Source: Candidatus Atribacteria bacterium UBA6251 (GTDB taxonomy: Bacteria; Atribacterota; Phoenicimicrobiia; Phoenicimicrobiales; Phoenicimicrobiaceae). Taken from it: a stretch of 64,000 bases of DNA. The stretch is taken from contig DJVR01000045.1 in NCBI GenBank assembly GCA_002441285.1, positions 1,144 to 65,143 of the forward strand, written 5' to 3'. A program made the position numbers and the translations under genes. The notes under the pieces are model-generated. The model worked only from the letters and a program-made list of their open reading frames with translations. It ran no database searches and was not told the DNA's origin. Below, in pieces: positions 1 through 64,000 of the stretch; the first letter of the stretch is position 1, and the number at the start of each line of letters is the position of its first letter.

Positions 1-163
1 ATTTATTTAAGATAGAAACTTCGAAATAAATCAGATAAATAAAGATATAATATAATTTTTATCTAAATATTTTAGCATAAAATTATAGAGAAAAACACCC
101 CCATATAATCCGAAAAAAGTTTTTATACCTCATACTTTGAATTTTAAATAATAATTATGAAAT

Positions 164-958
164 TTAAAAAATACATTTATCTAAAGTTAGAATATAATAA
201 GTCAAAAGTATAAACAATTCTACTATTTCATTTATCGCTCCAATAATATCTCCATTTATTCCGCCTATCTTTTGTTGACTATACCACAATATCAACCAGA
301 CTATTGTTATTGCCATTAAAATAAAATAAAAAAAATAATGATTAAAAGCCAAAAATCCTATTCCTACCATAATAAGGGTGGCCAGGATAAATTCTTTCCA
401 GCTAAGATAGTCCATAAATAATTTACCCATACTATTCTGGGAATGAGCTGGTTTACCCAAGTAAGCAGCCATTACCATGCTCCAACGGCTTATTACCGGT
501 GTAAACAACAAAATAGTCTCCTGAGATAAAGGAAAACTCTCCACTAACAGGATAAATTTTAATAGCAAAAGTGAAAATAATGCCAGTATACCTTTTGCCC
601 CTACTGTACTATCCTGCATAATTTTAAGTATCTCTTCTTTATCTTTTCCACCAGAAAAACCATCAACGCTATCCACGAAACCATCTAAATGTAATCCCCC
701 ACTCATCCAGATCCAGATTACCAGGATTAAGGCGCTACTTAATAGAGGGGGAAAAGTAGCGTAAAAAAAGATTTTCTGGAAGATTACTAAAAAAAATCCT
801 ATACCTAATCCTACCAGAGGGAAAAAAACCATTGAGGATGCAAAATCTTTATTGCTTATCTGTTCTTCTTTATTCGAATCTTTTTTAAACATTAACTTAG
901 TAAGAGGAAAGATGGTTAAAAAACATGTAGCTAAAGAAAAATTTTTAAACAAATTCAT
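164..958 (-). CDS. cobS: adenosylcobinamide-GDP ribazoletransferase (cobalamin synthase)
   Basis: 264-aa polytopic membrane protein with a CobS/CobV-like sequence (N-terminal FLTIFPL, HLDGFVD motif). It is the last gene of the cobC-cobT-cobU-cobS string. Confidence 0.85.
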   Translation of the reverse strand: MNLFKNFSLATCFLTIFPLTKLMFKKDSNKEEQISNKDFASSMVFFPLVGLGIGFFLVIFQKIFFYATFPPLLSSALILVIWIWMSGGLHLDGFVDSVDGFSGGKDKEEILKIMQDSTVGAKGILALFSLLLLKFILLVESFPLSQETILLFTPVISRWSMVMAAYLGKPAHSQNSMGKLFMDYLSWKEFILATLIMVGIGFLAFNHYFFYFILMAITIVWLILWYSQQKIGGINGDIIGAINEIVELFILLTYYILTLDKCIF

Positions 959-965
959 TTATTCA

Positions 966-1517
966 TTATCCTTTTATCTTTAAAGGTATTCCGGAAACCA
1001 GAAAAAAAACTTCATCAGCTTTATCTGCTATTATTTTATTCACCTGTCCTAAAATATCTCGATAGATTCTCCCTAATTTATTTTCAGGAACCAGACCCAT
1101 CCCTACTTCATTGGAAACAATAAGCACCTGAGCAGGTACCTGATAAGCAATCTTTACCATCTTTTTGGTCATAACCAGAATATCCTCTTCCAGTTTAGAT
1201 GATGGTAATTCTTCTTGGTTTTTCAGTAGTAATAGATTAGAAATCAGCAAAGTTAAACATTCAATAATGATTACTCCCTTTCTAAAACCTAAGTAACTGA
1301 TTAACTGGTTTACTTCTTTAGGTTCCTCAAAAAGCTCCCAATTACCCGGTCTTCTTTTTTTGTGCCTCTCAATCCTTTCTTTCATCTCTTCATCCAAAGG
1401 TTGAGCAGTGGCAATATACGCCACATCTTGATTAGAATTTAAGGCTATTTGCTCTGCAAAACTACTCTTCCCGCTTCTTGCTCCTCCAGTAATAAAGATT
1501 AATTTTCCTCTTGGCAT
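966..1517 (-). CDS. cobU: adenosylcobinamide kinase / adenosylcobinamide-phosphate guanylyltransferase
   Basis: 183 aa with the P-loop ITGGARSGKSSFAE typical of CobU/CobP. It lies 7 bp upstream of cobS. Confidence 0.85.
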   Translation of the reverse strand: MPRGKLIFITGGARSGKSSFAEQIALNSNQDVAYIATAQPLDEEMKERIERHKKRRPGNWELFEEPKEVNQLISYLGFRKGVIIIECLTLLISNLLLLKNQEELPSSKLEEDILVMTKKMVKIAYQVPAQVLIVSNEVGMGLVPENKLGRIYRDILGQVNKIIADKADEVFFLVSGIPLKIKG

Positions 1518-1755
1518 AAAATTCCCTCTTCTTTTTAATCTTTCAAAAATCTATTTTTAGTTTTTGAGCACTTTACATTATGCCTCTACATTTGCTTAGA
1601 CAGGAGAGACATCTACCCTCCGGTATGGACAATAGTTTCTGATTTTCTTTACTAACTAACTTTCTAACTATTTTATTATTACCCATAACTTATTATTAAT
1701 CACATTATTTTGATCCGATACTTGACAATATCTATTTGATAGTTTTTCCTATTTA

Positions 1756-2844
1756 CTAATGACTAAGCTTATCTACTCCAGCCTCCGTAAAAGTAGCCAT
1801 CTCTTTTAATACTTTTAAAGCAGCTTCTATTAAATTTACCCCTAGGGTAGCTCCTGTTCCTTCTCCTAAACGTAAGTTGAGATCAAACATCGGTACTTTA
1901 CCCATAAACTTTAAGGCGACTTGGTGCCCCTTCTCTTGAGAATTATGACTGGCTAAGAGGTAATCTCCCACTATAGGAGCTAATTTTAGAGCAATCAAAG
2001 CACTAGCACAAGATATAAAACCATCCATAACTACCGGTACACGATGAGAAGCTGCCGCTAAAATACATCCCGTTAAACCTCCTATTTCAAAACCACCTAA
2101 CCTGGATAAAACATCCAGAGGGTCACCCGGATCAGGCGAATTTACTTTTAGAGCCTTCTTGATTACCCTTATTTTCTTTGCTAATTGCAGGTGATCTATA
2201 CCGGTACCACTACCGGTAACTTCTTCTACTGGAGAGGAAGTAAGACAAGCAACTATAGCACTACTGGCAGTGGTATTGGCAATTCCCATTTCTCCTAAAC
2301 CTAAAATATCAATCTTTTTTTTCTTAAATTCATTTTCAAATACTTCAATACCAGCCAGGATAGATAGCTCAGCTTCTTTTCGACTCATAGCTGGTCCTAG
2401 AGCTATATTCCTGGTTCCTTTGGCAATCTTTTTTATGATTATTCCCTGTTCCAGGGTAGGAAAATCTTGAGCCACTCCCATATCTACCACTATCACTTCT
2501 GCACCTATATGTCGGGCTAAAACATTAATAGCCGCTCCTCCCCGAATAAAATTCTTTACCATCTGAAAGGTCACAATCTGGGGATACGCACTCACTCCCT
2601 CCCCGGCAACTCCGTGGTCTCCCGCCATTACAATGATAGTTTTTCTTTCTATGAAAGGAAAAAGATTACCAGATATTCCCACCACCTGACAGGCAATATC
2701 CTCTAATCTCCCTAAACTCCCCTTTGGTTTAGTAAGCAGATCTAATCTTTCTCTAGCTTTTTTCATCAATTCTAAATCCAGCGGCTGAATACTTTCTATA
2801 GTTTTGGTTATTTTTTCTCGCATCTTTCTTTCTCTGCCCTTCAA
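1756..2844 (-). CDS. cobT: nicotinate-nucleotide--dimethylbenzimidazole phosphoribosyltransferase
   Basis: 362 aa with CobT-family sequence (LTKPKGSLGRLE, GEMGIANTT, GEGTGA). It overlaps the cobC stop by 4 nt. Confidence 0.9.
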   Translation of the reverse strand: MKGRERKMREKITKTIESIQPLDLELMKKARERLDLLTKPKGSLGRLEDIACQVVGISGNLFPFIERKTIIVMAGDHGVAGEGVSAYPQIVTFQMVKNFIRGGAAINVLARHIGAEVIVVDMGVAQDFPTLEQGIIIKKIAKGTRNIALGPAMSRKEAELSILAGIEVFENEFKKKKIDILGLGEMGIANTTASSAIVACLTSSPVEEVTGSGTGIDHLQLAKKIRVIKKALKVNSPDPGDPLDVLSRLGGFEIGGLTGCILAAASHRVPVVMDGFISCASALIALKLAPIVGDYLLASHNSQEKGHQVALKFMGKVPMFDLNLRLGEGTGATLGVNLIEAALKVLKEMATFTEAGVDKLSH

Positions 2845-3503
2845 TCTAAACCTGATTGCTGGCTAATCCACCAATCTTCCAGATGAGTAGTATCATTAAT
2901 TAACCTTACGAAAGCCTGCCCTTCATAATAATTAATTATATTTAAAGCAGTAGAATGCTGTTCAATATTCCACATATACTTTAAGTTAATCTTTAAGGCA
3001 TTACATAAAATAACCCTGATAGTCCCTCCATGCACAACTAAAGCAATAGTTTTATTAATTCTTTTCTGATTATATTTTCCTACCAGCGTATTTAACTCCT
3101 TCATAACCCGCTTATTAAAATTGGATAAACTTTCCCCTTCCGGGAAATGCACCTCTTCCGGGAGATTACTCATCCAAAGTTTAATCTCAGTATTTGCTCC
3201 ATATTTCGCCATAATCTCCTCAAAAGTATACCCTTCCCAGGCTCCAAAGTTTATCTCCCTGAAATTAGAATTAGTAATGATATCAACTTGATGATTTTTG
3301 AAGATGATCTCGGCAGTATGTTGGGATCTTCGTAAATCACTACAATAAACTTCATCTACTGGCAATTTCCTCAAACGAAAGGCAAGTCTTTCTGCCTGTT
3401 TTATCCCCTGGTCAGTTAAATTAACATCCTGAGAACCAGAAAATTGTCGCCTGGCGTTACCTTCACTCTCTCCATGTCGTATCAAAATTAACTTTACCGC
3501 CAT
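2841..3503 (-). CDS. cobC: alpha-ribazole phosphatase (histidine phosphatase family)
   Basis: 220 aa with the N-terminal RHGESEGN catalytic motif of the histidine phosphatase superfamily. It is the first gene after the B12 riboswitch and sits in cob context. Confidence 0.75.
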   Translation of the reverse strand: MAVKLILIRHGESEGNARRQFSGSQDVNLTDQGIKQAERLAFRLRKLPVDEVYCSDLRRSQHTAEIIFKNHQVDIITNSNFREINFGAWEGYTFEEIMAKYGANTEIKLWMSNLPEEVHFPEGESLSNFNKRVMKELNTLVGKYNQKRINKTIALVVHGGTIRVILCNALKINLKYMWNIEQHSTALNIINYYEGQAFVRLINDTTHLEDWWISQQSGLD

Positions 3504-3573
3504 TACTTACGCTTTCTCCTTTTCTTATTGTTTTAAATTTTAAATTATAAAAAAATCAAATATAAAAGAGCAC

Positions 3574-3775
3574 AAAAAATATCAATCTCTTTTTCCACGA
3601 AGAGATGACTCTATCTTTATAAACTGTTAGGTCTCCTGGCTTAGGGGTCATTCTAACAGCTGTGCCTTCCCATCCGTAATTTGCTTTGATTGTCGGACAG
3701 TGGCCTATTACAGCCTTCGTCGCCCATTACAGTAGCGGGACTGCGGTGGATTTTCACCACTCTTCCCTTAATTAG
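3574..3775 (-). promoter_or_regulatory. cobalamin (B12) riboswitch with intrinsic terminator expression platform
   Basis: The minus strand reads AAGGGAAGAGTGGTGAAAATCCACCGCAGTCCCGCTACTGTAA ... AGGCCACTG (B12 box) ... GGGAAGGC ... AGCCAGGAGACC. This is followed by the hairpin ATCTCTT/AAGAGAT (3585-3606) and a U-run, about 70 nt upstream of the cobC start. Confidence 0.9.
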
Positions 3776-4207
3776 TTTATTACAAAAAGAATATTTATTA
3801 TTGGTAAGGCAAAATTATACCTCTTCACCCTTGTAAAGTTTTACTTTTTAGTTTTCAGTCCTAATATAAGCTTAGTATAACTTATCTTATTAACTTTAGT
3901 AAATATTAATATATAAATAATAAACTAAAAAGATCTTAGGAATCCTCTTTTTTGGCTAAAATTAATAAATACATAAAATACCCGAAAAGCAGGATAATAA
4001 ATTTTCAATTTTTAAAAAAATAAAAGCTAAGCTTTAAGCATACTATCTGTCCATACTCCAAAAGGGAATGTCAATCTATTCACTAATTATTTATTGAGCA
4101 TGGATATCTAAAAAAATATAATAAAGATATTTTTTTAATTTATGTTTTTAGTTAATCCTAAATAACACTTTTTTCCTTTGATTAGCTTACCATTACTAAA
4201 TTATTCC

Positions 4208-4873
4208 TTAACACCTCAATAAATGCCCATTCCTTTTTAACCACTCCTGCTGCTTTTGATAATCTGTCATCAACATTTTCACCTTACTCCAAAATGCCTT
4301 CGAATGGTTCTTTTCAACTAAATGAGCCAGTTCATGAACCACTACATAATCAACCACTGGTAAAGGCGCCATAATCAAACGCCAAGAGAAATTTAGATTT
4401 CCCTTACCGGAGCAAGAGCCCCATCTTTTTTGAGCCTGGGTAATCTTAATCTTATTGTATTGAAATCCATTCTTTAGGGCATACCACTGGACTCTTTCGA
4501 ATATCTTTTCATAAGCCCTTTCCTTATACCAATCCATAAAAATTTCTTTAGCCTTGGATGAATACTTTTTGGAAAGATAGAATCCATTTTTAAAATTAAG
4601 AGGTACTTCTTGATAGTCTACTAAGTATAAGCGGTAATATTCTCCTAAATAAAGAAATTCTTCTCCATTAATAAATGTCTTCTTAGAAAAGTGTAAATTT
4701 CTTAACTCTATCTCTCTTTTCTTCTCCTCAATCCAATTTTGATGCCTTAGAATAACTCTATCGATAATTTCATCACTGACCCCCAAAGGTGCCCTTACCA
4801 CTAAAGTAGCATCTTCATTTAGCTGGAGAGAAATAGTCTTTCTCTTGGAACGGATTATTTTTTTAATTGCCAT
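4208..4873 (-). CDS. YgjP-like M48/DUF45 zinc metallopeptidase (orphan copy)
   Basis: 221 aa with an HELAHL zinc motif. It is clearly paralogous to the ygjP-like gene at 37029-37739 (shared NLNFSWRLIMAPLPV.DYV.VHEL.HL). No hsd genes are adjacent. Confidence 0.75.
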   Translation of the reverse strand: MAIKKIIRSKRKTISLQLNEDATLVVRAPLGVSDEIIDRVILRHQNWIEEKKREIELRNLHFSKKTFINGEEFLYLGEYYRLYLVDYQEVPLNFKNGFYLSKKYSSKAKEIFMDWYKERAYEKIFERVQWYALKNGFQYNKIKITQAQKRWGSCSGKGNLNFSWRLIMAPLPVVDYVVVHELAHLVEKNHSKAFWSKVKMLMTDYQKQQEWLKRNGHLLRC

Positions 4874-5057
4874 AATTTTTTCCTGGACTTAAATTTCTTA
4901 AATTACACCTAAATTTCCAATAGCCCTTTCATTTTCCTCCTCACTTAGACCAAAATTGCCTTTCTGCGCTGAATAATTTTTCACAACTTGTAGGAATATG
5001 CACTATCCTTCTATATCTTAAACTGGGAATAGATTGTGGGACAATTTTAGTGACTAA

Positions 5058-5977
5058 GGGGTCAAGTCTTGAAATATCACTTTTTCTCTCCCTCCTCGAT
5101 TCTTTTAATCACTTTGCTCACTGTTGTATAATGCACACCAATATATTCTGCTATTTCTTTTAAGGTATAACCATACCGTAGGCAAGCCTTATACATTGCT
5201 TGGTTTTTTGTCTTCTTGTCTTTGTATTTTAAAATTTCATTTAAGGGCGGTCTGGTTACATAACGCTGCTTTCTGGATATCTCCTTTAAATTTTCTTTAC
5301 CTCTTATTAAGTGTTTTATCTCATCAATAAAATTCTCTTGACCAAGAAACAATTGCCCCTTTATGGCCTTTAAAGGTGATTCTGCTTTTATCCCGGAGAG
5401 TACGAAGGCTTGATATTGTCTAGAGGCTGCTTTTCGCTCTTTGTCAAATTGAGAAAGTATCCAATCTGTGGTTAAACAGGGAATCCCTTTATGGTTGATA
5501 GTTGCCTGATAACTACTCCATCTCCAGTCTCTTGGGTCTTTTACTATTTTTGCCCTTACCGGGTTCAAGACCACATAGCGACAGAGTTCCAGTAAATAGT
5601 TATCTTTATCCACCAGAATCGCTTTGTATCTGCCTTGAAAAAGATGGCCAACTCTTTTATGTCTTTTATTGAATCGTTGGGTATACAGACCATTTAATTG
5701 TCTCATCCCTTTGGATAAGTTACCATAAGGGGTTTCAATAAGCAGATGATAATGGTTGTTCATCAGACAATAGGCATGTAATATAAAGTGATATCTTTTT
5801 ATCACAGAACATAAGACTCTGAGAAAATCAGCAAAGTCCTTCTCGTCAAGAAAGATCGCCTGCCTGGCATTTCCCCTGGAGGAGATGTGATAGAGGGCTC
5901 CATTAAATTCTATCCGTAATGGTCTGGTCATGTTGTCAATATAGCATATACTTTTCTATATTTCAAGACCTGACCCC
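5058..5977. mobile_element. RAYT/IS200-like unit bracketed by a 19-bp inverted repeat
   Basis: GGGGTCAAGTCTTGAAATA (5058-5076) and TATTTCAAGACCTGACCCC (5959-5977) are reverse complements apart from one mismatch. They immediately flank the transposase ORF. Confidence 0.6.
5077..5931 (-). CDS. IS200-like Y1 (HUH) transposase / REP-associated tyrosine transposase with C-terminal HTH
   Basis: 284 aa with the HUH motif NHYHLLI, the downstream Tyr region LCRYVVLNPVRA, and a C-terminal HTH (LKEIAEYIGVHYTTVSKVIKR). Confidence 0.75.
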   Translation of the reverse strand: MTRPLRIEFNGALYHISSRGNARQAIFLDEKDFADFLRVLCSVIKRYHFILHAYCLMNNHYHLLIETPYGNLSKGMRQLNGLYTQRFNKRHKRVGHLFQGRYKAILVDKDNYLLELCRYVVLNPVRAKIVKDPRDWRWSSYQATINHKGIPCLTTDWILSQFDKERKAASRQYQAFVLSGIKAESPLKAIKGQLFLGQENFIDEIKHLIRGKENLKEISRKQRYVTRPPLNEILKYKDKKTKNQAMYKACLRYGYTLKEIAEYIGVHYTTVSKVIKRIEEGEKK

Positions 5978-6098
5978 GTTATTATTTTTAAAAACTTTAT
6001 GGATTCTTTCATCTTTCTTATTCATAGAAACCTCTCTGGACAATACTGTATACACACTATAATAAATGTAAACACTTTTGTCCAGTTTTTATTTTTTA

Positions 6099-6317
6099 TC
6101 ATCTCCCACACTTTTTAATTCTTTCTCTTACCCACTGCCAATCAAGTTTTCCGTAGTTAAAAAATGATTTGAAATTGTCTTTCAACCATTCATAATAATC
6201 ATCTTCAGCATACTTACAGAAAGTCTCTACAAGTGCTTCTTTAGAAATATCTTCAGGTGTTTCCATTTCCTCAAATTCTTCATCTAAGAATTCTCTTACA
6301 ACTTTTTTGTCAAGCAC
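6099..6317 (-). CDS. small strongly acidic hypothetical protein (72 aa)
   Basis: The ORF lies 36 bp downstream of the PD-(D/E)xK gene on the same strand. It is rich in D/E (LDEEFEEMETPEDISKE, AEDDYYE). No family was recognised. Confidence 0.5.
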   Translation of the reverse strand: MLDKKVVREFLDEEFEEMETPEDISKEALVETFCKYAEDDYYEWLKDNFKSFFNYGKLDWQWVRERIKKCGR

Positions 6318-6353
6318 GACACTTCCTCTCCTATTACTGACTAACCTTTCGCA

Positions 6354-7232
6354 CTACAAATATCTTCCACTAATATAATCTATATAATTTCTATGTGTAT
6401 CCCGATATTTCTTTGCTAATTTAATAATTAAATCCTGATAACTCATAGCATGAAAATGAATGCCATCATCTTTAGTTATCCTAATAAATTCCTCTATTTC
6501 CTTATGGTGTTTTGCACTCTCTGGTCCAATCGTATCATACCAAAGATAAAGAAGTCGGAATTTATTCTTACCAAACTTTTCTTTCAATCCTAAAATGTGT
6601 TTTACTAATTGGGCTGGGTGTAAATGGGTAAATATATTATCATCGGGGCTTATTGTTCTTGCAAACTTTAATAAATTTTGTATATCATCCCACACTTTAT
6701 CTAATTCAATATATTTGGTAGAAATCCCAGAATGTGTTCTTGAATAATAAGCTTCTGAAAATTTACATTCTATTGCGAAAACTTTAAATCTTGATTCCGG
6801 AAAATTATTAATAACAACATCAATATTCGGACTACGTAAAAATTTTTCATTTATCGAATACTTAGCTTCAAAATTGATATCCCGAGAGGAAGTATCGCCT
6901 GCATTACAAAATCCACATGCAGTAGCTATAGCAGGAACTTGATTTATCTTTTTCCAGTATTGGAAAATATTCACACCCAATGCGGATGAAGAGTGAACTG
7001 CCTGCATCTTGCAAGGATTTCCGCTTAATTCCCCTCCATCAGCTTTTTCTAAATTCTTTAGTACTGCACTCATTAAAGGTTCAAATAGATTATCATCTAA
7101 CTTTTTAGTATATACTTTACGGCCACGGTTACCCTTACTCCCGATAAGCCCTATATTATTGCGATACGCCCATTGGATTTGCTTGGATATAATATATTCA
7201 TTTGCTTTCATAATTATTCTCCATTGTTTCAA
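6354..7232 (-). CDS. PD-(D/E)xK-type nuclease-like protein
   Basis: 292-aa ORF whose likely start is the MKANEY Met at 7211. It carries an E...PNIDVV...FAIECKFSE pattern that fits the E-PD-ExK nuclease core. Otherwise it is unrecognised. Confidence 0.5.
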   Translation of the reverse strand: MKQWRIIMKANEYIISKQIQWAYRNNIGLIGSKGNRGRKVYTKKLDDNLFEPLMSAVLKNLEKADGGELSGNPCKMQAVHSSSALGVNIFQYWKKINQVPAIATACGFCNAGDTSSRDINFEAKYSINEKFLRSPNIDVVINNFPESRFKVFAIECKFSEAYYSRTHSGISTKYIELDKVWDDIQNLLKFARTISPDDNIFTHLHPAQLVKHILGLKEKFGKNKFRLLYLWYDTIGPESAKHHKEIEEFIRITKDDGIHFHAMSYQDLIIKLAKKYRDTHRNYIDYISGRYL

Positions 7233-7278
7233 CTTATATTATCAATTATTATTAATAAAATCGTTGCCCTGTGACATC

Positions 7279-8010
7279 TTATAAATCTATCGTAATAACT
7301 ACAGGGTTATGGTCACTGTATTTTCGGACTTTATCATTATCTACAACTTCGCAATTTATTAATTTTTTTGAGATTGATTTACTAACAAAAAAGTAATCAT
7401 TTTGCCATTTTACTTTGCTTTTATGGTGTCTGAGGGTTTGAACAGGAAATTTTTTATTTGATAATTTGAAACAATCATTCAAATTGAAATCTTCTAGCCT
7501 ATCAAAAAATATCTTGTGAGAATCATTCTTTTGTATTGGGTCTAATTGTACGCTGGCATTTAAATCTCCACCCAAAACGATATTCCTTTTACCGTCTAGA
7601 TGACCATTAAATATACAGGTTAAATCTGAAAGCATTCTATGAAGATTTGTTATAGAATAACCTTTTGTAGGACCATTACTTTCCATGAGACCATACAATG
7701 AGATAAAGGTTAATTTTTTACCCTCTATGTTAGTATTGGCGATTGAAAAAGCACCTTTGAATTCTGTTTTTATAATTTCTTCAGTCAGTTTATGTTTTTT
7801 ACTATATACGCCTGAACCCCAAGGACGATTACTACCAATCTCATTCCAAACAAGATGTTCTTTATCATCTTCGATTACCTTTGAAGGTCTAGCTTCTTGA
7901 AAAAAGATAATATCTGCGTCGATTTCTTTGAGATAATAATCCCATACTTCTTCAAAATATTTTTTATATTGCCAATAAGCCATATTCCAGGTTGCAATTC
8001 TTATTTTCAT
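7279..8010 (-). CDS. endonuclease/exonuclease/phosphatase (EEP, ExoIII-fold) family nuclease
   Basis: 243 aa with the catalytic set IATWN, IIFFQE, GGDLNA and a C-terminal SDHNPVVITIDL. Confidence 0.8.
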   Translation of the reverse strand: MKIRIATWNMAYWQYKKYFEEVWDYYLKEIDADIIFFQEARPSKVIEDDKEHLVWNEIGSNRPWGSGVYSKKHKLTEEIIKTEFKGAFSIANTNIEGKKLTFISLYGLMESNGPTKGYSITNLHRMLSDLTCIFNGHLDGKRNIVLGGDLNASVQLDPIQKNDSHKIFFDRLEDFNLNDCFKLSNKKFPVQTLRHHKSKVKWQNDYFFVSKSISKKLINCEVVDNDKVRKYSDHNPVVITIDL

Positions 8011-8049
8011 AATATATCTCCGGTGATGTTTAAAGAAAACGGGATGTTC

Positions 8050-8991
8050 CTATTTATTTAGGGAACTGTTGTCCTTTGTCACATTCTTAGCCGAAGCAAT
8101 ATTTCTAATCTCAATTTCATCTAAACAATTTTCTAGTAATATATCAAGTGAATGAAATCCTAAGAACCATAGCCCTGCCGCAAATTTTAATGGATCTATG
8201 TCAGTATCCTTACACTTCTCGATAAGATATTGCTTAATTTCTTCGATACCCTTATCATTGCAACCTAATTTATGAGCTATTTTACTTACCCAAGTATCCA
8301 CCGGGAATGCCCACTCGTAATCTTTATTTACTATTCCCGAGTTTATTAATCCAACATCCCTAATGGTGAAAGTCGCAATTTTATCTGAAATGGCTCTCAT
8401 TTTCGTTAGTTCTTCATATGCAGTTTTCACCCCAGAATTGACTATTGTATTTCTTATGAAATTGTAAATATTTTTATTATCATCTGAAACAAACTTCAAA
8501 ACATCTAAAACCATCATTACGTCCTCATCATTACCTAAGAAAATCTTCTTATTGTAAGTTTCATTGCCCCATTTTACTTCAATTTTTTCTGGAGTAATTA
8601 AGAGTTTTATAATTGGATTTTCTTCTGCTATCTCGTTCCTGAAATCTCTATGCTTAATGCTGTTTCCTCTGCCAATTTTTTTCTCTCTTTTGAATTTCAA
8701 AATACACTTTTTGTTAAAATACTTCTTCTGTTCTTTGATTTTCTCATAATCTCTATCCAAACTTTGGTTAGAGATAGAAAAATAATCTTCTAAGGTTTTA
8801 ATAGTAAAATAATAGTATTCGCTAGATAATTTATCTCGCCTTCCCCTCATAAACGAATGACTAAAAAAGAATTTTAGTGCTTCCCACCAGTTTTCCCGTA
8901 AGTTTTCTTTGTTCCAAAAATCAAGATATTTTCTACAATATCCTTCACCAAGCCATTCAATATTCCTTATGGTTTTATTGTAATTTTTCAT
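8050..8991 (-). CDS. HhH-GPD superfamily (Ogg2/AGOG-like) DNA glycosylase-like protein with novel N-terminal region
   Basis: 313 aa. The C-terminal half shows an HhH-like MRAISDKIATFTIRDVGL, an Asp loop FPVDTWVSKIAHKLG and AAGLWFLGFH, which resemble archaeal Ogg2-type N-glycosylase/DNA lyases. The N-terminal ~190 aa are unrecognised. Confidence 0.45.
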   Translation of the reverse strand: MKNYNKTIRNIEWLGEGYCRKYLDFWNKENLRENWWEALKFFFSHSFMRGRRDKLSSEYYYFTIKTLEDYFSISNQSLDRDYEKIKEQKKYFNKKCILKFKREKKIGRGNSIKHRDFRNEIAEENPIIKLLITPEKIEVKWGNETYNKKIFLGNDEDVMMVLDVLKFVSDDNKNIYNFIRNTIVNSGVKTAYEELTKMRAISDKIATFTIRDVGLINSGIVNKDYEWAFPVDTWVSKIAHKLGCNDKGIEEIKQYLIEKCKDTDIDPLKFAAGLWFLGFHSLDILLENCLDEIEIRNIASAKNVTKDNSSLNK

Positions 8992-9026
8992 ATTCTAAAT
9001 ACCTGCGTATTATTTTGGCAAACTTG

Positions 9027-9150
9027 ATAGAAAATAGGGGCAACACATCCTATTTTTTCTATAATACCTAAAGTTTCAATCATCTAATTAAGAAACTTCT
9101 CAGATCCTATAAGTTTTCCGCCAAAAGTGGCCGAACTCTTGACTTGGTAC
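9027..9150. repeat. direct repeat copy 1 (hairpin plus decayed gene-3'-end remnant)
   Basis: Hairpin ATAGAAAATAGG...CCTATTTTTTCTAT, then ACCTAAAGTTTCAATCATCTAATTAAGAAACTTCTCAGATCCTATAAGTTTTCC. This aligns with 10352-10535 at roughly three quarters identity by eye, with a ~55-bp deletion relative to copy 2. Confidence 0.6.
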
Positions 9151-9239
9151 ACCTTCCTTATTTATCTAATTTAAAAGTAAAATATTAATTTTCTAAGAAA
9201 ATGGGATGTGTTACTATTTTAATAATATAATCATAAGGA

Positions 9240-10147
9240 TTAGTCACAATTAAGACTTTCCCAGTCAATATCTTTACGAGGTAAATTGTTATTTAGTGGT
9301 GGAACTTCTCCATGCATTTTAAAATAGCACTTTAATAATCGTTCCTCCTCCTTCTTAATTTCACTTTCATTCCGCAACTTCTTAAAGGAATATTGGATTT
9401 TACAATCATTGTACCTTCCCATAAAGTTAAAGTTGGCATATTTCTTTTCGTGTATAAGCCACACAAAACTGACGGTCCTCTTTAATTTTGCTCTCTGGAA
9501 ATGACGAACCCTGTGCCTTGGCAAGCTTCATCCACTCCCTGAGGATACCCCAGTAGATAGACTGCTCGCGATGAACCAGTAACTTATTAACCCGTCCAAA
9601 GATGTTTCTAAATTCCCAGTAAACGATGAAATCCCAGGGAGTATTCTTGAATCGAACCAACTCGCTCATGTCATGCAGTGAAATCACATGGATGGGTACC
9701 TGTGCTGAGCTGAACAGTGATGGCTCGAGTTCTCTCGGATCATAGGGTTCAGAATCATGCTTGATGACTATTATGCCATGGTAATACTTTACACCCAACG
9801 AGGACCACGATACTTTTCCTCGCCAAGAATTTCTAATATTAGGGACCGAGCCGCTAACAAGTGACTGATAGTTTCTCATTATCTGATAAGTGCCTTCCCT
9901 CAATTTTGCACTGATCCAGTCTTTGCTGGTAGGTTCAACTTTGTTACGAGTTTTAGCTTCGAATATTAGACATACATCCCCGAATATGAATAGCACATCG
10001 CCCAATTCCTGACCCTTGTACCCAGGGTTTGAGGAAGGTCCAAAAACCAAGCAAGTGGGGAGCTAACAGGTAGTAAAGAACATTATCTGTTCGTTCGCCG
10101 ACAGGCATTCTTAGGAGCCTTGCCTTCACCGAATCATCTAGAAACAT
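9240..10147 (-). pseudogene. frameshifted nuclease-like gene (PD-(D/E)xK/NERD-like core)
   Basis: Three overlapping ORF pieces (9953-10147, 9427-10050, 9240-9524) lie in different frames on the same strand. The middle piece carries GDVCLIFEAKT (D...ExK). The segment is visibly more GC-rich than its surroundings. Confidence 0.6.
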
Positions 10148-10351
10148 ACTTAACCCAACCTTAATTAACGATATTTTTTGCCTAAGGATTTGTGTAACCT
10201 GCGTGCGGGCTGAGCTGTGCAGATATTTTTTGAATTAAATCAAATTTCTGATAACGAATCCAAACTTCCTAAACCTGACGCGCCCTGTACTTCAAGTTAA
10301 CACAATTATTATGCCATATTTCTTCATTCTCTAAATGTTATATCAACTAAT

Positions 10352-10535
10352 GGATGTTCCATCTTATAGAAAATAGGAACATCCTATTTTTTTATGGTTT
10401 AGCTTTCCATTTTACGAGGTCTTCCTTTAGGACGTCTATCTATATTAAAACCTAAAGCCTCAACCATCCGATTAAGAAACTCCTCAAACCTTATAGTTTT
10501 TCCATTAAAAGCTACAGAATTATTGAACTAACATA
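10352..10535. repeat. direct repeat copy 2 (alternative hairpins plus remnant ORF tail)
   Basis: GGATGTTCC...GGAACATCC and AAAATAGGA...TCCTATTTT hairpins. On the minus strand a remnant tail reads ...FNGKTIRFEEFLNRMVEALGFNIDRRPKGRPRKMES*. It is homologous to 9027-9150. Confidence 0.6.
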
Positions 10536-10655
10536 GCTTATCTATTTAGTACTTATGGTAAGAAAATATGGTCCTATTTACTCAAACACTAAAAAAATTA
10601 TTTATTCTTTAATTTATTAGAATGTTAAAAATATTTTGTAATAATATTGTTATAA

Positions 10656-10889
10656 TTAATGTTCCTTATCTTTTGATGGACAAGGATCATTACCATAGCT
10701 ATCTTTGCTTCTTATTTTACCTTCGCGATTTTGTATATATAATTCAGATTTTTGATTTTCAGCAATTCTTTTAGCAATATCTATTGCTTCTTTTTGAGTT
10801 TTTGTAACTTTTGTTGCTCTTTTATTCCCTTCTCCTTTAATAGCCCAACCTTTAGGATGTACGGTTACCCATTGATTTTTCTTTGTCAT
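10656..10889 (-). CDS. DUF2188-family small protein
   Basis: 77 aa (WVTVHPKGWAIKGEGNKRATKVTKTQKEAIDIAKRIA...YGNDPCP) that matches my recollection of the DUF2188 pattern. Confidence 0.6.
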   Translation of the reverse strand: MTKKNQWVTVHPKGWAIKGEGNKRATKVTKTQKEAIDIAKRIAENQKSELYIQNREGKIRSKDSYGNDPCPSKDKEH

Positions 10890-10919
10890 TTTTTATTAAC
10901 TCCTATTAAAATAATTTAT

Positions 10920-11432
10920 TCAAGGAAAAACCTTAATTTCCTTTTTACTATATTTTTCAAGAAATTCAGAAGGTGTAAATATTTCTTTTCTTATTCCACA
11001 TTCTTCTCTTATTCGCTTTAACTGAGCTCTAAATTGGCGTAGATATTTATAATCAGTAGTTAAGTAATAATTCGAATAAATTGTTGAAACAATAAAATTT
11101 TTTGAATCAATCCCGTCTTTATCTTGCATTATTTTTATTAGACAATCTATTTGTTTGTCTAATATTTCATTATGTTTTTTAGTTACTACAACTGGCCATA
11201 ATCTCCATGCAGATCCCATCTTTTTTCTTACTGCTTCTCTTTTGATATTACCTGAACCCGATTCTTCAATCATAGTAGTAGAAATTGGAATACCAATCTC
11301 AAAAATACCTTTATGATCTAATTCAATTATCTGAAGAAATGCATTATTATCTTCCATTTTATTATCTGGTAAATTTGAATCAACTAAATCGCCTAGTACA
11401 AAGTTGTCTACTGTAATAGGAATCTTATCCAA
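10920..11432 (-). CDS. hypothetical protein (170 aa)
   Basis: ORF co-directional with res/mod, 30 bp upstream of the DUF2188 gene. No family was recognised. Confidence 0.5.
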   Translation of the reverse strand: MDKIPITVDNFVLGDLVDSNLPDNKMEDNNAFLQIIELDHKGIFEIGIPISTTMIEESGSGNIKREAVRKKMGSAWRLWPVVVTKKHNEILDKQIDCLIKIMQDKDGIDSKNFIVSTIYSNYYLTTDYKYLRQFRAQLKRIREECGIRKEIFTPSEFLEKYSKKEIKVFP

Positions 11433-11508
11433 TTTTTATATCCCATTATTATCTTTATTTCAAAACCTTTAAAATTAATATGATTATTGCCTAATAGAAG
11501 ATCTGTGT

Positions 11509-12312
11509 TCAGCTACTATATCTATCTTCTCTTTTCTTTAATTCCTTTTCAACTTCTTCTTTAATGGCAACTTCGGTTAAAAGTTTATATTTTGAATCTT
11601 TTGGTCTTCGAAAGGGAACCTTGGTATCAAATATATCTCCAAATAATGAATTCATTAACACAATCCGATAATCAAATAAATAGCATTGAATAGTAAAAAG
11701 ATTATCACTTATTTCATCGCATTTCTTAGTAAACTCAGAATTGCCTTTTTTGGTTAATAAATCTTTAATTGTTTTCTGAAAAAAGTATTTTTGAAAATCA
11801 ATAATTAATTCTTTAACATCTTCGGTTTTAAACTGAATATACTTTTTTAAGTGGTCAAATTGAATTACCCCGATTTCATTTGATTCAATAATCAAGCTAA
11901 GATTTGATATGCCTTTTAAAATGTTTACAACTTGTTGATTTATTTGAAAATCAATTTCAACTTTATTGAATTTTTGTATTTCTGAATATTTTTCATGCAA
12001 TAATAATTTACTCTTTAAATCAATATAATAAACCGAAATATTACCTATTAAATGTGAAAAGTTATAAATCTCTTTATTTATTTCTCTAAATGCATCTATT
12101 TCTAAAGATTTTTTAAACTCTTCTTTCTTAGCAATTTGATTATCTCTTCTGTTTTTTTGTAAATAATTTATTGCTATTAGTAATGCGATTAACCATCCAA
12201 CGATATTACTAAAATTAGTAAATTTTCCATGATAAAAATATTCTATTATCCCATAAGTTAATATAATCAATAAGGATATGAATATAAAAATATTATCCCA
12301 AAATACTTTCAT
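11509..12312 (-). CDS. hypothetical membrane-anchored protein (two N-terminal TM helices)
   Basis: 267 aa with hydrophobic segments IFIFISLLIILTYGII and IVGWLIALLIAINYL, followed by a helical soluble region. It starts 31 bp after the res stop. Confidence 0.55.
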   Translation of the reverse strand: MKVFWDNIFIFISLLIILTYGIIEYFYHGKFTNFSNIVGWLIALLIAINYLQKNRRDNQIAKKEEFKKSLEIDAFREINKEIYNFSHLIGNISVYYIDLKSKLLLHEKYSEIQKFNKVEIDFQINQQVVNILKGISNLSLIIESNEIGVIQFDHLKKYIQFKTEDVKELIIDFQKYFFQKTIKDLLTKKGNSEFTKKCDEISDNLFTIQCYLFDYRIVLMNSLFGDIFDTKVPFRRPKDSKYKLLTEVAIKEEVEKELKKREDRYSS

Positions 12313-12343
12313 AAGCCCATCTTTCTTTAATAGCTACTTCTTT

Positions 12344-15172
12344 TTACTTAACCCAAATTACTCCTTTTTGTAAATTGCTGAACCATAGATCGTAGTCCAT
12401 TGGTCTTAATAGTTCAAATGTGTAAAGGGTAGAGATGTCATCTTGAAATTCTTCGGAGAAATCGATAGGATTTGCTGATCTTAGTTTTTCATTCAATCTT
12501 TTAAAATGGTCTTTCCCCCATTTTTCTTTCGCGCGGGTAATTTCTTCCTGGTCTTCATCAGATTTAATTTCTACTGCCCGGATGATATTATTTATGCCTT
12601 TATCTTGTAATTGACGCAGGTCAGTTAAATTTATTTCCGGATTATCAGAAATTAATCTATCTATATAGCTTTCTAAATTTATTTTAACAAAGAAATCGGG
12701 ATTAAAACTCCTGCGGGTACGGTCTTTCCCTCCTTTAAAAAATTCATAATCAATGCTGTAAAATCCCATATCTCGAGATTTAATCCAGGAGGTTATATAT
12801 TTAGCATTTTCAATCAAATTGAAAACAAAAAATCTTTCTGGCTCATGAGAAACAATCACTAAATTTTGAGGAGTTTTAAATACGGAAGTGTTAACCACAT
12901 AAAGTAGTTTATCTTTTATTAGCCGGTGGAAATAGTCTGATTTTTCTTGGGGTATAAAGTCATATAGACTTAATTGATTGCTGGGCTTTTCTTTGAATCT
13001 TTTTACTAAATAATCAATAACAAACTTATTTTCTTCCTCTAATTCTCCCTGATAATCTTCGGAGATAAACACACTTGTATATTTTTCCAGCTCTCCGGAA
13101 CGGACACTTGAAGCCTCCATATCTTCAGTCCTAATCTCTTTAAAATTACCATCTATATTTATTCTTTTTGCCTTCTTAGTACCCTGAGGAAGAAATTGAT
13201 TGAAAAATAGATCTATTTGTTTGTGGTTATTTTTTGATAATTTATCCTCTCGAAACCCAGCATTTTTCATAGCAATTTTAATTATTTTTTCTATATCATC
13301 AATATCAGGTAATCTGTCTATAATCATTCCCTCTCCAAAATCAAAATGCTTGTTTTCAAATTGGCGATATTTGAATCTATCTGCTATTTCTGAAGCCACT
13401 TCATCAATTGAATAAAATTCCTTGGTTAGATTAAATCTTTTTTGGTCTAATAGATAATCCACTTTGAGATTTAATTTTTCCGAAGGGCAGGTTAAAATTA
13501 AGGTTCTATCCCTAAGGTCTTGCTTTAAAGCAGGAGCTCCCTCTATTTTCTCACCTGGTAGATATTCTAAATTAAAGAGATTAAAATTATATTTTGCCCG
13601 AGGACTATTTTTAAAAACATGAGATACAAAACGGGTTTCACAATCAGTAACTGCAAAAAGTAACTCTTTAATATGTTCGGCAAATTTCTCATGGTTAGTT
13701 ACGGTAACTACCGGATATCTTGCTTGAATTAGACTGTTTGGTACTTTTCGAGGTAATCTTAACCCTCTCCCTAAAACTTGTGAAATTAAAAGTTTTGATT
13801 TAAATACTCTTTCCTCCATGGGAACAATCTGATAAACATTATCTACATCCCAACCTTCTGATAATTTATTTACTGCAAAGATAAATTCTACTTTGCCTCC
13901 CGGCTTTTCAGGATTGAGCTCTTCTATCTGTTCCAATTTTTCCTGATAATCATCATCAGTAGGTTTGCTGATTACGCAAATTACTTTTTCTCTAGCCAAC
14001 GAATATAATTGGGAAATCGATAAATCTTGATATTCTGGCCGGGTATTCTTTAAATATTCACACAAAGCTTTAATAAATTCCTCAGTATTTTTCTGGGCAC
14101 TTGCCTGAGTAGGATTAATGAAGATAGTAATTGGTTTTAAACGAGAGTTCCCATTTAACTTATAAGAATAATTTTCTTTGTTTTTATCGTGGGTAATTAA
14201 TATTTGTTCAAACTTTTGAAATTGGGAGACAGTTTCCTTTTCTCCCTCAATTTTGGTATGGATAATGGAATTTATTATTTTAATATATTTCTCTTCTATT
14301 GCATCTTTAATAGAATAATTACAAATTACGTCAGCAAAATATTCATCCTGATTATAGGGAGTACCAGTAAACCCAATATGTCTTTTTATTTTTGGTTCCT
14401 CTCTCAAAAATTTCATCCATAGGCGCTCATCTCTATTTTCTCCTCTTCCCCCTTCTTCTATAACATAAGCATTGCCACTAAAGGATAGATGGGAGTAGGC
14501 ATGATGTACTTCATCACTTAAAACTAAGATTTCATCGGTCTGGGAAAATAAGGTATCTCCAATTGAATTTCTATCTTTATTAAAAACTGCGTTAATATTC
14601 TCAATAACAATTGAATTATCTACAATAGGATGATTCTCATCTAAAAGACTAATCGGGATATTACAATATTTTGGGGGAAGTTTTTGTTTTAATTTCTGAG
14701 CAGTCTGTCCATAAAGATATTCTCGAAATTTTCCTCTCAATCCCCTTTCAATTACCGTAGAAGAAGGACCCAAAACCAATACTCTTTTTACTTTTCCTAA
14801 AATAATCGATAGATAGGCTAAAGCAAACATTACATAGGATTTTCCAGTACCAGTAGCTAGATGCACCACTCCAGATAATCTATCTGGCAAAGGTAAATGC
14901 CTTATAAAATTCTCTTCACTCTGAAATCTTTGTTGAATCGCTCTTTTTTTTGCAAAATTTTCTCGAGCTAACTCGGAAATATCCTTATAACTTCCTCCCC
15001 AAAGATAAATCATCAACTCTTTGATTGCTTTAAACTGATAATCCCGGCTGCCCACTAATTCTCTAACAAAATCTTCTACTTCAGAAAAATCAAACTTATC
15101 ATAATTACATTTACGAACATCAATATCCAAAGTATGATTTGATAAATAAATTTTTTTAACTTTTTTCGGCAT
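12344..15172 (-). CDS. res: type III restriction enzyme Res subunit (SF2 helicase plus C-terminal PD-ExK endonuclease)
   Basis: 942 aa with Walker A LATGTGKSYVM and the DEAH-type box LSDEVHHA. The C-terminal nuclease pattern is NPDFFVKI...AVEIKSDED. It lies 20 bp downstream of mod. Confidence 0.85.
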   Translation of the reverse strand: MPKKVKKIYLSNHTLDIDVRKCNYDKFDFSEVEDFVRELVGSRDYQFKAIKELMIYLWGGSYKDISELARENFAKKRAIQQRFQSEENFIRHLPLPDRLSGVVHLATGTGKSYVMFALAYLSIILGKVKRVLVLGPSSTVIERGLRGKFREYLYGQTAQKLKQKLPPKYCNIPISLLDENHPIVDNSIVIENINAVFNKDRNSIGDTLFSQTDEILVLSDEVHHAYSHLSFSGNAYVIEEGGRGENRDERLWMKFLREEPKIKRHIGFTGTPYNQDEYFADVICNYSIKDAIEEKYIKIINSIIHTKIEGEKETVSQFQKFEQILITHDKNKENYSYKLNGNSRLKPITIFINPTQASAQKNTEEFIKALCEYLKNTRPEYQDLSISQLYSLAREKVICVISKPTDDDYQEKLEQIEELNPEKPGGKVEFIFAVNKLSEGWDVDNVYQIVPMEERVFKSKLLISQVLGRGLRLPRKVPNSLIQARYPVVTVTNHEKFAEHIKELLFAVTDCETRFVSHVFKNSPRAKYNFNLFNLEYLPGEKIEGAPALKQDLRDRTLILTCPSEKLNLKVDYLLDQKRFNLTKEFYSIDEVASEIADRFKYRQFENKHFDFGEGMIIDRLPDIDDIEKIIKIAMKNAGFREDKLSKNNHKQIDLFFNQFLPQGTKKAKRINIDGNFKEIRTEDMEASSVRSGELEKYTSVFISEDYQGELEEENKFVIDYLVKRFKEKPSNQLSLYDFIPQEKSDYFHRLIKDKLLYVVNTSVFKTPQNLVIVSHEPERFFVFNLIENAKYITSWIKSRDMGFYSIDYEFFKGGKDRTRRSFNPDFFVKINLESYIDRLISDNPEINLTDLRQLQDKGINNIIRAVEIKSDEDQEEITRAKEKWGKDHFKRLNEKLRSANPIDFSEEFQDDISTLYTFELLRPMDYDLWFSNLQKGVIWVK

Positions 15173-15192
15173 TTTTTATATCCTGCCTTCTC

Positions 15193-17328
15193 TTAAATTT
15201 TAGTAATTTTACTCTCATTACCATGTTTATCGATGGCAATGAGATAACTATTTTCCTTAAGATTTTCTACCTTGACTATCCCTTCTTTACTTATCTCTTT
15301 TTTATAAATGGCTAAATCCATATTAAATATTTTTCCATTATAATTTCTATCAATTAATAGCATAGATAACCCTTCTAAGCCTTCAAATCTTTTTTTACTT
15401 TTATCTAATATTTCTGTTTTAAATTGCGAAATCCTAAATCCTCCGCTTAGTCTTTCTACTTCAATCTTTATATCTTCGTTAAAATAGAACTCCGTGGAAG
15501 AAATTAATCTATTAATCTCTTCTTGGGAGCTAGGCTGTTCTTCAATCTGGAAATGACGGGATATATCCTCTAATACTTTATAAGGAAATTTTAATAGTTT
15601 GAAATTAACATCTTCATTATTACTGTTCTTTAAAGTAGTATTAGTTATGACTGTACAGGACTCTGGTGTAACTATATAATAATCCCCTTTTAATCTACCT
15701 CCTGTAGCGACAATAATTTCTTTCAGATAATCTTCGTCTATTTTAATATCTCTAAGATAATCATCTTTCCAGACGGGGTAGACTTCTACAGGATTATTAT
15801 CTTTTTCGGCATATATATTAGAAAGTTTATATTTTGAGGAATAATCTTTTTCGTCTCTCGCAATACCAAATAATCCTAATACAAAATTAATATAGGCGTC
15901 TTTATTTTTTCTTAAATTCATAATCCGGGAAAAATCATAAGCACCAGCAGAAATTATGGAAAAAGGCTGGGGCGGTTCCCCGTATTTTTCATTACTTTTT
16001 GCCTCTTGTCCTAATTTCTTAGAAGCAGCAATATTCCAAATTCTTTTCTGCATAGTGTAAATTGCGTGTTTACCAAAATCACACATAATCCAGCGCCGGC
16101 CTAATTTCTCAGCTACAGCAGCAGTAGTTCCGCTTCCAGCAAAAACATCCATAACCAAATCGTCTTCTTCGGAACAAGTACTAATTATTCTTTCAAGCAA
16201 TTCTTCTGAATTTTCTGTTGGATAGCCAGTAATTCTTGAATAACCTTTTATATCTGTCCAGTCTGTGTTAGACAAAATATAATCGCGGGGTGGTATCCAA
16301 TACTTTACACTATTGTAACTATTCAAATGTTCTTCTTTTTTTACGAATTCCTTAGTTTTACCAGTTCTTTTCCAATAAATATCTAATGGTAAATTCTGTT
16401 GTTTATATTCCCCATAATTTTTAATAGCTGCTTCTGTCCTTTCTTTTTTCCATAACCATTGCCCTTTTTCTGGCTTAATTTCAAATATTTTATACCTCAA
16501 GTTTGGTCTATTGGTTGGTTTCCAAAAAGTATGCCAGTAACTTTTTGCATTATCTCCAGCTTCTTTCATAAAGGCTTTAAACCTTGAACTTGTTTTTTTT
16601 GAATACCAATAAATACTATCTGTAGCAACATTCATAGATTTTTGAGTTTCAAATTGTGTATTCAATGCACCTTGCCTAGTTCTACTAACAATTATTTCGT
16701 TTCTAAAATTATCTCTACCAAATATTTCATCAGCAATTACTTTTATATAATGTCCAAAATGATAATCCATTCTTATAAAAATTGCTCCATTATTACTCAA
16801 TATCTCTCGTAAATAAATCAATCTTTCTCTTAAAGCTTCAATATATTCAGCGCCCATTAATTTCGCACTGTAACTCATTTCTCCATTGCTTCCACCATAC
16901 TCATCACCGGTACCGAATGGTGGGTCTATATAAATCAATTTCACTTTTCCTTTTACTTTATCTCTAATTAAAGGGTCCTGGTTTAAATAGCAGGTCTTTA
17001 AAAATTGCAAATTATCTCCTTGTACTATCATATTGTACCATTCATTATCTTTGGTTTCTCCGAATCTCCTCACTATTTGCAAAGGGGCAGCACCTCCGGT
17101 AAGAGCAGCCTGTGCTAGAATAACTGATTCCGGTCTTTTGCCAGCATACTCAATAGTGGGAATCTTAAATTTATTTAATTTCTGATAATCAAACTGCCCT
17201 TCTCGTTGAAGTTTTTCAAAAAAACCAGGAGATAGTTTAACCAGCAAATTTTCCGGAATTTCTGTTTGATTATTTATACATTCACTCAGTTTCTGCAAAT
17301 CATCTTCACTAAGATTTATCTTTGTCAT
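15193..17328 (-). CDS. mod: type III DNA methyltransferase Mod subunit (beta-class N6A/N4C MTase)
   Basis: 711 aa. Motif IV IYIDPPFGTG lies upstream of motif I VMDVFAGSGTTAAVAEKLGRRWIMCD (beta permutation). The mod-res gene order is typical of type III. Confidence 0.85.
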   Translation of the reverse strand: MTKINLSEDDLQKLSECINNQTEIPENLLVKLSPGFFEKLQREGQFDYQKLNKFKIPTIEYAGKRPESVILAQAALTGGAAPLQIVRRFGETKDNEWYNMIVQGDNLQFLKTCYLNQDPLIRDKVKGKVKLIYIDPPFGTGDEYGGSNGEMSYSAKLMGAEYIEALRERLIYLREILSNNGAIFIRMDYHFGHYIKVIADEIFGRDNFRNEIIVSRTRQGALNTQFETQKSMNVATDSIYWYSKKTSSRFKAFMKEAGDNAKSYWHTFWKPTNRPNLRYKIFEIKPEKGQWLWKKERTEAAIKNYGEYKQQNLPLDIYWKRTGKTKEFVKKEEHLNSYNSVKYWIPPRDYILSNTDWTDIKGYSRITGYPTENSEELLERIISTCSEEDDLVMDVFAGSGTTAAVAEKLGRRWIMCDFGKHAIYTMQKRIWNIAASKKLGQEAKSNEKYGEPPQPFSIISAGAYDFSRIMNLRKNKDAYINFVLGLFGIARDEKDYSSKYKLSNIYAEKDNNPVEVYPVWKDDYLRDIKIDEDYLKEIIVATGGRLKGDYYIVTPESCTVITNTTLKNSNNEDVNFKLLKFPYKVLEDISRHFQIEEQPSSQEEINRLISSTEFYFNEDIKIEVERLSGGFRISQFKTEILDKSKKRFEGLEGLSMLLIDRNYNGKIFNMDLAIYKKEISKEGIVKVENLKENSYLIAIDKHGNESKITKI

Positions 17329-17348
17329 AATATTCCCTCTTTTTTATT

Positions 17349-20300
17349 TTAATTTTCTTTAAAACTTAATTTTTTAACTAATAAATTATTTAAAATATCC
17401 AATTTTGTTTGATTTTTTTCTTGAGGAAGTAGAATGAACTTATTAATCCTTAAAAAACTATATCCGTAGCTTTCCAATTCCAGCTGGCGCTGGATATCGT
17501 ATTCAAGATATTCCTGAGAAAAATTATGTTTAGTAATTATTTCAGGATTTTTAGTATGATATTCTATTCCATCATATTCTAATATAAGAGATTTTTCTTC
17601 TCCGTGATGGGAAAAGATTATTAGAAAATCCACCCGATATTTAGGGATATATTTATTGTATGTTTTTTGTATATATTCCCCGATGGGGAATTGGGCAATT
17701 ATTTTTATTTTGTTCCGATTGGTTTTATAAAAATCAGTCTGAATTAATAAATTATAGAGGTCTTTTTCTGCAGGAGAACCAAATATTGTCTCATCAGTTA
17801 TATAATTATCAATAGCACTTTTTTGAATTTCTTGATAAAATTTTAAGGCATCACCCATGCGTGTATTAGAATACTCTTCCAAAGGCATACTGTGTACTAT
17901 AACCATAGTATCTTTAGCCCGGCTAAATCCTACATTTAATCTTTGCATCTTTAAACTGCGAATAGAATCTGCTCTTCCTTCTATTACCGGATAGATAGTA
18001 CGTAGATCTGCATTACCAATTGTTTTATCTTCTACCAAAGAATAATAAACTATATCTCTTTCTTCTCCCTGCACATCACCTACAAACCAGATTACTAATT
18101 TATGTTTTTTAGATAATCGATGGTAATTAGGTAATTCTTTTCGTAATATTTCCTCCATTCGATATTTTTGTTCTCTAAAGGAAGTAATAATACCAATTGT
18201 ACCTTTAAATCCATTGGCAATTATGTTTTGTATATCTTCTTTTATAGCTATTATTTCATCTAAGTTAACATTATTTCCTGAATTGCCTTTGGTATCCACT
18301 TTAATAAAACGTAAAACTTCATTAATGGGTTTAGTTCGAATGCGGTTAACGATTAAGGGAATCTGGCTGGGTCGATAGAAATATTCATTAGAATATTCAA
18401 TTATCTCCGGGAAACTCCGGAAATGAATATCCAAAGAAGTACTATAATTTTTTAGAGCTTTAGCAAAATTGAGCGTAGATGTCCGAATACTAAAAGTTTT
18501 TAACCATTCTTTAGTACCTTCTTCGGGCTTGTATATTGGCTCAATAAATTGCTCGTCCGGATTTACATCTAATGATGCTTCGGCTGTTATTTTTTCTTTT
18601 TCTTTTTCATCAAAGGCTATCTGATAATCTTTAGCATAATTATCTAAAATTTCTTTAAAATATTGATCTGAATATCTCTTGCTAACATTATATGCCCCCA
18701 CTGCTCCATATTGATATTCGTCACCAAAGACTACCATTTGCTTGGCCCTTAATAATAGAGAGATTGATTCGGCAATAGATACCTGAGAAGCTTCATCTAT
18801 TACTAAAAGGTCAATAGAATCTTCTTCCATTGGAAAGTATTTGGAAATTAAATCTGGTTCGGCAATAATGCAGGAAATATTTTCTAATAGAACTTTTAAT
18901 TCTTTAGGTGTCAATCTTTTGCCTGCTTTCATGCTAACGATAATTCTTTCTTTTTCAGTGGAAAAATTATTGAGATTTTTTATCCGCTGGTCATTAATAT
19001 TTTCTAATTTTTTATGGAGTGTTTGGTAATATTCTTTGATGACTTCTTGGTCAGGGAGATTAAATACTTCTTTTTGATTTAATTCTGTAAATAATTGGAT
19101 ATAATTTAAAACTTTATTGGGAATATCTTTCTCTGAAAATAACTCGTTTAAACTTTGTAAATCATCAAAATATATACCTACTTCTGATAGAATTGATGAA
19201 AAATATTTCTTTAAGATTTGCAGAGAAGAAAGGGTGTCGGAGTTTAAATTATCAATCAAATCTTTTATTTTACTTAACAGATGGAAAAGTTGTTTAATGT
19301 CTTCTTTAGTTAAATTTAATGATTGTAATGCTGGTGTTAACAATTTACGATTCGAAATATAGGTTTTAATATCTTTTAATTTAGAAATTCCAGATTTAAG
19401 TTCTTTTATAGTAATTGTTGATTTTTCTTTAGAGGCTAAATAAAAAATATTAGTTAATATACTATCGTATTCCAATTTTTCTAATAAATTTAAATTATTA
19501 TGGAATTCTTGATTATTTTTTATTTTCATTTTTATGAACATAGAACGGTATTTTAATTTTTCTTTATCTGTAAAAATTAAAGAATCGGGTTTTAAATTTT
19601 CGGCTATCTTAGAAAATAATTCTGAAAATTGGTCGAGATTTTTAAAATCATAATTCTTTAGATTATTTACTTCTGTTTTTTTTAGCGGTAAATTTTTTAT
19701 GTTTTGACAAGCGGTTAACCAATCAACTATTAGGCTTGATTTTTGGTAAAGAAAATTTAATTGATTTAAACTTAAATTACTTAAATCGTTTTCTTTTATT
19801 TTAATGATAAGCTCTCTTATAAGATCAAAATTAATATTTTCGTCTTTTTGTAGCTTATGAGGAGATTGATTTTCTTTAATTATGGATTTTTCTTGTAATT
19901 CTTTTTCTATTTGTTCGAAATTTAATAATTTAGAAATATATTCTTGGTAATTTTCGGAATTAGCCCAAAAATCATTATTCTGTTCTTCAATAATTTGATG
20001 CCAATTAGCAAGGTCCTTTTCAACCGCTTCTTCATTAAATTGATTAACTCTTTTATTTGATGCTGAAATAACCGGGTCAGAGAGTGTATTCTCAAAATTG
20101 TTAATGCTAATATCGTCTCGAGATATTCTTAAGATAGAAGGCTTAGACTCCGGATGCAATGCTCTAAATTTATCAGTCATCATCCGGTCAATTACATCGA
20201 GGGCTGCTTTTTTGTGAGAAGTAACCACAATTGATTTATTTTTCTGATTGGCCCAATAAGTAATCGCAGCTATTGTATAAGATTTTCCTGTTCCGGGGGG

Positions 20301-21665
20301 ACCATCTACTACAATTATATTATTTTGCTCATTTTCCAAAGCAATAAGTATTCTCTTTTGAGGATTATTTAAAGAAAGGGGGATGGTGGATAATAAATTA
20401 TTTACTGATTTCCGAGGGTAATGTTTGTTGAATTCTTCATCTACTTTGTCAGTTGTATTTTTAACATTACCAGAAATATAATTTTTAATAAGGCCGAGAA
20501 ATTTATCACCTTTTCCTGCATCAAGATGGGTAATTAATTCTGAATAATCTAATAATTTGCGGTTTTCTTTCTGTACTACCTGCAGACCGATGCGAAAGCT
20601 TATATTTGGATAATTGGGTAACTGAAATGATTTAAAACAATATACCAATAAAAATTCATCAAATATATTGTAGGTATTCTGTAAATGGTTTTCTATACTT
20701 CCTAAATAATATTTGGCATCTATGAATCTGGCTGCACGAGGAGTAGTTAAAATATTTTCGAACTCAAAAGAATTAATAGCCGGGGTATTAATAATCACTA
20801 TATCGTGTTTACTTCTAATAATTAATTTGTCAGCCAATTCGTCAATTTCAATTTCTATGAGAAAAAGAGGATACTTATCAATTTTTTCTTTTTTTTCTTC
20901 TTTTTCTAAATATATTTCATGAAAAAAGATATAGGCATTTCCTATCCCAACAAAGGGAATATATTTTCTAATAGTGCCATATAGGTCGAATATAGTAAGG
21001 TCAAACGATGCATCTAATATCTGCTTTTTTATTTGGGAAAAATATTTTTCTACATTGTTTTCTTTCTGTGCTATTTTTTGTAAAGAATCAAATATTTCTT
21101 GCTCAATACTTTGAGGATTTAAAGTTGATAAGGGCTTGCTCTTGAATTTTAATTCTGTCTTTAATTTTTCTATCTTTTGTTTTTGCAATTTGTAGAGAAT
21201 TTCTTTGGCGGTATTTCTAAAGGCTAAGTTGAATTTTCGAGAGCCTTCTGAGAAGATCTGTTTTCGAAATTCCTTTTTTTGTTCTATGTTATCAACTACT
21301 TGATTCCCTTCTTCTCCTGATAATATAATTTTGTTTCCATATAATTTTAGTAACCTATCCTCAGATTGTTTAATGCAGCTTTTGAGATATTCTAAATTGT
21401 AATCAGATTCGAGTTTATCAATTAATTTTTGTTTAAACTCGTCTTCGCTTACACTAACTTTGTAATCTCCTCTTTTTATTTCAAAACTAAACTTTTCTCC
21501 TTTTTTAATAGAATCCAATATTTTTTTCTGAAAATCTGGAAAAACAGATAAATCTGAGGTTAAAGAATCATCAGTCCATTTATAGTCTATTTTCTTTTGA
21601 AAATTAAAGCGGGTTTCGGTATAAGTGGCGAAGTAATTTAAAATGCTCTTGGCAAATTTTTTCAT
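17349..21665 (-). CDS. SF1B (Upf1/DNA2-like, AAA_11/AAA_12) helicase fused to a C-terminal DUF559/Vsr-like endonuclease domain
   Basis: 1438 aa with Walker A VVDGPPGTGKSYTIAAI, Walker B LLVIDEASQV, GDEYQ, VQGEERDIVYYS and RLNVGFSRAKD. The C-terminus KYRVDFLIIF...LILEYDGIEYH...SYGYSFLRI is DUF559-like. The N-terminal ~440 aa are unassigned. Confidence 0.8.
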   Translation of the reverse strand: MKKFAKSILNYFATYTETRFNFQKKIDYKWTDDSLTSDLSVFPDFQKKILDSIKKGEKFSFEIKRGDYKVSVSEDEFKQKLIDKLESDYNLEYLKSCIKQSEDRLLKLYGNKIILSGEEGNQVVDNIEQKKEFRKQIFSEGSRKFNLAFRNTAKEILYKLQKQKIEKLKTELKFKSKPLSTLNPQSIEQEIFDSLQKIAQKENNVEKYFSQIKKQILDASFDLTIFDLYGTIRKYIPFVGIGNAYIFFHEIYLEKEEKKEKIDKYPLFLIEIEIDELADKLIIRSKHDIVIINTPAINSFEFENILTTPRAARFIDAKYYLGSIENHLQNTYNIFDEFLLVYCFKSFQLPNYPNISFRIGLQVVQKENRKLLDYSELITHLDAGKGDKFLGLIKNYISGNVKNTTDKVDEEFNKHYPRKSVNNLLSTIPLSLNNPQKRILIALENEQNNIIVVDGPPGTGKSYTIAAITYWANQKNKSIVVTSHKKAALDVIDRMMTDKFRALHPESKPSILRISRDDISINNFENTLSDPVISASNKRVNQFNEEAVEKDLANWHQIIEEQNNDFWANSENYQEYISKLLNFEQIEKELQEKSIIKENQSPHKLQKDENINFDLIRELIIKIKENDLSNLSLNQLNFLYQKSSLIVDWLTACQNIKNLPLKKTEVNNLKNYDFKNLDQFSELFSKIAENLKPDSLIFTDKEKLKYRSMFIKMKIKNNQEFHNNLNLLEKLEYDSILTNIFYLASKEKSTITIKELKSGISKLKDIKTYISNRKLLTPALQSLNLTKEDIKQLFHLLSKIKDLIDNLNSDTLSSLQILKKYFSSILSEVGIYFDDLQSLNELFSEKDIPNKVLNYIQLFTELNQKEVFNLPDQEVIKEYYQTLHKKLENINDQRIKNLNNFSTEKERIIVSMKAGKRLTPKELKVLLENISCIIAEPDLISKYFPMEEDSIDLLVIDEASQVSIAESISLLLRAKQMVVFGDEYQYGAVGAYNVSKRYSDQYFKEILDNYAKDYQIAFDEKEKEKITAEASLDVNPDEQFIEPIYKPEEGTKEWLKTFSIRTSTLNFAKALKNYSTSLDIHFRSFPEIIEYSNEYFYRPSQIPLIVNRIRTKPINEVLRFIKVDTKGNSGNNVNLDEIIAIKEDIQNIIANGFKGTIGIITSFREQKYRMEEILRKELPNYHRLSKKHKLVIWFVGDVQGEERDIVYYSLVEDKTIGNADLRTIYPVIEGRADSIRSLKMQRLNVGFSRAKDTMVIVHSMPLEEYSNTRMGDALKFYQEIQKSAIDNYITDETIFGSPAEKDLYNLLIQTDFYKTNRNKIKIIAQFPIGEYIQKTYNKYIPKYRVDFLIIFSHHGEEKSLILEYDGIEYHTKNPEIITKHNFSQEYLEYDIQRQLELESYGYSFLRINKFILLPQEKNQTKLDILNNLLVKKLSFKEN

Positions 21666-21754
21666 GATTATTAATTTATTCTCCTATTTTTATTAAATTT
21701 TATAATGTTACTTTTAATAATTTTGGTAATAAATAATGATATTATTATCTATTT

Positions 21755-23083
21755 CTAAAAATCCTCTAAGGATTTATTACTTTCATCAATTTTTTCTATT
21801 AAATCCTTCAGCTCTTTGCTTGTATATACTATGGACAGATTAATACTATCATCTTTCCCCCACAATACTAATTCTATCTCTGTATCAGCAGTCTCCCATC
21901 TTGAGATAACATTTAAATGCCCTAAACTAATAGCCAGTCCCCAATTTTTTGAATCATTCCTATAAAGATTGTTGTTCCAATTTTGCTGGTCTATAAGTGG
22001 AGTTCCATATTTTTTAGTTAAGTTTTCCTTCAAATTAGAATATTCCGAAATATAATCATTTTTGTTGCTAAGGGATTTATCAAAATAATAAAACCAATAC
22101 GCTGTTTGGGTAAGTTTTCCATTTGCAAATTCATATAAAATATAACATGGAATTCCATTAGCATACCCTTGAAAAATCAATATATTATCTTTGCTATAAT
22201 CCTTTAAAAATATACTTACATTTTCTTCACATTGTATTACCTCTGTTTGGTTCATTCCCCAGTTTGTTTTCCTAAAGTTATATTGTTTTGCTAATTCTAC
22301 ATCTGTCTTAGAAATTATTTGTGATTGACTTGCTTTACTAATAGTGCTCTCATTTTTTTCTTGTTTATCTTTTTCTTTTATTTTATCTATCAAGTAATTT
22401 ATATTTTCATTTTCTTTTCTTGCAGCTGTTTCCTTAATGATTTCTTTAGTCCCTTCACCAACATAGCTCATTTCCGGGAATTTTTTTAAAATACGTTTTA
22501 CTATTTCACTGCCATATTTTTCTATGTCAGATTTTCTGGTAGAGGTAAACCCTGCCCCTTCCCAAACTTTTTCACAAGACCTAGATAAATTTTCTAAAAA
22601 ACTGATATATACATAAGGATAGTAGCGATTTTTTGTTACCGTAATACTGGTCCAAGAGCCACTACCAAAAGTATAGACATTACCAGAAAAATGAGTCATT
22701 CCTATATGACCGGAATAGGTAGTGGTTTTATTATTCGACTGATATATTGGTATACTTTCAGTAGTTTTAGCAAATTCATTGCTGGAAAATAAAAAAATTA
22801 CCAAATCTGCTTCTAAAAAATTTTCCTTATATTTATATCCTTTTTCTTCTAATATTTGAATAATTTCTTTTTGCAGATGTTTATTAGGTAAATAATTGGG
22901 ATATAATTTGATCTTATCATCTTCATAAAAACCAAAGGACCTATATAAACTATAATTGGTAAATGGATTATCGTGAGTTTCGATATTGTAAAAAGTAAAC
23001 AATGAACAGTAACTTAGAGGGGTATAACTTATCAGTATCAAAAATATTAATATAATAAAGGTTAATAAATATTTTCTTTTCAT
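21755..23083 (-). CDS. hypothetical secreted protein or lipoprotein
   Basis: 442 aa with an N-terminal signal-like segment MKRKYLLTFIILIFLILISYTPLSYC. No family was recognised. Confidence 0.55.
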   Translation of the reverse strand: MKRKYLLTFIILIFLILISYTPLSYCSLFTFYNIETHDNPFTNYSLYRSFGFYEDDKIKLYPNYLPNKHLQKEIIQILEEKGYKYKENFLEADLVIFLFSSNEFAKTTESIPIYQSNNKTTTYSGHIGMTHFSGNVYTFGSGSWTSITVTKNRYYPYVYISFLENLSRSCEKVWEGAGFTSTRKSDIEKYGSEIVKRILKKFPEMSYVGEGTKEIIKETAARKENENINYLIDKIKEKDKQEKNESTISKASQSQIISKTDVELAKQYNFRKTNWGMNQTEVIQCEENVSIFLKDYSKDNILIFQGYANGIPCYILYEFANGKLTQTAYWFYYFDKSLSNKNDYISEYSNLKENLTKKYGTPLIDQQNWNNNLYRNDSKNWGLAISLGHLNVISRWETADTEIELVLWGKDDSINLSIVYTSKELKDLIEKIDESNKSLEDF

Positions 23084-23507
23084 AATATCTGAATCTCCTT
23101 AATAATATATTATTTTTTAGAGATTTTTAATTTGAGGTAGCAAATAACTGTGAGCAATAAAGGTAAATCATAACAGGATTGATGAGTTTGTACTCTACAT
23201 TTCCTTTCCCTCCACCATCATAACAAGGATACAGCAAGCTCTAACCTTCTTATTACAGGTGATAGACTAAATACAACAAAGAAATTATTATATTTAGTCC
23301 ATGGTAGTTTGACTACAGTATGTCAGCAATTGGTAAATAAAAATTAATTTTAGGAATTATAATTTCCGATTATTAATACGACAAAAGACTGGGGAAATCC
23401 TTTTTTTGAGAGAAAACTTATTAAAAAATAAGAAGCACCTTTATATATGCTCGGGTTTGCCAGCTATAGTTGTGCGAATTTTTTATTTGCTTGGTGTTAA
23501 CTAATAA

Positions 23508-23591
23508 GGTGCAAAATTTGCACCTGACTTAGTTCAAAATTTGGAGGGGGGTAGTTCAAATTTTGCACCAGGGGTAGTGCAAAATTTGAAC
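23508..23591. promoter_or_regulatory. array of four palindromic (G/T)TnCAAAATTTGnA(C) sites
   Basis: The sites are GGTGCAAAATTTGCACC (23508-23524), AGTTCAAAATTTGGA (23531-23545), AGTTCAAATTTTGCACC (23553-23569) and AGTGCAAAATTTGAAC (23576-23591). Centre-to-centre spacing is about 22-23 bp. Confidence 0.5.
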
Positions 23592-23651
23592 AATAACAAT
23601 AACCATATAAATAATACCAATATAACAACAACAAAAGAAGAGGTTGCTGTT

Positions 23652-23828
23652 ATGGTTAACTCTAAAAAATTAAAAGAAAAAGGCACTGAGAAGATAGTAG
23701 TCCTGAAGACTATAAGATCAATTCGGGAGAAAATAAGAAAAGCTAACAGAGAATCCACCTCTTCACAGAAAAATAATGAACCTAAACCAAACATTATTTT
23801 TGAAAAAGAAAAATTCAAGGTCCACTAA
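23652..23828 (+). CDS. possible small basic protein (58 aa)
   Basis: ATG at 23652 is preceded by GAAGAGG. The product MVNSKKLKEKGTEKIVVLKTIRSIREKIRKAN... is K/R-rich. The upstream part of the 95-aa track ORF is low-complexity sequence overlapping the palindrome array. Confidence 0.3.
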   Translation: MVNSKKLKEKGTEKIVVLKTIRSIREKIRKANRESTSSQKNNEPKPNIIFEKEKFKVH

Positions 23829-23848
23829 GAAATTCAAGGTCCACTAAG
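23811..23848. repeat. perfect 19-bp tandem duplication AAATTCAAGGTCCACTAAG x2
   Basis: 23811-23829 and 23830-23848 are identical. The first copy contains the stop codon of the small ORF. Confidence 0.9.
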
Positions 23849-23931
23849 TATCGATCATCATAAAAATCTTTAACTTAGTAAATCAACCCCTCCTGAACAA
23901 GATACCTATAATATTGTAATTTTATAAATTT

Positions 23932-25248
23932 TTAATTGCTTTTGGTAGACACAGAAAGTTCTTTAAGATAAAGATGAGGAAACTTATATTGTCCGTTAAT
24001 CCATCTTGCTTTATCTCCTATAGCAACTATATTTTTTAAATCGGTTAACGCATTCCCAGCAATCATTATATCTTTAATCCTTCCTACCACCTTGCCTTGC
24101 TCTATTTTAAATCCTAACTGTACACTGTTGGAAAAGGCTCCACTTAAGATATTTCCTTGCCCTAAACCCAGTACCTGATCGATAATAATACCCTCTCGAA
24201 TATCTTTAATCATTTCTGAGAAGGGTACTTTCCCTTCTTCCATAATTAAATTATTAATTTTAGGAGCAGGTTCACTTTCTATACCCGATCTTATTCCATT
24301 GCCAGTGCTTTCTACCCCCGCTAAACCGGCTGTTTGTAAATCATAGTAAAAGCTTTTTACTACTCCCTTCTCCACTAGAGGAAATCTCCTGGTCTCTATT
24401 CCTTCGTCATCAAAAGGCGCACTACCTAAGGCAAAATCTATGGTCCCATCATTATAAAGACTAAATAATTCACCCCATAGTTTATTACCTAGTTGATTGG
24501 TGAAAGGCGATATCTTCTGATAGACCATCTTTCCATTCAAACCACTAAGAATGGGCAAAATCAAGGTTATGACAGCTTTGGGAGTAAAAATAACCGGCAT
24601 TTTCCCACCCTTAATGGGAACAATCTTTTTGCTCCATTGTAGATTCTTAATTATTTCTGCTTTTAGCTCCTCAATATTCAGGTTATCATTGCCGAAAGAA
24701 ATGGAATCATATACCATCAGGATATCTTTGGTTTCAACTTTTTGGGCCATTATTGAACAGGAAAAGGTGGTCTTCTGATAAGTAAAATCTTCATCCTGGC
24801 TATTAACATACTCAATCTGACTATAATCCTGCAAAATATTTAAATCGATGCGTAGATGTGGATCAAAATCTCTAAATTGATCAATCAACTTCTCTCCTAT
24901 TCCCACCATTTCTTCTACACTTTTATTTTTAACTCTCTTATCGTAGATTTCTAACCTCTTTTTGGATTTTGTTTCCATTTTTGGAGGGAAATTAAAAGCG
25001 GATACTGCTCCATATTCTGAACTAGCTATAGCTTTTTCTAAAATTGAATCAAAATCTCCATTACCGGATAAAGAAGAAAAGCCTAATCTACCCTGGTGGA
25101 TTATTCTTAAAGCCAAACCTTCTTGTTCCGCAATATCAATAGATTTTAGTCTGTTTACTTCAAAATTAACTGGAATAGTTTTACTTTTTACCTTAAAAAG
25201 TTCGGCAGAATCTACTTTTTTTCTGGCTCTTTCCAATAATTTTTTCAT
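23932..25248 (-). CDS. pmbA: metalloprotease PmbA/TldE
   Basis: 438 aa with PmbA/TldD-family sequence, immediately downstream of tldD (1-bp gap). Confidence 0.8.
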   Translation of the reverse strand: MKKLLERARKKVDSAELFKVKSKTIPVNFEVNRLKSIDIAEQEGLALRIIHQGRLGFSSLSGNGDFDSILEKAIASSEYGAVSAFNFPPKMETKSKKRLEIYDKRVKNKSVEEMVGIGEKLIDQFRDFDPHLRIDLNILQDYSQIEYVNSQDEDFTYQKTTFSCSIMAQKVETKDILMVYDSISFGNDNLNIEELKAEIIKNLQWSKKIVPIKGGKMPVIFTPKAVITLILPILSGLNGKMVYQKISPFTNQLGNKLWGELFSLYNDGTIDFALGSAPFDDEGIETRRFPLVEKGVVKSFYYDLQTAGLAGVESTGNGIRSGIESEPAPKINNLIMEEGKVPFSEMIKDIREGIIIDQVLGLGQGNILSGAFSNSVQLGFKIEQGKVVGRIKDIMIAGNALTDLKNIVAIGDKARWINGQYKFPHLYLKELSVSTKSN

Positions 25249-25249
25249 T

Positions 25250-26620
25250 TTATTTTCCTCCTACGACTACCTTCTTGATTCTAAGATGAGGGCTACCAAA
25301 AGATACTGGCAAAGGACTTTGTCCATCTTTCCCACATCCACCACCAGATTCAATTATCTTTAAATCATTACCTATGCCTTCAATATTAAGCAAGGTAGTA
25401 AATAGATTTCCACTTAATACCACATCCCTTATCGGTTCAGCTATCTTTCCATTTCTGATCATATAACCTTCTCCCGCACTAAAGGTAAAATTCTCAAAGG
25501 TGGTCATTCCACCATAACAATCACAAGCATAGATACCCTTGCTGATACCAGATAATAAATCTTCAAACGAATTTTTTCCTGCTTCAATATAGGTATTGGT
25601 CATTCGCACAATCGGTTTATAGTGATAATTAAGGGCTCGCGCATTTCCGGTAGGCATCTCTCCCATTTTTGCCGCAGTTTCTCGAGAGTGAAGTCTTCCT
25701 ACCAGAATTCCATCTTTGATTAGATAATTCTTCCTGGTTTTTACTCCTTCATCATCATATTTTGCTGAGCCTAAAAGATGAGGAATAGAACCATCGTCAA
25801 CTACATTAAGCCCTGAATTTCCAAACTTTTCTCCTAATTTCATCATTTTTCTCATTCTTTCATCTTCATACAGAAAGTCGGCTTCGCTAAGATGACCAAA
25901 GGCTTCATGGATGAATACACCCCCTAATCTCTGATCTACTACCACAGTGTATTCGCCCCCTTCTACTGGTTCTGCTTTTAGAAGGTTTACTGCTCGTTGA
26001 GCTGCTTTCTGAGCTTGAGAAGAAAGATTCTCTGCCCTTTGAAAACCTTTAGTCGAACCTATACTTTCATTAGCCATCTGCACATTATCTCCATCCCGAG
26101 CAATAGCAGTAAAACTGATACTTATGAAGGGTTTTTCTTGTTCAAGGTAGGTTCCTTCAGAATTGGCATAATAAATAGTAGAAAATCTATCCGCATAATT
26201 TACCCTGGAAGATTGAATAGTTGGATGATAACTCATAATCAGATCATTATAATTCTGCATTAATTCTTTTTTTACCCGTAAGTCTATTTTTCTAAAATCA
26301 CCTTCTAGCTCTTGCTTGATTATTTCTACTGCTACGGTAGTACTGGCTAATTCGCTCTTCCCTTTCCCAATTAAACTGGCTATCTGGATAGCTTCCTGGA
26401 TCTTTTCTTCCAGATTGTCTAACTGGTTAAAACTAATAAAGCCCCATCCTCCTTTGACCAGAGCACGAACATTTCCTCCTATCTGTTGAGAAGAACTAAT
26501 CTTTTCCAGTTTATGTCCCTGAAACTGAATAGCAGTATTCTCAGTTTTTTCTATTCTTATTTCTAAAAAATCTGCTTTGTTTTGATGTTTGGTTAAAGCA
26601 CGAGATAAAATTTCTCTCAT
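25250..26620 (-). CDS. tldD: metalloprotease TldD
   Basis: 456 aa with the HEAFGH zinc motif and TldD-like sequence throughout. Confidence 0.85.
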   Translation of the reverse strand: MREILSRALTKHQNKADFLEIRIEKTENTAIQFQGHKLEKISSSQQIGGNVRALVKGGWGFISFNQLDNLEEKIQEAIQIASLIGKGKSELASTTVAVEIIKQELEGDFRKIDLRVKKELMQNYNDLIMSYHPTIQSSRVNYADRFSTIYYANSEGTYLEQEKPFISISFTAIARDGDNVQMANESIGSTKGFQRAENLSSQAQKAAQRAVNLLKAEPVEGGEYTVVVDQRLGGVFIHEAFGHLSEADFLYEDERMRKMMKLGEKFGNSGLNVVDDGSIPHLLGSAKYDDEGVKTRKNYLIKDGILVGRLHSRETAAKMGEMPTGNARALNYHYKPIVRMTNTYIEAGKNSFEDLLSGISKGIYACDCYGGMTTFENFTFSAGEGYMIRNGKIAEPIRDVVLSGNLFTTLLNIEGIGNDLKIIESGGGCGKDGQSPLPVSFGSPHLRIKKVVVGGK

Positions 26621-26661
26621 TATTTTTTCTCCTTACCCTTATAGACTATTATTCTAATTCT

Positions 26662-26709
26662 TCTAATTTTCTGATCCTCTAATTTTCTGATCCTCTAATT
26701 TTCTGATCC
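26662..26709. repeat. 16-bp tandem repeat TCTAATTTTCTGATCC x3
   Basis: Three perfect copies (26662-26677, 26678-26693, 26694-26709) lie in the yhaM-tldD intergenic region, 42-89 bp upstream of the tldD start. Confidence 0.9.
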
Positions 26710-26750
26710 TCTGAATGTTTAAACAAGATATTTACCTTTAAAAATTAAAT

Positions 26751-27749
26751 TTATCCTTCCTCTTCCTCTTTATTTAAGCTATTCCGAAATATTATTTCCT
26801 CTTCCAGATAAACTGGACGCTCTAACCACCAGATCCATTTGCTCCATTTTTCTTGCAAATCCTTATTTTCTTCTTTGATATTAAGAAAACCACTAATTTT
26901 AGCTTCCATTTCATCAGCATAATGTAAGGCAATAGCAGCTAAAATGCTGGGTAATTTGGGTGAACCAAATTCCAGATGTCCATGATGACTTAAAATAGTA
27001 TGCTTTAACATTAACTCCAAATCTGGGGGAAATTCGGGTAGACTTTTAATCTTTTCGGAAATTATTTCTAATCCCAAGGTAATATGACCTAATAATTTAC
27101 CTTCATCGGTGTGGTCAATGACCTGTTCATAGGAATATTCTTTAATTTTACCTATATCGTGGATTATGGCGGAAGTTATTAAAAAATCCTTTTCAATCTC
27201 TGGGTAAATCCCCGTTATTGCTTCACAAATAGTGACTACCTTCAGGGTATGTTCCAGTAAGCCACTTAAATAAGGTTGGTGCACTTTAGTAGCTGCTGGA
27301 GCTTTTTTAAATTTATCCACAAAATCAGCATCCTCAAAAAAGCTTTCTAAAAGCATTTTCAGATAACGGTTCTTGACGGAAGCAATCTTTTCTCTCAAAA
27401 CTTGCATCATTTTGTTTGGATCTTCTTTAGAGCGGGGCATATAATCAGAATAATCCAGGGGAGTAGCCTTTATTAGAGAGGAAATAGTAGCCTGCAGACT
27501 CCCATCTTCTTTTTGTTTGGTTACATATCCCTTTACTTGGGCAAATTTAATCTTTCTAAATTCTTCCAACTTATCTCTGGGAACATCCCAGATTATAGCC
27601 TCCATCTCTCCGCTACAATCCGCCAGCTTAAAAAATAGATCAATAGTCTTTTGATCTCGTCTTACTTTAAATTCTTTTTCTTTTAAAAAAAATATATCTT
27701 CTATGGGAGAATTTAAACTTAAATCTATTATTTTTTGTTTCTTACCCAA
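26751..27749 (-). CDS. yhaM: OB-fold plus HD-domain 3'-5' exoribonuclease YhaM family
   Basis: 332 aa with an N-terminal OB-like region and an HD domain (AIIHDIGK, LSHHG). Confidence 0.65.
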   Translation of the reverse strand: MGKKQKIIDLSLNSPIEDIFFLKEKEFKVRRDQKTIDLFFKLADCSGEMEAIIWDVPRDKLEEFRKIKFAQVKGYVTKQKEDGSLQATISSLIKATPLDYSDYMPRSKEDPNKMMQVLREKIASVKNRYLKMLLESFFEDADFVDKFKKAPAATKVHQPYLSGLLEHTLKVVTICEAITGIYPEIEKDFLITSAIIHDIGKIKEYSYEQVIDHTDEGKLLGHITLGLEIISEKIKSLPEFPPDLELMLKHTILSHHGHLEFGSPKLPSILAAIALHYADEMEAKISGFLNIKEENKDLQEKWSKWIWWLERPVYLEEEIIFRNSLNKEEEEG

Positions 27750-27877
27750 AATTAATTCACCACCTTTAAAAATCTTTCAGGAAAATGGGGACAGGCTGTT
27801 GCTATTTTCTAAATTTACCTCTGCCCTCCTTCCCTTTTTACCTCGATTTATATTATCATTGATACTGGATATAATAC

Positions 27878-27906
27878 TTGACAATAATCTTAATTTTCTT
27901 TATGCT
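27878..27906 (+). promoter_or_regulatory. putative sigma-70-type promoter for tRNA-Leu
   Basis: TTGACA (27878-27883), a 17-nt spacer, then TATGCT (27901-27906), about 55 nt upstream of the tRNA. Confidence 0.35.
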
Positions 27907-27961
27907 ATTCTCAGTAAAACTCAGGTAATTATCTACCTATTTTAATTAACCTTTAATACTA

Positions 27962-28047
27962 GCCGAAGTGGCGGAATCGGTAGACGCGCTACGTTCAGGG
28001 CGTAGTAGGTGTATGCCTGTGGGGGTTCAAATCCCCCCTTCGGCACC
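27962..28047 (+). tRNA. tRNA-Leu (anticodon CAG)
   Basis: Acceptor GCCGAAG/CTTCGGC; anticodon stem-loop CTACG-TTCAGGG-CGTAG; long variable arm; T-arm GGGGGTTCAAATCCCCC. Confidence 0.9.
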
Positions 28048-29068
28048 TTTGCCGATACTCAGACAATACCTCGATAGTCCTATTCATTTCCCATTCTTCT
28101 CCTACAGTAAACCTGATAAATCGATCTTCTAAGCCTGAAAATTCATCCTTCCAGCCGGGTAAAGTATAGATATTTTTTTCTTTTAAATACCCCCAGATCT
28201 CCTCAGACTCTTCTTTGTTCCGCGCCTCTACTAAAACAAAATTTGCCTGTGAAGGATAAGCAAACCATCCCAGTTGGTTAATCTTTTGAGTAAAATCATC
28301 TCTAACCTTTTTAATTTTATCCCAAATTTTTTGATAATAATCCAGGTATTTTAGAACTTTACCAGCTGCTTTTTCAGCTAATCTATTCACTCTAAAACAT
28401 TGCCCATAAGCTGATATCTCTTTTATATTTTCCGCATTGGAAATAGCAAATCCTAATCTCAGTCCAGCTAATCCAAAATTTTTAGAAAAACTTCTTACAA
28501 TGATCAAGTTTTTATATTTTTCTATCAATCCTATGCTACTTTCTCCAAAATACTCATAATTACATTCATCTATCGCCACTATCCCTTTAGCTTTATTTAA
28601 TATTTCCATAATCTTTTCTCGAGAAATTCCCGTACCAGTAGGATTATTAGGATTACAGATCCAAACCAGAGATGCCTCTTTTAATTGGGAAGAGGAATAA
28701 TGAAGGTTATATTCTTTATTTTGTAAACAAGGGACCAATAATTTAGGTAGTTTTGATCTATCTGCACTAGCTTCATACTGGGAAAAGGTGGGAATAGGAA
28801 TTAATACTTTCCCGGGATATGCGCGAGTAATCATCTCAATAACTTCATCTGAACCATTAGCAGGCAAAATATTATCTACCTTCACCCCGGTATAATTCGC
28901 CAAAACTTCCTTGAGTTCATCATAGCCCCCTCCAGAAGGGTAGCGGTTAATTTCTTTTAACTCCTCAGCTAATTCTTGTAACAGCTCCTCAGGTAAGGGA
29001 TATTTCAAATAAGAGTTGGTTAAAAATATCTTTTTCCGGGCATAAGCATAATTTTCTTTATTGCTCAT
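27995..29068 (-). CDS. class I/II PLP-dependent aminotransferase (histidinol-phosphate aminotransferase / CobD-like)
   Basis: 357 aa with the PLP-lysine region RSFSKNFGLAGLRLGF. The last ~17 codons are the antisense of the tRNA-Leu gene. Confidence 0.7.
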   Translation of the reverse strand: MSNKENYAYARKKIFLTNSYLKYPLPEELLQELAEELKEINRYPSGGGYDELKEVLANYTGVKVDNILPANGSDEVIEMITRAYPGKVLIPIPTFSQYEASADRSKLPKLLVPCLQNKEYNLHYSSSQLKEASLVWICNPNNPTGTGISREKIMEILNKAKGIVAIDECNYEYFGESSIGLIEKYKNLIIVRSFSKNFGLAGLRLGFAISNAENIKEISAYGQCFRVNRLAEKAAGKVLKYLDYYQKIWDKIKKVRDDFTQKINQLGWFAYPSQANFVLVEARNKEESEEIWGYLKEKNIYTLPGWKDEFSGLEDRFIRFTVGEEWEMNRTIEVLSEYRQRCRRGDLNPHRHTPTTP

Positions 29069-29456
29069 TTAATGAGTTATTCTTCTCCTTTTCAATTCTT
29101 CTTAAATCTGCTTCTTTTAAACCAAAATAATGTCCTATTTCATGGATAACTACTTTCCTGATTGTCTCCCTTATCTCGTCTTTATTTTTGCACCTAATTT
29201 CAATCGGTTTCTTAAAAATAATTATGGTATCCGGAAGAACATTTCTATACCAGATCCCTCTTCGAGTATAAGGAACCCCTCTATAAACTCCTAAAAGACC
29301 ATAGGGAGAGGCAATATTCATCTCTCTGAGAAGCTCAAGAGAAGGTAAATCTTCAACCACTACCGCAATATTCTCCATCTTTTTTCTAAATTTTTCTGGC
29401 AATGAACTTAACGCCAGTTTAATTAACTCTTCAAATTCGTGCTGATTAATTTCCAT
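29058..29456 (-). CDS. small zincin-like metallopeptidase family protein
   Basis: 132 aa with the HEIGHYFG motif. Confidence 0.6.
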   Translation of the reverse strand: MEINQHEFEELIKLALSSLPEKFRKKMENIAVVVEDLPSLELLREMNIASPYGLLGVYRGVPYTRRGIWYRNVLPDTIIIFKKPIEIRCKNKDEIRETIRKVVIHEIGHYFGLKEADLRRIEKEKNNSLNEQ

Positions 29457-29940
29457 TTACTTTTTTCATCTCTTTTGATAGATCATCAATAAACTTTTTC
29501 ATCTTCTCGTAATAAATATTTCTCTTTATTTCTCTGGAGGTCACTTCCAGTAAGGAGAGTGGTTTCTTCCCGCAAATTTCTTCCATCTCCTTAAAAACCT
29601 TACTGTTGTCAGAACTTAGCCCCGAATAGAAAAAAGCTACCTGTGGGAAATTTTTTTTATGAATATTTAAATAAGTACGGATAGGTGCTGATATATTTCC
29701 TGCCCAGATTGGAGTCCCAATAACTATCAGCTCATAAAGGGAGGGATCATGCTTCACCTCCTTAAGTAAAGTAAGTCTTTTCTGCATAGCATCATTACCA
29801 GCACTTAAAAACCCCAATATGCCTTTCCTGGATTTAGTATCTAAAATTTCTTCTAAGTCAAATTTTAAGGCTGTAGAGATTTCCTGGGCAATCTTTCTGG
29901 TATTACCACTTCTGGAATAGAATACTACCAATCCTTTCAT
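29446..29940 (-). CDS. flavodoxin-family protein
   Basis: 164 aa with the N-terminal VVFYSRSGNTRKIA FMN-binding loop. Confidence 0.7.
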   Translation of the reverse strand: MKGLVVFYSRSGNTRKIAQEISTALKFDLEEILDTKSRKGILGFLSAGNDAMQKRLTLLKEVKHDPSLYELIVIGTPIWAGNISAPIRTYLNIHKKNFPQVAFFYSGLSSDNSKVFKEMEEICGKKPLSLLEVTSREIKRNIYYEKMKKFIDDLSKEMKKVNGN

Positions 29941-30074
29941 TAATATCCTCCTTTTTATTTTTCCATTACAAATTTCTTATTGCCACTAAAATTCTCTAAA
30001 TCTCTAAGTAGTATAAAAAATTTTCACAGAACAAGCACTATACATTTAATTTTATCATATTATTATAACCAAGC

Positions 30075-30115
30075 AAGATGTAAAAAAAAGTGCCAGGCAC
30101 TTTTTTTTACATCTT
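30075..30115. repeat. 41-bp perfect palindrome in the divergent flavodoxin/lexA intergenic region
   Basis: AAGATGTAAAAAAAAGTGCC-A-GGCACTTTTTTTTACATCTT. The right arm abuts or overlaps the lexA -35 TTGACA (30114-30119). Confidence 0.85.
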
Positions 30116-30120
30116 GACAT

Positions 30121-30132
30121 AAACATATGTTT
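30121..30132. promoter_or_regulatory. putative LexA operator (SOS box) in the lexA promoter
   Basis: The palindrome AAACATATGTTT (AAC-N4-GTT core, Cheo-box-like) lies between TTGACA (30114-30119) and TAAAAT (30137-30142). An identical 12-mer is at 31634-31645. Confidence 0.65.
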
Positions 30133-30175
30133 GTATTAAAATAGAGTTAAGTTAATCAACGAGGAGGTTCGAGCT

Positions 30176-30787
30176 TTGGCCAGAGAAAGATTATCCCCTA
30201 ATCATCTCAAGACTTTCCGGTTAATTTGTAAAAAGATTAACGAGCGGGGTTATCCCCCTACGGTCAGAGAAATTTGCCAGGAGGTTGGGGTAACCTCTTC
30301 CGCTACTGCACATAAATATCTCAATATTCTGGAAAAAAGAGGCTATATCAGAAGAGAAAAAGAGAGATCCAGAGCTATCAAGATTATTCCCCGCACTACA
30401 GGATTGCCGGTAGTAGGAAGTGTAGCCGCTGGAGAACCTCTTCTGGCTTTAAAGAACATCACTGAAATTATCCCTGTACCGGAGGAGCTCTCCGGCAATG
30501 AGGACAGCTTTATGGTAAAGGTAGAAGGTGATAGTATGATTGGAGACCATATCCTCGACGGAGACTACGTTATAGTTAAACCTCAGCAAGATGCGGAGAA
30601 TGGAGATATAGTCATAGCCCTCTTAAATCAGGAAGAAGTTACGGTTAAGAGATTATATAAAGAAAATAATCATATTATCTTACAACCTTCTAATCCTCTC
30701 TACCAACCTATCATCACTAAAGAAGTAATTATCTTAGGTAAAGTTACTGGAATATTAAGGAGATTAAAGGGAGGTAAAAAGTATTAA
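30176..30787 (+). CDS. lexA: LexA repressor
   Basis: 203 aa with an N-terminal wHTH, the Ala-Gly cleavage site VAAGEP, the catalytic Ser in GDSM and the Lys in VKRL. TTG start with a GAGGAGG RBS. Confidence 0.9.
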   Translation: MARERLSPNHLKTFRLICKKINERGYPPTVREICQEVGVTSSATAHKYLNILEKRGYIRREKERSRAIKIIPRTTGLPVVGSVAAGEPLLALKNITEIIPVPEELSGNEDSFMVKVEGDSMIGDHILDGDYVIVKPQQDAENGDIVIALLNQEEVTVKRLYKENNHIILQPSNPLYQPIITKEVIILGKVTGILRRLKGGKKY

Positions 30788-30789
30788 TT

Positions 30790-31599
30790 ATGCTCTATAT
30801 TGGTACCTCTGGTTTTAGTTATAAAGACTGGATAGGCCACTTCTATCCCGAACATACCGAGAAAAAAGAGATGCTCAAACTATATGCCCAGACATTTAAG
30901 ACAACTGAAATTAACTCTACCTATTATACTATACCTCATCCTTCTGTTTTTTATTATTTGCAACAAAAGGTCCCTGCTGACTTTAAATTTGCGGTAAAAG
31001 CCCACCAGGAGATGACCCATAGCCGGGAAGAAAATCCCAGTATTTTTAATGATTTTAAAGAGTCTATCCAACCCCTGATAGAATCAGGTAAGCTTGCCTG
31101 TGTACTGGCTCAATTCCCCTATTCTTTTTATAATACTCCTCTCAATAGGGATTATCTTCTCCGTTTTAAAAAAAGAATGGAAGCTTTACCCTTGGTAGTA
31201 GAATTTAGAAATGCTTATTGGATAAATGAAGAAACTTTTAGAATTTTAAAAAATAACGACATCGGTTTTTGTTGTGTAGATCAACCTGCTCTCAAAGGCT
31301 TGATCCCCCCTATTGCCGAAGCTACTTCTAACCTGGGTTATATCAGATTCCACGGGAGAAATAAAGCTAACTGGTGGGAACACCAAAAAGCCTACCAGAG
31401 ATACGATTACCTTTATACGGAAGAAGAATTAAAAGAATGGGTACCAAAGATTAAAAAGATTGCCGAAAAGACTGAAGACCAATATATATTTATGAATAAT
31501 CATTACCAAGCTAAGGCGGTAAAAAATGCCTTAATGCTAATTAAACTACTCCGAGAAGAACTCAAAATCAGAAAAATTAAAGAAAAAGAGGAATACTAA
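30790..31599 (+). CDS. DUF72 (YecE-like) family protein
   Basis: 269 aa beginning MLYIGTSGFSYKDWIGHFYP, characteristic of DUF72. It starts 2 nt after the lexA stop. Confidence 0.8.
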   Translation: MLYIGTSGFSYKDWIGHFYPEHTEKKEMLKLYAQTFKTTEINSTYYTIPHPSVFYYLQQKVPADFKFAVKAHQEMTHSREENPSIFNDFKESIQPLIESGKLACVLAQFPYSFYNTPLNRDYLLRFKKRMEALPLVVEFRNAYWINEETFRILKNNDIGFCCVDQPALKGLIPPIAEATSNLGYIRFHGRNKANWWEHQKAYQRYDYLYTEEELKEWVPKIKKIAEKTEDQYIFMNNHYQAKAVKNALMLIKLLREELKIRKIKEKEEY

Positions 31600-31633
31600 A
31601 GAAGAGGAGATTATTTTTTTTACCTCTAAATGC

Positions 31634-31645
31634 AAACATATGTTT
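31634..31645. promoter_or_regulatory. putative LexA operator upstream of dnaE2-dinB
   Basis: The same AAACATATGTTT 12-mer as in the lexA promoter, about 140 nt upstream of the dnaE2 ATG. Confidence 0.6.
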
Positions 31646-31784
31646 TTATTAATCATTAGGGAATAGTTGTTAATTGCTAATGGTTAGTTATTAGTGAATA
31701 GTGATTAGGGAAAAATACTGATCCTATAAATTGAAGGATTAGAGAATTGATAAATTAGTCGATCAATAGAAAGGATTTTAAAAG

Positions 31785-34700
31785 ATGAATATGGTGCATC
31801 TGCATGTCCATTCTCAATACAGTATGCAAGATGGTCTGAGCAGTATTGAAGAATTAATTAGAAAGGCTCTTAGTTTTAAAATGTCCGCTCTGGCTTTAAC
31901 TGATCATGATGGCCTTTATGGAGCAATTCCCTTTTATAAGCAGGCTCGTAAAGTCGGGATAAAACCCATTATTGGCTGTGAATTAAGAGTTAAAAATGAG
32001 CTAGCAAGTGGAAAAATCTATCATCTAATCCTTTTAGCTAAAGATCAAAAAGGATACCAAAATCTCTGTCAGTTGATCACCGGAGCACATTTATCCCATC
32101 CTGACTCTATCCCGGCCCTGGAGAAAGATATTCTACCCCAGCATAGCCAGGGAATTATTGCCTTAAGTGGTTGTAGTAGAGGAGAAGTAAATCAACTTCT
32201 GAGGGCAGAAAATAACAAAGAAGCAGAAAAAACTGCTGACTACTATCGACAGATATTTGGACCAGGAAATTTTTATTTAGAATTGTCTTTCCATGGCCTT
32301 CCTCAGGAAAGAGAAATTAATCACCGCCTGATCGAGCTAGGTAAAAAACTTAACCTTCCTTTAGTAGCTACTAACAATATTCATTATTTGGAAAAGAATC
32401 AGGCTTCTATTCAGCGTATTTTAAATAAGATCGCCAATTTAGGAACCAGGGAGAGATTTTATCATCCGAGGCTGGAAAGCGAGGAATATTACTTTAAATC
32501 TCCTGCAGAGATGAATCAGATATTTTCCCATCTTCCCCAGGCCCTAAAAAATTCAAGAGAAATCGCCGAAAAATGCAACTTATCCCTGGAACTGGGCAAA
32601 ATTCACCTCCCCACCTATCCTCTGCCTTCCCCTTATTCTTCGGCTCACGATTATTTGCAAGAACTCTGCCGGAAAGGGCTGAAAAAGTATTACCCTTCTC
32701 CCCCTCCAGAAGTTAAAAATCGCCTGGAATATGAATTAAAAATAATTAACCAGATGGGATTTGCCGGTTACTTCTTGATTGTCCGCGATATAGTTCACTT
32801 TGCCAAACAACATAATATCCCAGTAGGGCCGGGAAAAGGCTCTGCAGCCGGCAGTCTAGTCTCTTATCTCCTGAATATCACTGAGGTAGACCCGATCAAA
32901 TATCAACTCTTTTTTGAAAGATTTCTCAACCCGGAAAGAATAGATCTTCCAGACATAGATATCGATTTTGGCCAGGTAGGAAGAGATAAAGTAATCTCCT
33001 ATATCTTCAAAAGATTCGGACATAATCGCGTTACCCATGTGGGTACTATCACTACTTATGCTGCCCGTTCAGCCATTCGGGACACCGGGAGAGCGCTGGG
33101 TTTTCTTCCTCAGGAAATAGATAAACTTACCCGATTAATGCCTATCTTTACCTTCCCGGGAATAATTAAGGCTTCTTTAGAACAAATACCTGAATTACAA
33201 AAGCTCCCCCAAAATAAAGAACCCTTAAAATCTTTATTCTCCTTTGCTCAAGCCATTGAGGGTAAACCTCGACATCTTTCTGTTCACTCTTCTTCTGTGA
33301 TTATCTCCGACCAACCCCTCTCCACGATAATCCCTTTGGAAGTTTCTAATCGGGGAGAAATAGTTAGTCAATACGAGAAGGAAACTATTAAAGATTTAGG
33401 CTTATTAAAGATAGACCTTTTGGGTTCCCGCGCCCTCGCGGTAATTAAAAAAACTTTGCAAAAGTTAAAGGAAAAAAATATCTATCTTAATCTTAAAAAT
33501 ATTCCCCTTGATGATAAGTCTACCTTTTCTATCCTGCAAAAGGGTCAGACCCTGGGAGTATTTCAGGTAGAAAGCTCAGGAATGGCTTCTCTGCTGAAAA
33601 AACTTTCCCCTGCTCATTTAGAAGATTTAATTGCTGCCCTATCTTTATATCGTCCAGGACCACTGAATAGCGGAATGACTGAACTCTATCTCAAAAGAAA
33701 ACAACAAAAAGAAAAGGTTGTTTATTTACATCCCCAATTAGAATCTATTTTAAAAGATACTTACGGAGTTATTCTCTATCAAGAACAGGTTATGCAGGTA
33801 GTTTCTACTTTCGCCGGCCTCAGTCTGGGAGAAGCTGATCTCTTTCGTCGCGCCATCAGTTCTCGTTCACCAGTAGAAATGGAGAAGCAAAGAAATAACT
33901 TTCTTAAAAAAGCTATTCAGCAAGGAAATTCTAAAAAAGAGGCAGAAAATATCTTTAACCTTATCTCTAAATTTGCCCACTATGGTTTTAATAAAGCTCA
34001 CAGCACCTCTTATGCCTTAATCTCCTTTTACACCTGCTATCTCAAAGTACACTACCCTGCTTACTACTTTGCTTCTCTACTCAGCTATGGTATGGGTTAT
34101 TATTCCACTGACCGTTATATTCAGGAAGCTCGCCGCTTTGGAGTAAAAATACTCCTCCCCGATATCAATAAAAGTGAAGACACTTTTACCGTAGAAGAAG
34201 GCGCCATTCGAGTCGGGCTGAGTCAGGTAAAGGGAATGGGAGCAAAACATTTGGAATCCATCCTATCCTTACGCGAAAAATATCAAGGCTTTGCTTCCTT
34301 ATATGATTTTTGTTGCAAGATTAACGGCTCAAGAATAACCCAGTCCTTAATAGAAAATCTAATAAAGGTGGGCGCCTTTGATTTTACTGCTTACCCTCGT
34401 GCAGTATTGTTAACCCTTCTACCCCTAACCTTAAAAGAAATCAAAAAAAGGGGTAAAGAAGGGATGCAGAGGCAGATATACAAAAGAGAAGAAATTCCCT
34501 CTGTCGAACTTTCTATCTCAGGATCTATCCCTGTTTATCTTTTTTCTAAATTCCGACAAATGAATTTAGAAAAAGAGGTACTCGATTTATATATCAGCGA
34601 TCATCCTTTAAGTAAATACAATGGAAAACTACCTTCTTCCCCTCTTACCAGTTCAAATCAGATAAAAAACACCAGTGCTGGTCAATCTATCCTTATAGCT

Positions 34701-34976
34701 GGAATATTAATCCAGCTGAGAAGGCAGTTCACCAAACAAAAAGAGGTTATGGCTTTTCTCCTTCTGGAAGATAAGGCAGGTCTATTTGAAGTAATTGTTT
34801 TCCCCTTAATTTATCAGAAATACTCCTCTCTTTTTTATCCGGAAATCCCTCTTTTGATCGAGGGGATGGTAAATAAAAAGGATGGTGATTACAAAATAAT
34901 TGCCCGCAAGATAACTAATATTAATTTGTATCTTGGAAAAGAAAAAGTAAAGATAATAAAAGATATAAACAATTAA
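31785..34976 (+). CDS. dnaE2: DNA polymerase III alpha subunit, probable error-prone DnaE2 type
   Basis: 1063 aa with an N-terminal PHP domain (HLHVHSQYSMQDG) and a Pol III alpha core. It is short for a replicative DnaE, lies behind an SOS box, and is followed by a Y-family polymerase gene. Confidence 0.75.
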   Translation: MNMVHLHVHSQYSMQDGLSSIEELIRKALSFKMSALALTDHDGLYGAIPFYKQARKVGIKPIIGCELRVKNELASGKIYHLILLAKDQKGYQNLCQLITGAHLSHPDSIPALEKDILPQHSQGIIALSGCSRGEVNQLLRAENNKEAEKTADYYRQIFGPGNFYLELSFHGLPQEREINHRLIELGKKLNLPLVATNNIHYLEKNQASIQRILNKIANLGTRERFYHPRLESEEYYFKSPAEMNQIFSHLPQALKNSREIAEKCNLSLELGKIHLPTYPLPSPYSSAHDYLQELCRKGLKKYYPSPPPEVKNRLEYELKIINQMGFAGYFLIVRDIVHFAKQHNIPVGPGKGSAAGSLVSYLLNITEVDPIKYQLFFERFLNPERIDLPDIDIDFGQVGRDKVISYIFKRFGHNRVTHVGTITTYAARSAIRDTGRALGFLPQEIDKLTRLMPIFTFPGIIKASLEQIPELQKLPQNKEPLKSLFSFAQAIEGKPRHLSVHSSSVIISDQPLSTIIPLEVSNRGEIVSQYEKETIKDLGLLKIDLLGSRALAVIKKTLQKLKEKNIYLNLKNIPLDDKSTFSILQKGQTLGVFQVESSGMASLLKKLSPAHLEDLIAALSLYRPGPLNSGMTELYLKRKQQKEKVVYLHPQLESILKDTYGVILYQEQVMQVVSTFAGLSLGEADLFRRAISSRSPVEMEKQRNNFLKKAIQQGNSKKEAENIFNLISKFAHYGFNKAHSTSYALISFYTCYLKVHYPAYYFASLLSYGMGYYSTDRYIQEARRFGVKILLPDINKSEDTFTVEEGAIRVGLSQVKGMGAKHLESILSLREKYQGFASLYDFCCKINGSRITQSLIENLIKVGAFDFTAYPRAVLLTLLPLTLKEIKKRGKEGMQRQIYKREEIPSVELSISGSIPVYLFSKFRQMNLEKEVLDLYISDHPLSKYNGKLPSSPLTSSNQIKNTSAGQSILIAGILIQLRRQFTKQKEVMAFLLLEDKAGLFEVIVFPLIYQKYSSLFYPEIPLLIEGMVNKKDGDYKIIARKITNINLYLGKEKVKIIKDINN

Positions 34977-34997
34977 CCAGAAAGGGTCTAAAATAAA

Positions 34998-36209
34998 ATG
35001 ATGAGTGATAATCATCGTCTACCTATAATTCATCTGGATCTGGATGCATTCTTTGCTTCCGTAGAGCAAAGAGATAATCCGATTCATCAAGGAAAACCTC
35101 TAATCGTAGGTGGAATTAGTGATGGGGGTCGGGGCAACTTACAACGCGGGGTAGTCTGTGCTGCCTCTTATGAAGCCCGAAAATACGGTATCTATGCAGG
35201 CATGCCTATCTGGGAAGCACACCAGAAATGCCCGAAAGGAGTCTTTCTTCCTGCCCGACTAAATAAATATATCAAGGAATCCAGAAAATTCTTTCAGATC
35301 TGCAGTGATTATACTCCGCTAATCGAGCCTCTGGGTCTGGATGAGCTCTTTTTAGATATATCAGGTTGTGAAGCACTCTTTGGCTCGAGTGAAATTATTG
35401 CCAAAAAAATCAAAGAAAGAGTAAATCAGGAATTAGGACTTAAGGTTTCAGCGGGGATAGCTCAAAATAAACTTTTAGCCAAAATAGCCACTAATCTGGG
35501 AAAACCTGATGGCTTCTTTACCCTTTATCCTGAAGATGTCCCCAAGATTCTCTATCCTTTACCCTTATCTTCTCTCTGGGGTATAGGTAAGAAGACAGAA
35601 GAACGATTAAAAAAATCGGGTATCTATCTAATAGGTCAATTAGCTCAAATTCCTGAACCTGTTTTGGAAAATCTATTGGGGAAAAACGGAAAAAGACTAA
35701 AACTTCTTGCTCAGGGTCTGGATAACAGCTCGGTTACTATTCCCACTAGTAAAAAATCTATCAGTAAAGAAACGACTTTTAGTGCCAATATAACTGAAAG
35801 AAATATCTTAATCAAAGAACTACTAAAACTTTCTCAAGAAGTGGGTTATTATGCTCGCAAAGAAGGTTATCAAGGGAGAACTGTTACCTTAAAATTAAGA
35901 TTTCATAATTTTACTACTCTAAACAAATCGATCACCCTGGAGAATCCTACCCATATTGATGAAAACATCTTTAAAATAGCCCTAAAACTTCTTGATAAAA
36001 TAAAAATTAAAAAAGGAGGAGTAAGATTGCTGGGTATTAAGCTTTCTAATTTAACCTGTTCCAACCAATTAATACAACTAAATTTACTGAATAATAAAGA
36101 GAATAAATGGGTCCAGCTTACCTATACCCTGGATCGGCTTAGAGAAAAATATGGATTTACAGCTATAACCAGGGCAACTCTCTTAGAACAAGAAAAAATA
36201 GAGGATTAA
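34998..36209 (+). CDS. dinB: Y-family DNA polymerase IV
   Basis: 403 aa. IHLDLDAFFASVEQRDNP and GLDELFLDISG retain the catalytic D/D-E residues. It starts 21 nt after dnaE2. Confidence 0.85.
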   Translation: MMSDNHRLPIIHLDLDAFFASVEQRDNPIHQGKPLIVGGISDGGRGNLQRGVVCAASYEARKYGIYAGMPIWEAHQKCPKGVFLPARLNKYIKESRKFFQICSDYTPLIEPLGLDELFLDISGCEALFGSSEIIAKKIKERVNQELGLKVSAGIAQNKLLAKIATNLGKPDGFFTLYPEDVPKILYPLPLSSLWGIGKKTEERLKKSGIYLIGQLAQIPEPVLENLLGKNGKRLKLLAQGLDNSSVTIPTSKKSISKETTFSANITERNILIKELLKLSQEVGYYARKEGYQGRTVTLKLRFHNFTTLNKSITLENPTHIDENIFKIALKLLDKIKIKKGGVRLLGIKLSNLTCSNQLIQLNLLNNKENKWVQLTYTLDRLREKYGFTAITRATLLEQEKIED

Positions 36210-36418
36210 GAATTTTTATGGTACAAGAAAACTATAATAATATAAAGATATAAATCCTTTTTAATTCAAGTTTTTGTGGCTTAATCAATTCTATCAAGTA
36301 TCTATGGCCTGTTGATTATTAAATATAAATTTCTTTTGCCAATAATATTTAGGTAATACCATTCTTAACTTGCATTTAGAACCTTGAAAAACTGTTGATA
36401 TTACAATATATTTAGAGT

Positions 36419-36880
36419 ATGAAAATCTGCCCTCACTAAGGCAGTAAAAAATGGTGGCATCTTGCAACCGGTCAAATCAGGTATAGTAGCTGTGGCCTGA
36501 CCAGAAAAATGTCTAAAAATGTCTGGAAAAAGACTCGCATTTCACCTTACTGGGAAGGCAGGTTGGTGGATTATTTCTGTCTTGGTGTATCGGCTTATCG
36601 TCTGAGATTTCAAGTACCTTACAGCCAATTGACCCTCCAGAGATGTTTTAGAATGTTTAGAAAAACTATTTAGCAGGATACCATCAAAGACTTGGAACCT
36701 CTTTCTGGAGAGATCAAAATGGATGAAACCATGTTCGGTGGCAGAAGACCTGGAAAACGTGGCTGGGAAGCAACCGGTAAATAGATCATCTTTGGTAGCT
36801 ATCAGAGAAAGGGGAAAGTCTTTACTTTTCTTATCTCATTACGGGCCAAAGAGACCCTGCGACCCTTAAAAAAGTGATTT
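36419..36880 (+). pseudogene. IS1595-family (ISXO2-like) transposase remnant
   Basis: The reading MKICPH*GSKK... has a stop inside the zinc ribbon. It continues ...GEIKMDETMFGGRRPGKRGWEATGK*IIFGSYQRKGKV, with in-frame stops and truncation. Confidence 0.65.
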
Positions 36881-36965
36881 CAAATAACGGTTTGCGGATA
36901 CAAGAAGTTGCGTGATGAGCAATTTGGGGCAATCTTTGATTTCCTTTTTATCCGCTGTTAGATGA
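36880..36965. repeat. attC-like structured repeat, copy C
   Basis: TCAAATAAC-GGTTT-GCGGATA ... TATCCGC-T-GTTAGATGA. This gives an outer box (7/9 complementary), an asymmetric bubble and a perfect 7-bp inner box. It shares the ...CCGCTGTTA... end with copies A and B and sits just 3' of the ygjP stop. Confidence 0.5.
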
Positions 36966-37028
36966 TCCAAAGGGCAAGGTTGTAAAGCAAACGCAGAGTG
37001 CCAGAGCCCACCTAAATTGATTTTCATG

Positions 37029-37739
37029 TTATAACCTTAACAAATAGTTGTTCTTCTTCAGCCAGTCATTATATTTTTCATAGTCAGGGAGCAACATTTT
37101 AACCTTATTCCAGAATGCTTTCGTATGATTTCTCTCTTCAAGATGAACAAGTTCATGGACAATAACATAATCTATTACGGGCAAAGGAGCCATAATAAGT
37201 CTCCATGAAAAATTCAAATTTCCATTAATAGAAGAAGATCCCCATCTTTTTTGTGCACCTGTAATATTTATCTTATTGAATTTAAAACCTTTTTTATTTG
37301 CATAAATTTTAATTCTTTCTGATATTTTTTCGTAAGCCATCTTTTTATACCATTCAACAAATAAATCTCTTGCCTTCGGTAAGGTATCTTTTGAAAGATA
37401 AAATCTATTTTCAAATTTCAATGGTACTTCCATATCATCCACAATTTCTAATTTGTAGTATCGTCCAAGATAGAGAAAACCTTCACCGCTTATAAATTCC
37501 TTGGGAACAAATTTTGGGTCTCTTAAGGCTATTTCCATTTTCTTTTGTTTAATCCAATCTTTGTGTTTAGATACAACTCTCATAATGGTTTCATTGCTAA
37601 CATCAAAAGGCGCTTTTACAATTAGTGTGGCATCATCTGTTATCTGTAAGGCTATACTTCTCCTTTTTGTTCTTATGATTTCTTTTATTTCTATATCTCC
37701 TACATTCATAGTCCTATCTCCTATATATATGCCCGGCAA
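37029..37739 (-). CDS. YgjP-like M48/DUF45 zinc metallopeptidase (type I R-M associated)
   Basis: 236 aa with an HELVHL motif. It overlaps the 3' end of hsdR by 26 nt. Confidence 0.75.
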   Translation of the reverse strand: MPGIYIGDRTMNVGDIEIKEIIRTKRRSIALQITDDATLIVKAPFDVSNETIMRVVSKHKDWIKQKKMEIALRDPKFVPKEFISGEGFLYLGRYYKLEIVDDMEVPLKFENRFYLSKDTLPKARDLFVEWYKKMAYEKISERIKIYANKKGFKFNKINITGAQKRWGSSSINGNLNFSWRLIMAPLPVIDYVIVHELVHLEERNHTKAFWNKVKMLLPDYEKYNDWLKKNNYLLRL

Positions 37740-40700
37740 GTTCCATCAATCTCTGGGCAATAACATTTCTTTTGTCAAAAATATTTGAATAGACATAAGG
37801 TGCCTGTTCTTCTCTTACAGATAGTATTTCTCCTTTACCCGTTTTATCAGTCTTTCCATATTTACCCAGCAGATGGGATATTATATATGCCTTGAGCTTC
37901 TTTTGTTTTGAATTGCTCTCCCAAAAGCCAACCACCTGAATCTCCCTACTTATAATTTCTATTATATCCCTTGTTAATTCAACCAAATGATTAATCTCCT
38001 TTTCACTCATCTCTTGGATAGAAATTTTTCCATATATTTCTTGCTTTAAAAGTCCAAAAAACGGCATCTCTTTCTTGGGGTCAAATCCAAAGATTTGTTC
38101 AGCTTCTCTTCCCTTTTTCAGTGATTCTCTGATAATTTCAAGTTCTTTTGCAAGAAGTTTCCAATTCTCTTGGTATGCTTCAAGAATCTGTTTCAGTCTA
38201 TCAGAAAATCGCTCGTAAAACTCAGGGTCTTCTTCGTAGTGTTTTCCTATATGCTCCACAATGGCACATTTGAGTTCTTCAGCTTTCGCTTTGTCTGACT
38301 TCTTCTTTAATTTTGTAATAAATTTATCTTCTAAAAGGGGGGTTGGTGGTATTTTAGGATTCACTCCTTTTGAAATAAGATACTCTTCAACAATCTCTCT
38401 TATCTTTTTACTTGCATCCCTTATGCTTAGTTTATCATCTCTGTATCTACTTCTCGCCGATTCCGCTATAAAACTAAGAACCTTTAAATCAGTAACATAT
38501 TTTAATACCTTTGGGTCGGGGAGCACAGTATCTATTGCTTTATTAAATTTTCTTACAAGCATGATGAATTCATTTCTTACTTCTTCATCAACCAAAAGGT
38601 CTATGCATTCGTCTATATTATCCCTCCAGTTTTCTATTTTATATCTCTTAAAGAAATCATTGATAAGATTGTGTTTGAATTTTAATTCATCAATACTTTT
38701 GGCTTTGTTTTTGACAACTTGTGTGATCTCCTCTATATCCTCATCAGCATAAATAGCAAGAGCCTCTCTTAAATGCTTTAAGACTCCAACATAATCTACG
38801 ACAAAACCACAAGATTTGTTTTTGTAAACTCTGTTCACCCTTGCAATTGCCTGCAACAGATTATGTTCTTTTATCACATTATCTAAATACATAACTTGTT
38901 CAATTGGTGCATCAAAACCAGTAATCAGCATGCTCTGAACAACCAAAATACCAACCTCACCTGAGATACCGCCATCGTCAGTTTTATCAAAAGGAAGCTT
39001 GAAACTTTTTATTATCCTTTCCTGCTTGTTTTCGTCTGTATAAGGGTGATATTCAGGTGGATCGTTTGCCAGTCCTGATATAACTACACCAACTTTTAAT
39101 TTCTCAAGTTGAGATACATCTATCCTGTTTGCGTTGTCTTTTCTTAACCCTTCTATTTTTTTCTTTAATGCATTTTCAAGGGCTTCTTTATATCTAATAG
39201 CCGCAAGTCTTGAGGCAGTTACTACCTGAGCCTTAAATCCATTTGGAAAAACATGAGTGACATAGTGCTCTATCATATCATTTGCCTTATCTCTTATCAC
39301 ATTTATATCTTCCAGATATGCACACCATGTGTATCTTCCTATAATTTTTGCTTTCTCTTCTGCCTCAACTATTGAGAAGACTTCTTCAAACTTTGCATTT
39401 GCTGCCTCTTCATCGGAAAGCTCTGCACCATGAACTCTTCCTTCATAAACAATGTCAACCGTTACACCATCTTCAACCGATTGTTTTATATTGTATTTGT
39501 CTATATACTCACCGAAGGTCATTTCAGTTTTCGCAATTGGTGTACCTGTGAACGCAACTTTTACAGCATTGGGCAGGGCTTTTTTCAAATTTGCCCCTAA
39601 TAGTTTATACTGAGTCCTATGGGCTTCATCAATCATAATAAGAATGTTGTGCGAGGTATTAAGCACAGGGAACTCTCTTTCAAGTTCTCTCTCCTGATAC
39701 TTGTGAATCATGCCCATAACCAGGTCTGGAGTATTTGTTCTCAAAAGTTCCTGAAGTTCTCTTATACTTCCTGCAAGATTTACAGTGAAACCTACACTTT
39801 TTGATGTTTCATTTAATTGCTTCTGCAAGTCTTTTCTATCTGTTACAAAAACCACCTTGAAGTTGCTGAGTTCAGGGTTGTGGTAGAGTTCCCTCACAGC
39901 ATACATCATTGTTAAAGATTTTCCGGAGCCCTGAGTATGCCAGATAATCCCCCCTTTTTCTTCTGGAGTGCTTCCTTCTTTTATCTTCTTTACCATCTTC
40001 TTAACAGCCCTGAACTGCTGGTATCTTGGTACAACTTTGATAACACCAGCCTTGGGGTCTTCTTTAAAGATTGTAAAGTTGTGAAGTATATCAAGAAGAT
40101 TCTCCTTTGTTAATACTCCCTGCGTTAATACCTGCTGGCTTGTTATGTTTTTATCTGGAGTTATATCCGAGAGTTTATAAGGATAAGGGTCTTTCCACTC
40201 AACAAAATGCTCATATTCTGTGGTTATAGTGCCATATTTTGCCACCTGGTTTGAAGTAGCAATCATAAAGAAGTTATACCAGAAGAGTTTTTCATCCCCT
40301 TCCTTTACCCCTCTTCTATTGGAATACCTCATAAGCTGAGTAATCGCTTCTCCAATGGGGTCTGCAATGGCTGGAGATTTACATTCCACAGCCACTAATG
40401 GCAAGCCATTTACGAATAAAACAACGTCTGGAACTATATGTTTCTCCGTTCCTGAAACATTTACTTTAAACTGAGATATGGCAACAAAGGAGTTATTTTC
40501 AGGATTTCTGAAGTCTATAAATCTAACCGTTGGACTTTTCTCTCCTGTCTTACGGTTTTCTGAGACAGAAGTATTTTCAAGAAGTAAATCATGAATCTCA
40601 TGGTTTGCCTCTAAAAGAGAGTTTGCTTGAGGTGTTGTTACTCTTCGGACAACCTCATTTATCTGGTCATCTTCAATCCATGGATTTATCTTTTTGATTG

Positions 40701-40917
40701 ATTGTCTTAAAACATTTTCAAGAATCACTTCTCTAAAACTTTCACGGAATTTTATGCTTTCGCCAAAAATAGGCTCTTCTTTACTATCAAAACCTTCAAT
40801 CTCTTTTACATCTTCAGTGTCTGCTTTATTCTGCCTGTAAATTTTCCAGCCAAGTTTTTGAAGATGGGCAAGAAAGGGATTTTCAGCGTAATGTTCTTCA
40901 TCAAGCAGTGTGAACAT
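37714..40917 (-). CDS. hsdR: type I restriction enzyme R subunit
   Basis: 1067 aa with HsdR N-terminal nuclease features (VVLFVNGLPLVAVECK), SF2 motifs (WHTQGSGKSLTM, MIDEAHRTQ) and a C-terminal helical domain. Confidence 0.9.
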   Translation of the reverse strand: MFTLLDEEHYAENPFLAHLQKLGWKIYRQNKADTEDVKEIEGFDSKEEPIFGESIKFRESFREVILENVLRQSIKKINPWIEDDQINEVVRRVTTPQANSLLEANHEIHDLLLENTSVSENRKTGEKSPTVRFIDFRNPENNSFVAISQFKVNVSGTEKHIVPDVVLFVNGLPLVAVECKSPAIADPIGEAITQLMRYSNRRGVKEGDEKLFWYNFFMIATSNQVAKYGTITTEYEHFVEWKDPYPYKLSDITPDKNITSQQVLTQGVLTKENLLDILHNFTIFKEDPKAGVIKVVPRYQQFRAVKKMVKKIKEGSTPEEKGGIIWHTQGSGKSLTMMYAVRELYHNPELSNFKVVFVTDRKDLQKQLNETSKSVGFTVNLAGSIRELQELLRTNTPDLVMGMIHKYQERELEREFPVLNTSHNILIMIDEAHRTQYKLLGANLKKALPNAVKVAFTGTPIAKTEMTFGEYIDKYNIKQSVEDGVTVDIVYEGRVHGAELSDEEAANAKFEEVFSIVEAEEKAKIIGRYTWCAYLEDINVIRDKANDMIEHYVTHVFPNGFKAQVVTASRLAAIRYKEALENALKKKIEGLRKDNANRIDVSQLEKLKVGVVISGLANDPPEYHPYTDENKQERIIKSFKLPFDKTDDGGISGEVGILVVQSMLITGFDAPIEQVMYLDNVIKEHNLLQAIARVNRVYKNKSCGFVVDYVGVLKHLREALAIYADEDIEEITQVVKNKAKSIDELKFKHNLINDFFKRYKIENWRDNIDECIDLLVDEEVRNEFIMLVRKFNKAIDTVLPDPKVLKYVTDLKVLSFIAESARSRYRDDKLSIRDASKKIREIVEEYLISKGVNPKIPPTPLLEDKFITKLKKKSDKAKAEELKCAIVEHIGKHYEEDPEFYERFSDRLKQILEAYQENWKLLAKELEIIRESLKKGREAEQIFGFDPKKEMPFFGLLKQEIYGKISIQEMSEKEINHLVELTRDIIEIISREIQVVGFWESNSKQKKLKAYIISHLLGKYGKTDKTGKGEILSVREEQAPYVYSNIFDKRNVIAQRLMELAGHIYRR

Positions 40918-42256
40918 TTTCTTCTACCTCGTTTATTAAATGATTAACTCTAACTTTGCCAGTAAGCAAATCCTCCATAAGCCCTTGCTTTAATCTCTCA
41001 AGTTTTTCCTTGTATTTTTGTTCTTTTTCTATGGTTTCGTCAATTTGCGAGAGAATTTCAGCAATGAGTTGTTGTTCGGGGAGGGAGGGGAGAAGTATTA
41101 ATAAATATTTTAATTTTGAAGCATTGAATCCTTCTTGAGCACTTCCAGATAAGTTCGTAAAGATTTGTGTCCAATAATAATAGGAATTGAAAAAATATCC
41201 TAAAAATTGCGGATTAACAATATTATTATTTGTTCTAATTCGTATAAGATAAGATGCAAAGATGGAATTTGGCGGATTTTTAATTATATAACTTTTGCCT
41301 GTTGTGGCTCCCGTTCTTGAAAACACTATATCACCATCTTCTAATTTGTATTTCACAATTAACTTTTCATTTATTTTACAGAAAGGGACTAAATCCCAAT
41401 TAACATTATTATCTTGTATATCAGTAATACGTAAAAATTTTGGTCCTAACTCTTTATTTATTGCGGATGAAGTATATCCGTATTGGATAGAATTTACTAT
41501 ATTCTTTCCCAATCTCACAACTCCCCACTCCTCCGGTATTCTTCCAAGTGGTGAATCTTTGAATTTGTGTGTTTTTTCGCTCCTTATGTTCCAGTTTTCA
41601 TCTACGCCCTTGGTCATTAAATCCTGCATCAAGCCCTGTTTTATGCGTTTATATTTTTCTATGATTTTGTCTGTCTTTTCTATAGCATTGTCAACGGTCT
41701 CAAGTATTTCGGCAATTTTGCGCTGTTCGGGGAGGGGAGGATAATTTAACTCAAAATCTAATATATCCATATCATTAACGCTTGGATATGTAGTACCTGT
41801 CTCTCTCTTTCCCAAATGATCTAAAAATACCTTCCTTGATAGAGAATAAAATAAGAAGTTATTGTTCTGTGAATTTAATACCAATAGCGCAGGACTAACA
41901 TAAAGAACCTCTTCTTTAATTTTAGAAATTGCCCCACGCGTTGGTCTAACTTTTGATATTACAATATTTCCTGTTTTAGCCTTCAAGCAATGCTCCGGTG
42001 CAGTTTTTTCTTTTATAGTATATTTTTTGGAACAAATATCTATATCTCCAATTTCTAAATAAGGATAAGATTTCTTTTTAGAAATACTTTTAATAATCTC
42101 ACAAACCTCCCCCAACCTTACCCTTCTCCACCCTTCAGGCAGTTTTTCCATCTCATTAACTTTTGCCATTGAAATATCACTAATTAAATTTTTGTGTGAT
42201 GAGTCTTTGAGCCTTTGCGTATTTTCGCTCCTTATCTGTGCGTTTTCATCATTCAT
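40901..42256 (-). CDS. hsdS: type I R-M specificity subunit
   Basis: 451 aa with two target-recognition halves, each followed by the conserved LPEQ(R/Q)xIAEIL helix. It overlaps hsdR by 17 nt. Confidence 0.9.
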   Translation of the reverse strand: MNDENAQIRSENTQRLKDSSHKNLISDISMAKVNEMEKLPEGWRRVRLGEVCEIIKSISKKKSYPYLEIGDIDICSKKYTIKEKTAPEHCLKAKTGNIVISKVRPTRGAISKIKEEVLYVSPALLVLNSQNNNFLFYSLSRKVFLDHLGKRETGTTYPSVNDMDILDFELNYPPLPEQRKIAEILETVDNAIEKTDKIIEKYKRIKQGLMQDLMTKGVDENWNIRSEKTHKFKDSPLGRIPEEWGVVRLGKNIVNSIQYGYTSSAINKELGPKFLRITDIQDNNVNWDLVPFCKINEKLIVKYKLEDGDIVFSRTGATTGKSYIIKNPPNSIFASYLIRIRTNNNIVNPQFLGYFFNSYYYWTQIFTNLSGSAQEGFNASKLKYLLILLPSLPEQQLIAEILSQIDETIEKEQKYKEKLERLKQGLMEDLLTGKVRVNHLINEVEENVHTA

Positions 42257-42298
42257 AATTCACTCTTCATCATTCCTTTGCATAACATGACATAAATT

Positions 42299-42347
42299 GT
42301 CCCCTTTATGTCCCCTTTATGTCCCCTTTGTCCCTTTTGTGTCCCTT
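42299..42347. repeat. degenerate ~11-bp tandem repeat (GTCCCCTTTAT-type, about 5 units)
   Basis: GTCCC restarts at 42299, 42310, 42321, 42330 and 42341. The tract spans the 3' end of the AlbA_2 gene and lies 43-91 nt upstream of the hsdS start. Confidence 0.8.
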
Positions 42348-43688
42348 AAGAACATAAAAAGTGCCTTTTCCTGTTGTTCCTTGTTTTATCAATAACCCTA
42401 TATTAACTAACTCCGTTAAATCTCTGCTTGCTGTTTTTTTAGTGGTTACATTTATTTCCTGATACTCCCTATTCGTTATCTTCCCTTTCTCCTTCACATA
42501 CATAACCGCCTTAATCTGCCTCTCATTAAGCCCCAGTTTTTGTAGATACTCCTCCGTATAGACATTTTTCAAAAATACCAGTGTAAATTCTGTATGGTTT
42601 GCCTCAATTTTAAATTCTGGAAGTCCCGCCTCTTTTAAGGTCTTCATCATCCTCTCAATCCCCGAGCCAACGCTTTCAACAACACCCGCAAGATAGAATA
42701 TATTGAAAATCGTTGGATTTCTCGGAATGGATGTATGGGAAGTCAGTAGTTTTTCAGTAACCCAGTCTTCAGGCAATCCTCCAACATTGTAAAACAATAT
42801 CCTGTCGTCATAGACCTTTATCTGCACGTTGATTGGCCTCAAATAATCCCTGTGGAGCAGGGCATTGGCGATAGCTTCCCTGATTGCTTCCAGTGGATAG
42901 TCCCAGATGTCCTCTCTCTCAAAACCCTTAATCTCATATCGTACATTTATGAAGTTTTTAATCGCTTCCTCTGTTTCTCTAAATTGATTGAATAAATTTC
43001 CCTCTATCCACCTGTCCCCGATAATCGTAATATCATCCTTTAATCGGACAACGCGAACCCTTGCATAATCAAAGTATTTTTGTGGATTCTTTCCGAATAA
43101 AAGCATGCCTGCGTTGTTGATTTTGCCGTTTTCCGTAAGCCCTAACTTCTCAAAAACTTCTTCTATCGGCTCATCAACATTAAAGACAGCCAATCGTCCA
43201 TTTGCTCTGGCAGTTCGCAAAAAATTTCTGACACTATGCACATCAATCTCATCAATCTTAAAATCTCTCTCTGAAAGGCGTTCCCAACGTATGTCTCTTT
43301 GAAAAAACCTCTTAAGTTCTTCAAAGTTCATTTGTCTTGTTGTATTTCCTACTCGTTTATAATACCTACCCTCAAAAGAAATAGGGATTTCAGATTTTAT
43401 TACATCAATTTTTAAAATAGATTTTCCATCTACTTCAAAAATCTCAAAATTGGGAGCAATACCAAGTTTATTTACAACACCATTGATGATATTCTGATAA
43501 GTTTTATCATCAATTTCTATTCCATTTATCTCACCCTTATCACCCACTCCTACAATAATTACACCACCATAAGAGTTTGCAAATGCAGATATAGTTTTAA
43601 AAATACTTTCGTTGAAAACTTCTTTAAACTCTAATTTATTGCTTTCTCCACTTTTACCCAATTTAAGAAAATCAGTTTTCTTTATCAT
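42306..43688 (-). CDS. AlbA_2 (Schlafen-like) DNA-binding plus ATPase-like plus wHTH protein (COG2865-type)
   Basis: 460 aa beginning ESNKLEFKEVFNESIFKTISAFANSYGGVIIVGV (AlbA_2), with a C-terminal wHTH (ITNREYQEINVTTKKTASRDLTELV). This is a common insert in type I R-M operons. Confidence 0.7.
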   Translation of the reverse strand: MIKKTDFLKLGKSGESNKLEFKEVFNESIFKTISAFANSYGGVIIVGVGDKGEINGIEIDDKTYQNIINGVVNKLGIAPNFEIFEVDGKSILKIDVIKSEIPISFEGRYYKRVGNTTRQMNFEELKRFFQRDIRWERLSERDFKIDEIDVHSVRNFLRTARANGRLAVFNVDEPIEEVFEKLGLTENGKINNAGMLLFGKNPQKYFDYARVRVVRLKDDITIIGDRWIEGNLFNQFRETEEAIKNFINVRYEIKGFEREDIWDYPLEAIREAIANALLHRDYLRPINVQIKVYDDRILFYNVGGLPEDWVTEKLLTSHTSIPRNPTIFNIFYLAGVVESVGSGIERMMKTLKEAGLPEFKIEANHTEFTLVFLKNVYTEEYLQKLGLNERQIKAVMYVKEKGKITNREYQEINVTTKKTASRDLTELVNIGLLIKQGTTGKGTFYVLKGHKRDKGDIKGT

Positions 43689-43724
43689 ATCACCACCAAA
43701 AATTCACCATTCATAAGTCATAAT

Positions 43725-46208
43725 TCATAATTCATAATTATTATTGTATCCCAATTTCATCAAAAACTCATCCAGCTTTTTGACTTCCTCATCTCTCTCT
43801 CGTTTTAGTTCACTTAATGAAATCTTATACTTATCCCAGAGATTTTCGAAAATCTTTATAACTTCCTTTTTCTCAGCATTCAAATATTTGTTTAGTTGCT
43901 CATCAATGAGTTGATAAAACTTTTTAAGCAGCAATTCCTTTGACTCCTGCTCAGTCAATGTTTCTTTTTTCTCTATTATTTTGTCTTCTAATTCTTTCTG
44001 TTTATTGCCAATTTCTTTCTTGAATTTTTTCAGTTCTTTCTCTTTACTTTCGATCCTAAAAATCAAATCTTGCCATTTTTTAGCTTCCTTTAAGGCTGAG
44101 TCGCTTTGGCTTGTTCTTAAATCCCTGACCACGTCCTCCAAGTATTTCTTTACCTTGTTTGCTGTTTTATTACCCAGTTCTTCCTCATCCCAATCTTCTA
44201 CTTCCTCAAGAATTTCATTTAATTCACCTTCAACCTCTGCATCCTTGCTTTCCTGTTCTTCAATACTCTCTATTTCTTTGTTAAAAAATTCTTTTTTTAT
44301 CATTTCATCATCTATGAGGTTTTTACTCCAACCAACAGAAACTATACTTTTAAAATCATATATTAGCTCCTCCCACCAGTTTGCGAATATGCCAGATATT
44401 TTAAATTCATCAAGCACGTCAAACGGTAAGAGTTCATCCTTTAACTTTTTCACAGCATCATTTCTAAAAATCCATAGATTGTTGTTACCGTAAAATCTTT
44501 CAACCTCAGGCTTTACCTCATTCCACCAATCCAATAATTTTTGTTTATGCTCTAAAACTTTAGCTTTTAGCTTCTCATCATCTTCAATAATCTCCTTAAT
44601 CTGGTTCTTATCACTAACATTTTCTTTAAACTCAAGATATTTCTCATACTTTTCTTTCAAAAAAATTTCTGGCAAGATTCCAAATTTTAACAATTGTTTT
44701 TCGTAAAGTTTAACTTCTCTTTTTGGCACACCACCAACAATATGCGCAGAAACATCTTCAATCTCGGGTTCTGGTGAATTATCCACATACCTGCGAATGT
44801 TCAGGTTAAAATCATTTTCTTTAATTTCCTTAATATCAACACATCTTGAATATTTTGGTATCTCTAACTTATTCTCAAACACAGTGGTGATTTTCTCAAT
44901 ATCTTCAGGTCTCAAATAGTTTTGATTTCGTCCCTCACCGTATTCCCTATCCGCATTGATGAATAAAATCTTGTTTTTCAAGTTTTCCGGTTTTTTATTC
45001 TTTTTGATAACAATCACACAGGCGGGAATACCTACATTATAAAAGAGTTTGGCGGGTAAACCGATAATAGCCTCAATAATGTCATCCTTAACCATTCCTT
45101 CTCTTATGACTTTCTCCTGACCGCCCCTGAATAAAACACCGTGAGGCATAACGGTTGCCATAATGCCACCATTTTTAAGGCTGGCAACCATATGTTGCAA
45201 AAACATTAAATCGGCTTTCTTACCTGTTTCTGGGGTAAAACCATACTTGAATCTTGCAGGAAACTGCATGTTAGTGCGCGTATAATTCTGTGAAAATGGA
45301 GGATTGGCTAAAACCCTATCGAATTGCTTGACATAACCATTTTCTAAAAACATGGGATTGGTTAAAGTATCTTCATTTTCTATATGTGCGTCTGGAATAT
45401 TATGAAGAATCATATTCATTTTGCATATTGACCAGGTCAGACCATTAAGTTCTTGTCCGTAAAGGGCTATATTTTGGGGATTTTGTCCAAGTTCTTCTAT
45501 ATATTGCTGCGCTTCAATAAGAAAACCACCAGAACCGACTGTAGGGTCATAAATTGTCATGTCTTTCTGTGGTTTTATAATTCTGACCATCAATTTCTTT
45601 ACAAAAGCAGGAGTATAAAACTCGCCACCTTTTTTCCCTGCGGAGTCAGCAAATTGTTTAAGTAGATATTCATAGGCAGCGCCAAGCAAGTCAGGAAACT
45701 CAAAGTCTTCATTTGTGAGCCTATATTTATTAAAATGGTGAATCAGGTCAATGAGTTGTTGGTCTTTAAGACGGGTCTTACCTTTTAAAGCATTAAAGTC
45801 AATGTGCTTTAAGACACCATCAAGTTCGGGGTTTTGTTCTTCTACTGCTGCAAGTGCCTTATTTAATTGATTACCGACATCTTCCTTTAAATTAAGAATA
45901 TTTTCCCATCTTGCTCTATGAGGAACAAAGAATGTATCGCCGTATGAATTGGGGTCTTCCAAAAATTCATTAAGCCGATCATTTGAAAGGTGTCTAAATC
46001 TTGCTTTTAATTCCTGCCTTCTCAGTTCAAAAACATCTGAAACACGCTTTAAAAAAAGCATCCCAAAGATGTATTCCTTATATTCAGAAGCATCCATCTT
46101 TCCTCTAAGAATGTCCGCGGCTTTAAACAGATGTGTCTCAAGCTGTCTTAAGGTTATCTTTCTGTTATTCATACTATAATTTCCTCCCCCTATGCAGTTA
46201 TCCTCCAA
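43725..46208 (-). CDS. hsdM: type I R-M DNA methyltransferase M subunit with long C-terminal E/K-rich extension
   Basis: 827-aa ORF whose likely start is the [12 protein letters not shown] Met at 46172. Motif I is [14 protein letters not shown] and motif IV is LANPPFSQ. The final ~300 aa are coiled-coil-like. Confidence 0.9.
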
Positions 46209-46240
46209 TTCTAAAATCTTTTGACAGCGGGCTTAGGCAT

Positions 46241-46354
46241 TTCCTATAACGTCCCGTGCATATATGTCGTTTTCACCATAGCGACAGCGTAGGTGAAAAT
46301 GTGGCAAAGCTCAAGCCCGTACTCAAGAGCAGCATATATGCGCTGTTATAGGAA
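46241..46354. repeat. attC-like structured repeat, copy A
   Basis: TTCCTATAAC-GTCCCGT-GCATATATG ... CATATATGC-GCT-GTTATAGGAA. This gives a perfect 10-bp outer box and a perfect 9-bp inner box around an asymmetric bubble (7 vs 3 nt), with an internal TTTTCACC/GGTGAAAA hairpin. Confidence 0.55.
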
Positions 46355-46594
46355 GTGCGGGCATGATTTAGCAAATTTCGGCACGGCTGCCGTATTATTT
46401 TTGCTCATTCTTTTCTGTAATATCATACTGATGATAGCAAAAATAAAAAATAATAGGCCAAACCATACATGTAAATGCACTATTAATTGGTTTTTTGGGC
46501 TTGTGCCTAAAATATAATTGATAAAAAGTGGAATTGTTGTCACTAAAGTTACAAGAAATGCTAAAATTCTACCAATATCAATGATCTTTGGCAT
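46346..46594 (-). CDS. small two-TM membrane protein (82 aa)
   Basis: ATG at 46594 behind a GGAGGT RBS. The product is MPKIIDIGRILAFLVTLVTTIPLF...VWFGLLFFIFAIISMIL. Its 3' end runs into repeat A. Confidence 0.4.
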   Translation of the reverse strand: MPKIIDIGRILAFLVTLVTTIPLFINYILGTSPKNQLIVHLHVWFGLLFFIFAIISMILQKRMSKNNTAAVPKFAKSCPHFL

Positions 46595-46617
46595 TTCTTT
46601 ACCTCCAATTATTAAAA

Positions 46618-46836
46618 TCAACTTACAAAAATTGTTTTTTTATCTGGTTTAGGTGCTCTGATAACCATAAAAACCAGATCCTTTTTACTTTCATTATACC
46701 AACAATTAAGGATGCCCTTTGGGCTTTCAACCAAAGTATTTTCTTTTACATTTAATTTTTCACCTCCTATTTGTACTATAACCTTCTCCTTTCAAAACAT
46801 AAAACGCAACATCAACAGGAGGTAATATGTTTTTTT
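46618..46836 (-). pseudogene. cupin-fold gene remnant (frameshifted, N-terminally truncated)
   Basis: One frame reads ...DVAFYVLKGEG. The adjacent frame reads KVIVQIGGEKLNVKENTLVESPKGILNCWYNESKKDLVFMVIRAPKP*. Removing one base would join them into a typical cupin beta-barrel sequence. Confidence 0.35.
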
Positions 46837-47055
46837 AGTAGCTGGCCGAACAAGAGCTTAATTATTGTAATCATTACATTTTTAGTATCATATAAATTTC
46901 TTGCATCAACATTATGTGCCGTTTCCATAATTGGAGTTTCTTATAGTTTTTAGTTTGAATCATCCTATAATTCCTCCTTTTAAATTATCTTCTCCTGCCA
47001 AAATATAACAAATTGTTTCTAGCCAATCAAGGATGTCGGCATATTTCTATATCTT

Positions 47056-47149
47056 TGGCCTGCATTTCCGATAATGTCTTCAGCATATACGAAGTTTCGG
47101 CATAGCCGAAATTTGGGTGAGGGCGTACGCCCGAACCGTATGTCCGCTG
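47056..47149. repeat. attC-like structured repeat, copy B (more decayed)
   Basis: TTCCGATAAT-GTCTTCA-GCATATACG ... CGTATGTCC-GCT-GTTATGTACA. It aligns with copy A, has internal hairpins TTTCGGC/GCCGAAA and GGGCG/CGCCC, and lies directly 3' of the 587-aa gene. Confidence 0.45.
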
Positions 47150-47168
47150 TTATGTACAGTGCTCATTA

Positions 47169-48932
47169 TCATTTTGTATCTCCCTCTTCCTTCACTAAAG
47201 CTAAACACAACAAGGTATGAAACACTCTATCCGCAGTGGCCTGACTGAAAGTTTCTATAAGACTCATACCATGACACACATTATTGCGAAGATTCCATCC
47301 TCTTGGATCAGTAAATAAAACTCTTAAATAAAGGCACAAATATTCTCCGAACACTTTTATTATATACTCATCCCTTAACAACTCGTCCAATGTTCTATAG
47401 TTAAATCCCCCAGAACGTGAAGACTTTAAAACAGATAATCCGATAGTCTCTGCTAAATTTCTAACTAAAGCTTCAATCTGTGGGATCAAAATATGTAGAG
47501 CAATCTCAAATTGACTATTCAAATAAGCTTCAATACCTATTTCAAACAATTTTTTTCTTCTTTCATCAAAAATTGGACATTCATATAGATAATTAACTAT
47601 ATCCTCAGTATTTATATTAAACTTTTTAATAAATTTATTTATTGTTTCTCTTAGGAAAAATGATCCAAATTGCATGTTTTGTGAGATTTGAAGACCTATG
47701 TGTCCATCAATGTCTTCTTCTAATGAGCCAACGGCAGCAATCTCACGTCCCTCTTCATCAATGATTTTACGAGTAAAGAGGAAAGAAATAGAGGCTTTCT
47801 GAGACAGGTCTTTTAATTGTTTTGTAACTTCATCTTTTTTAGGAACGTAATAGATAGCAATTCTTTGACATGCCGTTTTAAAATCTCCATCAATTAAACT
47901 GTTAATAAACTTCTCAATTTCATTCTTTGGAATTTCCTTTGATACCTCAAGTCTTTTCATTTCTGATGGAATATTTTTTGATATTCCTCTTATTTTAATC
48001 AGAAGTTTATTTGCTTCTCTCTTTAATCCATACTGTAAATAAATGTGGTATAATTCTTTTAACCAAGTAACTCCTGCTAAAGGTGATGCTTGCTTTGCTA
48101 CCCTTTGGACCATGTCACCATATTCGAGTAATATATTTTTTGCCTTAGAAGATTCTTTATTTTTATAATAATCCGCTAACAACATTGCTGCTTTTTTGGT
48201 GGCCCAATGATTATTCCCTTTTAATAATCTTTCAAATCTATCCTCTAAATCTTTGATAATTTTTTGCTCTTCCTCTTGCGTTATCTGAATTTTTTTACTC
48301 TTTAGAAACAGTTCATAAGAAAACCCCCATAGACCTGGTTTATCATCTTCTGCTATTTTTTCTTCATAACTGATAATATTATTTTTTAACCTATCTATCC
48401 TCTCTTTATCGTTAATGGTTAATGCAAGAGATAAAGCGCGCTTCAACTTTTCTATCACATATACATCATGTTTATACAAATCTTTTTCTGCAATTTCTAT
48501 AATACTATCTACAAAGATTTTGGCAATTGAATAATGCGGTTTTCGTCTGTTAATTTTTTCTGAAAAATCCCAAACCAGATTAGAATATCTTTGCCTAAGA
48601 ATGGGATGTTTAGACTCTTTGGCCCTTTTTCCCCAATAAGAAAGAATTTCTGGAGTTACTTTTTGGATGCTTGGATATTCAACCATCTTTCCTTCTTTGT
48701 TAGGTAGGACAAACATAGGGCCAAAGTAAGTACCCCATCCTGATTTATCATTTGGGTAATTTTCTGTAAAATCAAAAGCCATTTGTTCCCAGAGCAGAAT
48801 TTCTGGTGGGCTTTGTTCAAATTTTTCTTTTATAAAGCTTTTAATTCTTTCAGATATTTCATGCTCCGATATTTGTTCTGATAGCGACTCCAGTTGACTC
48901 AGGAACTCTCTTATTTCCTTATTTATACTCAT
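47169..48932 (-). CDS. large hypothetical protein with C-terminal HEPN-like Rx4H motif (DUF4209-like)
   Basis: 587 aa. The C-terminal region FTDPRGWNLRNNVCHG contains R-x4-H. The protein is alpha-helical throughout with no other recognisable motif. Confidence 0.5.
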   Translation of the reverse strand: MSINKEIREFLSQLESLSEQISEHEISERIKSFIKEKFEQSPPEILLWEQMAFDFTENYPNDKSGWGTYFGPMFVLPNKEGKMVEYPSIQKVTPEILSYWGKRAKESKHPILRQRYSNLVWDFSEKINRRKPHYSIAKIFVDSIIEIAEKDLYKHDVYVIEKLKRALSLALTINDKERIDRLKNNIISYEEKIAEDDKPGLWGFSYELFLKSKKIQITQEEEQKIIKDLEDRFERLLKGNNHWATKKAAMLLADYYKNKESSKAKNILLEYGDMVQRVAKQASPLAGVTWLKELYHIYLQYGLKREANKLLIKIRGISKNIPSEMKRLEVSKEIPKNEIEKFINSLIDGDFKTACQRIAIYYVPKKDEVTKQLKDLSQKASISFLFTRKIIDEEGREIAAVGSLEEDIDGHIGLQISQNMQFGSFFLRETINKFIKKFNINTEDIVNYLYECPIFDERRKKLFEIGIEAYLNSQFEIALHILIPQIEALVRNLAETIGLSVLKSSRSGGFNYRTLDELLRDEYIIKVFGEYLCLYLRVLFTDPRGWNLRNNVCHGMSLIETFSQATADRVFHTLLCLALVKEEGDTK

Positions 48933-48972
48933 TTTCGGCCATCCTTATTTATTACGGAGCATTGCACATAAC

Positions 48973-49314
48973 TTAAAATAACCGAACTATTTCGTTTATG
49001 CCTCCAAATTGGTATATTTTGCGAAATACTTCGTTTATACACCACTCTGGCGAAACCTCAAATTGTAACTCTTTGTTGTCATTTACTTCCAAAATCCAAA
49101 GAGCTTTTAATCCGTCCAATATCCCGCCCGCTACCGTGAGTATAGATTTCCGTTGTTTTTGAACTCTTATCTCTTGAATATACCGTAAATCTATACCACC
49201 TTCTAAAAAATAGGTAGCAAAACTATGACACAAAGTATGAACAGTAACATGTTTAGCAATACCTGCTTTTTGGCTGGCATTTTTCAAAATCTTCTCTACC
49301 GTTCTTGTTGTCAA
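48973..49314 (-). pseudogene. tyrosine recombinase (XerC/D / IntI-like) C-terminal remnant
   Basis: It reads ...KHVTVHTLCHSFATYFLEGGIDLRYIQE, where the box-II Arg is replaced by Cys. A short deletion and frameshift then removes the LLGH. The true continuation KSSKTTEIYTHGSGRDIGRIKSSLDFGSK* is in another frame and ends at 49079. The N-terminal two thirds are absent. Confidence 0.75.
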
Positions 49315-49343
49315 ATGGCTATTCTGCTTTGATAAGAGGAAAG

Positions 49344-50345
49344 TTATAATTTTTTATCTTTTTGTTCTTTCAAGGCTTTTAATATTTTGTCAGGGGTTAT
49401 GGGAAGATCATAGAACCTTATTCCAATAGCATCAAAAATGGCATTAGCAATAGCTGGAGCGGTAGCAATAGTCCCTGGTTCACCAATACCTTTAGCTCCA
49501 AAAGGACCATCAGAGTCTTCTTTCTCAATTAAGCAGGTTTCAAATTGGGGCATATCCATAGCAGTTGGAATTAAATAATCAGTTAGATTGGCATTAAGGG
49601 TAACGCCATCTTTCAGAACTTGTTCTTCCATTAAAGCCATACCTATACCCTGCATAGCTCCTCCTTCTATCTGACCTTCCACATTTTGGGGGTTAATCGC
49701 TTTTCCAATATCCGCAGCAGTATAAATTTTTAATACCTGTACATTGCCAGTTATAGTATCCACTTCTACTTCAGCGATCTGAGTAACAAAAGTATAAGCT
49801 ACATATACTTTTTCTCCTCTCCCTGTTTCTGGATTAGGTTTATTTGTACGAGGGAAGAATGATGCCTCTGCTCTTAAAATTTCCCCTTTTTCTTTTACTT
49901 TCTGGGCTAATTCCCAAAAACTTATTTTATTATTCGGCTGGTCAACTCTAAAAACATAACCGCCTTTTACACTTAGTTCTGCATAATTACTTCTAAATTC
50001 TATACTTGCATAGTGATAGATATTACTTAATAGCGCTTGGGCAGCATTTTTTACTGCATTACCGGTAAAAAAGGTTTGCCGGGTAGCAGAAGAGGAGCCA
50101 GCATTTTTGGTTAAATGAGTATCCCCAGGAATAATTCTGATAACTTCTGGACTCACTTTCAGCACTTCCGCAGCAATCTGAACTACTACAGTAAGGACCC
50201 CCTGACCTACATCGGCAGCCGCAGTTCTCACTAAAATCTTATTGTCTTCTGCAAATTCAATAGAGGCAACAGAATAATCTGGAAAGCCTTCTCCATAACC
50301 AAAACCAAACATAATAGTGGCAATACCTCGCCCGAATCTTTTCAT
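49344..50345 (-). CDS. molybdenum hydroxylase Mo-binding subunit, C-terminal half (NdhM-like)
   Basis: 333 aa with the aldehyde oxidase/xanthine dehydrogenase MoCo-binding C-terminal region (GAKGIGEPG). Its ATG overlaps the upstream stop as ATGA. Confidence 0.8.
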   Translation of the reverse strand: MKRFGRGIATIMFGFGYGEGFPDYSVASIEFAEDNKILVRTAAADVGQGVLTVVVQIAAEVLKVSPEVIRIIPGDTHLTKNAGSSSATRQTFFTGNAVKNAAQALLSNIYHYASIEFRSNYAELSVKGGYVFRVDQPNNKISFWELAQKVKEKGEILRAEASFFPRTNKPNPETGRGEKVYVAYTFVTQIAEVEVDTITGNVQVLKIYTAADIGKAINPQNVEGQIEGGAMQGIGMALMEEQVLKDGVTLNANLTDYLIPTAMDMPQFETCLIEKEDSDGPFGAKGIGEPGTIATAPAIANAIFDAIGIRFYDLPITPDKILKALKEQKDKKL

Positions 50346-51613
50346 CTGGATTCCTCCTTCCAGTTAGCCATCCTAGCTGCTTCTTGAATAGTATCCTTTA
50401 CTCCTACACTGGTATTCAAGATTTGTTGGTTAGGAGTAGAAGAACCTATTTCATAAGCATTCTGCAAACGAAATCTAACTGGATCAATACCTAACTCAAA
50501 AGCCAGGATATCCATCTGAGATTCATATGCAAATGCCATCTGAGTCGTTCCAAATCCTCGCATAGCTCCCGCATAAGTATTATTAGTATAAATAGTATAA
50601 GCAACTCCCTTAACATTAGGCACATTATAGGGTCCAGTACAATGATACAACCCCTTACGCACTACTGCTGGTCCACTGGAAGCATAAGCTCCTGTATCTC
50701 CAATTACTTCTACCTGCCAGGCAGTAAGATAGCCTGTTTTAGTTGCTCCAGTCTTCGCCCGAACAATAAAAGCATGTCGTTTAGATTGAGTAATCATAGA
50801 CTCCTCTCTGGTATAAGTAAGCTTAACCGGTCTTTTAGTTAACATTGCTGCTAACGCAAGATGAAGATGTACAGAAATATCTTCTCTTTTGCCAAAGGCA
50901 CCCCCAATTGCAGGTTGTATGATCCTGATCTTTTCCTTAGGCAAACCCAGAGCTTGAGCCATATCGGCCTGGGTATCATGAATCCACTGGGTAGCAGCCC
51001 AAATGGTGATAACTTCAGTTTTCGCATCAAAAACTCCTAATCCGGACTCAACTTGAAGAGGAATATGATCTAAAAAACTAGTTCGATATTCTTTGTCTAC
51101 AATAAGATCTGCTTGGGCAAAACCTTTTTCTATATTGCCTTTTTCTAAATAATGAGTAGCCAGAATGTTTCCATTATTATGAATAGGAGGCGCATCTTTT
51201 TCTATCGCTCGAATAGGGTCTGAGATTACTTCTAATTTTTCTACCTCCACTTCGATGAGTCTTAGAGCCTGTGAAGCTATTTCTTTATTCTCTGCAATTA
51301 CTATTGCTAAAGCATCGCCCATATAACGCATCTTTTGGCCTATACCTATTAATACTGGTTGATCTTTAATTATTAAACCGAAGTTCTTTACCCAAGGGAT
51401 ATCAGCCGCCGTAATTATTTTTACTATTCCTGGTAATTTTTCTGCCTTACTAATATCCAGTTTGCGTAAAATAGCATGAGGATGAACCGCTCTTTTAATT
51501 TTTAAATACAACATACCTTCGAAAGATAAATCATCTGGATAAAGGGCTTTGCCAATAACCTTTTCTTTGGAGTCTACTTTAATAATATTTTCCCCCACAT
51601 ACATTTTAGACAT
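50342..51613 (-). CDS. molybdenum hydroxylase Mo-binding subunit, N-terminal half (NdhL-like)
   Basis: 423 aa with the a/b-hammerhead and first MoCo domain of the XDH family (GGAFGKRED, MRGFG). Confidence 0.8.
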   Translation of the reverse strand: MSKMYVGENIIKVDSKEKVIGKALYPDDLSFEGMLYLKIKRAVHPHAILRKLDISKAEKLPGIVKIITAADIPWVKNFGLIIKDQPVLIGIGQKMRYMGDALAIVIAENKEIASQALRLIEVEVEKLEVISDPIRAIEKDAPPIHNNGNILATHYLEKGNIEKGFAQADLIVDKEYRTSFLDHIPLQVESGLGVFDAKTEVITIWAATQWIHDTQADMAQALGLPKEKIRIIQPAIGGAFGKREDISVHLHLALAAMLTKRPVKLTYTREESMITQSKRHAFIVRAKTGATKTGYLTAWQVEVIGDTGAYASSGPAVVRKGLYHCTGPYNVPNVKGVAYTIYTNNTYAGAMRGFGTTQMAFAYESQMDILAFELGIDPVRFRLQNAYEIGSSTPNQQILNTSVGVKDTIQEAARMANWKEESR

Positions 51614-52121
51614 TTTTTTCTTTCCCCTTTTCCTCTTCTAATTGCTGAGTTAACCTTTTTGCGGCCAGATTAATAGCCTCTATAATCTTTTTATAACCAG
51701 TACATCGACAAAGATTACCAGAAATTCCTCTTTTAATCTCTTCAATATTAGGATGGGGGTTTTCTTCCAACAATTTTTTAGCAGCTAGCACCATTCCAGG
51801 AGTACAAAAACCGCATTGCACGGCTCCCGTTTCTATAAAAGCTTCCTGAATAGGATCTAATTTACCCTTTTCTCCTAGACCTTCAATAGTAATTATCTCA
51901 GCTCCATCCGCTTGAGGGGCTAAAACCAAACAGGATGCCACTAATTGATGGTTCATTATTATCGTACAAGCACCACATTCGCCTTTTCCACATCCTTCTT
52001 TAGTTCCAGTTAAATGAAGATCATCTCGGATTAAATCCAGTAAACGAGTAAAAGGAGTAGTCTCGATCTTTCTTTTTTGTCCATTAATAATAAATTCAAT
52101 GGTTAATTTATGGGTAGACAT
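51606..52121 (-). CDS. [2Fe-2S] small subunit of molybdenum hydroxylase
   Basis: Two cysteine clusters, CGKGECGACT and CGFCTPGM...CRCTGY. The probable start is the MSTHKLTIEF Met at 52121; the track ORF extends to 52157. Confidence 0.85.
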   Translation of the reverse strand: MSTHKLTIEFIINGQKRKIETTPFTRLLDLIRDDLHLTGTKEGCGKGECGACTIIMNHQLVASCLVLAPQADGAEIITIEGLGEKGKLDPIQEAFIETGAVQCGFCTPGMVLAAKKLLEENPHPNIEEIKRGISGNLCRCTGYKKIIEAINLAAKRLTQQLEEEKGKEKNV

Positions 52122-53011
52122 TTGTCCCTCCAGCAAGAATATATCTCTTCCAGACAATGAATCATTATTCTTCTGGCTACTTCTTTTCGATATTCTTTAG
52201 TTCCTCGGATATCGTCAATAGGTGAAATTTTGTCTTCCACTAATTGCGCCAGTTTAGTAAAATTCACCTGGCTAAAAGTTTTGCCTATCATTTCCTCCCT
52301 CACCTCTTTAATCTCCAGTGGTGTAGGAGCTATCGAACTGAGACAAACCTTTGCTCCTTGAATAATTTGATTATCCTCGCTCATTTTCACTACCATTGCC
52401 AAAGCAATGGTAGAAATAGCTAAAGCCTTTCTTTTTCCTACTTTAACCCAGCTACTATAACAATTTTGAGGAGGTAAAGGAAGGATTATCTGAGTTAATA
52501 ATTGATTGGGCTTAAGAATGGTTTTTTTAGGCCCAGTAAAAAATTGCTCAGCAGGTATGATATTCTTTTCATCCGAAGAGAGTAATACCAGCTTAGCTTC
52601 ATAAGCTATTAAAGGGGATAAAAGATCTCCAGCTGGAGAAGCATTTACTATATTGCCCCCTATAGTTCCTCTATTTCTAATCTGGGGAGAACCTATCTCT
52701 GCTGCTGCTCTGGACAAAATTGGGAAATAATTTTTTATCTGAGGAGATTTTTCTAATTGGCTATGAGTGATCATTGCTCCGATAGAAACCTCGGAACTGT
52801 TTAATTCTATCTTTTTTAATTCAGTAAGATTCTTTAAATCCAGCCAGCCGGCAATTTCATATAAGCGGTCGTGGTATTGAACTAATAAATCACTCCCCCC
52901 GGCAATTATTTTAATTTCTTTTCCATACTTAGATAAAATTTCTAAGGCTTCCGGTATTTGCTGGGGAGAAAAATACTGACCCTCTTGATTTTTCAAGTGA
53001 TGATTATCCAT
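52103..53011 (-). CDS. FAD-binding medium subunit of molybdenum hydroxylase
   Basis: 302 aa, CoxM/XdhB-like (IIAGGSDL, TIGGNIVNASPAGD). Confidence 0.85.
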   Translation of the reverse strand: MDNHHLKNQEGQYFSPQQIPEALEILSKYGKEIKIIAGGSDLLVQYHDRLYEIAGWLDLKNLTELKKIELNSSEVSIGAMITHSQLEKSPQIKNYFPILSRAAAEIGSPQIRNRGTIGGNIVNASPAGDLLSPLIAYEAKLVLLSSDEKNIIPAEQFFTGPKKTILKPNQLLTQIILPLPPQNCYSSWVKVGKRKALAISTIALAMVVKMSEDNQIIQGAKVCLSSIAPTPLEIKEVREEMIGKTFSQVNFTKLAQLVEDKISPIDDIRGTKEYRKEVARRIMIHCLEEIYSCWRDKCLPIN

Positions 53012-53157
53012 AAGGTTTTATCAACCATCCTGTATATATGTTTATTTTAACATTATAAACCTTCTTTTCAAATAGAAAGTTATAAAAATTAGCTTATCTC
53101 CTTTTTATCACTCAAATCACTCTATTCTTCATCTTTGAAATCAATCAACTTATCCTT

Positions 53158-56100
53158 CTATAAACTGGAATAAAACAGATGAAGATAATTTTTCAAGATA
53201 CTGGAGATTAGAAAAATGACTTGCTGTTCTTCTTGATTATTTATTTCTTCCAAATTTTGATGACCAAAAGTGATCAATTCACCTTTTTTATCATAGTTCA
53301 ATTTTAGGTTTTTCTTTCTTAATCTTAAAGTAATTAAATAATTATTTTCTTCTCTTTCCATAAAAAAGCCACTATTGTTACTATTTTGAAAATCTTCTCT
53401 ATTAATAAAAAGAGTAAGTTTATCCCGATATGGTTGGCCCTGATAAGGGCAAAAAGTAGCACAATTTCCACATTCATTACAAAGGGCATCCAGGTGTAGT
53501 ATTTGATAAAAATCTTGAAAAATGTTTTCTTTATGTAATTCTATAGCCACGTTAGCTCGGTTAGGGCAAACATCTACACATTTATTGCAGAGGATTTTAC
53601 AATTTAAACATCTTTCTGCCTCTTGCTGGATAAATAAATTCTCCTCCTTACCTAATTTCCCCAGGATAATTCGTCCTTTTTTCTGGTAAATTTCTTTAAG
53701 GAGACCTTTCTTATCCGGATGAAGAGAAATATCCTTCACATTTATGCTTTTCTTCAAGGAGTTTTCCCTTTTAATAATCGCTTCTGCCACTTTACGGGCA
53801 TCAGCGATCGCTTGAACTACGGAAGAAGGACCACGATAGACATCTCCACCTATAAAGACATTATTCAAATTTGTTTCCAGGGTTTCGGGATCAACTTCTA
53901 ACTGATTTTTCTGATTAATATTTATACCTTTTTGCCTCAAAAGGGAAATATTCGGTTTCTCTCCAATGGCACTGATTATTGAATCTACTTTAATCTCCAT
54001 TTGTTTATCGGTAGGAATAGGTTTTCGACGACCACTCTGGTCTGTCTCACCCAAAACCATTTGACGACATTTTAATATACCATTGGACCAGAAAGACTCT
54101 GGAGCTAAGAGGGAATAGAAATTTACTCCTTCTTGAAGAGCAAGCTTAAACTCTTCTGGATAGGCTGGCATTTCCTGCTTAGTCCGACGATAAAGGAGGT
54201 AAACTTGCTCTACCCCTTGGCAGCGTAAAGCTGCCCGAGCACAATCCACGGCAGTATTTCCTCCACCAATTATCGCTACTTTTTTACCTAACCAGATATT
54301 CTTTCTTCTCTGATTAAAAGATGATAAAAAATCAAGGGCTTCATAGATTTTTTTATTATCACCTGATAAAGATAATTTCTGAGAAATCCCTGCTCCAATT
54401 CCAATAAAGATATATTTATATCCCTGCTCTTTTAATTGATCCAGGGAAATCTCTTCTAATTCTCCTGGTTGAAAATTAACTCCCATTTTCTGGATTATGG
54501 AGATATCTTTCTCAATGGCTTCCCCAGGTATTCTAAAACTTGGCAAGACCTGACCAACTACTCCTCCGGGAGATTCGCTCCTATCCCAAATAGTTACTTT
54601 AAAACCAGCTTGAGCTAAAAAGTAAGCCACAGATAATCCTGCTGGTCCTGCTCCAATAATCGCCACTTGAGCTCCTAAGGGTTCAAAGGGTTCACTCTCT
54701 CTTATAGGAAGCTTACTTTCTGCCTGTTCTGCCACTATCCTTTTCACTTCTCGAATATTTACTGCTTGATCATAGTCCAAGCGGGTACAATTATCTGCAC
54801 ACTTCTGTTCACAAATATATCCAGTAATATGAGGAAGAGGGTTTTTTAGATAGATAAGTTGCAAAGCAGTATTATATTCCCCCTTCCCAGCATAAAAAAT
54901 ATATTCCGGAATATCTTGCTGAATTGAACAGGAAAAAACACAAGGAGCTACATAACAATCCATAAGGGGCAATTCTTTATCAATCTTGCAACTCTTATTC
55001 CCCCTCCATTCTTTTCGGTAATACTCTTCTTCTTTTGCCTTTTGACTTAATCTCTGTAATTTGGTTAGATCAATCCCTTCACTCTCTCCCTGTTCGCTCA
55101 TACTTTCCTCTAATCTTCGAGCCATTTCTCCCATCCTTAAATAACCTCCGGGTTTTAGTAAATCAGTAACCAGGGTAATGGGCGAAATACCTGTGGCATA
55201 GATCTGCTGAATATTTATTTGCGAGGCTCCTCCAGCATAGGAGATAGGAAGTTTACCTTGAAATTCGCGAGCTAAATAATAAGCCAAAGTAATGGTAAGA
55301 GGAAATAAGATACGTCCGGATAAGTACATTTCTTCTCCCGGGAGCACCTCTCCCTTATTTACAGTAGCTAAAGTATTAGATAATTTTATTCCCAAGTGAA
55401 GATTACTCTCCTGAGCAGATTCTGCTAGATTAGTCAATATGGACTTTGCTTCCCCCCATTGTAAATCATTTTTAAAACTAGATTCCTTTAGAGTAATATA
55501 ATCAAATCCCAATTCATCCAGTAAAGTTCTTACCTTATCTAGCCCCAACAAGGTGGGATTTAATTTAATATAGATAGATAATTTTTTCTCTTTCAGAATA
55601 TATTTCCCAATCGCTTCGATTTCATCAGGAGGACAACCATGCATAGTAGAAAGAGTAGCAGAATGAGCAATGTGGGGCGAGATCGTTCGCGAAATACCTT
55701 TTAAAGATTCAATTTTATCTGGAGAAGAGATAGTCTCCTGCCAATCTTCCTTTTGTAACCAGGTTTCTAACTCTTCTAGATAACGATTAAATTCCTGATG
55801 GTGAGATGAATCGGTTAGATTACTAATAAAAGATTCCATCCCGGGTGATTGAATACCTTTCAGGTCATAACCTATGCTCATATTAAAGACAAAAGAAGGC
55901 TTTAAGTTTGTTCTAAAACCAAAAGCTTCCTCAATAAAATGTAAGAGAATCCAGGCTTTAGCATATTCCTGATAAGCTTGTTTTAAAGATAGTTCGGTAG
56001 ACCATTCGGTATTATAACCTTCATCCCGAATATCAATACAGGGTTTATCTATAGTTAGATTATCTAATTTTTGTACTGTTTTTAACTCAATAAAACGAGC

Positions 56101-56328
56101 TCCCACCAGATAGGCAGAAATAATATTCTGGGCTAATTGAGTATGTGGTCCAGCTGCCGGACCCAGAGGTAGAGCACAATTTTGATCAAATACCTTGCTT
56201 ACCCTTTGGGTTTTTTTACGAAAAAAACATGATTCTGGAATACCAAAAATAGTTTTATGCTGTAAATATTCATTGACTATCCAGTATAATAAATCTCGAA
56301 AAGGAATTGGTCTCATCTTATCACCCAT
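53158..56328 (-). CDS. ygfK: YgfK-like Fe-S flavoprotein (putative selenate reductase subunit YgfK family)
   Basis: 1056 aa with an N-terminal DPD-like TIM region, a GltD-like FAD/NAD(P) domain (VAIIGAGPAGLSVA, VAIIGGGNTAVDCA) and C-terminal 4Fe-4S cysteine motifs (CLNCKILCNKCVDVCP, CNECGNCATFCP). Confidence 0.75.
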   Translation of the reverse strand: MGDKMRPIPFRDLLYWIVNEYLQHKTIFGIPESCFFRKKTQRVSKVFDQNCALPLGPAAGPHTQLAQNIISAYLVGARFIELKTVQKLDNLTIDKPCIDIRDEGYNTEWSTELSLKQAYQEYAKAWILLHFIEEAFGFRTNLKPSFVFNMSIGYDLKGIQSPGMESFISNLTDSSHHQEFNRYLEELETWLQKEDWQETISSPDKIESLKGISRTISPHIAHSATLSTMHGCPPDEIEAIGKYILKEKKLSIYIKLNPTLLGLDKVRTLLDELGFDYITLKESSFKNDLQWGEAKSILTNLAESAQESNLHLGIKLSNTLATVNKGEVLPGEEMYLSGRILFPLTITLAYYLAREFQGKLPISYAGGASQINIQQIYATGISPITLVTDLLKPGGYLRMGEMARRLEESMSEQGESEGIDLTKLQRLSQKAKEEEYYRKEWRGNKSCKIDKELPLMDCYVAPCVFSCSIQQDIPEYIFYAGKGEYNTALQLIYLKNPLPHITGYICEQKCADNCTRLDYDQAVNIREVKRIVAEQAESKLPIRESEPFEPLGAQVAIIGAGPAGLSVAYFLAQAGFKVTIWDRSESPGGVVGQVLPSFRIPGEAIEKDISIIQKMGVNFQPGELEEISLDQLKEQGYKYIFIGIGAGISQKLSLSGDNKKIYEALDFLSSFNQRRKNIWLGKKVAIIGGGNTAVDCARAALRCQGVEQVYLLYRRTKQEMPAYPEEFKLALQEGVNFYSLLAPESFWSNGILKCRQMVLGETDQSGRRKPIPTDKQMEIKVDSIISAIGEKPNISLLRQKGININQKNQLEVDPETLETNLNNVFIGGDVYRGPSSVVQAIADARKVAEAIIKRENSLKKSINVKDISLHPDKKGLLKEIYQKKGRIILGKLGKEENLFIQQEAERCLNCKILCNKCVDVCPNRANVAIELHKENIFQDFYQILHLDALCNECGNCATFCPYQGQPYRDKLTLFINREDFQNSNNSGFFMEREENNYLITLRLRKKNLKLNYDKKGELITFGHQNLEEINNQEEQQVIFLISSILKNYLHLFYSSL

Positions 56329-56362
56329 AATTTATCTCCTTTTTTAAATAAATAGTTTTATA

Positions 56363-57580
56363 TCATACCCTTTGTATATTCATCCCAGACCAGAAGAAGA
56401 ATTCAATTACCAGTTTACTATAATCTCCTTTACTAATCAGATGATGATTACCTAAAGAATTTTTTAAGAAATAGTCCACTCTTTCATCTAATCTGAACTT
56501 AATCTGAGTTCGACATAGGTCTGGTGAATTTAAGTTTTCTACTATCTCTCCACCCGATATAAAATATTTTTCTCCTTTAGCCGATAGTTTAAAAATTGTA
56601 CCTCTTCCTTCTTGAATAATTCCCCTTACTCCCACCCCTAAACCAGATTCAAAGTGGGTATTAAGAGAAAATTTTTCTGCCATCTGCAAAGGTAAAGTAC
56701 AATGCGCAAAGGTTACTGTGTTTCGGGATATATCTATACTGGAAGGGTTAGCCATAAAAACTGGTTCATGAGTTAAATAGTTTAGCAGGAGCATTGATAA
56801 AAGAGCGGGTATATCACCCTCGCAACCTGCTATAATACCCTCATCATTCAATAAAGCTAAAGCCAAACAGGCAGTATCTTGAAAATTTTCTATCAAATCA
56901 AAACATCTAATGGTAAGACCAGAAAGTTTGAATCTTTCGATCAATGATTTTAGACTGGTATAAATCTTTAATGCTCTCTGGATGGAAGAAGGATTAAAAT
57001 CTTGATCCTTAATTAATTTCAATTTAGGAGGAATAAAATGATTTTCCTCTTTTATTTCCTTAAATAATTCCTCCATTTTAATATCTATTAAAGAGACTCC
57101 CAATATTTTTTTAATCCTTCCATAATTAACCTCACTGGAAATAAGCCAGTCAGAAGGATGACCAATAACTCCCAATCTAGTAGAATCTAATTTATTCTTA
57201 ACCTGAAAAAATTTTTCAATTTCTTTTATCCTCTTAGCAATGTAATCACTATCTCCATGGATAATCTCTGCTCTTTCCCCTTTTTGCCTTAAGAAAGTAG
57301 CAATCTCTAATGAAGCAGCTAAAGAATTGTGTCGGGAACTGGCTAATAATAAAAATGGTCCTTTTATCTCGGAAAAGAGAGATTTAAATTTCCCTTCTAC
57401 TCCCCCGGTTTTGATAAAAATTAGGGGAAGATATTCTTTATGACTAAACTTTTTTATCTCTATTTCCTCTATTCTTTTACCCAATTTTTCTTCTATGGAA
57501 GGTATAAAATCTTTTAAACTTTGGTCAATATATTCCTGATTATGCAAAACCGAAGAAAGATTAAACAAACCTATTCTCAT
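56363..57580 (-). CDS. hypothetical protein, possibly L-fucose/L-arabinose isomerase-like
   Basis: 405 aa. A GCEGDIPAL segment is reminiscent of the sugar isomerase family, but the assignment is weak. It is the first gene of the hydroxylase string. Confidence 0.3.
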   Translation of the reverse strand: MRIGLFNLSSVLHNQEYIDQSLKDFIPSIEEKLGKRIEEIEIKKFSHKEYLPLIFIKTGGVEGKFKSLFSEIKGPFLLLASSRHNSLAASLEIATFLRQKGERAEIIHGDSDYIAKRIKEIEKFFQVKNKLDSTRLGVIGHPSDWLISSEVNYGRIKKILGVSLIDIKMEELFKEIKEENHFIPPKLKLIKDQDFNPSSIQRALKIYTSLKSLIERFKLSGLTIRCFDLIENFQDTACLALALLNDEGIIAGCEGDIPALLSMLLLNYLTHEPVFMANPSSIDISRNTVTFAHCTLPLQMAEKFSLNTHFESGLGVGVRGIIQEGRGTIFKLSAKGEKYFISGGEIVENLNSPDLCRTQIKFRLDERVDYFLKNSLGNHHLISKGDYSKLVIEFFFWSGMNIQRV

Positions 57581-57818
57581 CCACTCTCTCCTTATTCAAT
57601 ATTTATTGCTCATTAATTCACTATAGTAAACTTTGATCTCCTTATCTTAATTCTACATCACACCCTCTATTTCCTTCATTTGCATAAAAAACTTTAATAA
57701 GTTTTTTCTGGTTATTTTTTTAAAAAGAGAAGACACTTCCTGAAAAAAATATAAATTTTCTTTTTATGATCTCTTTCAGGAAATTAAAAATTTACTTTCA
57801 ATCTCTAATTTAGTCCCC

Positions 57819-57847
57819 TTGTAAAGTTTACGAATAAAAATTATAAT
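57819..57847 (+). promoter_or_regulatory. putative promoter of tRNA-Sec/selAB
   Basis: TTGTAA (57819-57824), a 17-nt spacer, then TATAAT (57842-57847), about 30 nt upstream of tRNA-Sec. Confidence 0.5.
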
Positions 57848-57877
57848 TAATTTAGAATTTTAAAGTTATAATAACAA

Positions 57878-57976
57878 GGGAGCGGATAGGTCCTGGTGGG
57901 CCTTGCGGACTTCAAATCCGTGGGCGGCAATTAATATTAATTGCCGCGGTGGGTTCGATTCCTACCCCTCCCGCCA
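57878..57976 (+). tRNA. selC: tRNA-Sec (anticodon UCA)
   Basis: 8-bp acceptor (one C.C mismatch); 6-bp D-stem AGGTCC/GGGCCT with a 4-nt loop; anticodon loop CTTCAAA; very long variable arm GCGGCAATTAA-TAT-TTAATTGCCGC; T-arm GGGTTCGATTCC; encoded CCA. It lies directly upstream of selA. Confidence 0.9.
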
Positions 57977-58009
57977 ACTTCTATAAATAAAAGAAGGAGC
58001 TTTTTATTT

Positions 58010-59425
58010 TTGAACCAAAAAATTGTCCAAAAAAAACATAATCATCAAATAAATCTAATCCTTTCTCAGATACCTAGCGTAGAAATACTCCTACAGAATG
58101 AGGAATTAAAAAAATTAAGTACTAAATACTCCCGTAAAGTCCTCGTTCAAGTAATAAGAAAAGTCCTCTCTAGAGAGAGAAATCAAACCAAAAAAAGTGG
58201 TAAAACCTATTCTAATTCCGAGAGAATAAAAGAGATAAAAACATCTTTAGCCCTGGAAAACCAAGATTATTTAAAAAGAGTAATTAATGGTAGCGGAGTA
58301 ATATTACACACCAACCTGGGTAGAGCGCCTTTAGGGAAAGAAATTTTGGAAAGAATTACTCCCGAGTTAGAAAATTACCTTAATCTGGAGTATGATCTGA
58401 GAGAGGGAGTTAGAGGAAAAAGAGGGATAATGATAGAAAAATTACTTTATCTACTCACCCAAGCTGAAAAGAGTTTGGTAGTAAATAATAATGCTGGAGC
58501 AGTATTCTTAATCTTAAGTGCTTTAGCTAAAAACAAAGAAGTAATTGTCTCCCGTGGTGAGTTAATTCAAATTGGAGGAGGATTCCGTATCCCCGAGATT
58601 TTAGAACAAAGCGGCGCTCACCTCAGAGAGGTAGGGACAACTAACCAAACCTTTATTGAAGACTATGAAAAAGCAATTAATGAAGACACTGCCCTCCTCC
58701 TAAAAGTGCATCAGAGCAACTTTCAGATGGAAGGCTTTACCTATCAGGTGGAGATCAAAGAACTGAAAGAATTAGGAGAAAAATATCATTTACCCGTAGT
58801 AGTAGATTTAGGCAGTGGAACATTTTTAAATACTGAAAATTTTGGTTTAAAACATGAACCTACGGTGCAAGAAAATATCCAAGCTGGAGCTGATATAGTC
58901 TGCTTTAGTACCGATAAATTATTAGGAGGTCCACAAGGAGGAATAATCTGCGGTAAGGAAAACTATATTAATACTATCGCTACCCATCCTCTCTTTCGAA
59001 CTCTTCGAGTAGGAAAAATCACCCTGGCTTTCTTACAAGAAATATTATTGTGTTACTTAAAAAAACAGGAAATTAACCATATTGCCCTCTGGAAAATGAT
59101 CTCCTATCCCCTGGAGCAGATAGAAAAAAGAGCTAAATATATTTCCCAGAAGCTTAATCAGGAAAATATTCCAACTTTTATTATTGAGGGAGAAACCACT
59201 ATAGGCGGTGGCGCCTTACCCGGACAGACTTTACCTACCAGATTACTCTTGATTAAACCTCTGGTCTCGGTAGAAGAATTTTCTAAATACTTACGTCTTT
59301 CATCTCCTCCCTTAATTGGGAGAAAAGAAAAAGAATATTTTGTCCTGGATCTTAGAACTATAGATCCAGATTTAGATGAAATGATTATAGAAATTATAAA
59401 ATCAGTTTGGTTGAAAATAAAATAG
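58010..59425 (+). CDS. selA: L-seryl-tRNA(Sec) selenium transferase
   Basis: SelA sequence with the PLP-lysine region [16 protein letters not shown] place the start at TTG 58010 behind AAGGAG (57993-57998), because the track start at 57941 lies inside tRNA-Sec. Confidence 0.9.
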
Positions 59426-59454
59426 TTAAAACATATAACCACAAAGAGGATTTT

Positions 59455-61329
59455 ATGTTTGTTTTTGGTACTGCTGGACATATTGACCACGGGAAAACTG
59501 CTTTAATATATGCCTTAACCGGAATAGATCCTGATCGTTTACCTGAAGAAAAAAAAAGAGGTATGACTATCGATCTGGGATTTGCCTGGCTAACTTTACC
59601 CTCGGGGGAGAAAGTAGGGATTGTAGATGTTCCTGGGCATGAAAACTTAGTTAAAAATATGATAGCTGGAACTACTGGTATTGATGCGGTAATCCTGGTG
59701 ATTGATGCCAAAGAAGGATGGATGCCCCAAACAGAAGAACATTTTCAAATAATCGAACTCCTTGGCCTACAATCTGGCATTATAGTAATTACTAAAATAG
59801 ATTTAGTAAATCGACCTAGATTAGCCGAAGTTGAAGAAGAGATTAAAAAAAGAATAAAAAAGACCATCTTTTCTCAGGTACCTATAATAAAAACCAGCAC
59901 TATAAACAATATTGGCTTAGCAGAAATAAAACAGAGCATCCAGGAGTTACTTCCTCAGATAAAACCTAAAAAAGATATTCAAAAGCCCCGAGTATATATT
60001 GATCGGGTTTTTACTATTAAAGGAAGTGGAACGATCGCTACCGGAACATTAATAGGAGGGGTCCTGCAAAAAGGGATGGAACTAAATATATTTCCTGGGG
60101 GACAAAAAGTTCGTTTGCGTAACCTTCAAGCCTATAAAGAAGAAGTAGAAATTGCTTATCCAGGCAGCCGAGTTGCCCTCAATTTACCCGGAATAGAAAA
60201 AAGTGAATTACAACGGGGAAATATAATTTTCGCCAATACACCAGTAAAAACTAGTAAAAATATTGATGTATATTTAAAACTTCTGCCTCCTTTTTCTAAA
60301 TCTCCCCTACCCTCCGGATCTATAGTAAGTTTCTTTACCGGTACTAAAGAGACTTTTGCCCGCCTCTTTTTTTTAAACACCCCATTACTCCAGGGGGAAG
60401 AGGTAGTTCTTACTCGACTTAAACTCCAGGAGGATTTATTCACCTTTCTAGGTGATCGCTTTATTTTAAGGATACCCAGCCCTCCTCAAAATCTGGGTGG
60501 TGGCATCATTTTAGATCCTCTTGCCTATAAATATCTTCCTAAGAAAAAAGAAGAAATCAATCTTTTAAGTAGACGGATAAATCTTGACTTAAAAGAATTG
60601 ATCCTGACGGAATTATATAAATTAAAATATTGTAAAAAAAATGATTTATTATCCTCGAGTAATTTTTCCGAGGAAGAAATAATGATTATGGTAAATATTT
60701 TAAAAAAGGAGAAGAAGTTATTCTCTTATCTCTCTTGGATAGTAGAAGTAGATTTCTGGCAAAACCAGAAAATAAAATTTTTACAAAAATTAAAAGAAGA
60801 GTATCAACTTGCTCCTCTATCCAATAGCTTCTCTATAAATAAATTACAAAAAATTTTTTCTTATTTGCCTATAGAGATATTTAAAGGAATAATTGATAAT
60901 TTAAAAGAAGAGAATAAAGTTGGCATAAAAGGAGGGATGGTGTACTTAACTACCTATAAACCAAAAATCTCTCCTATCCAAAAAGAATATATAGAAAAGA
61001 TATTAGAAATTATTAAAGCTAATCCTGCTCAACCTTTAGAAGAAAAAAATCTTCTAGCTGAGATAGAAGAAAAGAAAGAAATATTAGAATTTTTGATACA
61101 GCAGGGAGAAATAGTCAGGTTAAGTGAAGGAATTTTGCTTGAAAACAAAACTTATGATATGATGAAACACAAATTAATAGAATTTTTAAAACAAAATGGT
61201 TCTTTATCTATTGCTCAGGTAAGAGATTTACTCGGATTAAGCCGAAAATATATTATTCCTTTATTAACTAAAATGGATGAAGAAAATATTACTCGACGGA
61301 AGGAAAATGTTAGAATACTAAAAAGATAA
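59455..61329 (+). CDS. selB: selenocysteine-specific translation elongation factor
   Basis: GTPase motifs [14 protein letters not shown] and TKID, plus C-terminal winged-helix repeats. ATG 59455 behind AAGAGGA is preferred over the track start at 59407. Confidence 0.9.
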
Positions 61330-61367
61330 ACTTAAAGGAAAATTAATTATTACAGAGGAGAATAAAC

Positions 61368-62408
61368 TTGGTAGAGATAAAAAGACTAACTCAACTAGTC
61401 TCAGCTGCCGGTTGAGCAGCTAAATTAAATTCTCAAGATCTCGGTGAGATCTTAAAACCTATTAAAGTATTAAAGGATGAAAAACTGTTAACTGGTTTTG
61501 AAAGGTATGAAGATGCTGCTGCTTATCATTTGAATGATGCTCAAGTTTTGCTCTTTACAGTAGATGTAATCACTCCTATAATCGATGATGCTTATACTTT
61601 TGGAAAGATTGCTGCAGCTAACGCCTTAAGCGATATTTTTGCTATGGGTGGAAATCCCTTAATGGCTTTAAATATTATTGCCTTTCCCGAGAACCGTTTA
61701 GAAGACTTAAAAGAAATTCTCCAGGGAGGAGCTGAAAAAATAGCTGAAGCAGGTGCTTTATTAGCTGGTGGCCATACCATCAAAGATCGGGAACCGAAAT
61801 ACGGATTAGCAGTAATAGGTTTAGTCCATCCTCAAAAAATCATCTTTAATCATAATCCCCAACTTAATGATTATCTAATTTTAACCAAACCTTTAGGTAC
61901 AGGAATAATATCTACTGCCCTTAAGGCGGAAATGGTAGAAAAATCAGATCTTGATCAAGCTATTTACTGGATGTGTAAATTAAATAAATTATCTCCAGAA
62001 TTATTAAATTTACCTATTCATAGTATGACTGATATTACTGGTTTTGGTTTAATAGGTCATTTAAAAGAGATGTTAAACCAGGATGGAATGGAAGCAGAGT
62101 TATGGTTAGAAAATATTCCCTATTTAAAAAATCTAGATAAATACATTTCTGCCGGAATGATCCCAGGAGGAACCTTAAAAAATAAAGAAATCTTTTCCTG
62201 TTTAGTAGAAAAAAAATCTCCTATTCCTGAAGAAAAGGAAATAGCCCTTTATGATGCCCAAACTTCAGGAGGACTACTTTTATCTATAAGCCCGGAAAAA
62301 GAAGAAAAAGCAAAAGAATTACTCCTGCAACAAGGTTTTACTGAAAGTAAAATTATAGGAAAAATTGGCTCAACTTCTTCTCCAGGAAAAAGGATTATTT
62401 TAAAATAG
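61368..62408 (+). CDS. selD: selenide, water dikinase (selenophosphate synthetase), Sec-containing form
   Basis: TTG 61368 (RBS GAGGAG) opens LVEIKRLTQLVSAAG-U-AAKLNSQDLGEILKP..., in frame with the 61530-62408 track ORF. The TGA at 61413-61415 sits exactly where SelD has its catalytic Cys/Sec (GxG[CU]xxK-like loop). Confidence 0.85.
61435..61453 (+). promoter_or_regulatory. putative bacterial SECIS hairpin of selD
   Basis: AAGATCTC-GGT-GAGATCTT is a perfect 8-bp stem with a GGU loop. It starts 19 nt after the UGA. Confidence 0.6.
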
Positions 62409-62460
62409 ACTGGTTTATTTTTAATCACTAATTTACTTTTTAATAAAATTCTGTTAAATT

Positions 62461-63150
62461 TTGGATATTGCAAAAATAAAGAAAGATAATTATTTTTACT
62501 TTAGAAGGGAGGTGATTATTATTACCAGAAAGATTTTTTTAACTATTAGCACAATATTTTTTGTTTTTCTCATTACAAGTGGATGTTATTTATTCAACCT
62601 CCCACCAGTTATTGAATCAGAACCGGTTACCACTGCTAAGGTAGGCAGTCTGTATACTTATGAGGTAGAAGCAAGCGATCCGAATAATGACACTTTAACT
62701 TATTTCCTACTGGATTCTCCCTCGGGAATGAGTATTAATTCTACTACTGGAGAAATTAGTTGGACTCCTACTTCTGAGGGAAGCTTTGAAGTAATCGTAG
62801 AGGTTTCCGACGGTAGAACCACAGATACTCAGACCTTTACTATCAATGTTACTGAACCACAATTAGCCTCCATAGAAGTTCTACCCAGTAGTATGACTAT
62901 TTATGCTGGTCAGAGTAAAGCTATTAGTTCCATTACTGCCTCTTACGATGATGGTTCCTCGAAAGAGTTAGCCTTTAGTGACTGTACTTATTCTTCTAAT
63001 AACTCAAAAGTGACGGTTTCAAACGGTACCGTTTATGTTTCTTCAACTTGTTCAGCCACTACAGCTACAGTTACAGTAGCTTATACTGAAAATGAAATAA
63101 CTAAAAGTGATACTATAGCCATTATAGTTAAGACTACCGGTGGTGGTTGA
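62461..63150 (+). CDS. secreted protein or lipoprotein with He_PIG-type Ig domain and Big_2-like domain
   Basis: Signal/lipobox-like FLITSGC. The segment VIESEPVTTAKVGSLYTYEVEASDPNNDTLTYFLLDSPSGMSINSTTGEISWTP is typical of the putative Ig domain. The start codon is uncertain (GTG 62512 is possible). Confidence 0.6.
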   Translation: MDIAKIKKDNYFYFRREVIIITRKIFLTISTIFFVFLITSGCYLFNLPPVIESEPVTTAKVGSLYTYEVEASDPNNDTLTYFLLDSPSGMSINSTTGEISWTPTSEGSFEVIVEVSDGRTTDTQTFTINVTEPQLASIEVLPSSMTIYAGQSKAISSITASYDDGSSKELAFSDCTYSSNNSKVTVSNGTVYVSSTCSATTATVTVAYTENEITKSDTIAIIVKTTGGG

Positions 63151-63304
63151 GGAGGATAATAATTTAACCAGTAGTTTACTGGTAAGATTAAAAAGGGGGA
63201 AATATTATTATTTTTATCTATAAAAAATAATATTCTCCTCTTTACATTTTTATACTTCTTTAATATAATGTGGAGTTACAAACTCTATTTGGAAGGAAAT
63301 TAGA

Positions 63305-63610
63305 ATGAAAATAAAGCTAACTAATCGAGCTTCAGAAGAATTAAAAAAGATTCTAACTGAGAAAAATGAAAAAAATCAAAAAATAAGGATTAACTTAAAA
63401 GGTATAGGATGAGGCGGCCCTAGATTTAATCTTGCTCTGGATGAGCAGAAAGAAGATGATGAAAATATTGAAGTAGAAGGTATAACCTTCCTGGTAAGCA
63501 AAAAGTTACTTTCCCAATTTCAGAATTTTACTATTGATTATTCAAATTTTTTTCTCCAGAGAGGTTTTTCCATTTACGCAAATGATCACTATACCTCTGG
63601 TTGTGCTTAG
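63305..63610 (+). CDS. HesB/IscA-like selenoprotein (in-frame UGA)
   Basis: This gene is not in the ORF track. The ATG at 63305 follows GGAAGGA. The product is MKIKLTNRASEELKKILTEKNEKNQKIRINLKGIG-U-GGPRFNLALDEQKEDDENIEVEGITFLVSKKLL...YTSGCA*. The TGA at 63410-63412 replaces the Cys of the IscA/HesB G-C-x-G site. Confidence 0.7.
63432..63448 (+). promoter_or_regulatory. possible SECIS-like hairpin of the HesB-like gene
   Basis: TTGCTC-TGGAT-GAGCAG is a 6-bp stem including one G.U pair. It starts 19 nt after the UGA, the same spacing as in selD. Confidence 0.35.
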
Positions 63611-63647
63611 AGACTAACTTTTTACTCATTTTGATTAGTAAATAAAA

Positions 63648-63682
63648 AGGGTACATCCTTTTTAAAAAATAGGATGTACCCT
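63648..63682. terminator. bidirectional intrinsic terminator hairpin
   Basis: AGGGTACATCCT-TTTTAAAAAAT-AGGATGTACCCT is A/T-flanked and lies between convergent genes. Confidence 0.7.
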
Positions 63683-63710
63683 AAAATTGTCCTGATTCGC
63701 ACTTTTTATT

Positions 63711-64000
63711 CTATTCCCATGGTCCAACAATACCCTGCGCTGCCCATTCCATAGTAGTTAATTCATAAACTGACATTCTGCTACCCTCTGGAACCCTCAA
63801 TTTCCCTTCTCGATCGTAAACTGGTCCATTGAAAGGATCAAAGACCATAGAAGGATCAGACATCTGTTCTAAGCGTTTCATAACCAGATCATAGACATTA
63901 ATCTCTCCTAAGACCGGATCATTTACCTTTTTGGCTTTTAAATCATCTTCAAAAAGTGGATTAATTAACATCCCTGGTTTTGCGCCAATCTCTACCGCTT
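63711..64000 (-). CDS. 3' end of an unidentified gene (partial, runs off the window)
   Basis: The frame stays open upstream of the track Met (…AVEIGAKPGMLINPLFEDD…) to the window edge. The family was not recognised. Confidence 0.5.
   Translation of the reverse strand, partial: AVEIGAKPGMLINPLFEDDLKAKKVNDPVLGEINVYDLVMKRLEQMSDPSMVFDPFNGPVYDREGKLRVPEGSRMSVYELTTMEWAAQGIVGPWE

Follow-up and report, generated by a model that had tools for sequence, protein, structure and literature searches.

The four genes described here, on the minus strand of a 64,000-nucleotide stretch of DNA (the window), are best explained as a lineage-specific mosaic within a defence island, in which ORF1 is probably a stand-alone, bifunctional DNA glycosylase resembling the Dag enzymes and acting against modified foreign DNA. 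We give this reading a probability of about 0.55. A first-pass annotation had taken the four genes for one base-excision defence system. Its domain typing of ORF1, ORF2 and ORF3 was upheld by profile searches and, for ORF1, by fold searches, and the four genes were found together in a single lineage.

Organisation of the locus

The features of the locus are collected in Table 1. The coordinates given earlier, with gaps of 39, 46 and 36 bp between the ORFs, were confirmed, and every motif quoted for the proteins was present in the translations. The second gap becomes 67 bp when ORF3 is begun at the ATG at 7211, which follows a GGAG and yields a protein of the same length as in all homologues; the mechanical start of this ORF is a TTG at 7232 (6354-7232, 292 aa). 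Shine-Dalgarno sites precede all four ORFs, and a terminator scan found no intergenic terminator between them. ORF2 and ORF3 are probably co-transcribed with ORF1, and the stem-loop beyond ORF4 is a possible end of the transcription unit.

Table 1. Features of the four-gene block and its immediate surroundings (positions in the window)
Feature	Coordinates	Strand	Description
ORF1	8050..8991	-	313 aa; HhH-GPD-superfamily family without existing annotation; predicted bifunctional DNA glycosylase/AP-lyase
ORF2	7279..8010	-	243 aa; EEP nuclease of the ExoIII clade; catalytic set complete (WN, QE, GDLN, NDY, SDHN)
ORF3	6354..7211	-	285 aa from ATG; PD-(D/E)xK nuclease, Pfam REase-ARP (PF22558)
ORF4	6099..6317	-	72 aa; small and acidic; predicted to form four helices; GGAGAGGAAG precedes the GTG start
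Imperfect hairpin	9027..9062	-	upstream of ORF1; includes AATAGG...CCTATT, a local palindromic motif, once; non-canonical as terminator
Half-copy of motif AATAGG...CCTATT (AAATAGGAACATCC)	8033..8055	-	in ORF1-ORF2 spacer
Stem-loop CTGGACAA...TTGTCCAG	6030..6085	-	-19.2 kcal/mol; directly past ORF4 stop
Y1 (IS200/RAYT-type) element	5058..5977	-	transposase gene at 5077-5931; inverted repeats of 20 nt at either end

Predicted activities of the four proteins

ORF1 gave no match in single-sequence searches of Pfam, NCBIfam, PADLOC, PHROGs and the PDB, and its family has no existing model in the first four of these collections. A family profile built from 32 sequences produced a weak match to EndoIII, and significance was reached only with a 66-sequence profile, which matched Ogg of C. 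acetobutylicum (CacOgg, 3f0z) with E=8.7e-5. Lys204 and Asp232 are invariant in these 66 diverse family members; R51, S56, D157 and P230 are further invariant residues. The invariant Lys aligns with the Lys of the CacOgg motif VGPKVA, a position occupied by Gln in 3i0w, 3i0x and 3f10, and fPiDtWV of ORF1 aligns with FPVDTWV of CacOgg, which contains the catalytic Asp. Like OGG1, EndoIII, CacOgg and other bifunctional glycosylase/lyases, ORF1 has both the Lys and the Asp.

The AF2 model of ORF1 (pLDDT 88.6) showed the two-lobed, all-helical fold of the HhH-GPD superfamily. In Foldseek its best matches were CacOgg, MagIII, OGG1, SsOgg, AGOG, MutY and EndoIII (prob 0.97-1.0, TM to target 0.53-0.60), nearly all top matches being HhH-GPD enzymes, and a viral EndoIII was matched over 301 columns (prob 1.0, TM 0.48/0.60). 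The E-values of these matches were only 1e-2 to 1e-1, so that the fold evidence is supportive and not decisive by itself. Together with the CacOgg match and the invariant residues it bears out the earlier typing of ORF1 as an HhH-GPD/Ogg-like glycosylase. The Pfam HhH-GPD model (PF00730) was not reached at its gathering score, distant relatives giving sub-threshold matches (E 0.013 and 0.17); this marks a divergent family and does not exclude it from the superfamily. The first ~190 aa had been said to resemble nothing known, a view that has to be abandoned, since the Foldseek alignments to small HhH-GPD enzymes cover about 290-300 columns. Further features of ORF1 are a beta-hairpin insert and, in its N-terminal part, the conserved motif RGRRDxLS.

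ORF2 matched Pfam Exo_endo_phos (PF03372) at 1.8e-7 (31.6 bits against a cut-off of 24.5) and its family profile matched ExoA of B. subtilis (5cfe) at 3e-7, in agreement with the complete EEP/ExoIII set reported at first; QE, GDLN, NDY and SDHN are invariant in the family. Among solved structures, ExoA, NExo and LINE-1 EN come closest. The equivalog cut-offs for Xth were not reached (34.1 against 99.05 bits and 23.5 against 182.55; NCBIfam TIGR00633 and TIGR00195), and by these scores ORF2 is placed in a distinct EEP subfamily rather than with Xth itself.

The PD-(D/E)xK core proposed for ORF3 is confirmed by a full-length match to PF22558, REase-ARP (1.4e-13, 51.5 bits against a cut-off of 27), and by the invariance of E115, D131 and E148-C-K150. 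A search of the PDB with the ORF3 profile gave no match, and plasmids yielded only two distant ones, at 25-29% identity, of which one has HEPN/HipA neighbours. Elsewhere, near relatives of ORF2 and of ORF3 are found singly, in defence-like or housekeeping surroundings.

ORF4 is indeed the small acidic protein described earlier, with a pI of 4.66, a net charge of -6.5 and 16 Asp/Glu among the first 45 residues. Profile searches found no family for it, and its single-sequence AF2 model was poor (pLDDT 64.5).

The four genes do not travel together

About 60 loci with ORF1 homologues were surveyed, roughly 45 of them non-redundant; many lie on short metagenomic contigs, where partner genes further off could escape the survey. 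With tblastn (E<=1e-3), relatives of ORF2 or ORF4 were found in none of the ~60 and an ORF3 homologue in one (L073), in a screen insensitive to non-orthologous analogues such as the canonical ExoIII that lies two genes away from the ORF1 homologue in L008, where a Dag-like gene is also present. Close homologues of ORF1, ORF2 and ORF3 (77-86% identity) each occur in unrelated neighbourhoods. The ORF1 homologue of L034, 85% identical, is followed by an ADP-ribosylglycohydrolase (ARG) and a PDDEXK_1 nuclease, and close homologues of ORF2 (77-84%) and ORF3 (69-86%) are found without the other genes of the block, the neighbourhoods being equally discordant when viewed from the ORF2 side and from the ORF3 side. 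In L029/L030 an ORF4 homologue lies 3.2 kb from an ORF3 homologue with opposite-strand housekeeping genes between them, and neither ORF1 nor ORF2 relatives are present. The identical four-gene block was seen on at least six contigs, all of one lineage and with 100% ORF1 identity.

These observations bear directly on the proposal of a single obligate system of four genes for defence by base excision, in which ORF1 would excise a modified phage base, ORF2 cleave the abasic site, ORF3 make double-strand breaks and ORF4 serve as inhibitor or immunity factor. Such a system would be coherent in its enzymology and would suit the co-directional genes with their 36-67-bp spacers, individual ribosome binding sites and lack of an internal terminator; the block is constant on all of its contigs, and a glycosylase recurs loosely with a nuclease in L073 and L008. 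The components of a multi-gene system should, however, co-occur across diverse genomes, and here they are confined to one lineage and separate even at high identity. No PADLOC model matches any of the four proteins, and for Brig1, a known defence glycosylase, immunity is unchanged when the host lacks its AP endonucleases, XthA and Nfo, through deletion (Hossain et al. 2024, PMC11078745). We therefore consider a single obligate system quite improbable. The first-pass annotation itself held that its proposal would fall if the genes did not recur together elsewhere, and they do not. It was right that no system of this composition has been described, but this weighs little because the composition is confined to one lineage. 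Some loose functional coupling of glycosylase and nuclease is still conceivable, because ORF1 and ORF3 homologues recur in L073 and ORF1, ARG and PD-(D/E)xK nuclease in two loci.

Distribution and neighbourhoods of the ORF1 family

The ORF1 family comprises 962 clusters at 50% identity and is scattered over archaeal and bacterial phyla, and near-identical neighbours are lacking. No dominant partner emerged from a bulk Pfam analysis of 135 neighbouring proteins, in which integrases, ARG, IS110, rve, ResIII and ParE were commonest, and all-against-all BLAST of neighbouring ORFs returned as recurrent partners just integrases and redundant contigs. Type III R-M systems adjoin the family in the window, L047 and L024, a type I system with N6_Mtase in L023, a McrC-like type IV gene in L008 and Mrr in L025; tyrosine integrases do so in four loci, and IS110 and IS200 elements also adjoin it. 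Altogether R-M, integrase, IS or toxin neighbours were present at about half of the ORF1 loci with usable flanks. No relative was found in viral contigs, scanned with single proteins and one family alignment, and searches of plasmids and phage genomes for homologues were likewise negative. The homologue of a DPANN archaeon (L007/L020) lies beside IleRS and the ribosomal operon, and that of L013 near ribosomal-protein-like genes.

A glycosylase/lyase together with an ExoIII-type AP endonuclease is the canonical pair of base-excision repair (BER), and ORF1 and ORF2 have the two folds and the catalytic residues in common with Ogg/Nth and Xth. It might thus be thought that they are an ordinary or auxiliary BER pair residing in a variable region, and the homologues amid housekeeping genes are compatible with a repair role. 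In a variant of this explanation ORF1 would be an R-M-associated repair glycosylase which, like Mig.MthI or Vsr, corrects damage linked to methylated bases; R-M systems often abut ORF1 homologues, and the HhH glycosylase Mig.MthI is encoded beside an R-M system. Against canonical BER stand the island context, the small size of the family and its patchy distribution across phyla without near-identical neighbours, the frequency of integrases and IS elements beside it, and scores for both proteins far below the curated family thresholds (34 bits for ORF2 against the Xth cut-off of 99). The methyltransferases adjacent to ORF1 genes are, moreover, of the N6/N4 type (N6_Mtase in L023, PF01555 in the window), and such enzymes create no obvious need for deamination repair. 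We regard a repair pair, in either form, as improbable.

The ARG connection

In two independent loci, L034 and L017, the next gene downstream of the ORF1 homologue on the same strand encodes an ARG (PF03747, 6e-76 and 1.7e-37), and each locus also contains a PD-(D/E)xK nuclease. The ORF1 homologues of these loci are 85% and 39% identical to ORF1, and their ARGs are 22% identical to one another. Iyer et al. (2022, PMC9503650) had earlier assigned the family of ORF3 an effector role in ARG-centred conflict systems, and the name REase-ARP comes from its association there with ARPP; an ORF3 homologue adjoins ARPP-1 in L026 and another lies beside DarT-Macro in L029. The Brig3 defence fragment combines a glycosylase with BapA, which is a de-glucosylase, and with a protein predicted to be an ADP-ribosyl glycohydrolase (PMC13160076), so that Brig3, helped by a neighbouring gene, parallels the ORF1 homologues with their ARGs in L034 and L017.

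ORF1 and ORF3 might accordingly belong to an ARG-centred conflict network, the ORF1 family excising ADP-ribosylated or sugar-decorated DNA bases in concert with ARGs or REase-ARP. ARG is found, however, in just 2 of the ~45 non-redundant ORF1 loci. ARG-centred systems are built round an ARG gene, as a rule accompanied by a phosphatase and a Nudix or WYL regulator; the window ORFs scanned included none of these, and neither a chaperone nor an ARPP. No HhH-GPD enzyme is known to act on ADP-ribosylated DNA; Iyer et al. (2022, PMC9503650) proposed that the ARG systems target mainly modified proteins, and in their section 3.8 HhH-GPD and EEP partners go unmentioned. This makes the network rather unlikely. 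The more specific idea that the ORF1 family is the base-excision arm of an ARG/ARPP/REase-ARP network, with ARG-fold helpers that strip the decoration in some loci (L034, L017) and REase-ARP and ExoIII-type nucleases in others (the window, L073), is just as doubtful.

ORF1 as a putative defence glycosylase

The closest likeness is to the Dag families, stand-alone defence glycosylases of the HhH superfamily that have been established experimentally; Dag1 is stand-alone, mobile and bifunctional and requires Lys, Asp and Trp (Getz et al. 2025, bioRxiv 10.1101/2025.10.29.685425). Both the Dag glycosylases and the ORF1 family are stand-alone, highly divergent members of this superfamily that are missed by Pfam, and both lie in mobile or defence contexts; stand-alone genes in mobile or defence-rich, horizontally transferred surroundings are what was found for ORF1. 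Both have a catalytic Lys and Asp with a nearby Trp (K118, D184 and W188 in Dag1; K204, D232 and W234 in ORF1). The spacing of these residues differs, and ORF1 is the longer protein, with its RGRRDxLS motif and beta-hairpin insert. Getz et al. include among their Dag-family homologues the gene that comes immediately after the ORF1 homologue in M. ferruginis, and in L023, too, the ORF1 homologue is followed by a relative of this gene. The M. ferruginis neighbour protein has no detectable relation to the ORF1 family (hhalign prob 0.3%), and the ORF1 homologue itself is absent among the Dag homologue matches listed (Getz et al. 2025).

Brig1 and Brig3-BapA give immunity through excision of modified phage bases (Hossain et al. 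2024, PMC11078745; PMC13160076), but the Brig enzymes are monofunctional and belong to the UDG superfamily, whereas ORF1 belongs to HhH-GPD and has the Lys of a lyase. In END nucleases an EndoIII/Ogg-like domain recognises hypermodified phage DNA and is coupled to a nuclease (PMC12191111); that domain has no catalytic activity and forms part of the nuclease protein, whereas ORF1 is a separate protein that has kept Lys and Asp. The suggestion made at first, that base excision by ORF1 might serve immunity, is supported by the Dag precedent and by the similar genomic context, but a four-gene system is not supported.

On the preferred reading ORF1 would flip out a non-canonical, phage-modified base as the Dag glycosylases do, cut its N-glycosidic bond and nick the strand by beta-elimination through Lys204, so that heavily modified foreign DNA would be attacked and host DNA spared. 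ORF2 and ORF3 would be separately mobile DNA nucleases that landed beside ORF1. In this lineage ORF2 may clean or extend the 3' ends at ORF1 nicks and ORF3 may cut the DNA further, in a cooperation that would be opportunistic rather than obligate.

Stand-alone HhH defence glycosylases are already published, and the ORF1 family is probably, judging by its resemblance to them, a further such case. If it is, a sizeable cross-domain family of ~960 clusters would join the base-excision immunity enzymes, a class that would then stretch well past Vibrio integrons and soil cosmids and take in archaea and lineages of anaerobic sediments. The genes that recur beside the family (ARG-fold hydrolases, the Dag-family gene, REase-ARP) hint at a division of labour between two enzymes, one to strip or recognise a decoration on the DNA and one to excise the base. 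Were the connection to the ARG network real, it would tie the predicted anti-ADP-ribosylation systems to DNA-level immunity and imply a new substrate class for HhH-GPD enzymes. The tidy-looking operon would be an accretion of independently mobile single-gene cassettes, and this cautions against reading systems from adjacency in a single genome.

Flanking elements and island setting

The placing of the block in a defence island is supported. The type III R-M system noted at first was confirmed by its Mod and Res genes. Of the supposed broken nuclease at 9240-10050, the two overlapping ORFs are real, but the nuclease identity lacks any family match in Pfam, PADLOC and other profile searches.

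The hairpin upstream of ORF1, said to insulate the block, is present (12-bp stem with one bulge, -7.7 kcal/mol), but the word is too strong, since the hairpin lacks a T-run and went uncalled in the terminator scan; its reading as an insulating terminator was rejected on these grounds. The half-copy of the motif in the ORF1-ORF2 spacer means that ORF1 is bracketed by copies of the palindrome. The motif as a recombination site or cassette boundary was considered and set aside, because its three occurrences in total, all in the same lineage, are too few.

Downstream of the block, the RAYT element recognised earlier was verified by the match of its gene to Y1 (IS200/RAYT-type) transposase (6.5e-14). 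It has terminal inverted repeats of its own and is an element separate from the four genes.

Organisation of the four-gene block and its island

The four minus-strand ORFs matched the first-pass annotation in coordinates and length (see table), and the spacers of 39, 46 and 36 bp were reproduced with ORF3 taken at its mechanical start. The true start of ORF3 is most likely the ATG at 7211, since it is preceded by GGAG and gives a protein of 285 aa, the length found in essentially all homologues; the ORF2-ORF3 spacer would then be 67 bp. Shine-Dalgarno sequences were clear for ORF2, ORF3 and ORF4; that of ORF1 was weaker, an AGG some 10 nt ahead of the gene. As the sole terminator-like site found by a terminator scan across 5.0-10.2 kb lay within ORF3, these signals make co-transcription of the four genes plausible. 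The hairpin at 9027-9062 was present but weak (-7.7 kcal/mol, without a T-run); the stem-loop after ORF4 was stronger (-19.2 kcal/mol).

Positions of the four genes and of surrounding features
Feature	Position	Strand	Remarks
ORF1	8050-8991	minus	313 aa
ORF2	7279-8010	minus	243 aa
ORF3	6354-7232	minus	292 aa as mechanical ORF
ORF4	6099-6317	minus	72 aa
Y1 (IS200/RAYT-type) transposase gene	5058-5977 (element)		downstream of block; family match and inverted repeats
Terminal inverted repeats of the element	5058-5077, 5958-5977		20 nt, 95% complementary
YgjP-like metallopeptidase gene	4208-4873		alone, beyond transposase
Two overlapping ORFs	9240-10050		upstream of ORF1; no family match
DUF2188 gene, two unknown genes, type III Res and Mod, 1438-aa helicase			in this order upstream, after the overlapping ORFs
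Palindromic motif	8033-8055, 9027-9062, 10371-10393		three intergenic spots
Unknown 267-aa protein	11509-12312		N-terminal hydrophobic segment
Helicase and 442-aa protein	17349-23083		directly upstream of type III Mod
Second defence region	37714-48932		type I R-M genes and DUF4209/DUF7380 protein
HsdR	37714-40917		two ORFs between HsdR and HsdM
HsdM	43725-46208
DUF4209/DUF7380 protein	47169-48932

Cobalamin genes border the island at one end, PmbA/TldD genes at the opposite end. The Y1 transposase, which carries a C-terminal HTH, is a separate, discrete element because it has its own terminal inverted repeats. A fragment of a transposase copy (75% identical) was found near the ORF3 homologue in L029/L031 (L-numbers denote loci elsewhere with homologues of the window ORFs), and an IS200-like gene near the ORF1 homologue in L017. 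The helicase is of the AAA_11/AAA_12 (Upf1-like) type and, with the 442-aa protein, for which no family was assigned, probably belongs to the same island. The 267-aa protein has a 44% identical homologue at L047:8079-8888; in both places type III Mod-Res and ORF1 or its homologue lie in the neighbourhood, and it may be an accessory of the type III R-M system. Copies of the palindromic motif AAATAGGA..TCCTATTT, seen only on contigs of this lineage, bracket ORF1 and the two overlapping ORFs; the motif could mark the edge of a cassette or serve as an operator, for which the statistics are weak.

ORF1 represents a divergent HhH-GPD family

As a single sequence ORF1 matched nothing in Pfam, NCBIfam, PADLOC, PHROGs or the PDB. 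It nevertheless belongs to a real family by sequence, with 255 clusters at 90% identity and, by profile search, 962 clusters at 50% identity. R51, S56, D157, K204, P230 and D232 were invariant across 66 diverse members, and the profile of these 66 matched the 8-oxoguanine glycosylase of Clostridium acetobutylicum (CacOgg) with E=8.7e-5. In this alignment the family Lys pairs with the Lys of VGPKVA in CacOgg (Gln at the same position in 3i0w, 3i0x and 3f10) and fPiDtWV pairs with FPVDTWV. The AlphaFold2 model was confident (pLDDT 88.6, pTM 0.85), and its best PDB matches were almost all HhH-GPD enzymes, namely CacOgg, MagIII, OGG1, SsOgg, AGOG, MutY and EndoIII (probability up to 1.0, TM to target 0.53-0.58); the only meaningful viral match was EndoIII (probability 1.0, 301 aligned columns). 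The HhH-GPD/Ogg typing first made by eye is thus borne out by both profile and structure, but it had been confined to the C-terminal half, and the assignment in fact spans the whole protein. Beyond the core fold, ORF1 has a beta-hairpin at 135-150 and, in its N-terminal part, a conserved RGRRDxLS motif. The Lys of the HhH motif is the mark of bifunctional glycosylase/beta-lyases such as OGG1 and Nth, and its retention predicts that ORF1 is one of these.

Neighbourhoods of ORF1-family genes

In a pooled Pfam scan of 135 proteins located at most 2.3 kb from ORF1 homologues in about 45 non-redundant loci no dominant partner was seen. The commonest families were phage integrase (3) and ARG (ADP-ribosylglycohydrolase), IS110 transposase, ResIII, rve, DUF2779 and ParE (2 each), with housekeeping genes mixed among them. 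Several loci had defence genes close by: type III Mod-Res lay directly upstream of the homologue in L047, type I R-M and a YgjP-like gene lay beside it in L023, Mrr and type III Mod were near it in L024/L025, and in L008 (Methanobacterium ferruginis) a McrC-like DUF2357+PDDEXK_7 gene immediately preceded it. Tyrosine integrases occurred near the homologues in L014, L018, L046 and L067, and IS110 and IS200 elements also adjoined ORF1 homologues. Searches of plasmids, viral contigs and phage genomes yielded no homologue of ORF1. A counter-example to the defence context came from a DPANN archaeon, in which the homologue lies between IleRS and a ribosomal protein operon. The few housekeeping contexts would suit ordinary or R-M-associated repair, which we regard as a quite unlikely role for the family.

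The YgjP-like gene of L023 (L023:5523-5882) separates the type I R-M system from the ORF1 homologue. Two adjacent ORF1-family paralogues, convergent or divergent, were present in L014 (467-2481), L070 and L019; the L014 pair adjoins a tyrosine integrase.

In L034 and L017 the gene directly downstream of the ORF1 homologue, in the same orientation, is an ARG (PF03747). The two ORF1 homologues are distant from each other (85% and 39% identical to ORF1), their ARGs are only 22% identical, and both loci contain a PD-(D/E)xK nuclease (PDDEXK_1 in L034, a frameshifted DUF2779 in L017). ORF1 homologue, ARG and nuclease, at L034:6001-9537 and L017:4018-7356, are a possible three-gene module. Together with the REase-ARP adjacencies (see below) these loci could place ORF1 in an ARG/ADP-ribose network, acting on ADP-ribosylated or sugar-decorated bases; such adjacencies are few, however, and we consider this unlikely.

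The four genes do not form a conserved system

The domain calls for ORF2 (EEP/ExoIII-type) and ORF3 (PD-(D/E)xK), like that for ORF1 (HhH-GPD), proved right. ORF2 scored above the Pfam EEP threshold with every catalytic residue kept and far under the curated Xth cut-offs; its nearest relatives (Bacillus subtilis ExoA, Neisseria NExo, LINE-1 endonucleases) place it by sequence in the DNA-acting ExoIII/APE1 clade. ORF3 is a full-length match to Pfam PF22558 'REase-ARP', a family in which D131 and E148-x-K150 are invariant. The family takes its name from ARPP and appears to correspond to the 'rapidly evolving REase' presented by Iyer et al. 2022 (PMC9503650) as an effector in ARG-centred systems, for which those authors proposed a role in countering viral ADP-ribosylation. 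ORF4 is acidic (pI 4.66), with four short helices predicted at low confidence, and a family search found no family for it.

The first-pass annotation had proposed that the four genes could constitute one system and had itself named co-occurrence in other genomes as a test, which the block failed. The ORF1-side sample comprised 13 loci from GTDB genomes, 46 metagenome loci and the contigs of four further homologues. When these were searched by tblastn with all four window proteins, no relative of ORF2 or ORF4 was detected, and ORF3 had a relative in L073 only (45% identical, 750 bp downstream of the ORF1 homologue, with a DUF5615 gene between). In L034 ARG and the nuclease take the place of ORF2-4. 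The contexts were equally discordant from the other sides. ORF2 homologues (77-84% identity) were found immediately following a type I HsdR in a KwaAB-containing island, alone amid housekeeping genes, or beside HEPN_AbiV. ORF3 homologues (69-86% identity) adjoined ARPP-1 and a PLD-SNF2/MTase pair, DarT-Macro and an amidohydrolase, or an HNH protein, or else stood alone. Beyond the lineage of the window ORF4 homologues occurred only in L029/L030, 3.2 kb from the ORF3 homologue with opposite-strand housekeeping genes between. The identical four-gene block was present only on contigs with a 100% identical ORF1, and none of ORF1-ORF4 matched a PADLOC model. The discordant contexts and this restriction indicate, at the level of sequence, that the block is a lineage-specific juxtaposition of independently moving genes.

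In L029 (2253-10351) an ORF3 homologue (74% identical) is grouped with DarT-Macro (DarTG-like) and the amidohydrolase, and the ORF4 homologue (78% identical) lies 3.2 kb beyond. This region may be a rearranged counterpart of the window island in a related genome.

That all four genes are obligately required is improbable, because the block is not conserved and because Brig1 immunity was unchanged after deletion of the host AP endonucleases. We favour, with a probability of roughly 55%, ORF1 as a stand-alone defence-type glycosylase/lyase with ORF2 and ORF3 as co-located but dispensable partners. ORF1 would nick DNA at a non-canonical base, ORF2 would clean 3' ends, cleave AP sites or resect in the 3'-5' direction, and ORF3 would act as an endonuclease. 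Co-located in this lineage and perhaps co-expressed, the latter two could amplify the damage without being required.

Comparison with known base-excision immunity

Immunity by base excision is well established. Brig1, a UDG-fold enzyme, excises alpha-glucosyl-5hmC (PMC11078745), Brig3 excises 5hmC from which BapA has first removed the glucose (PMC13160076), and in END nucleases the sensor is an inactivated EndoIII/Ogg domain (PMC12191111). The concept ceased to be new with the 2025 publication of HhH defence glycosylases; what is of interest here is an unannotated cross-domain HhH-GPD family in a defence-island context, for which the ARG, Dag and REase-ARP neighbours are suggestive. The closest known case to ORF1 is that of the Dag families, HhH-superfamily enzymes that are stand-alone, mobile and highly divergent and that destroy phage DNA modified with 7-deazaguanine; Dag1, a bifunctional enzyme, requires Lys, Asp and Trp, and mobile-element markers occur in about 42% of Dag windows versus about 3% for housekeeping glycosylases (Getz et al. 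2025, bioRxiv 10.1101/2025.10.29.685425). The ORF1 family resembles the Dag families in its fold and catalytic residues, in its context and in standing alone. It was unrelated to the one Dag-family sequence recovered (hhalign probability 0.3%), and the M. ferruginis ORF1 homologue was not found among the Dag homologues listed. For these reasons we class ORF1, by analogy, as probably working like a Dag yet belonging to a separate family.

The two families meet in L008. The 220/230-aa gene right after the ORF1 homologue (L008:8869-9531) is, by coordinates, BDZ68778.1, which is listed among homologues of validated Dag defence glycosylases (Getz et al. 2025, bioRxiv 10.1101/2025.10.29.685425); in L023 (6001-7193), too, the ORF1 homologue is followed by a relative of this gene. 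In L008 BDZ68778.1 is followed by a canonical ExoIII, so that the order at L008:3103-10344 (NZ_AP027738.1) is large protein, McrC-like protein, ORF1 homologue, BDZ68778.1 and ExoIII, with two unrelated HhH-type glycosylase genes side by side and an AP endonuclease adjacent.

A gene for a predicted ADP-ribosyl glycohydrolase is likewise present on the Brig3 fragment (PMC13160076), a parallel to the ARG after the ORF1 homologues in L034 and L017. BapA is described as having a pair of beta-barrels and a Gln that was probed functionally (PMC13160076). ARPP is described as a duplicated beta-meander into which a beta-barrel is inserted, with Cys and Gln conserved, and sugar moieties were its predicted target (PMC9503650); the two are alike by these published descriptions only.

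Follow-up and report, generated by a model that had tools for sequence, protein, structure and literature searches.

Hel-Mod-Res, a putative three-gene derivative of type III restriction-modification with a linked helicase-nuclease

Introduction

[quoted passage not shown] In classical members such as EcoP1I and EcoP15I (Mod2Res1), mod lies directly 5' of res, Mod is a beta-class methyltransferase whose target-recognition region is central and variable, and Res carries SF2 ATPase motifs and a C-terminal PD-ExK nuclease. Type III systems that encode a further helicase-like ATPase 5' of mod (Eco86II, BspHIV and EcoF9792I) have been described in hundreds of genomes (Murray et al. 2021, PMC8259958). 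The E. coli ATPase is unnecessary for methylation, and a partially purified enzyme that lacks it still cuts DNA (PMC8259958), so a helper of this kind need not be a subunit. In Class 1 DISARM and in BREX, self DNA is marked by a methyltransferase, and DNA that lacks the mark is the target of helicase- or nuclease-type proteins. Finally, the helicase-nuclease Hhe is said to have been reported by Gao et al. in 2020 as a stand-alone anti-phage protein.

Here we analyze a six-gene array in a 64,000-nucleotide stretch of DNA (the window) from Candidatus Atribacteria bacterium UBA6251. The reading that we favor, and consider reasonably probable, is that the locus is a three-gene type III derivative, Hel-Mod-Res, beside an independent mobile cassette, g267-g170-DUF2188. 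Hel-Mod-Res would then be a widespread bacterial restriction system in which the methylase and cutter pair is almost always preceded by an unrelated second helicase-nuclease.

Results and Discussion

The initial annotation described six co-directional minus-strand genes, and the ORF list agrees exactly with its coordinates (Table 1) and gives the same intergenic gaps of 20, 20, 31, 76 and 30 nt; its domain calls were also correct by Pfam search. It had seen no obvious terminator between the genes, and our consensus scan likewise gives no minus-strand terminator-like site between 10656 and 21665. Across the scanned 15 kb, 4 such sites were observed against 6.8 expected, and the sole minus-strand site (23525-23507) lies upstream of the array. 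A purine-rich Shine-Dalgarno-like stretch precedes all six genes. Promoter-like matches in this AT-rich DNA occur at chance level (82 observed versus 77.9 expected) and are therefore uninformative for or against internal promoters. A single transcript is plausible, in which the three tail genes would probably be joined to the R-M genes. The terminator proposed 3' of the DUF2188 gene does correspond to a stable hairpin; however, because the hairpin lies ~260 nt past the stop codon and is followed by AUUAGUUGAUAUAACAU, without a U-tract, it is non-canonical as an intrinsic terminator. The transcript may have its 3' end here. One arm of the hairpin motif is repeated at 8033-8055.

Table 1. Features of the locus (window coordinates; Hel domains in residues).
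Feature	Position	Strand	Description	Source
Hel	17349-21665	minus	1438 aa	ORF list
Hel N-terminal domain	residues 1-430		family-specific	
Hel core	residues ~431-1265		Upf1-like SF1B helicase; variable coiled-coil-like insert ~560-880	
Hel C-terminal nuclease	residues ~1290-1438		Vsr/DUF559/MTES_1575-like PD-(D/E)xK	
Mod	15193-17328	minus	711 aa	ORF list
Res	12344-15172	minus	942 aa	ORF list
g267	11509-12312	minus	267 aa	ORF list
g170	10920-11432	minus	170 aa, TTG start	ORF list
DUF2188 gene	10656-10889	minus	77 aa	ORF list
Hairpin	10352-10396	minus	-17.2 kcal/mol, z = -3.3	

Hel matches the Pfam families AAA_11, AAA_12 and AAA_30, with a weak MTES_1575 match at the C-terminus, and its nearest PDB sequences are Upf1, DNA2, IGHMBP2 and Sen1. 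Over the C-terminal 150 aa, MTES_1575 matches 16 of 16 family members and DUF559 matches 15 of 16, in both cases below the Pfam curated cut-offs. The N-terminal domain (model pLDDT 79) has no PDB fold match and, among 1.84 billion representative proteins, is confined to the Hel family. A search of 2.9 million viral contigs gave no relative, and no regulator-type domain was detected. A Hel relative with 31% identity is found on a Priestia plasmid, with no annotated Mod-Res alongside in a region where annotation is incomplete, and a distant Hel-like protein is encoded 3' of brxL in an Acinetobacter BREX-1 operon.

Mod is a beta-class N6/N4 DNA methyltransferase of the type III kind (Pfam N6_N4_Mtase, 1.6e-36) that also matches the PADLOC MTase_III models and carries motif IV as DPPF (135-138) and motif I as FAGSGTT (396-402). 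Its best PDB sequences are all type III Mods (6k0w, EcoP15I 4zcf and Mbo45V 7dsu). The central region (~200-360) is hypervariable, with 13-33% identity versus 50-80% in the flanks, and we take it to be the target-recognition domain. Res combines an N-terminal SF2 helicase-like ATPase (motifs ATGTGKS and DEVHH) with a C-terminal PD-(D/E)xK nuclease (P825-D826 ... E868-I-K870). It matches Pfam ResIII and SWI2_SNF2, PADLOC REase_III at 5e-14 with partial coverage, and the NCBIfam BPTD_3080 family far under its cut-off.

Hel is linked to Mod-Res in both directions. Among 80 loci seeded with Hel in species-representative genomes, which by their title lines span ~15 phyla, Mod is present in 54 of the 59 with at least 3 kb of downstream sequence; given at least 9 kb, Mod is found in 36 and Res in 32 of 39. 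Conversely, among 80 metagenome loci seeded with Res (48-94% identity), Hel is present in 31 of 32 when the sequence 5' of Mod extends for at least 5 kb and in 36 of 39 when it extends for at least 3 kb. In one Res-seeded locus without Hel, Mod is preceded by known cargo genes, so that Hel possibly lies past the contig end. Gene order and strand are constant across loci, and start and stop codons often overlap; in 22 of 54 loci the distance from Hel to Mod is -37 to +30 nt, and elsewhere the gap holds inserts of 0.5-8.6 kb. Pairwise-identity matrices are strongly correlated (Hel-Res r = 0.97; Hel-Mod and Mod-Res 0.88 each; 0 of 2000 Mantel permutations as high), a pattern that co-inheritance alone could explain. 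The two ATPases, the two nucleases and the methylase keep their checked catalytic motifs without change in 36 of 36 loci, including those of Mod and Res given above and, in Hel, GPPGTGKS, DEASQ, QGEERD, D1346, E1363, D1365, H1370 and K1409. Plain Mod-Res pairs whose Res has 31% identity are without Hel, and hence Hel marks one specific Mod-Res clade. The linkage and co-variation bear out the earlier view that the locus is more than a plain mod-res pair. The sequences show the anatomy, conservation, two-way linkage, co-evolution and intact motifs, and the Hel gene is a near-obligate, co-evolving partner of one Mod-Res clade across many phyla.

How does this locus compare with the described systems? 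The mod-res order, the domain plan of Mod and the ATPase and nuclease motifs of Res are those of classical type III enzymes. It differs from them in the additional 1438-aa helicase-nuclease gene with near-universal linkage, in the cargo often present inside the operon, and in its Res, which has no sequence match in the PDB, EcoP15I Res included. The systems of Murray et al. have the same layout, with an ATPase gene immediately 5' of mod-res, and the E. coli helper loci also carry cargo (Abi, AIPR) between helper and mod. However, the E. coli helper is an SNF2-related SF2 protein with no nuclease and no similarity to Hel (E = 0.83), the Mods are alike at the motif level only, and the Res proteins have no significant similarity; the resemblance is therefore convergent rather than homologous. 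As in Class 1 DISARM and BREX, a methyltransferase that marks self would be combined with helicase- or nuclease-type proteins directed at unmarked DNA. Unlike them, the locus keeps a complete type III Res, nuclease included, and PADLOC detected no DrmA/DrmB/DrmC or Pgl/Brx proteins. The initial annotation had suggested an undescribed type III derivative. We found no description of the Hel-Mod-Res combination in the searchable literature, PADLOC v2 or NCBIfam 2026, but type III systems extended by a helicase-like gene before mod have already been published (PMC8259958), and the claim of novelty is narrowed to that extent.

Proteins of a build like that of Hel suggest a different reading, namely that Hel is an autonomous, Hhe-type single-gene defense protein that adjoins a type III system through defense-gene clustering or co-transfer, with no coupling. 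Like Hel, Hhe (NF042953) and the related ProA are large and have an N-domain, an AAA_11/AAA_12 SF1 helicase and a C-terminal Vsr/DUF559-like nuclease, and Hel weakly matches the Hhe, ProA, MkoA/MkoC and PDC-S37 models of PADLOC and NCBIfam. Both resources class Hhe as stand-alone, the Priestia relative is solo, the Acinetobacter protein shows that such proteins join differing systems, and neither cutting nor methylation needs the analogous E. coli helper. However, the scores are far from the cut-offs (62 bits against 2000 for Hhe; 100 against 1500 for ProA), and Hhe has a DUF4011 domain whereas Hel has no DUF4011 match and has an N-domain of its own that is not seen in other contexts. Hel is moreover tied to Mod-Res: ordinary island neighbors do not keep a fixed order and strand with codon overlap over ~15 phyla, the two-way linkage is near-complete, Hel and Res co-vary, and the trio stays intact even with cargo between Hel and Mod. 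We therefore regard an uncoupled Hel as unlikely.

Tight genetic coupling is compatible with any partner role, including one in which Hel controls or guards the R-M system, either by alleviating restriction at unmethylated host sites or by triggering a backup response once a phage anti-restriction protein has blocked Mod-Res. Sensing could fall to surfaces of the large family-specific N-domain and of the variable middle region. An effector role, however, suits the invariant helicase and nuclease motifs at least equally, and with no regulator-type domain detected we think such a role rather improbable.

For Hel-Mod-Res as a three-gene type III derivative, we infer activities, an order of events and a dependence of Hel on Mod and Res that would run as follows. 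Mod, by means of the variable domain at its center, would methylate a short asymmetric motif of the host. Res would be an ATP-driven switch with a PD-ExK nuclease that, together with Mod, recognizes unmethylated foreign DNA in the classical type III manner. Hel, as a dedicated third component that fuses a 5'-3' Upf1/DNA2-type SF1B helicase to a Vsr-like nuclease, would most likely be a second motor-nuclease that is recruited or licensed when Mod-Res recognizes or cleaves its target, and starting at the nick or break would unwind and degrade the invader DNA. In this way Hel would make one type III double-strand cut into irreversible destruction and curb escape by repair or methylation.

The tail genes lie outside the conserved system. 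None of g267, g170 and DUF2188 occurs in the 87 other loci first examined, nor in any Hel-Mod-Res locus whose Res is no more than 67% identical. g267 and/or g170-DUF2188 follow Hel-Mod-Res in nine loci, all close relatives (Res at least 68% identical), where the gene content of the slot between Res and g170 varies by locus. Elsewhere, the triplet (88% identity) lies 3' of a type I R-M system and 5' of a Gabija-like pair. Given this restricted range, the variable slot and the type I context, we regard the triplet as an independent neighboring cassette, which would be mobile, carried in defense islands and landed 3' of differing R-M systems. Thus a single composite defense system of all six genes, as the initial annotation proposed, is very improbable and largely refuted by synteny, despite the short gaps, the array free of terminator-like sites and the recurrence in close relatives; the helicase-nuclease does belong with the R-M core, but the membrane/small-protein module is separate. 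The recurrence may reflect a lineage-specific functional link.

What might the cassette encode? g267, taken to be a membrane protein, has two N-terminal hydrophobic segments (read off the sequence), is otherwise helical and has no match in Pfam, PADLOC or NCBIfam. Its homologues (99 clusters) form an uncharacterized family of defense islands, next to type I R-M, plain Mod-Res, GmrSD/NucS or Hel-Mod-Res. g170, which has no Pfam match, is predicted to be a PIN (VapC-like) fold protein: with its AF2 model (pLDDT 86, pTM 0.84), Foldseek ranks VapC toxins and PIN-type RNase P on top (probability 0.9-1.0, TM ~0.5, weak E-values). It is very highly conserved, with 72-100% identity among the 120 listed of 139 clusters; the acidic residues D9, E56, D104 and D127 never vary, and E45 hardly does. 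The DUF2188 protein (Pfam DUF2188, 1.4e-21; PADLOC PDC-S16, 2.5e-35; phrog_3220, 3.9e-29) is probably the partner of g170, with which its gene is paired in every context checked (3' of g170 in seven loci). PADLOC lists the family as candidate PDC-S16, and the literature links it to defense. The pair resembles VapC/PIN toxin-antitoxin modules in the PIN fold, the conserved acidic residues and the small partner gene 30 nt away. It differs in that g170 has no Pfam PIN match, the small gene lies downstream rather than upstream, the known antitoxin families do not include DUF2188 and a membrane protein is often encoded 5' of the pair. The cassette is probably a toxin-antitoxin-like or abortive-infection-type module.

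The Hel-Mod gap is also an insertion slot for unrelated defense-type cargo, which leaves the Hel-Mod-Res trio unbroken. Inserts hold cargo of a kind known inside type I R-M operons: AlbA_2/HATPase_c_4 regulators, DUF1016 nucleases and RloB with AAA_21, besides ORF6N genes in one locus and Fic-cluster genes in another.

Conservation and linkage of the helicase-nuclease, methyltransferase and restriction genes

The six minus-strand genes of the cluster encode, in order of transcription, a helicase-nuclease (Hel), a methyltransferase (Mod), a restriction subunit (Res), a membrane protein (g267), a 170-aa protein (g170), and a DUF2188 protein. The ORF list confirms the six reading frames at their coordinates and the gaps of 20, 20, 31, 76, and 30 nt between them, and the gene labels of the initial annotation agree with the Pfam matches (SF1 helicase domains, N6_N4_Mtase, ResIII, and DUF2188). 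That annotation had also taken the six genes for one composite system, possibly an undescribed type III derivative. Only part of this view stands: Hel, Mod, and Res are conserved as a three-gene unit, whereas the last three genes appear to be a separate PIN/DUF2188 cassette.

Positions in the window of the six genes and of neighbouring features (Pfam matches where found)
Feature	Coordinates	Length	Pfam match
Hel	17349-21665	1438 aa	AAA_11, AAA_12, AAA_30; marginal C-terminal MTES_1575 (restriction-endonuclease-like)
Mod	15193-17328	711 aa	N6_N4_Mtase
Res	12344-15172	942 aa	ResIII
g267	11509-12312	267 aa	no family
g170	10920-11432	170 aa	no family
DUF2188	10656-10889	77 aa	DUF2188
Hairpin	10352-10396		
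Hairpin arm	10371-10393		
Inverted copy of the arm	8033-8055		
Compositionally distinct ORF	9427-10050	207 aa	
Tandem duplication	23811-23848		

Full-length relatives of Hel number in the hundreds and measure 1400-1510 aa. An alignment of 16 of these, scanned against one genome per species, returned 80 loci from Aerophobetes, Ignavibacteria, Omnitrophota, Thermodesulfobacteriota, Bdellovibrionales, Gammaproteobacteria, several candidate-phyla-radiation groups, Chloroflexota, Nitrospirota, Verrucomicrobiota, Planctomycetota, Lentisphaerae, Cloacimonadota, Elusimicrobia, and Atribacterota. When every ORF of the 80 loci was compared by phmmer with the six proteins of the window, Hel was followed by Mod and next by Res, all on one strand. 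Of the 59 loci whose sequence runs 3 kb or more past Hel, 54 have Mod; where at least 9 kb is available (n = 39), Mod is found in 36 and Res in 32. At least two of the five Mod-less exceptions (L031 and L036; L-numbers denote comparison loci from other genomes or metagenomes) carry cargo genes that elsewhere precede Mod, and in these Mod probably lies beyond the fetched flank. The reverse test, on 80 metagenome loci seeded by Res (48-94% identity), recovers Hel in 31 of the 32 loci where 5 kb or more precedes Mod and in 36 of the 39 where 3 kb or more does; in one Hel-less exception, genes of the known cargo lie upstream of Mod. Plain Mod-Res pairs outside the clade (Res 31% identical) have no helper gene. 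The Hel-Mod-Res clade covers about 15 phyla, with almost all members from uncultured anaerobes and candidate-phyla bacteria; no relative of Hel was found in 2.9 million viral contigs.

The three genes also diverge together. For 36 loci in which Hel, Mod, and Res are all intact, the pairwise-identity matrices are highly correlated (r = 0.97 for Hel-Res, 0.88 for Hel-Mod, and 0.88 for Mod-Res), values reached in none of 2000 permutations. Across the same 36 loci the catalytic motifs are invariant: Walker A and B, the helicase motifs, and D1346, E1363, D1365, H1370, and K1409 in Hel; TGxGKS, DExHH, PD826, and E868-x-K870 in Res; and DPPF and FxGSG in Mod. Judged by linkage and matching divergence, Hel, Mod, and Res are demonstrably inherited and conserved as one three-gene unit, with two predicted motor domains and two predicted nuclease domains, all intact, and a methylase whose recognition region is diversifying.

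A type III core with an SF1 helicase-nuclease partner

[quoted passage not shown] The classical enzymes methylate one strand of an asymmetric site and need two inversely oriented unmethylated sites and ATP for cleavage; the single cut and the requirement for two inverted sites are their known weak points. Mod has the layout of a beta-class N6/N4 amino-methyltransferase, with motif IV DPPF (residues 135-138) before motif I FAGSGTT (396-402), and its best PDB matches are type III Mods. Its centre, residues 200-360, lies between these motifs, where a type III Mod has its variable target-recognition domain, and is 13-33% identical between members, against 50-80% in the flanks, and no phase-variable repeats were found in mod. 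Res carries N-terminal SF2 helicase motifs and a C-terminal PD-(D/E)xK nuclease, and gives a partial match to the PADLOC REase_III model (5e-14). It has the right motifs but no detectable sequence similarity to EcoP15I Res: a profile of 13 Res sequences found no PDB chain, EcoP15I included, at E <= 0.01. The mod and res genes are adjacent, with a 20-nt gap in the window, and keep their order in every locus that has both. By its predicted Mod and its gene order, then, the system fits the definition of type III R-M. It differs from the classical two-component Mod2Res1 in the third gene, linked in both the forward (54/59) and the reverse (31/32) tests, and we regard the feature as a widespread, three-gene type III derivative with a putative SF1 helicase-nuclease partner. 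We found no description of the Hel-Mod-Res trio.

The helicase core of Hel has as its nearest solved sequences Upf1, DNA2, IGHMBP2, and Sen1, which are SF1B helicases of 5'-3' polarity. Conservation is lowest at residues about 560-880 (18-27% identity), part of which is similar to a designed coiled coil. MTES_1575 matches the last 150 residues in all 16 members and DUF559 does so in 15 of them, always under the curated cut-offs, and a PDB sequence search with this nuclease domain gave nothing useful. The first 430 residues are modelled at pLDDT 79; their fold has no PDB match by Foldseek (best TM 0.15), and the domain occurs only at the N-terminus of the Hel family (144 matches, many of them fragments, among 1.84 billion representative proteins).

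Like Hhe and ProA, Hel is an SF1 helicase fused to a C-terminal Vsr/DUF559-like nuclease, although its nuclease matches are sub-cut-off. It differs from both in scoring 62 bits against an NCBIfam cut-off of 2000 for Hhe and 100 bits against 1500 for ProA, and the N-domain of Hhe, DUF4011, has no match in 16 Hel members. Because the scores fall so far under the cut-off and the N-domain is different, we rejected Hel as a mere fusion of known Hhe. Membership of Mokosh, which pairs a COG1112 helicase with a PLD-family nuclease, was likewise rejected, since Hel matches MkoA and MkoC only partially, over the helicase region, and has no PLD domain in Pfam. Matches to PDC-S37 and mad8 are also partial and confined to the helicase region. 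Nor do the locus proteins belong to DISARM, BREX, or MADS: PADLOC finds no DrmA/DrmB, PglZ/BrxC, or mad1-8 signatures in nine of them, with two weak exceptions, a P-loop-level match of Hel to mad8 (2.7e-6) and a marginal match of the upstream 442-aa protein to BrxA (0.0055). On these comparisons, Hel falls outside every named anti-phage family that could be tested. We found no relevant literature on ProA, on MADS composition, or on Upf1-like proteins with type III systems. As a separate observation, a BREX-1 operon of the Acinetobacter baumannii AYE plasmid p3ABAYE (L085) has, immediately after brxL, a gene for a 1576-aa AAA-domain protein that is distantly similar to the C-terminal portion of Hel with its helicase and nuclease (24% identity over residues 923-1407).

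A second helper in enterobacterial type III systems

A comparable arrangement exists in the Eco86II group, in which mod is directly preceded by the gene for an additional ATPase, just as Hel ends 20 nt before mod in the window and keeps this position across loci. The extra ATPase is SF2-like without a nuclease motif, according to the authors, and in the Eco86II system it is dispensable for methylation and absent from the partially purified enzyme (Murray et al. 2021, PMC8259958). We reached the E. coli SNF2 systems via a Res match on a Salmonella plasmid. The layout in three enterobacterial loci (the Salmonella plasmid, L092; L093; and L183) is an HTH gene (annotated mads1), an SNF2-related gene, an Abi, AIPR, or IS insert, and then Mod and Res. 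In E. coli CFSAN004176 (L093) the cluster sits in an island adjoining the tRNA-Sec gene, and in E. coli F9792 (L183) a frameshifted SNF2-related gene precedes Mod and Res. The link to Eco86II rests on F9792 as a proxy, because the Eco86II strain NCTC86 was absent among the matches listed; EcoF9792I and Eco86II share the GAGCC specificity (Table 4 of Murray et al., PMC8259958).

The helpers themselves differ. Hel is an SF1 protein (AAA_11/AAA_12) with a Vsr-like domain, whereas the SNF2 helper is SF2-like and nuclease-free, and a distant blastn search of E. coli genomes with a gammaproteobacterial Hel gene gave no match. Since the two helpers are unrelated (best BLASTP E = 0.83), the Res proteins have no significant similarity, and the Mods are alike at motif level only, the architecture is shared but its helpers are not, which in sequence terms is convergence. 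In one clade of type III-like systems a second, unrelated helicase-nuclease is a constant companion, and enterobacterial type III systems independently gained a different, SNF2 helper. The two cases together point to a layer, so far unrecognised, in the way restriction systems finish off foreign DNA; Hel-Mod-Res offers a defined three-gene set for testing it.

We tentatively propose, at slightly under even confidence, that the unit would act in three steps. Mod-Res would supply methylation-based discrimination and a first cut or stall; Hel would load at the resulting nick, break, or unwound DNA; and Hel would then degrade the invader processively. Hel could instead be a guard or regulator of the R-M system. 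A third reading makes Hel an autonomous, Hhe-like gene that merely travels with an R-M system, and the synteny data weigh against it. More broadly, a type III module that licenses a separate processive SF1B helicase-nuclease may define a class of methylation-guided immunity, with two motors and two nucleases per system, a generalisation that we consider possible but rather doubtful. Should the two helpers prove functional, type III systems would have answered the weakness of a single cut and of two inverted sites repeatedly, and by convergence, with the addition of a second motor.

A cargo slot between Hel and Mod

Hel and Mod are separated by -37 to +30 nt in 22 loci, and in the other loci by an insert of 0.5-8.6 kb. 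The inserts (L004-L083) hold AlbA_2/HATPase_c_4/HTH proteins in 20 loci, DUF1016/YhcG nucleases in 11, RloB with AAA_21, and ORF6N genes and Fic-cluster genes in one locus each; in L090 and L091 the insert is an extra 441-aa methyltransferase. By these comparisons, cargo has entered the Hel-Mod junction repeatedly, and it is of the same kind as reported within type I R-M operons. On the broader reading of a class of methylation-guided immunity, with both helpers functional, the slot between helper and mod would serve in general as a docking point for additional defence genes.

A small HTH regulator 5' of Hel, as with mads1 in E. coli, was rejected as a core part, being present in only about 5 of 90 loci plus L090 and L091. 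In the latter two, a 56-aa HTH_17 gene before the Hel-Mod-Res variant, together with a serine recombinase and DUF2924 flank, suggests that this variant is carried on an integrative element.

The last three genes as a separate cassette

A composite of all six genes would have to include g267, g170, and DUF2188, and the synteny data weigh against it: an iterated search of 87 other loci found none of the three even at E <= 1, so the proposed conserved six-gene order does not hold. Among Hel-Mod-Res loci, those with tail genes all have a Res that shares at least 68% identity with that of the window. Elsewhere (L094-L096) the triplet occurs at about 88% identity after a type I R-M system (HsdM, HsdS, HsdR, and a YgjP-like gene) and before an OLD-family ATPase and UvrD helicase pair that looks Gabija-like, and distant homologues of the 267-aa protein lie beside plain Mod-Res pairs or GmrSD/NucS/HsdR. 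Even in close relatives (L097, L104-L110, and L116) the genes between Res and g170-DUF2188 differ by locus (the 267-aa gene; a 271-aa homologue with DUF3800; 427-aa and 697-aa genes; or 178-aa and 137-aa genes), and this stretch behaves, on gene content, as a variable slot.

At least 120 of 139 g170 clusters are 72-100% identical to the window protein. Its AF2 model (pLDDT 86) matches VapC toxins and PIN-type RNase P/HARP (probability 0.9-1.0, TM about 0.5, best E 1.3e-3), which makes g170 a candidate PIN (VapC-like) protein. PIN nucleases have about four conserved acidic residues; in g170, D9, E56, D104, and D127 are invariant, with E45 conserved in at least 90% of sequences. The DUF2188 gene follows about 30 nt after g170 in every context checked (the window, L094-L096, L105, L106, L110, and L116). 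DUF2188 is the PADLOC candidate PDC-S16, has an earlier literature link to defence, and also occurs in phages; a PDB sequence search with it gave nothing useful. The g170-DUF2188 pair may form a toxin-antitoxin-like module in which the smaller gene comes second. We interpret genes 4-6 as an independent mobile cassette that passes between R-M loci and may be toxin-antitoxin-like; it would be a neighbour of the type III system rather than part of it.

Transcription signals and island setting

A consensus scan of the minus strand of the cluster found no terminator-like site, in agreement with the initial annotation, and a purine-rich ribosome-binding stretch precedes each of the six genes. The hairpin which that annotation had named as the terminator is real (-17.2 kcal/mol, z = -3.3), but it lies about 260 nt beyond the last stop and lacks a U-tract. 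Promoter matches are at chance level and uninformative in the AT-rich DNA of the locus. Given these signals, co-transcription of the six genes is plausible but unproven.

From the upstream 442-aa ORF to DUF2188 the GC content is 0.23-0.32, against 0.35-0.375 in two upstream housekeeping genes of the PmbA/TldD family, which fits an acquired island; no convincing flanking direct repeat was found. The 207-aa ORF, which has no family match, looks compositionally foreign to the island (GC 0.44, GC3 0.47, against 0.23-0.32 in its neighbours). One arm of the hairpin, AAATAGGAACATCC, recurs as an inverted copy at the 3' end of a 313-aa ORF, and the two could be copies of a repeated intergenic element. 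Lastly, the intergenic DNA upstream of the 442-aa DUF4136-like gene contains a perfect tandem duplication of the 19-nt unit AAATTCAAGGTCCACTAAG.

What the first reader, a model, noticed from the sequence alone, without database searches (positions are those of the whole stretch)
17349..21665. 1438-aa SF1B helicase with C-terminal DUF559/Vsr-like nuclease and a ~500-residue insertion between Walker A and B, placed directly in front of a type III R-M
Seen in sequence:
- All Upf1/DNA2-like SF1B motifs are present (GPPGTGKS, LVIDEASQV, GDEYQ, QGEERD, RLNVGFSRAKD).
- Walker A is encoded near 20300 and Walker B near 18795, so about 500 residues of K/E/N-rich, probably helical sequence separate them.
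- The N-terminal ~440 aa are unassigned.
- The last ~110 aa carry the DUF559 pattern (YRVDFLI...LEYDG..YH...GY.FLRI).
- The gene ends 20 bp before mod.

Established knowledge: helicase-nuclease fusions of the COG1112 type occur as stand-alone anti-phage proteins (for example Nhi-like or Mokosh-type). DUF4011-like giant helicases are largely uncharacterised.

Inference: this is either a stand-alone defence gene parked beside the R-M, or a functional third component of it.
Basis: partly seen in the sequence, partly recalled or inferred. Interest (0 to 1): 0.6.

Follow-up and report, generated by a model that had tools for sequence, protein, structure and literature searches.

The report
Helicase-nuclease partner of Type III restriction
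The giant helicase-nuclease gene is real, and it is the fixed first gene of a three-gene restriction-modification cassette found in uncultured bacteria of many phyla, a variant of Type III restriction I found described nowhere and whose third enzyme has not been tested.

Summary
The 1438-aa ORF (17349-21665, minus strand) is an Upf1/Sen1/Dna2-like SF1B helicase. A folded all-helical insert of about 400 residues splits its first RecA domain. It has a C-terminal Vsr/DUF559-like nuclease and a 425-residue N-terminal domain with no match among solved structures.

In every relative with enough flanking DNA but one, the helicase sits upstream of orthologues of this same Mod and Res. In the exception, more than 10 kb of other defence genes follow the helicase and the held DNA ends. 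Four Res homologues picked without regard to neighbours all had the helicase upstream. The three proteins co-diverge (helicase-Res r = 0.94). In about a third of loci other defence genes lie between helicase and mod.

Sister proteins at about 29% identity share the architecture but have no Mod/Res.

Closest precedent: the Eco86II/BspHIV three-gene Type III systems (Murray 2021). Their third gene is a non-homologous SNF2 ATPase without a nuclease.

The protein is not Hhe, ProA, Mokosh or Hma. The mechanism (degrading DNA after Res cuts it, or acting as a guard) is inferred. This is a new variant of a known kind.

The parts
17349..21665 (-). Gene for the 1438-aa SF1B helicase-nuclease, first gene of the cassette
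   Evidence: ORF and translation. Pfam AAA_11 and AAA_12. At least 395 hits in the homologue search; the top 120 are almost all full-length, 1330-1545 aa.
20391..21665 (-). N-terminal domain, residues 1-425: mixed alpha/beta, no known fold, highly conserved
   Evidence: AlphaFold2 model with pLDDT 82 and pTM 0.74. Best match among solved structures has E 0.017 and TM 0.13. 33 invariant columns. Its profile finds only 148 representatives among 1.84 billion; the full-length ones are all helicases of 1330-1660 aa. Shared remotely with the stand-alone sister family (hhalign probability 94.6%).
20097..20390 (-). First part of RecA1, with Walker A (GPPGTGKS, residues 455-462)
   Evidence: Translation. 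Invariant columns.
18876..20096 (-). All-helical insert of about 400 residues (roughly 524-930) inside RecA1, between Walker A and Walker B
   Evidence: The model shows only helices here, with pLDDT mostly 80-90. It is the least conserved part of the protein, 35-43% column conservation.
17871..18875 (-). Rest of RecA1 (DEAS Walker B, GDEYQ) and RecA2 (QGEERD, RLNVGFSRAKD)
   Evidence: AAA_12 at residues 1071-1257. Fold matches to Senataxin/Sen1, Aquarius, Dna2, Upf1 and IGHMBP2, with E from 2e-7 to 1e-4.
17352..17798 (-). C-terminal Vsr/DUF559-like (MTES_1575-like) nuclease domain. R1344, D1346, E1363, D1365 and H1370 are invariant.
   Evidence: Sub-threshold MTES_1575 and DUF559 matches in 10 of 10 members. 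Invariant columns.
15193..17328 (-). mod: 711-aa beta-class N6/N4 amino-methyltransferase. DPPF precedes FAGSG, with a hypervariable target-recognition region at about residues 200-360.
   Evidence: Pfam N6_N4_Mtase, E 1.6e-36. PADLOC MTase_III hits. Among the best solved-structure matches are two Type III Mod subunits (6k0w, and 4zcf = EcoP15I Mod). The recognition region is swapped in a close relative.
12344..15172 (-). res: 942-aa SF2 ATPase (ATGTGKS, DEVHH, GRGLR) with a C-terminal PD...EIK nuclease motif
   Evidence: Pfam ResIII and SWI2_SNF2. The motifs are at least 97% conserved in 38 homologues.
10920..12312 (-). Two trailing co-directional genes (267-aa protein with two predicted membrane helices, and a 170-aa protein). 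Not core; shared only with close relatives.
   Evidence: No family hits. The 267-aa protein has a homologue right after res in L019. The 170-aa protein has homologues about 3.5 kb past res in L022 and L028.

Best explanation
The ORF is the first gene of a three-gene operon: SF1B helicase with a Vsr-like nuclease, then a Type III-like Mod, then a Type III-like Res. The three are inherited and diversify as one unit, so the helicase-nuclease is a dedicated partner of this Mod/Res lineage.

Shown here:
- the domain make-up;
- the fixed gene order;
- linkage in both directions;
- co-divergence of the three proteins;
- invariant catalytic motifs in all four enzymatic modules (helicase ATPase, Vsr-like nuclease, Res ATPase with its PD-ExK nuclease, and the Mod methyltransferase);
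- a hypervariable recognition region in Mod.

Inferred mechanism:
1. Mod (as Mod2Res) tells self from foreign DNA by methylating an asymmetric site.
2. Res uses ATP to communicate between unmethylated sites and makes the first cut.
3. The helicase-nuclease loads at that break or at the stalled complex.
4. It moves 5' to 3' along one strand and nicks or degrades as it goes, turning one repairable break into loss of the invading DNA.

The confidence given is for 'functional third component of the restriction system'. I put the specific step, degradation after the Res cut, at about 0.35.
For: - Helicase to R-M: 8 of 8 helicase homologues (46-70% identity) looked up by exact sequence have an N6_N4_Mtase gene downstream on the same strand, and all 7 whose contig reaches that far have a ResIII/SWI2_SNF2 gene after it.
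- Metagenome loci: every family locus with enough downstream DNA carries an orthologue of this Mod (43-74% identity), and where the DNA extends far enough, of this Res (47-90%). The one exception is L041.
- R-M to helicase: 4 of 4 Res homologues (53-62% identity), chosen without knowing their neighbours, have the 1435-1527-aa AAA_11/AAA_12 gene upstream. In one it is split into three ORFs.
- Co-divergence: pairwise identities correlate at r = 0.94 (helicase-Res), 0.88 (helicase-Mod) and 0.84 (Mod-Res). No Mantel permutation out of 2000 reached these values.
- Operon: 20-nt gaps separate the three genes in the window.
- Contrast: the stand-alone sister family (about 29% identity, same architecture) never has this Mod/Res and has variable neighbours. 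A branch with 100/100 support separates the two groups.
- Embedding: other defence genes lie between helicase and mod in 10 of 28 loci, against 1 of 28 between mod and res. The cargo was typed. This is the pattern reported for multi-gene systems by Payne 2024 (bioRxiv 10.1101/2024.01.29.577857).
- All catalytic motifs are invariant.
- The Mod recognition region is swapped between close relatives, as expected for a working R-M system.
Against: - Res keeps its own nuclease motif, so restriction may not need the helicase.
- In the analogous Eco86II system the extra, non-homologous ATPase was needed neither for methylation nor for cleavage in vitro, and it did not co-purify with Mod and Res (Murray 2021, PMC8259958).
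- The sister family appears to work alone, so the helicase-nuclease may be self-sufficient.
- I have no physical-interaction, expression or phenotype data.
- The nuclease assignment rests on sub-threshold profile matches plus conserved residues.
- The linkage survey draws on metagenome contigs and is not an exhaustive census.
Confidence: 0.6

Rival explanations
1. The helicase-nuclease is an autonomous single-gene defence of the Hhe type. It travels with the R-M as a co-selected neighbour, and the two do not work together biochemically.
For: - A sister family with the same architecture, including the N-terminal domain (hhalign probability 94.6%), sits in variable neighbourhoods without this Mod/Res.
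- The protein carries its own motor and its own nuclease.
- Res keeps its own nuclease.
Against: - No unlinked case turned up in either direction.
- Helicase and Res co-diverge more tightly than Mod and Res do.
- Independent neighbours would be expected to reshuffle, and the variable cargo lies between the genes, not outside them.
Confidence: 0.2
2. The helicase-nuclease is a guard or back-up. It is held in check by an intact Mod/Res complex and released when a phage anti-restriction protein or DNA modification blocks the R-M. It then attacks DNA in the cell (abortive infection), much as PrrC is coupled to EcoprrI.
For: - Tight linkage and co-divergence with Res fit a protein-protein checkpoint.
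- A conserved N-terminal domain of unknown fold and a conserved segment modelled with low confidence (residues about 983-1109) could be docking surfaces.
- The Eco86II precedent shows that an extra ATPase can be dispensable for basic restriction.
Against: - No direct evidence.
- No sensor domain was recognised.
- The stand-alone sister proteins show that the architecture does not need an R-M partner.
Confidence: 0.12
3. The helicase-nuclease is a housekeeping DNA repair or RNA-metabolism helicase that only happens to lie next to an R-M system.
For: The closest solved folds are eukaryotic Senataxin/Sen1, Aquarius, Dna2 and Upf1.
Against: - Distribution is patchy: 2 of 86 genomes of the phylum, one of them only a partial gene on a 2.5-kb contig.
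- The G+C content is below that of the flanks.
- The neighbourhoods hold recombinases, integrases and defence genes.
- The R-M partner is always present.
Confidence: 0.03

Closest known systems
Eco86II / BspHIV-type three-gene Type III R-M systems (Murray et al. 2021, PLoS One, PMC8259958)
   Same: - A conserved extra helicase-like ATPase gene lies immediately 5' of mod-res.
- It is linked to Type III systems in hundreds of genomes.
- Its function is unknown.
- Mod is a beta-class N6/N4 methyltransferase.
   Different: I fetched the Eco86II locus (L149).
- Its third gene is a 963-aa SNF2-family SF2 ATPase (SNF2-rel_dom plus Helicase_C) with no nuclease.
- It shows no significant similarity to this SF1B protein (blastp E 0.049; no hit in the NCTC86 chromosome).
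- Its Mod and Res are also only remotely related to those here.
- The third protein here carries its own nuclease, a novel N-terminal domain and a 400-residue insert.
Canonical Type III R-M (EcoP15I, EcoPI)
   Same: - Gene order mod then res.
- Mod has DPPF before FxGxG, with a central variable recognition region.
- Res is an SF2 ATPase with a C-terminal PD-(D/E)xK nuclease.
   Different: - There is an obligatory third gene.
- Res is too diverged to match any solved structure by sequence and matches the PADLOC REase_III model only weakly.
Hhe (Gao et al. 2020) and NCBIfam ProA, PADLOC PDC-S37: giant stand-alone SF1 helicase-nucleases
   Same: - Upf1-like AAA_11/AAA_12 core.
- Long spacing between Walker A and Walker B.
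- Vsr/DUF559-type C-terminal nuclease (a feature I recall for Hhe).
- The profiles give partial matches.
   Different: - Scores fall far below the family cut-offs: ProA 99.7 bits against 1500, Hhe 62 against 2000.
- No DUF4011 match.
- Those proteins are single-gene systems; this one is always paired with Mod/Res.
Hma (helicase, methylase, ATPase; Payne 2021 PMC8565338; Payne 2024 bioRxiv 10.1101/2024.01.29.577857)
   Same: - Three-gene plan of helicase, methylase and ATPase.
- Other defence genes lie embedded between the core genes in a large share of loci.
- Wide but patchy phyletic spread.
   Different: - Hma has a methylase described as m5C and a DUF499 ATPase.
- Here the methylase is N6_N4_Mtase, and the ATPase is a ResIII-type SF2 enzyme with a PD-ExK nuclease.
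- No Hma model appeared among the listed PADLOC hits. For Mod only the best 25 of 48 were shown.
Mokosh (MkoA/MkoB, MkoC)
   Same: The helicase core matches the MkoA and MkoC profiles (E 1.6e-27 and 4e-24).
   Different: - Only the helicase core aligns.
- There is no PLD nuclease partner or domain.
- The N-terminus and the nuclease are different.

Membership tests
Upf1-like SF1B helicases (Pfam AAA_11 + AAA_12) | AAA_11 and AAA_12 matches above the Pfam gathering scores; motifs I, II, III and VI; Upf1-like fold | tested here: met
   AAA_11 scores 47.9 bits and AAA_12 56.3 bits, against a cut-off of 27. The motifs are invariant. Foldseek matches Senataxin, Sen1, Dna2, Upf1 and IGHMBP2 with E from 2e-7 to 1e-4.
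Vsr / DUF559 / MTES_1575 nuclease clan | Profile match above the gathering score; conserved D...E-x-D...H catalytic pattern | tested here: inconclusive
   MTES_1575 scores 23.2 bits against 38.2, and DUF559 18.4 against 20.6. Both are below cut-off but recur in 10 of 10 members. R1344, D1346, E1363, D1365 and H1370 are invariant. The domain was not searched as a separate fold.
Type III restriction-modification | Beta-class amino-methyltransferase Mod with a central recognition region, encoded directly upstream of res | tested here: met
   DPPF near residue 134 precedes FAGSG near residue 395. N6_N4_Mtase, E 1.6e-36. Matches to the EcoP15I Mod and to 6k0w. Hypervariable region at residues 200-360.
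Type III restriction-modification | Res is an SF2 ATPase with a C-terminal PD-(D/E)xK nuclease | tested here: met
   ResIII and SWI2_SNF2. ATGTGKS, DEVHH, GRGLR, FNPDFF and EIK are at least 97% conserved. The PADLOC REase_III match is weak.
Type III restriction-modification | Two-gene system (mod and res only) | tested here: not met
   A third gene is linked to the pair in every locus where linkage could be checked, except L041, where the held DNA ends first.
Type III restriction-modification | ATP-dependent cleavage about 25 bp from inversely oriented unmethylated sites; hemimethylation of an asymmetric motif | not testable with these tools
   Needs biochemistry and methylome sequencing.
Eco86II/BspHIV three-gene Type III group (Murray 2021) | Conserved helicase-like ATPase gene immediately 5' of mod | tested here: met
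   The gene order is the same.
Eco86II/BspHIV three-gene Type III group (Murray 2021) | Third protein homologous to the Eco86II extra ATPase (SNF2-type SF2, no nuclease) | tested here: not met
   The Eco86II protein has SNF2-rel_dom plus Helicase_C. Blastp against P0001 gives E 0.049. P0001 has no match in the NCTC86 chromosome.
Hhe (NCBIfam NF042953; PADLOC Hhe) | Equivalog score of at least 2000 bits; DUF4011 domain; stand-alone gene | tested here: not met
   62 bits, covering residues 1078-1263 only. No DUF4011 in Pfam. Always found with Mod/Res.
ProA (NCBIfam NF058533) | Equivalog score of at least 1500 bits | tested here: not met
   99.7 bits. I found no paper describing ProA.
Mokosh | MkoA with a PLD-nuclease MkoB, or MkoC with a fused PLD domain | tested here: not met
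   Only the helicase core aligns. No PLD domain in the protein or its neighbours.
Hma | HmaA helicase, HmaB methylase (described as m5C), and HmaC DUF499 ATPase | tested here: not met
   No Hma model among the listed PADLOC hits (for Mod only the best 25 of 48 were shown). The methylase here is N6_N4_Mtase, and the ATPase is ResIII-type with PD-ExK.

The most novel reading that the evidence does not exclude
This cassette is a distinct three-component class of ATP-dependent restriction enzyme.

- A Type III Mod2Res module acts as the sequence-specific sensor that reads methylation.
- It hands the DNA to a dedicated, truly unwinding SF1B helicase-nuclease.
- That enzyme processively destroys the target, in the way Cascade recruits Cas3.
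- The conserved N-terminal domain, or the conserved segment modelled with low confidence (residues about 983-1109), is the docking surface.

The helicase-mod junction would in addition be a preferred landing site where further defence genes are embedded and expressed together with the system.
Probability: 0.3. Interest if true: 0.8.

Novelty: new variant of a known kind. Interest (0 to 1): 0.62.

Why it matters
Type III restriction has been understood as a two-subunit machine. The one published hint of a third partner (Murray 2021) involves a different, nuclease-free ATPase whose role is still unknown.

Here an unrelated helicase that carries its own nuclease was recruited to a different Type III lineage. 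It has stayed locked to that lineage across many phyla. An accessory motor next to Type III R-M has therefore arisen at least twice, which suggests it answers a recurring need. That need might be destroying DNA after the first cut, or coping with phage counter-measures.

The cassette offers three things to test:
- a defined three-gene system that can be cloned;
- a domain of about 425 residues with no known fold;
- a second example, beside Hma, BREX and Type I R-M, of defence genes embedded inside a defence operon, which can be mined for new systems.

Tried and rejected
1. DUF4011/Hhe, ProA, Mokosh and Nhi membership. Rejected on profile scores and missing partner domains.
2. Hma. Rejected: different methylase and ATPase families, and no PADLOC hit.
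3. Homology to the Eco86II third gene. Rejected after fetching the locus.
4. 'The N-terminal domain is unique to the R-M-linked clade and is therefore the coupling domain.' Rejected: the stand-alone sister family shares it remotely.
5. Fold search of the N-terminal domain against solved structures. No meaningful match.
6. Single-protein scan of genome contigs. It returned only 5 loci, because the patterns used were of low complexity.
7. Plasmid collection. One distant hit only. IMG/VR viral contigs held only sister-family or more distant helicases.
8. Promoter and terminator scan. Uninformative in this A+T-rich DNA: 77 sites against 76 expected.
9. Literature searches for ProA and for an SF1 helicase with Type III R-M. 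Nothing relevant found.
10. Finding Mod/Res beyond the 10 kb of embedded genes in L041. The rest of that contig could not be fetched under the holding limit.

Full report
**Observation**

The window has an uninterrupted 1438-codon ORF at 17349-21665 on the minus strand. The stretch has 27-30% G+C, against 32-38% in the flanks.

- GPPGTGKS, residues 455-462
- LLVIDEASQV, residues 953-962
- FGDEYQ, residues 980-985
- VQGEERD, residues 1198-1204
- RLNVGFSRAKD, residues 1242-1252
- the C-terminal YRVDFLI...LEYDGIEYH...GYSFLRI

Pfam gives AAA_11 and AAA_12 above threshold. It also gives a weak MTES_1575 match and no DUF4011 match. Walker A and Walker B are about 495 residues apart. The gene ends 20 nt before mod, which has a GAGGG ribosome-binding site.

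**The neighbours**

The next gene downstream is a 711-aa N6_N4_Mtase. DPPF precedes FAGSG, which is the beta-class order of Type III Mods. Among its best solved-structure matches are two Type III Mod subunits.

After it comes a 942-aa ResIII/SWI2_SNF2 protein. In 38 homologues of this Res, Walker A (ATGTGKS), DEVHH, GRGLR and a C-terminal FNPDFF...EIK nuclease motif are at least 97% conserved. This is a complete Type III-like Mod/Res pair. Res is diverged, however: it has no sequence match among solved structures.

**Anatomy of the helicase**

I predicted two pieces, using alignments of 28 family members.

- Residues 1-425 fold confidently (pLDDT 82, pTM 0.74) into a mixed alpha/beta domain. 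It has no significant match among solved structures; the best has E 0.017 and TM 0.13.
- Residues 426-1438 give an Upf1-like SF1B core. It matches Senataxin/Sen1, Aquarius, Dna2, Upf1 and IGHMBP2.
- The stretch between Walker A and Walker B, about residues 524-930, is a folded all-helical domain with pLDDT 80-90.
- The last 170 residues give MTES_1575 and DUF559 matches below threshold in 10 of 10 members. R1344, D1346, E1363, D1365 and H1370 are invariant.
- A well-conserved segment at about residues 983-1109 is modelled with low confidence.

**Family and context**

The homologue search returned at least 395 hits. The top 120 are almost all full-length proteins of 1330-1545 aa. Source names cover Ignavibacteria, Acidobacteriota, Syntrophales, Salinivirgaceae and Pseudomonadota, among others. 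Genome records add Atribacterota, Candidatus Peribacteria and Thermodesulfovibrionia.

Look-ups by exact sequence:
- 8 of 8 homologues at 46-70% identity have an N6_N4_Mtase gene downstream on the same strand.
- All 7 whose contig reaches far enough have a ResIII/SWI2_SNF2 gene of 942-956 aa after it.

Metagenome loci searched with tblastn:
- Every family locus with enough downstream DNA carries an orthologue of this Mod (43-74% identity). Where the DNA extends far enough it also carries an orthologue of this Res (47-90%).
- The one exception is L041. There the helicase is followed by more than 10 kb of other defence genes and the held DNA ends. These genes are AAA_21/RloB, DUF1016/YhcG, SIR2-HerA and an OLD-type ATPase.

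The reverse test:
- Four Res homologues (53-62% identity) were chosen only for their long contigs.
- All four have a 1435-1527-aa AAA_11/AAA_12 gene upstream.
- In one of them it is split into three ORFs.

Within the phylum:
- Only 2 of 86 genomes carry the helicase family, one of them only as a partial gene on a 2.5-kb contig.
- Res relatives at 32-37% identity occur there with a Mod but without the helicase. One has an HNH gene between mod and res.
- The helicase-linked pair is therefore a sub-branch of a wider Type III-like family.

**Co-divergence**

Across 29 cassettes (the window plus 28 non-redundant loci), pairwise identities correlate as follows:
- helicase-Res, r = 0.94
- helicase-Mod, r = 0.88
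- Mod-Res, r = 0.84

No permutation out of 2000 reached these values.

Mod carries a hypervariable block at about residues 200-360. In the closest relative (helicase 93% identical, Res 90%), this block falls to 12-42% identity while its flanks stay at 90-95%. That is the signature of specificity switching in a working R-M system.

**Embedded genes**

In 10 of 28 loci, between 0.1 and 4.9 kb lie between helicase and mod. Only 1 of 28 has an insert between mod and res. Where ORFs were found they are co-directional. They include:
- SLFN_AlbA_2-HATPase_c_4 (repeatedly)
- DUF4062-HATPase_c_4
- Fic
- DUF1016/YhcG nuclease
- ORF6N and Bro-N
- reverse transcriptase with SLATT_5
- AAA_21/SMC-like ATPase
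- Abi_2
- an extra methyltransferase

Payne et al. describe the same pattern for Hma, BREX, DISARM and Type I R-M. It places the helicase inside the system, not beside it.

**Sister family**

Proteins of about 1340-1540 aa at about 29% identity match residues of roughly 370-1410 in tblastn. They never have this Mod/Res nearby, and their neighbours vary. A profile-profile comparison shows that they also share the N-terminal domain (probability 94.6%, E 7e-8, 371 columns). That domain is therefore not specific to the R-M-linked clade.

A maximum-likelihood tree separates the 28 linked and 9 stand-alone proteins by a branch with 100/100 support. This is compatible with a single recruitment event.

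An HMM of the N-terminal domain finds only 148 representatives among 1.84 billion proteins. All the full-length ones are helicases of this kind. The family is rare.

**Comparison with what is known**

- Hhe, ProA, Mokosh and PDC-S37 profiles match only parts of the protein, far below the family cut-offs.
- Hma has a DUF499 ATPase and a different methylase.
[quoted passage not shown] - I fetched the Eco86II locus from E. coli NCTC86. Its third gene is a 963-aa SNF2 ATPase without a nuclease. It is not similar to the protein here. Its Mod and Res are only remotely related to those here.

The arrangement therefore has a precedent, but the component here is non-homologous and carries a nuclease. 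I found no paper describing this version.

**Mechanism**

Shown:
- the helicase is an obligate genomic partner of this Mod/Res lineage;
- all catalytic motifs are intact;
- Mod specificity diversifies.

Inferred:
1. Mod2Res discriminates self from foreign DNA and makes the first cut.
2. The SF1B helicase-nuclease loads there and unwinds 5' to 3' while cutting, which makes the damage irreparable.

Alternatives:
- an autonomous defence gene that is merely co-inherited;
- a guard that fires when the R-M is blocked.

The Eco86II result and the intact Res nuclease caution against assuming that the helicase is required for basic restriction.

**Verdict**

The 'third component' reading is supported. 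This is a new variant of a known kind, of moderate to high interest. The decisive work is genetic and biochemical.

Noticed in passing
L041:5362-15252: In this relative the helicase is followed by more than 10 kb of co-directional defence genes: AAA_21 plus RloB, a DUF1016/YhcG nuclease, SIR2 plus HerA, an OLD-type AAA_15-TOPRIM protein, and a metallophosphatase. No Mod/Res appears before the held DNA ends. This may be a very large embedded islet.
   Followed up: partly
L100:2740-13408: On an IMG/VR viral contig, a stand-alone-class helicase-nuclease lies directly after a DUF1156 methyltransferase and a DUF499 ATPase, an Hma/BREX-related pair. The same helicase superfamily may have been recruited to a second kind of methylation system.
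   Followed up: no
window 18339-18719 (helicase residues about 983-1109): This segment is highly conserved in sequence (invariant W1054, K1056, TF, R1061, TSTL and others) but is modelled with pLDDT 27-58. It may fold only on a partner or on nucleic acid.
   Followed up: no
L136:4901-11146 (genome G035, same family as the window's genome): A related Mod/Res pair at 32% identity has no helicase. It has a 537-aa HNH-domain gene between mod and res instead.
   Followed up: partly
L003:1980-3734: In a Thermodesulfovibrionia genome only the first 183 codons of the helicase and the first 172 codons of mod remain, 0.7 kb apart. This looks like a decayed remnant of the cassette.
   Followed up: no
L150:3149-7684: The helicase upstream of an intact Mod/Res is split into three ORFs (758, 540 and 217 aa). 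This is either a pseudogene or frameshift errors in a long-read assembly.
   Followed up: no
L007:4565-4735; L010:9719-9964; L143:1527-1706: Several relatives have a small HTH gene (HTH_17 or HTH_26, 56-81 aa) immediately upstream of, or overlapping, the helicase start. It may be a controller protein. The window has none in its 89-nt upstream gap.
   Followed up: no
window 10920-12312: The two unknown genes after res recur only in close relatives. The 267-aa membrane protein lies right after res in L019. The 170-aa protein lies about 3.5 kb past res in L022 and L028. They belong to the island and are not core to the cassette.
   Followed up: partly
window 10001-24000: G+C is 27-32% here, against 32-40% on both sides. 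G+C skew is near zero over 18-24 kb although the genes stay on the minus strand. This fits a horizontally acquired island.
   Followed up: no
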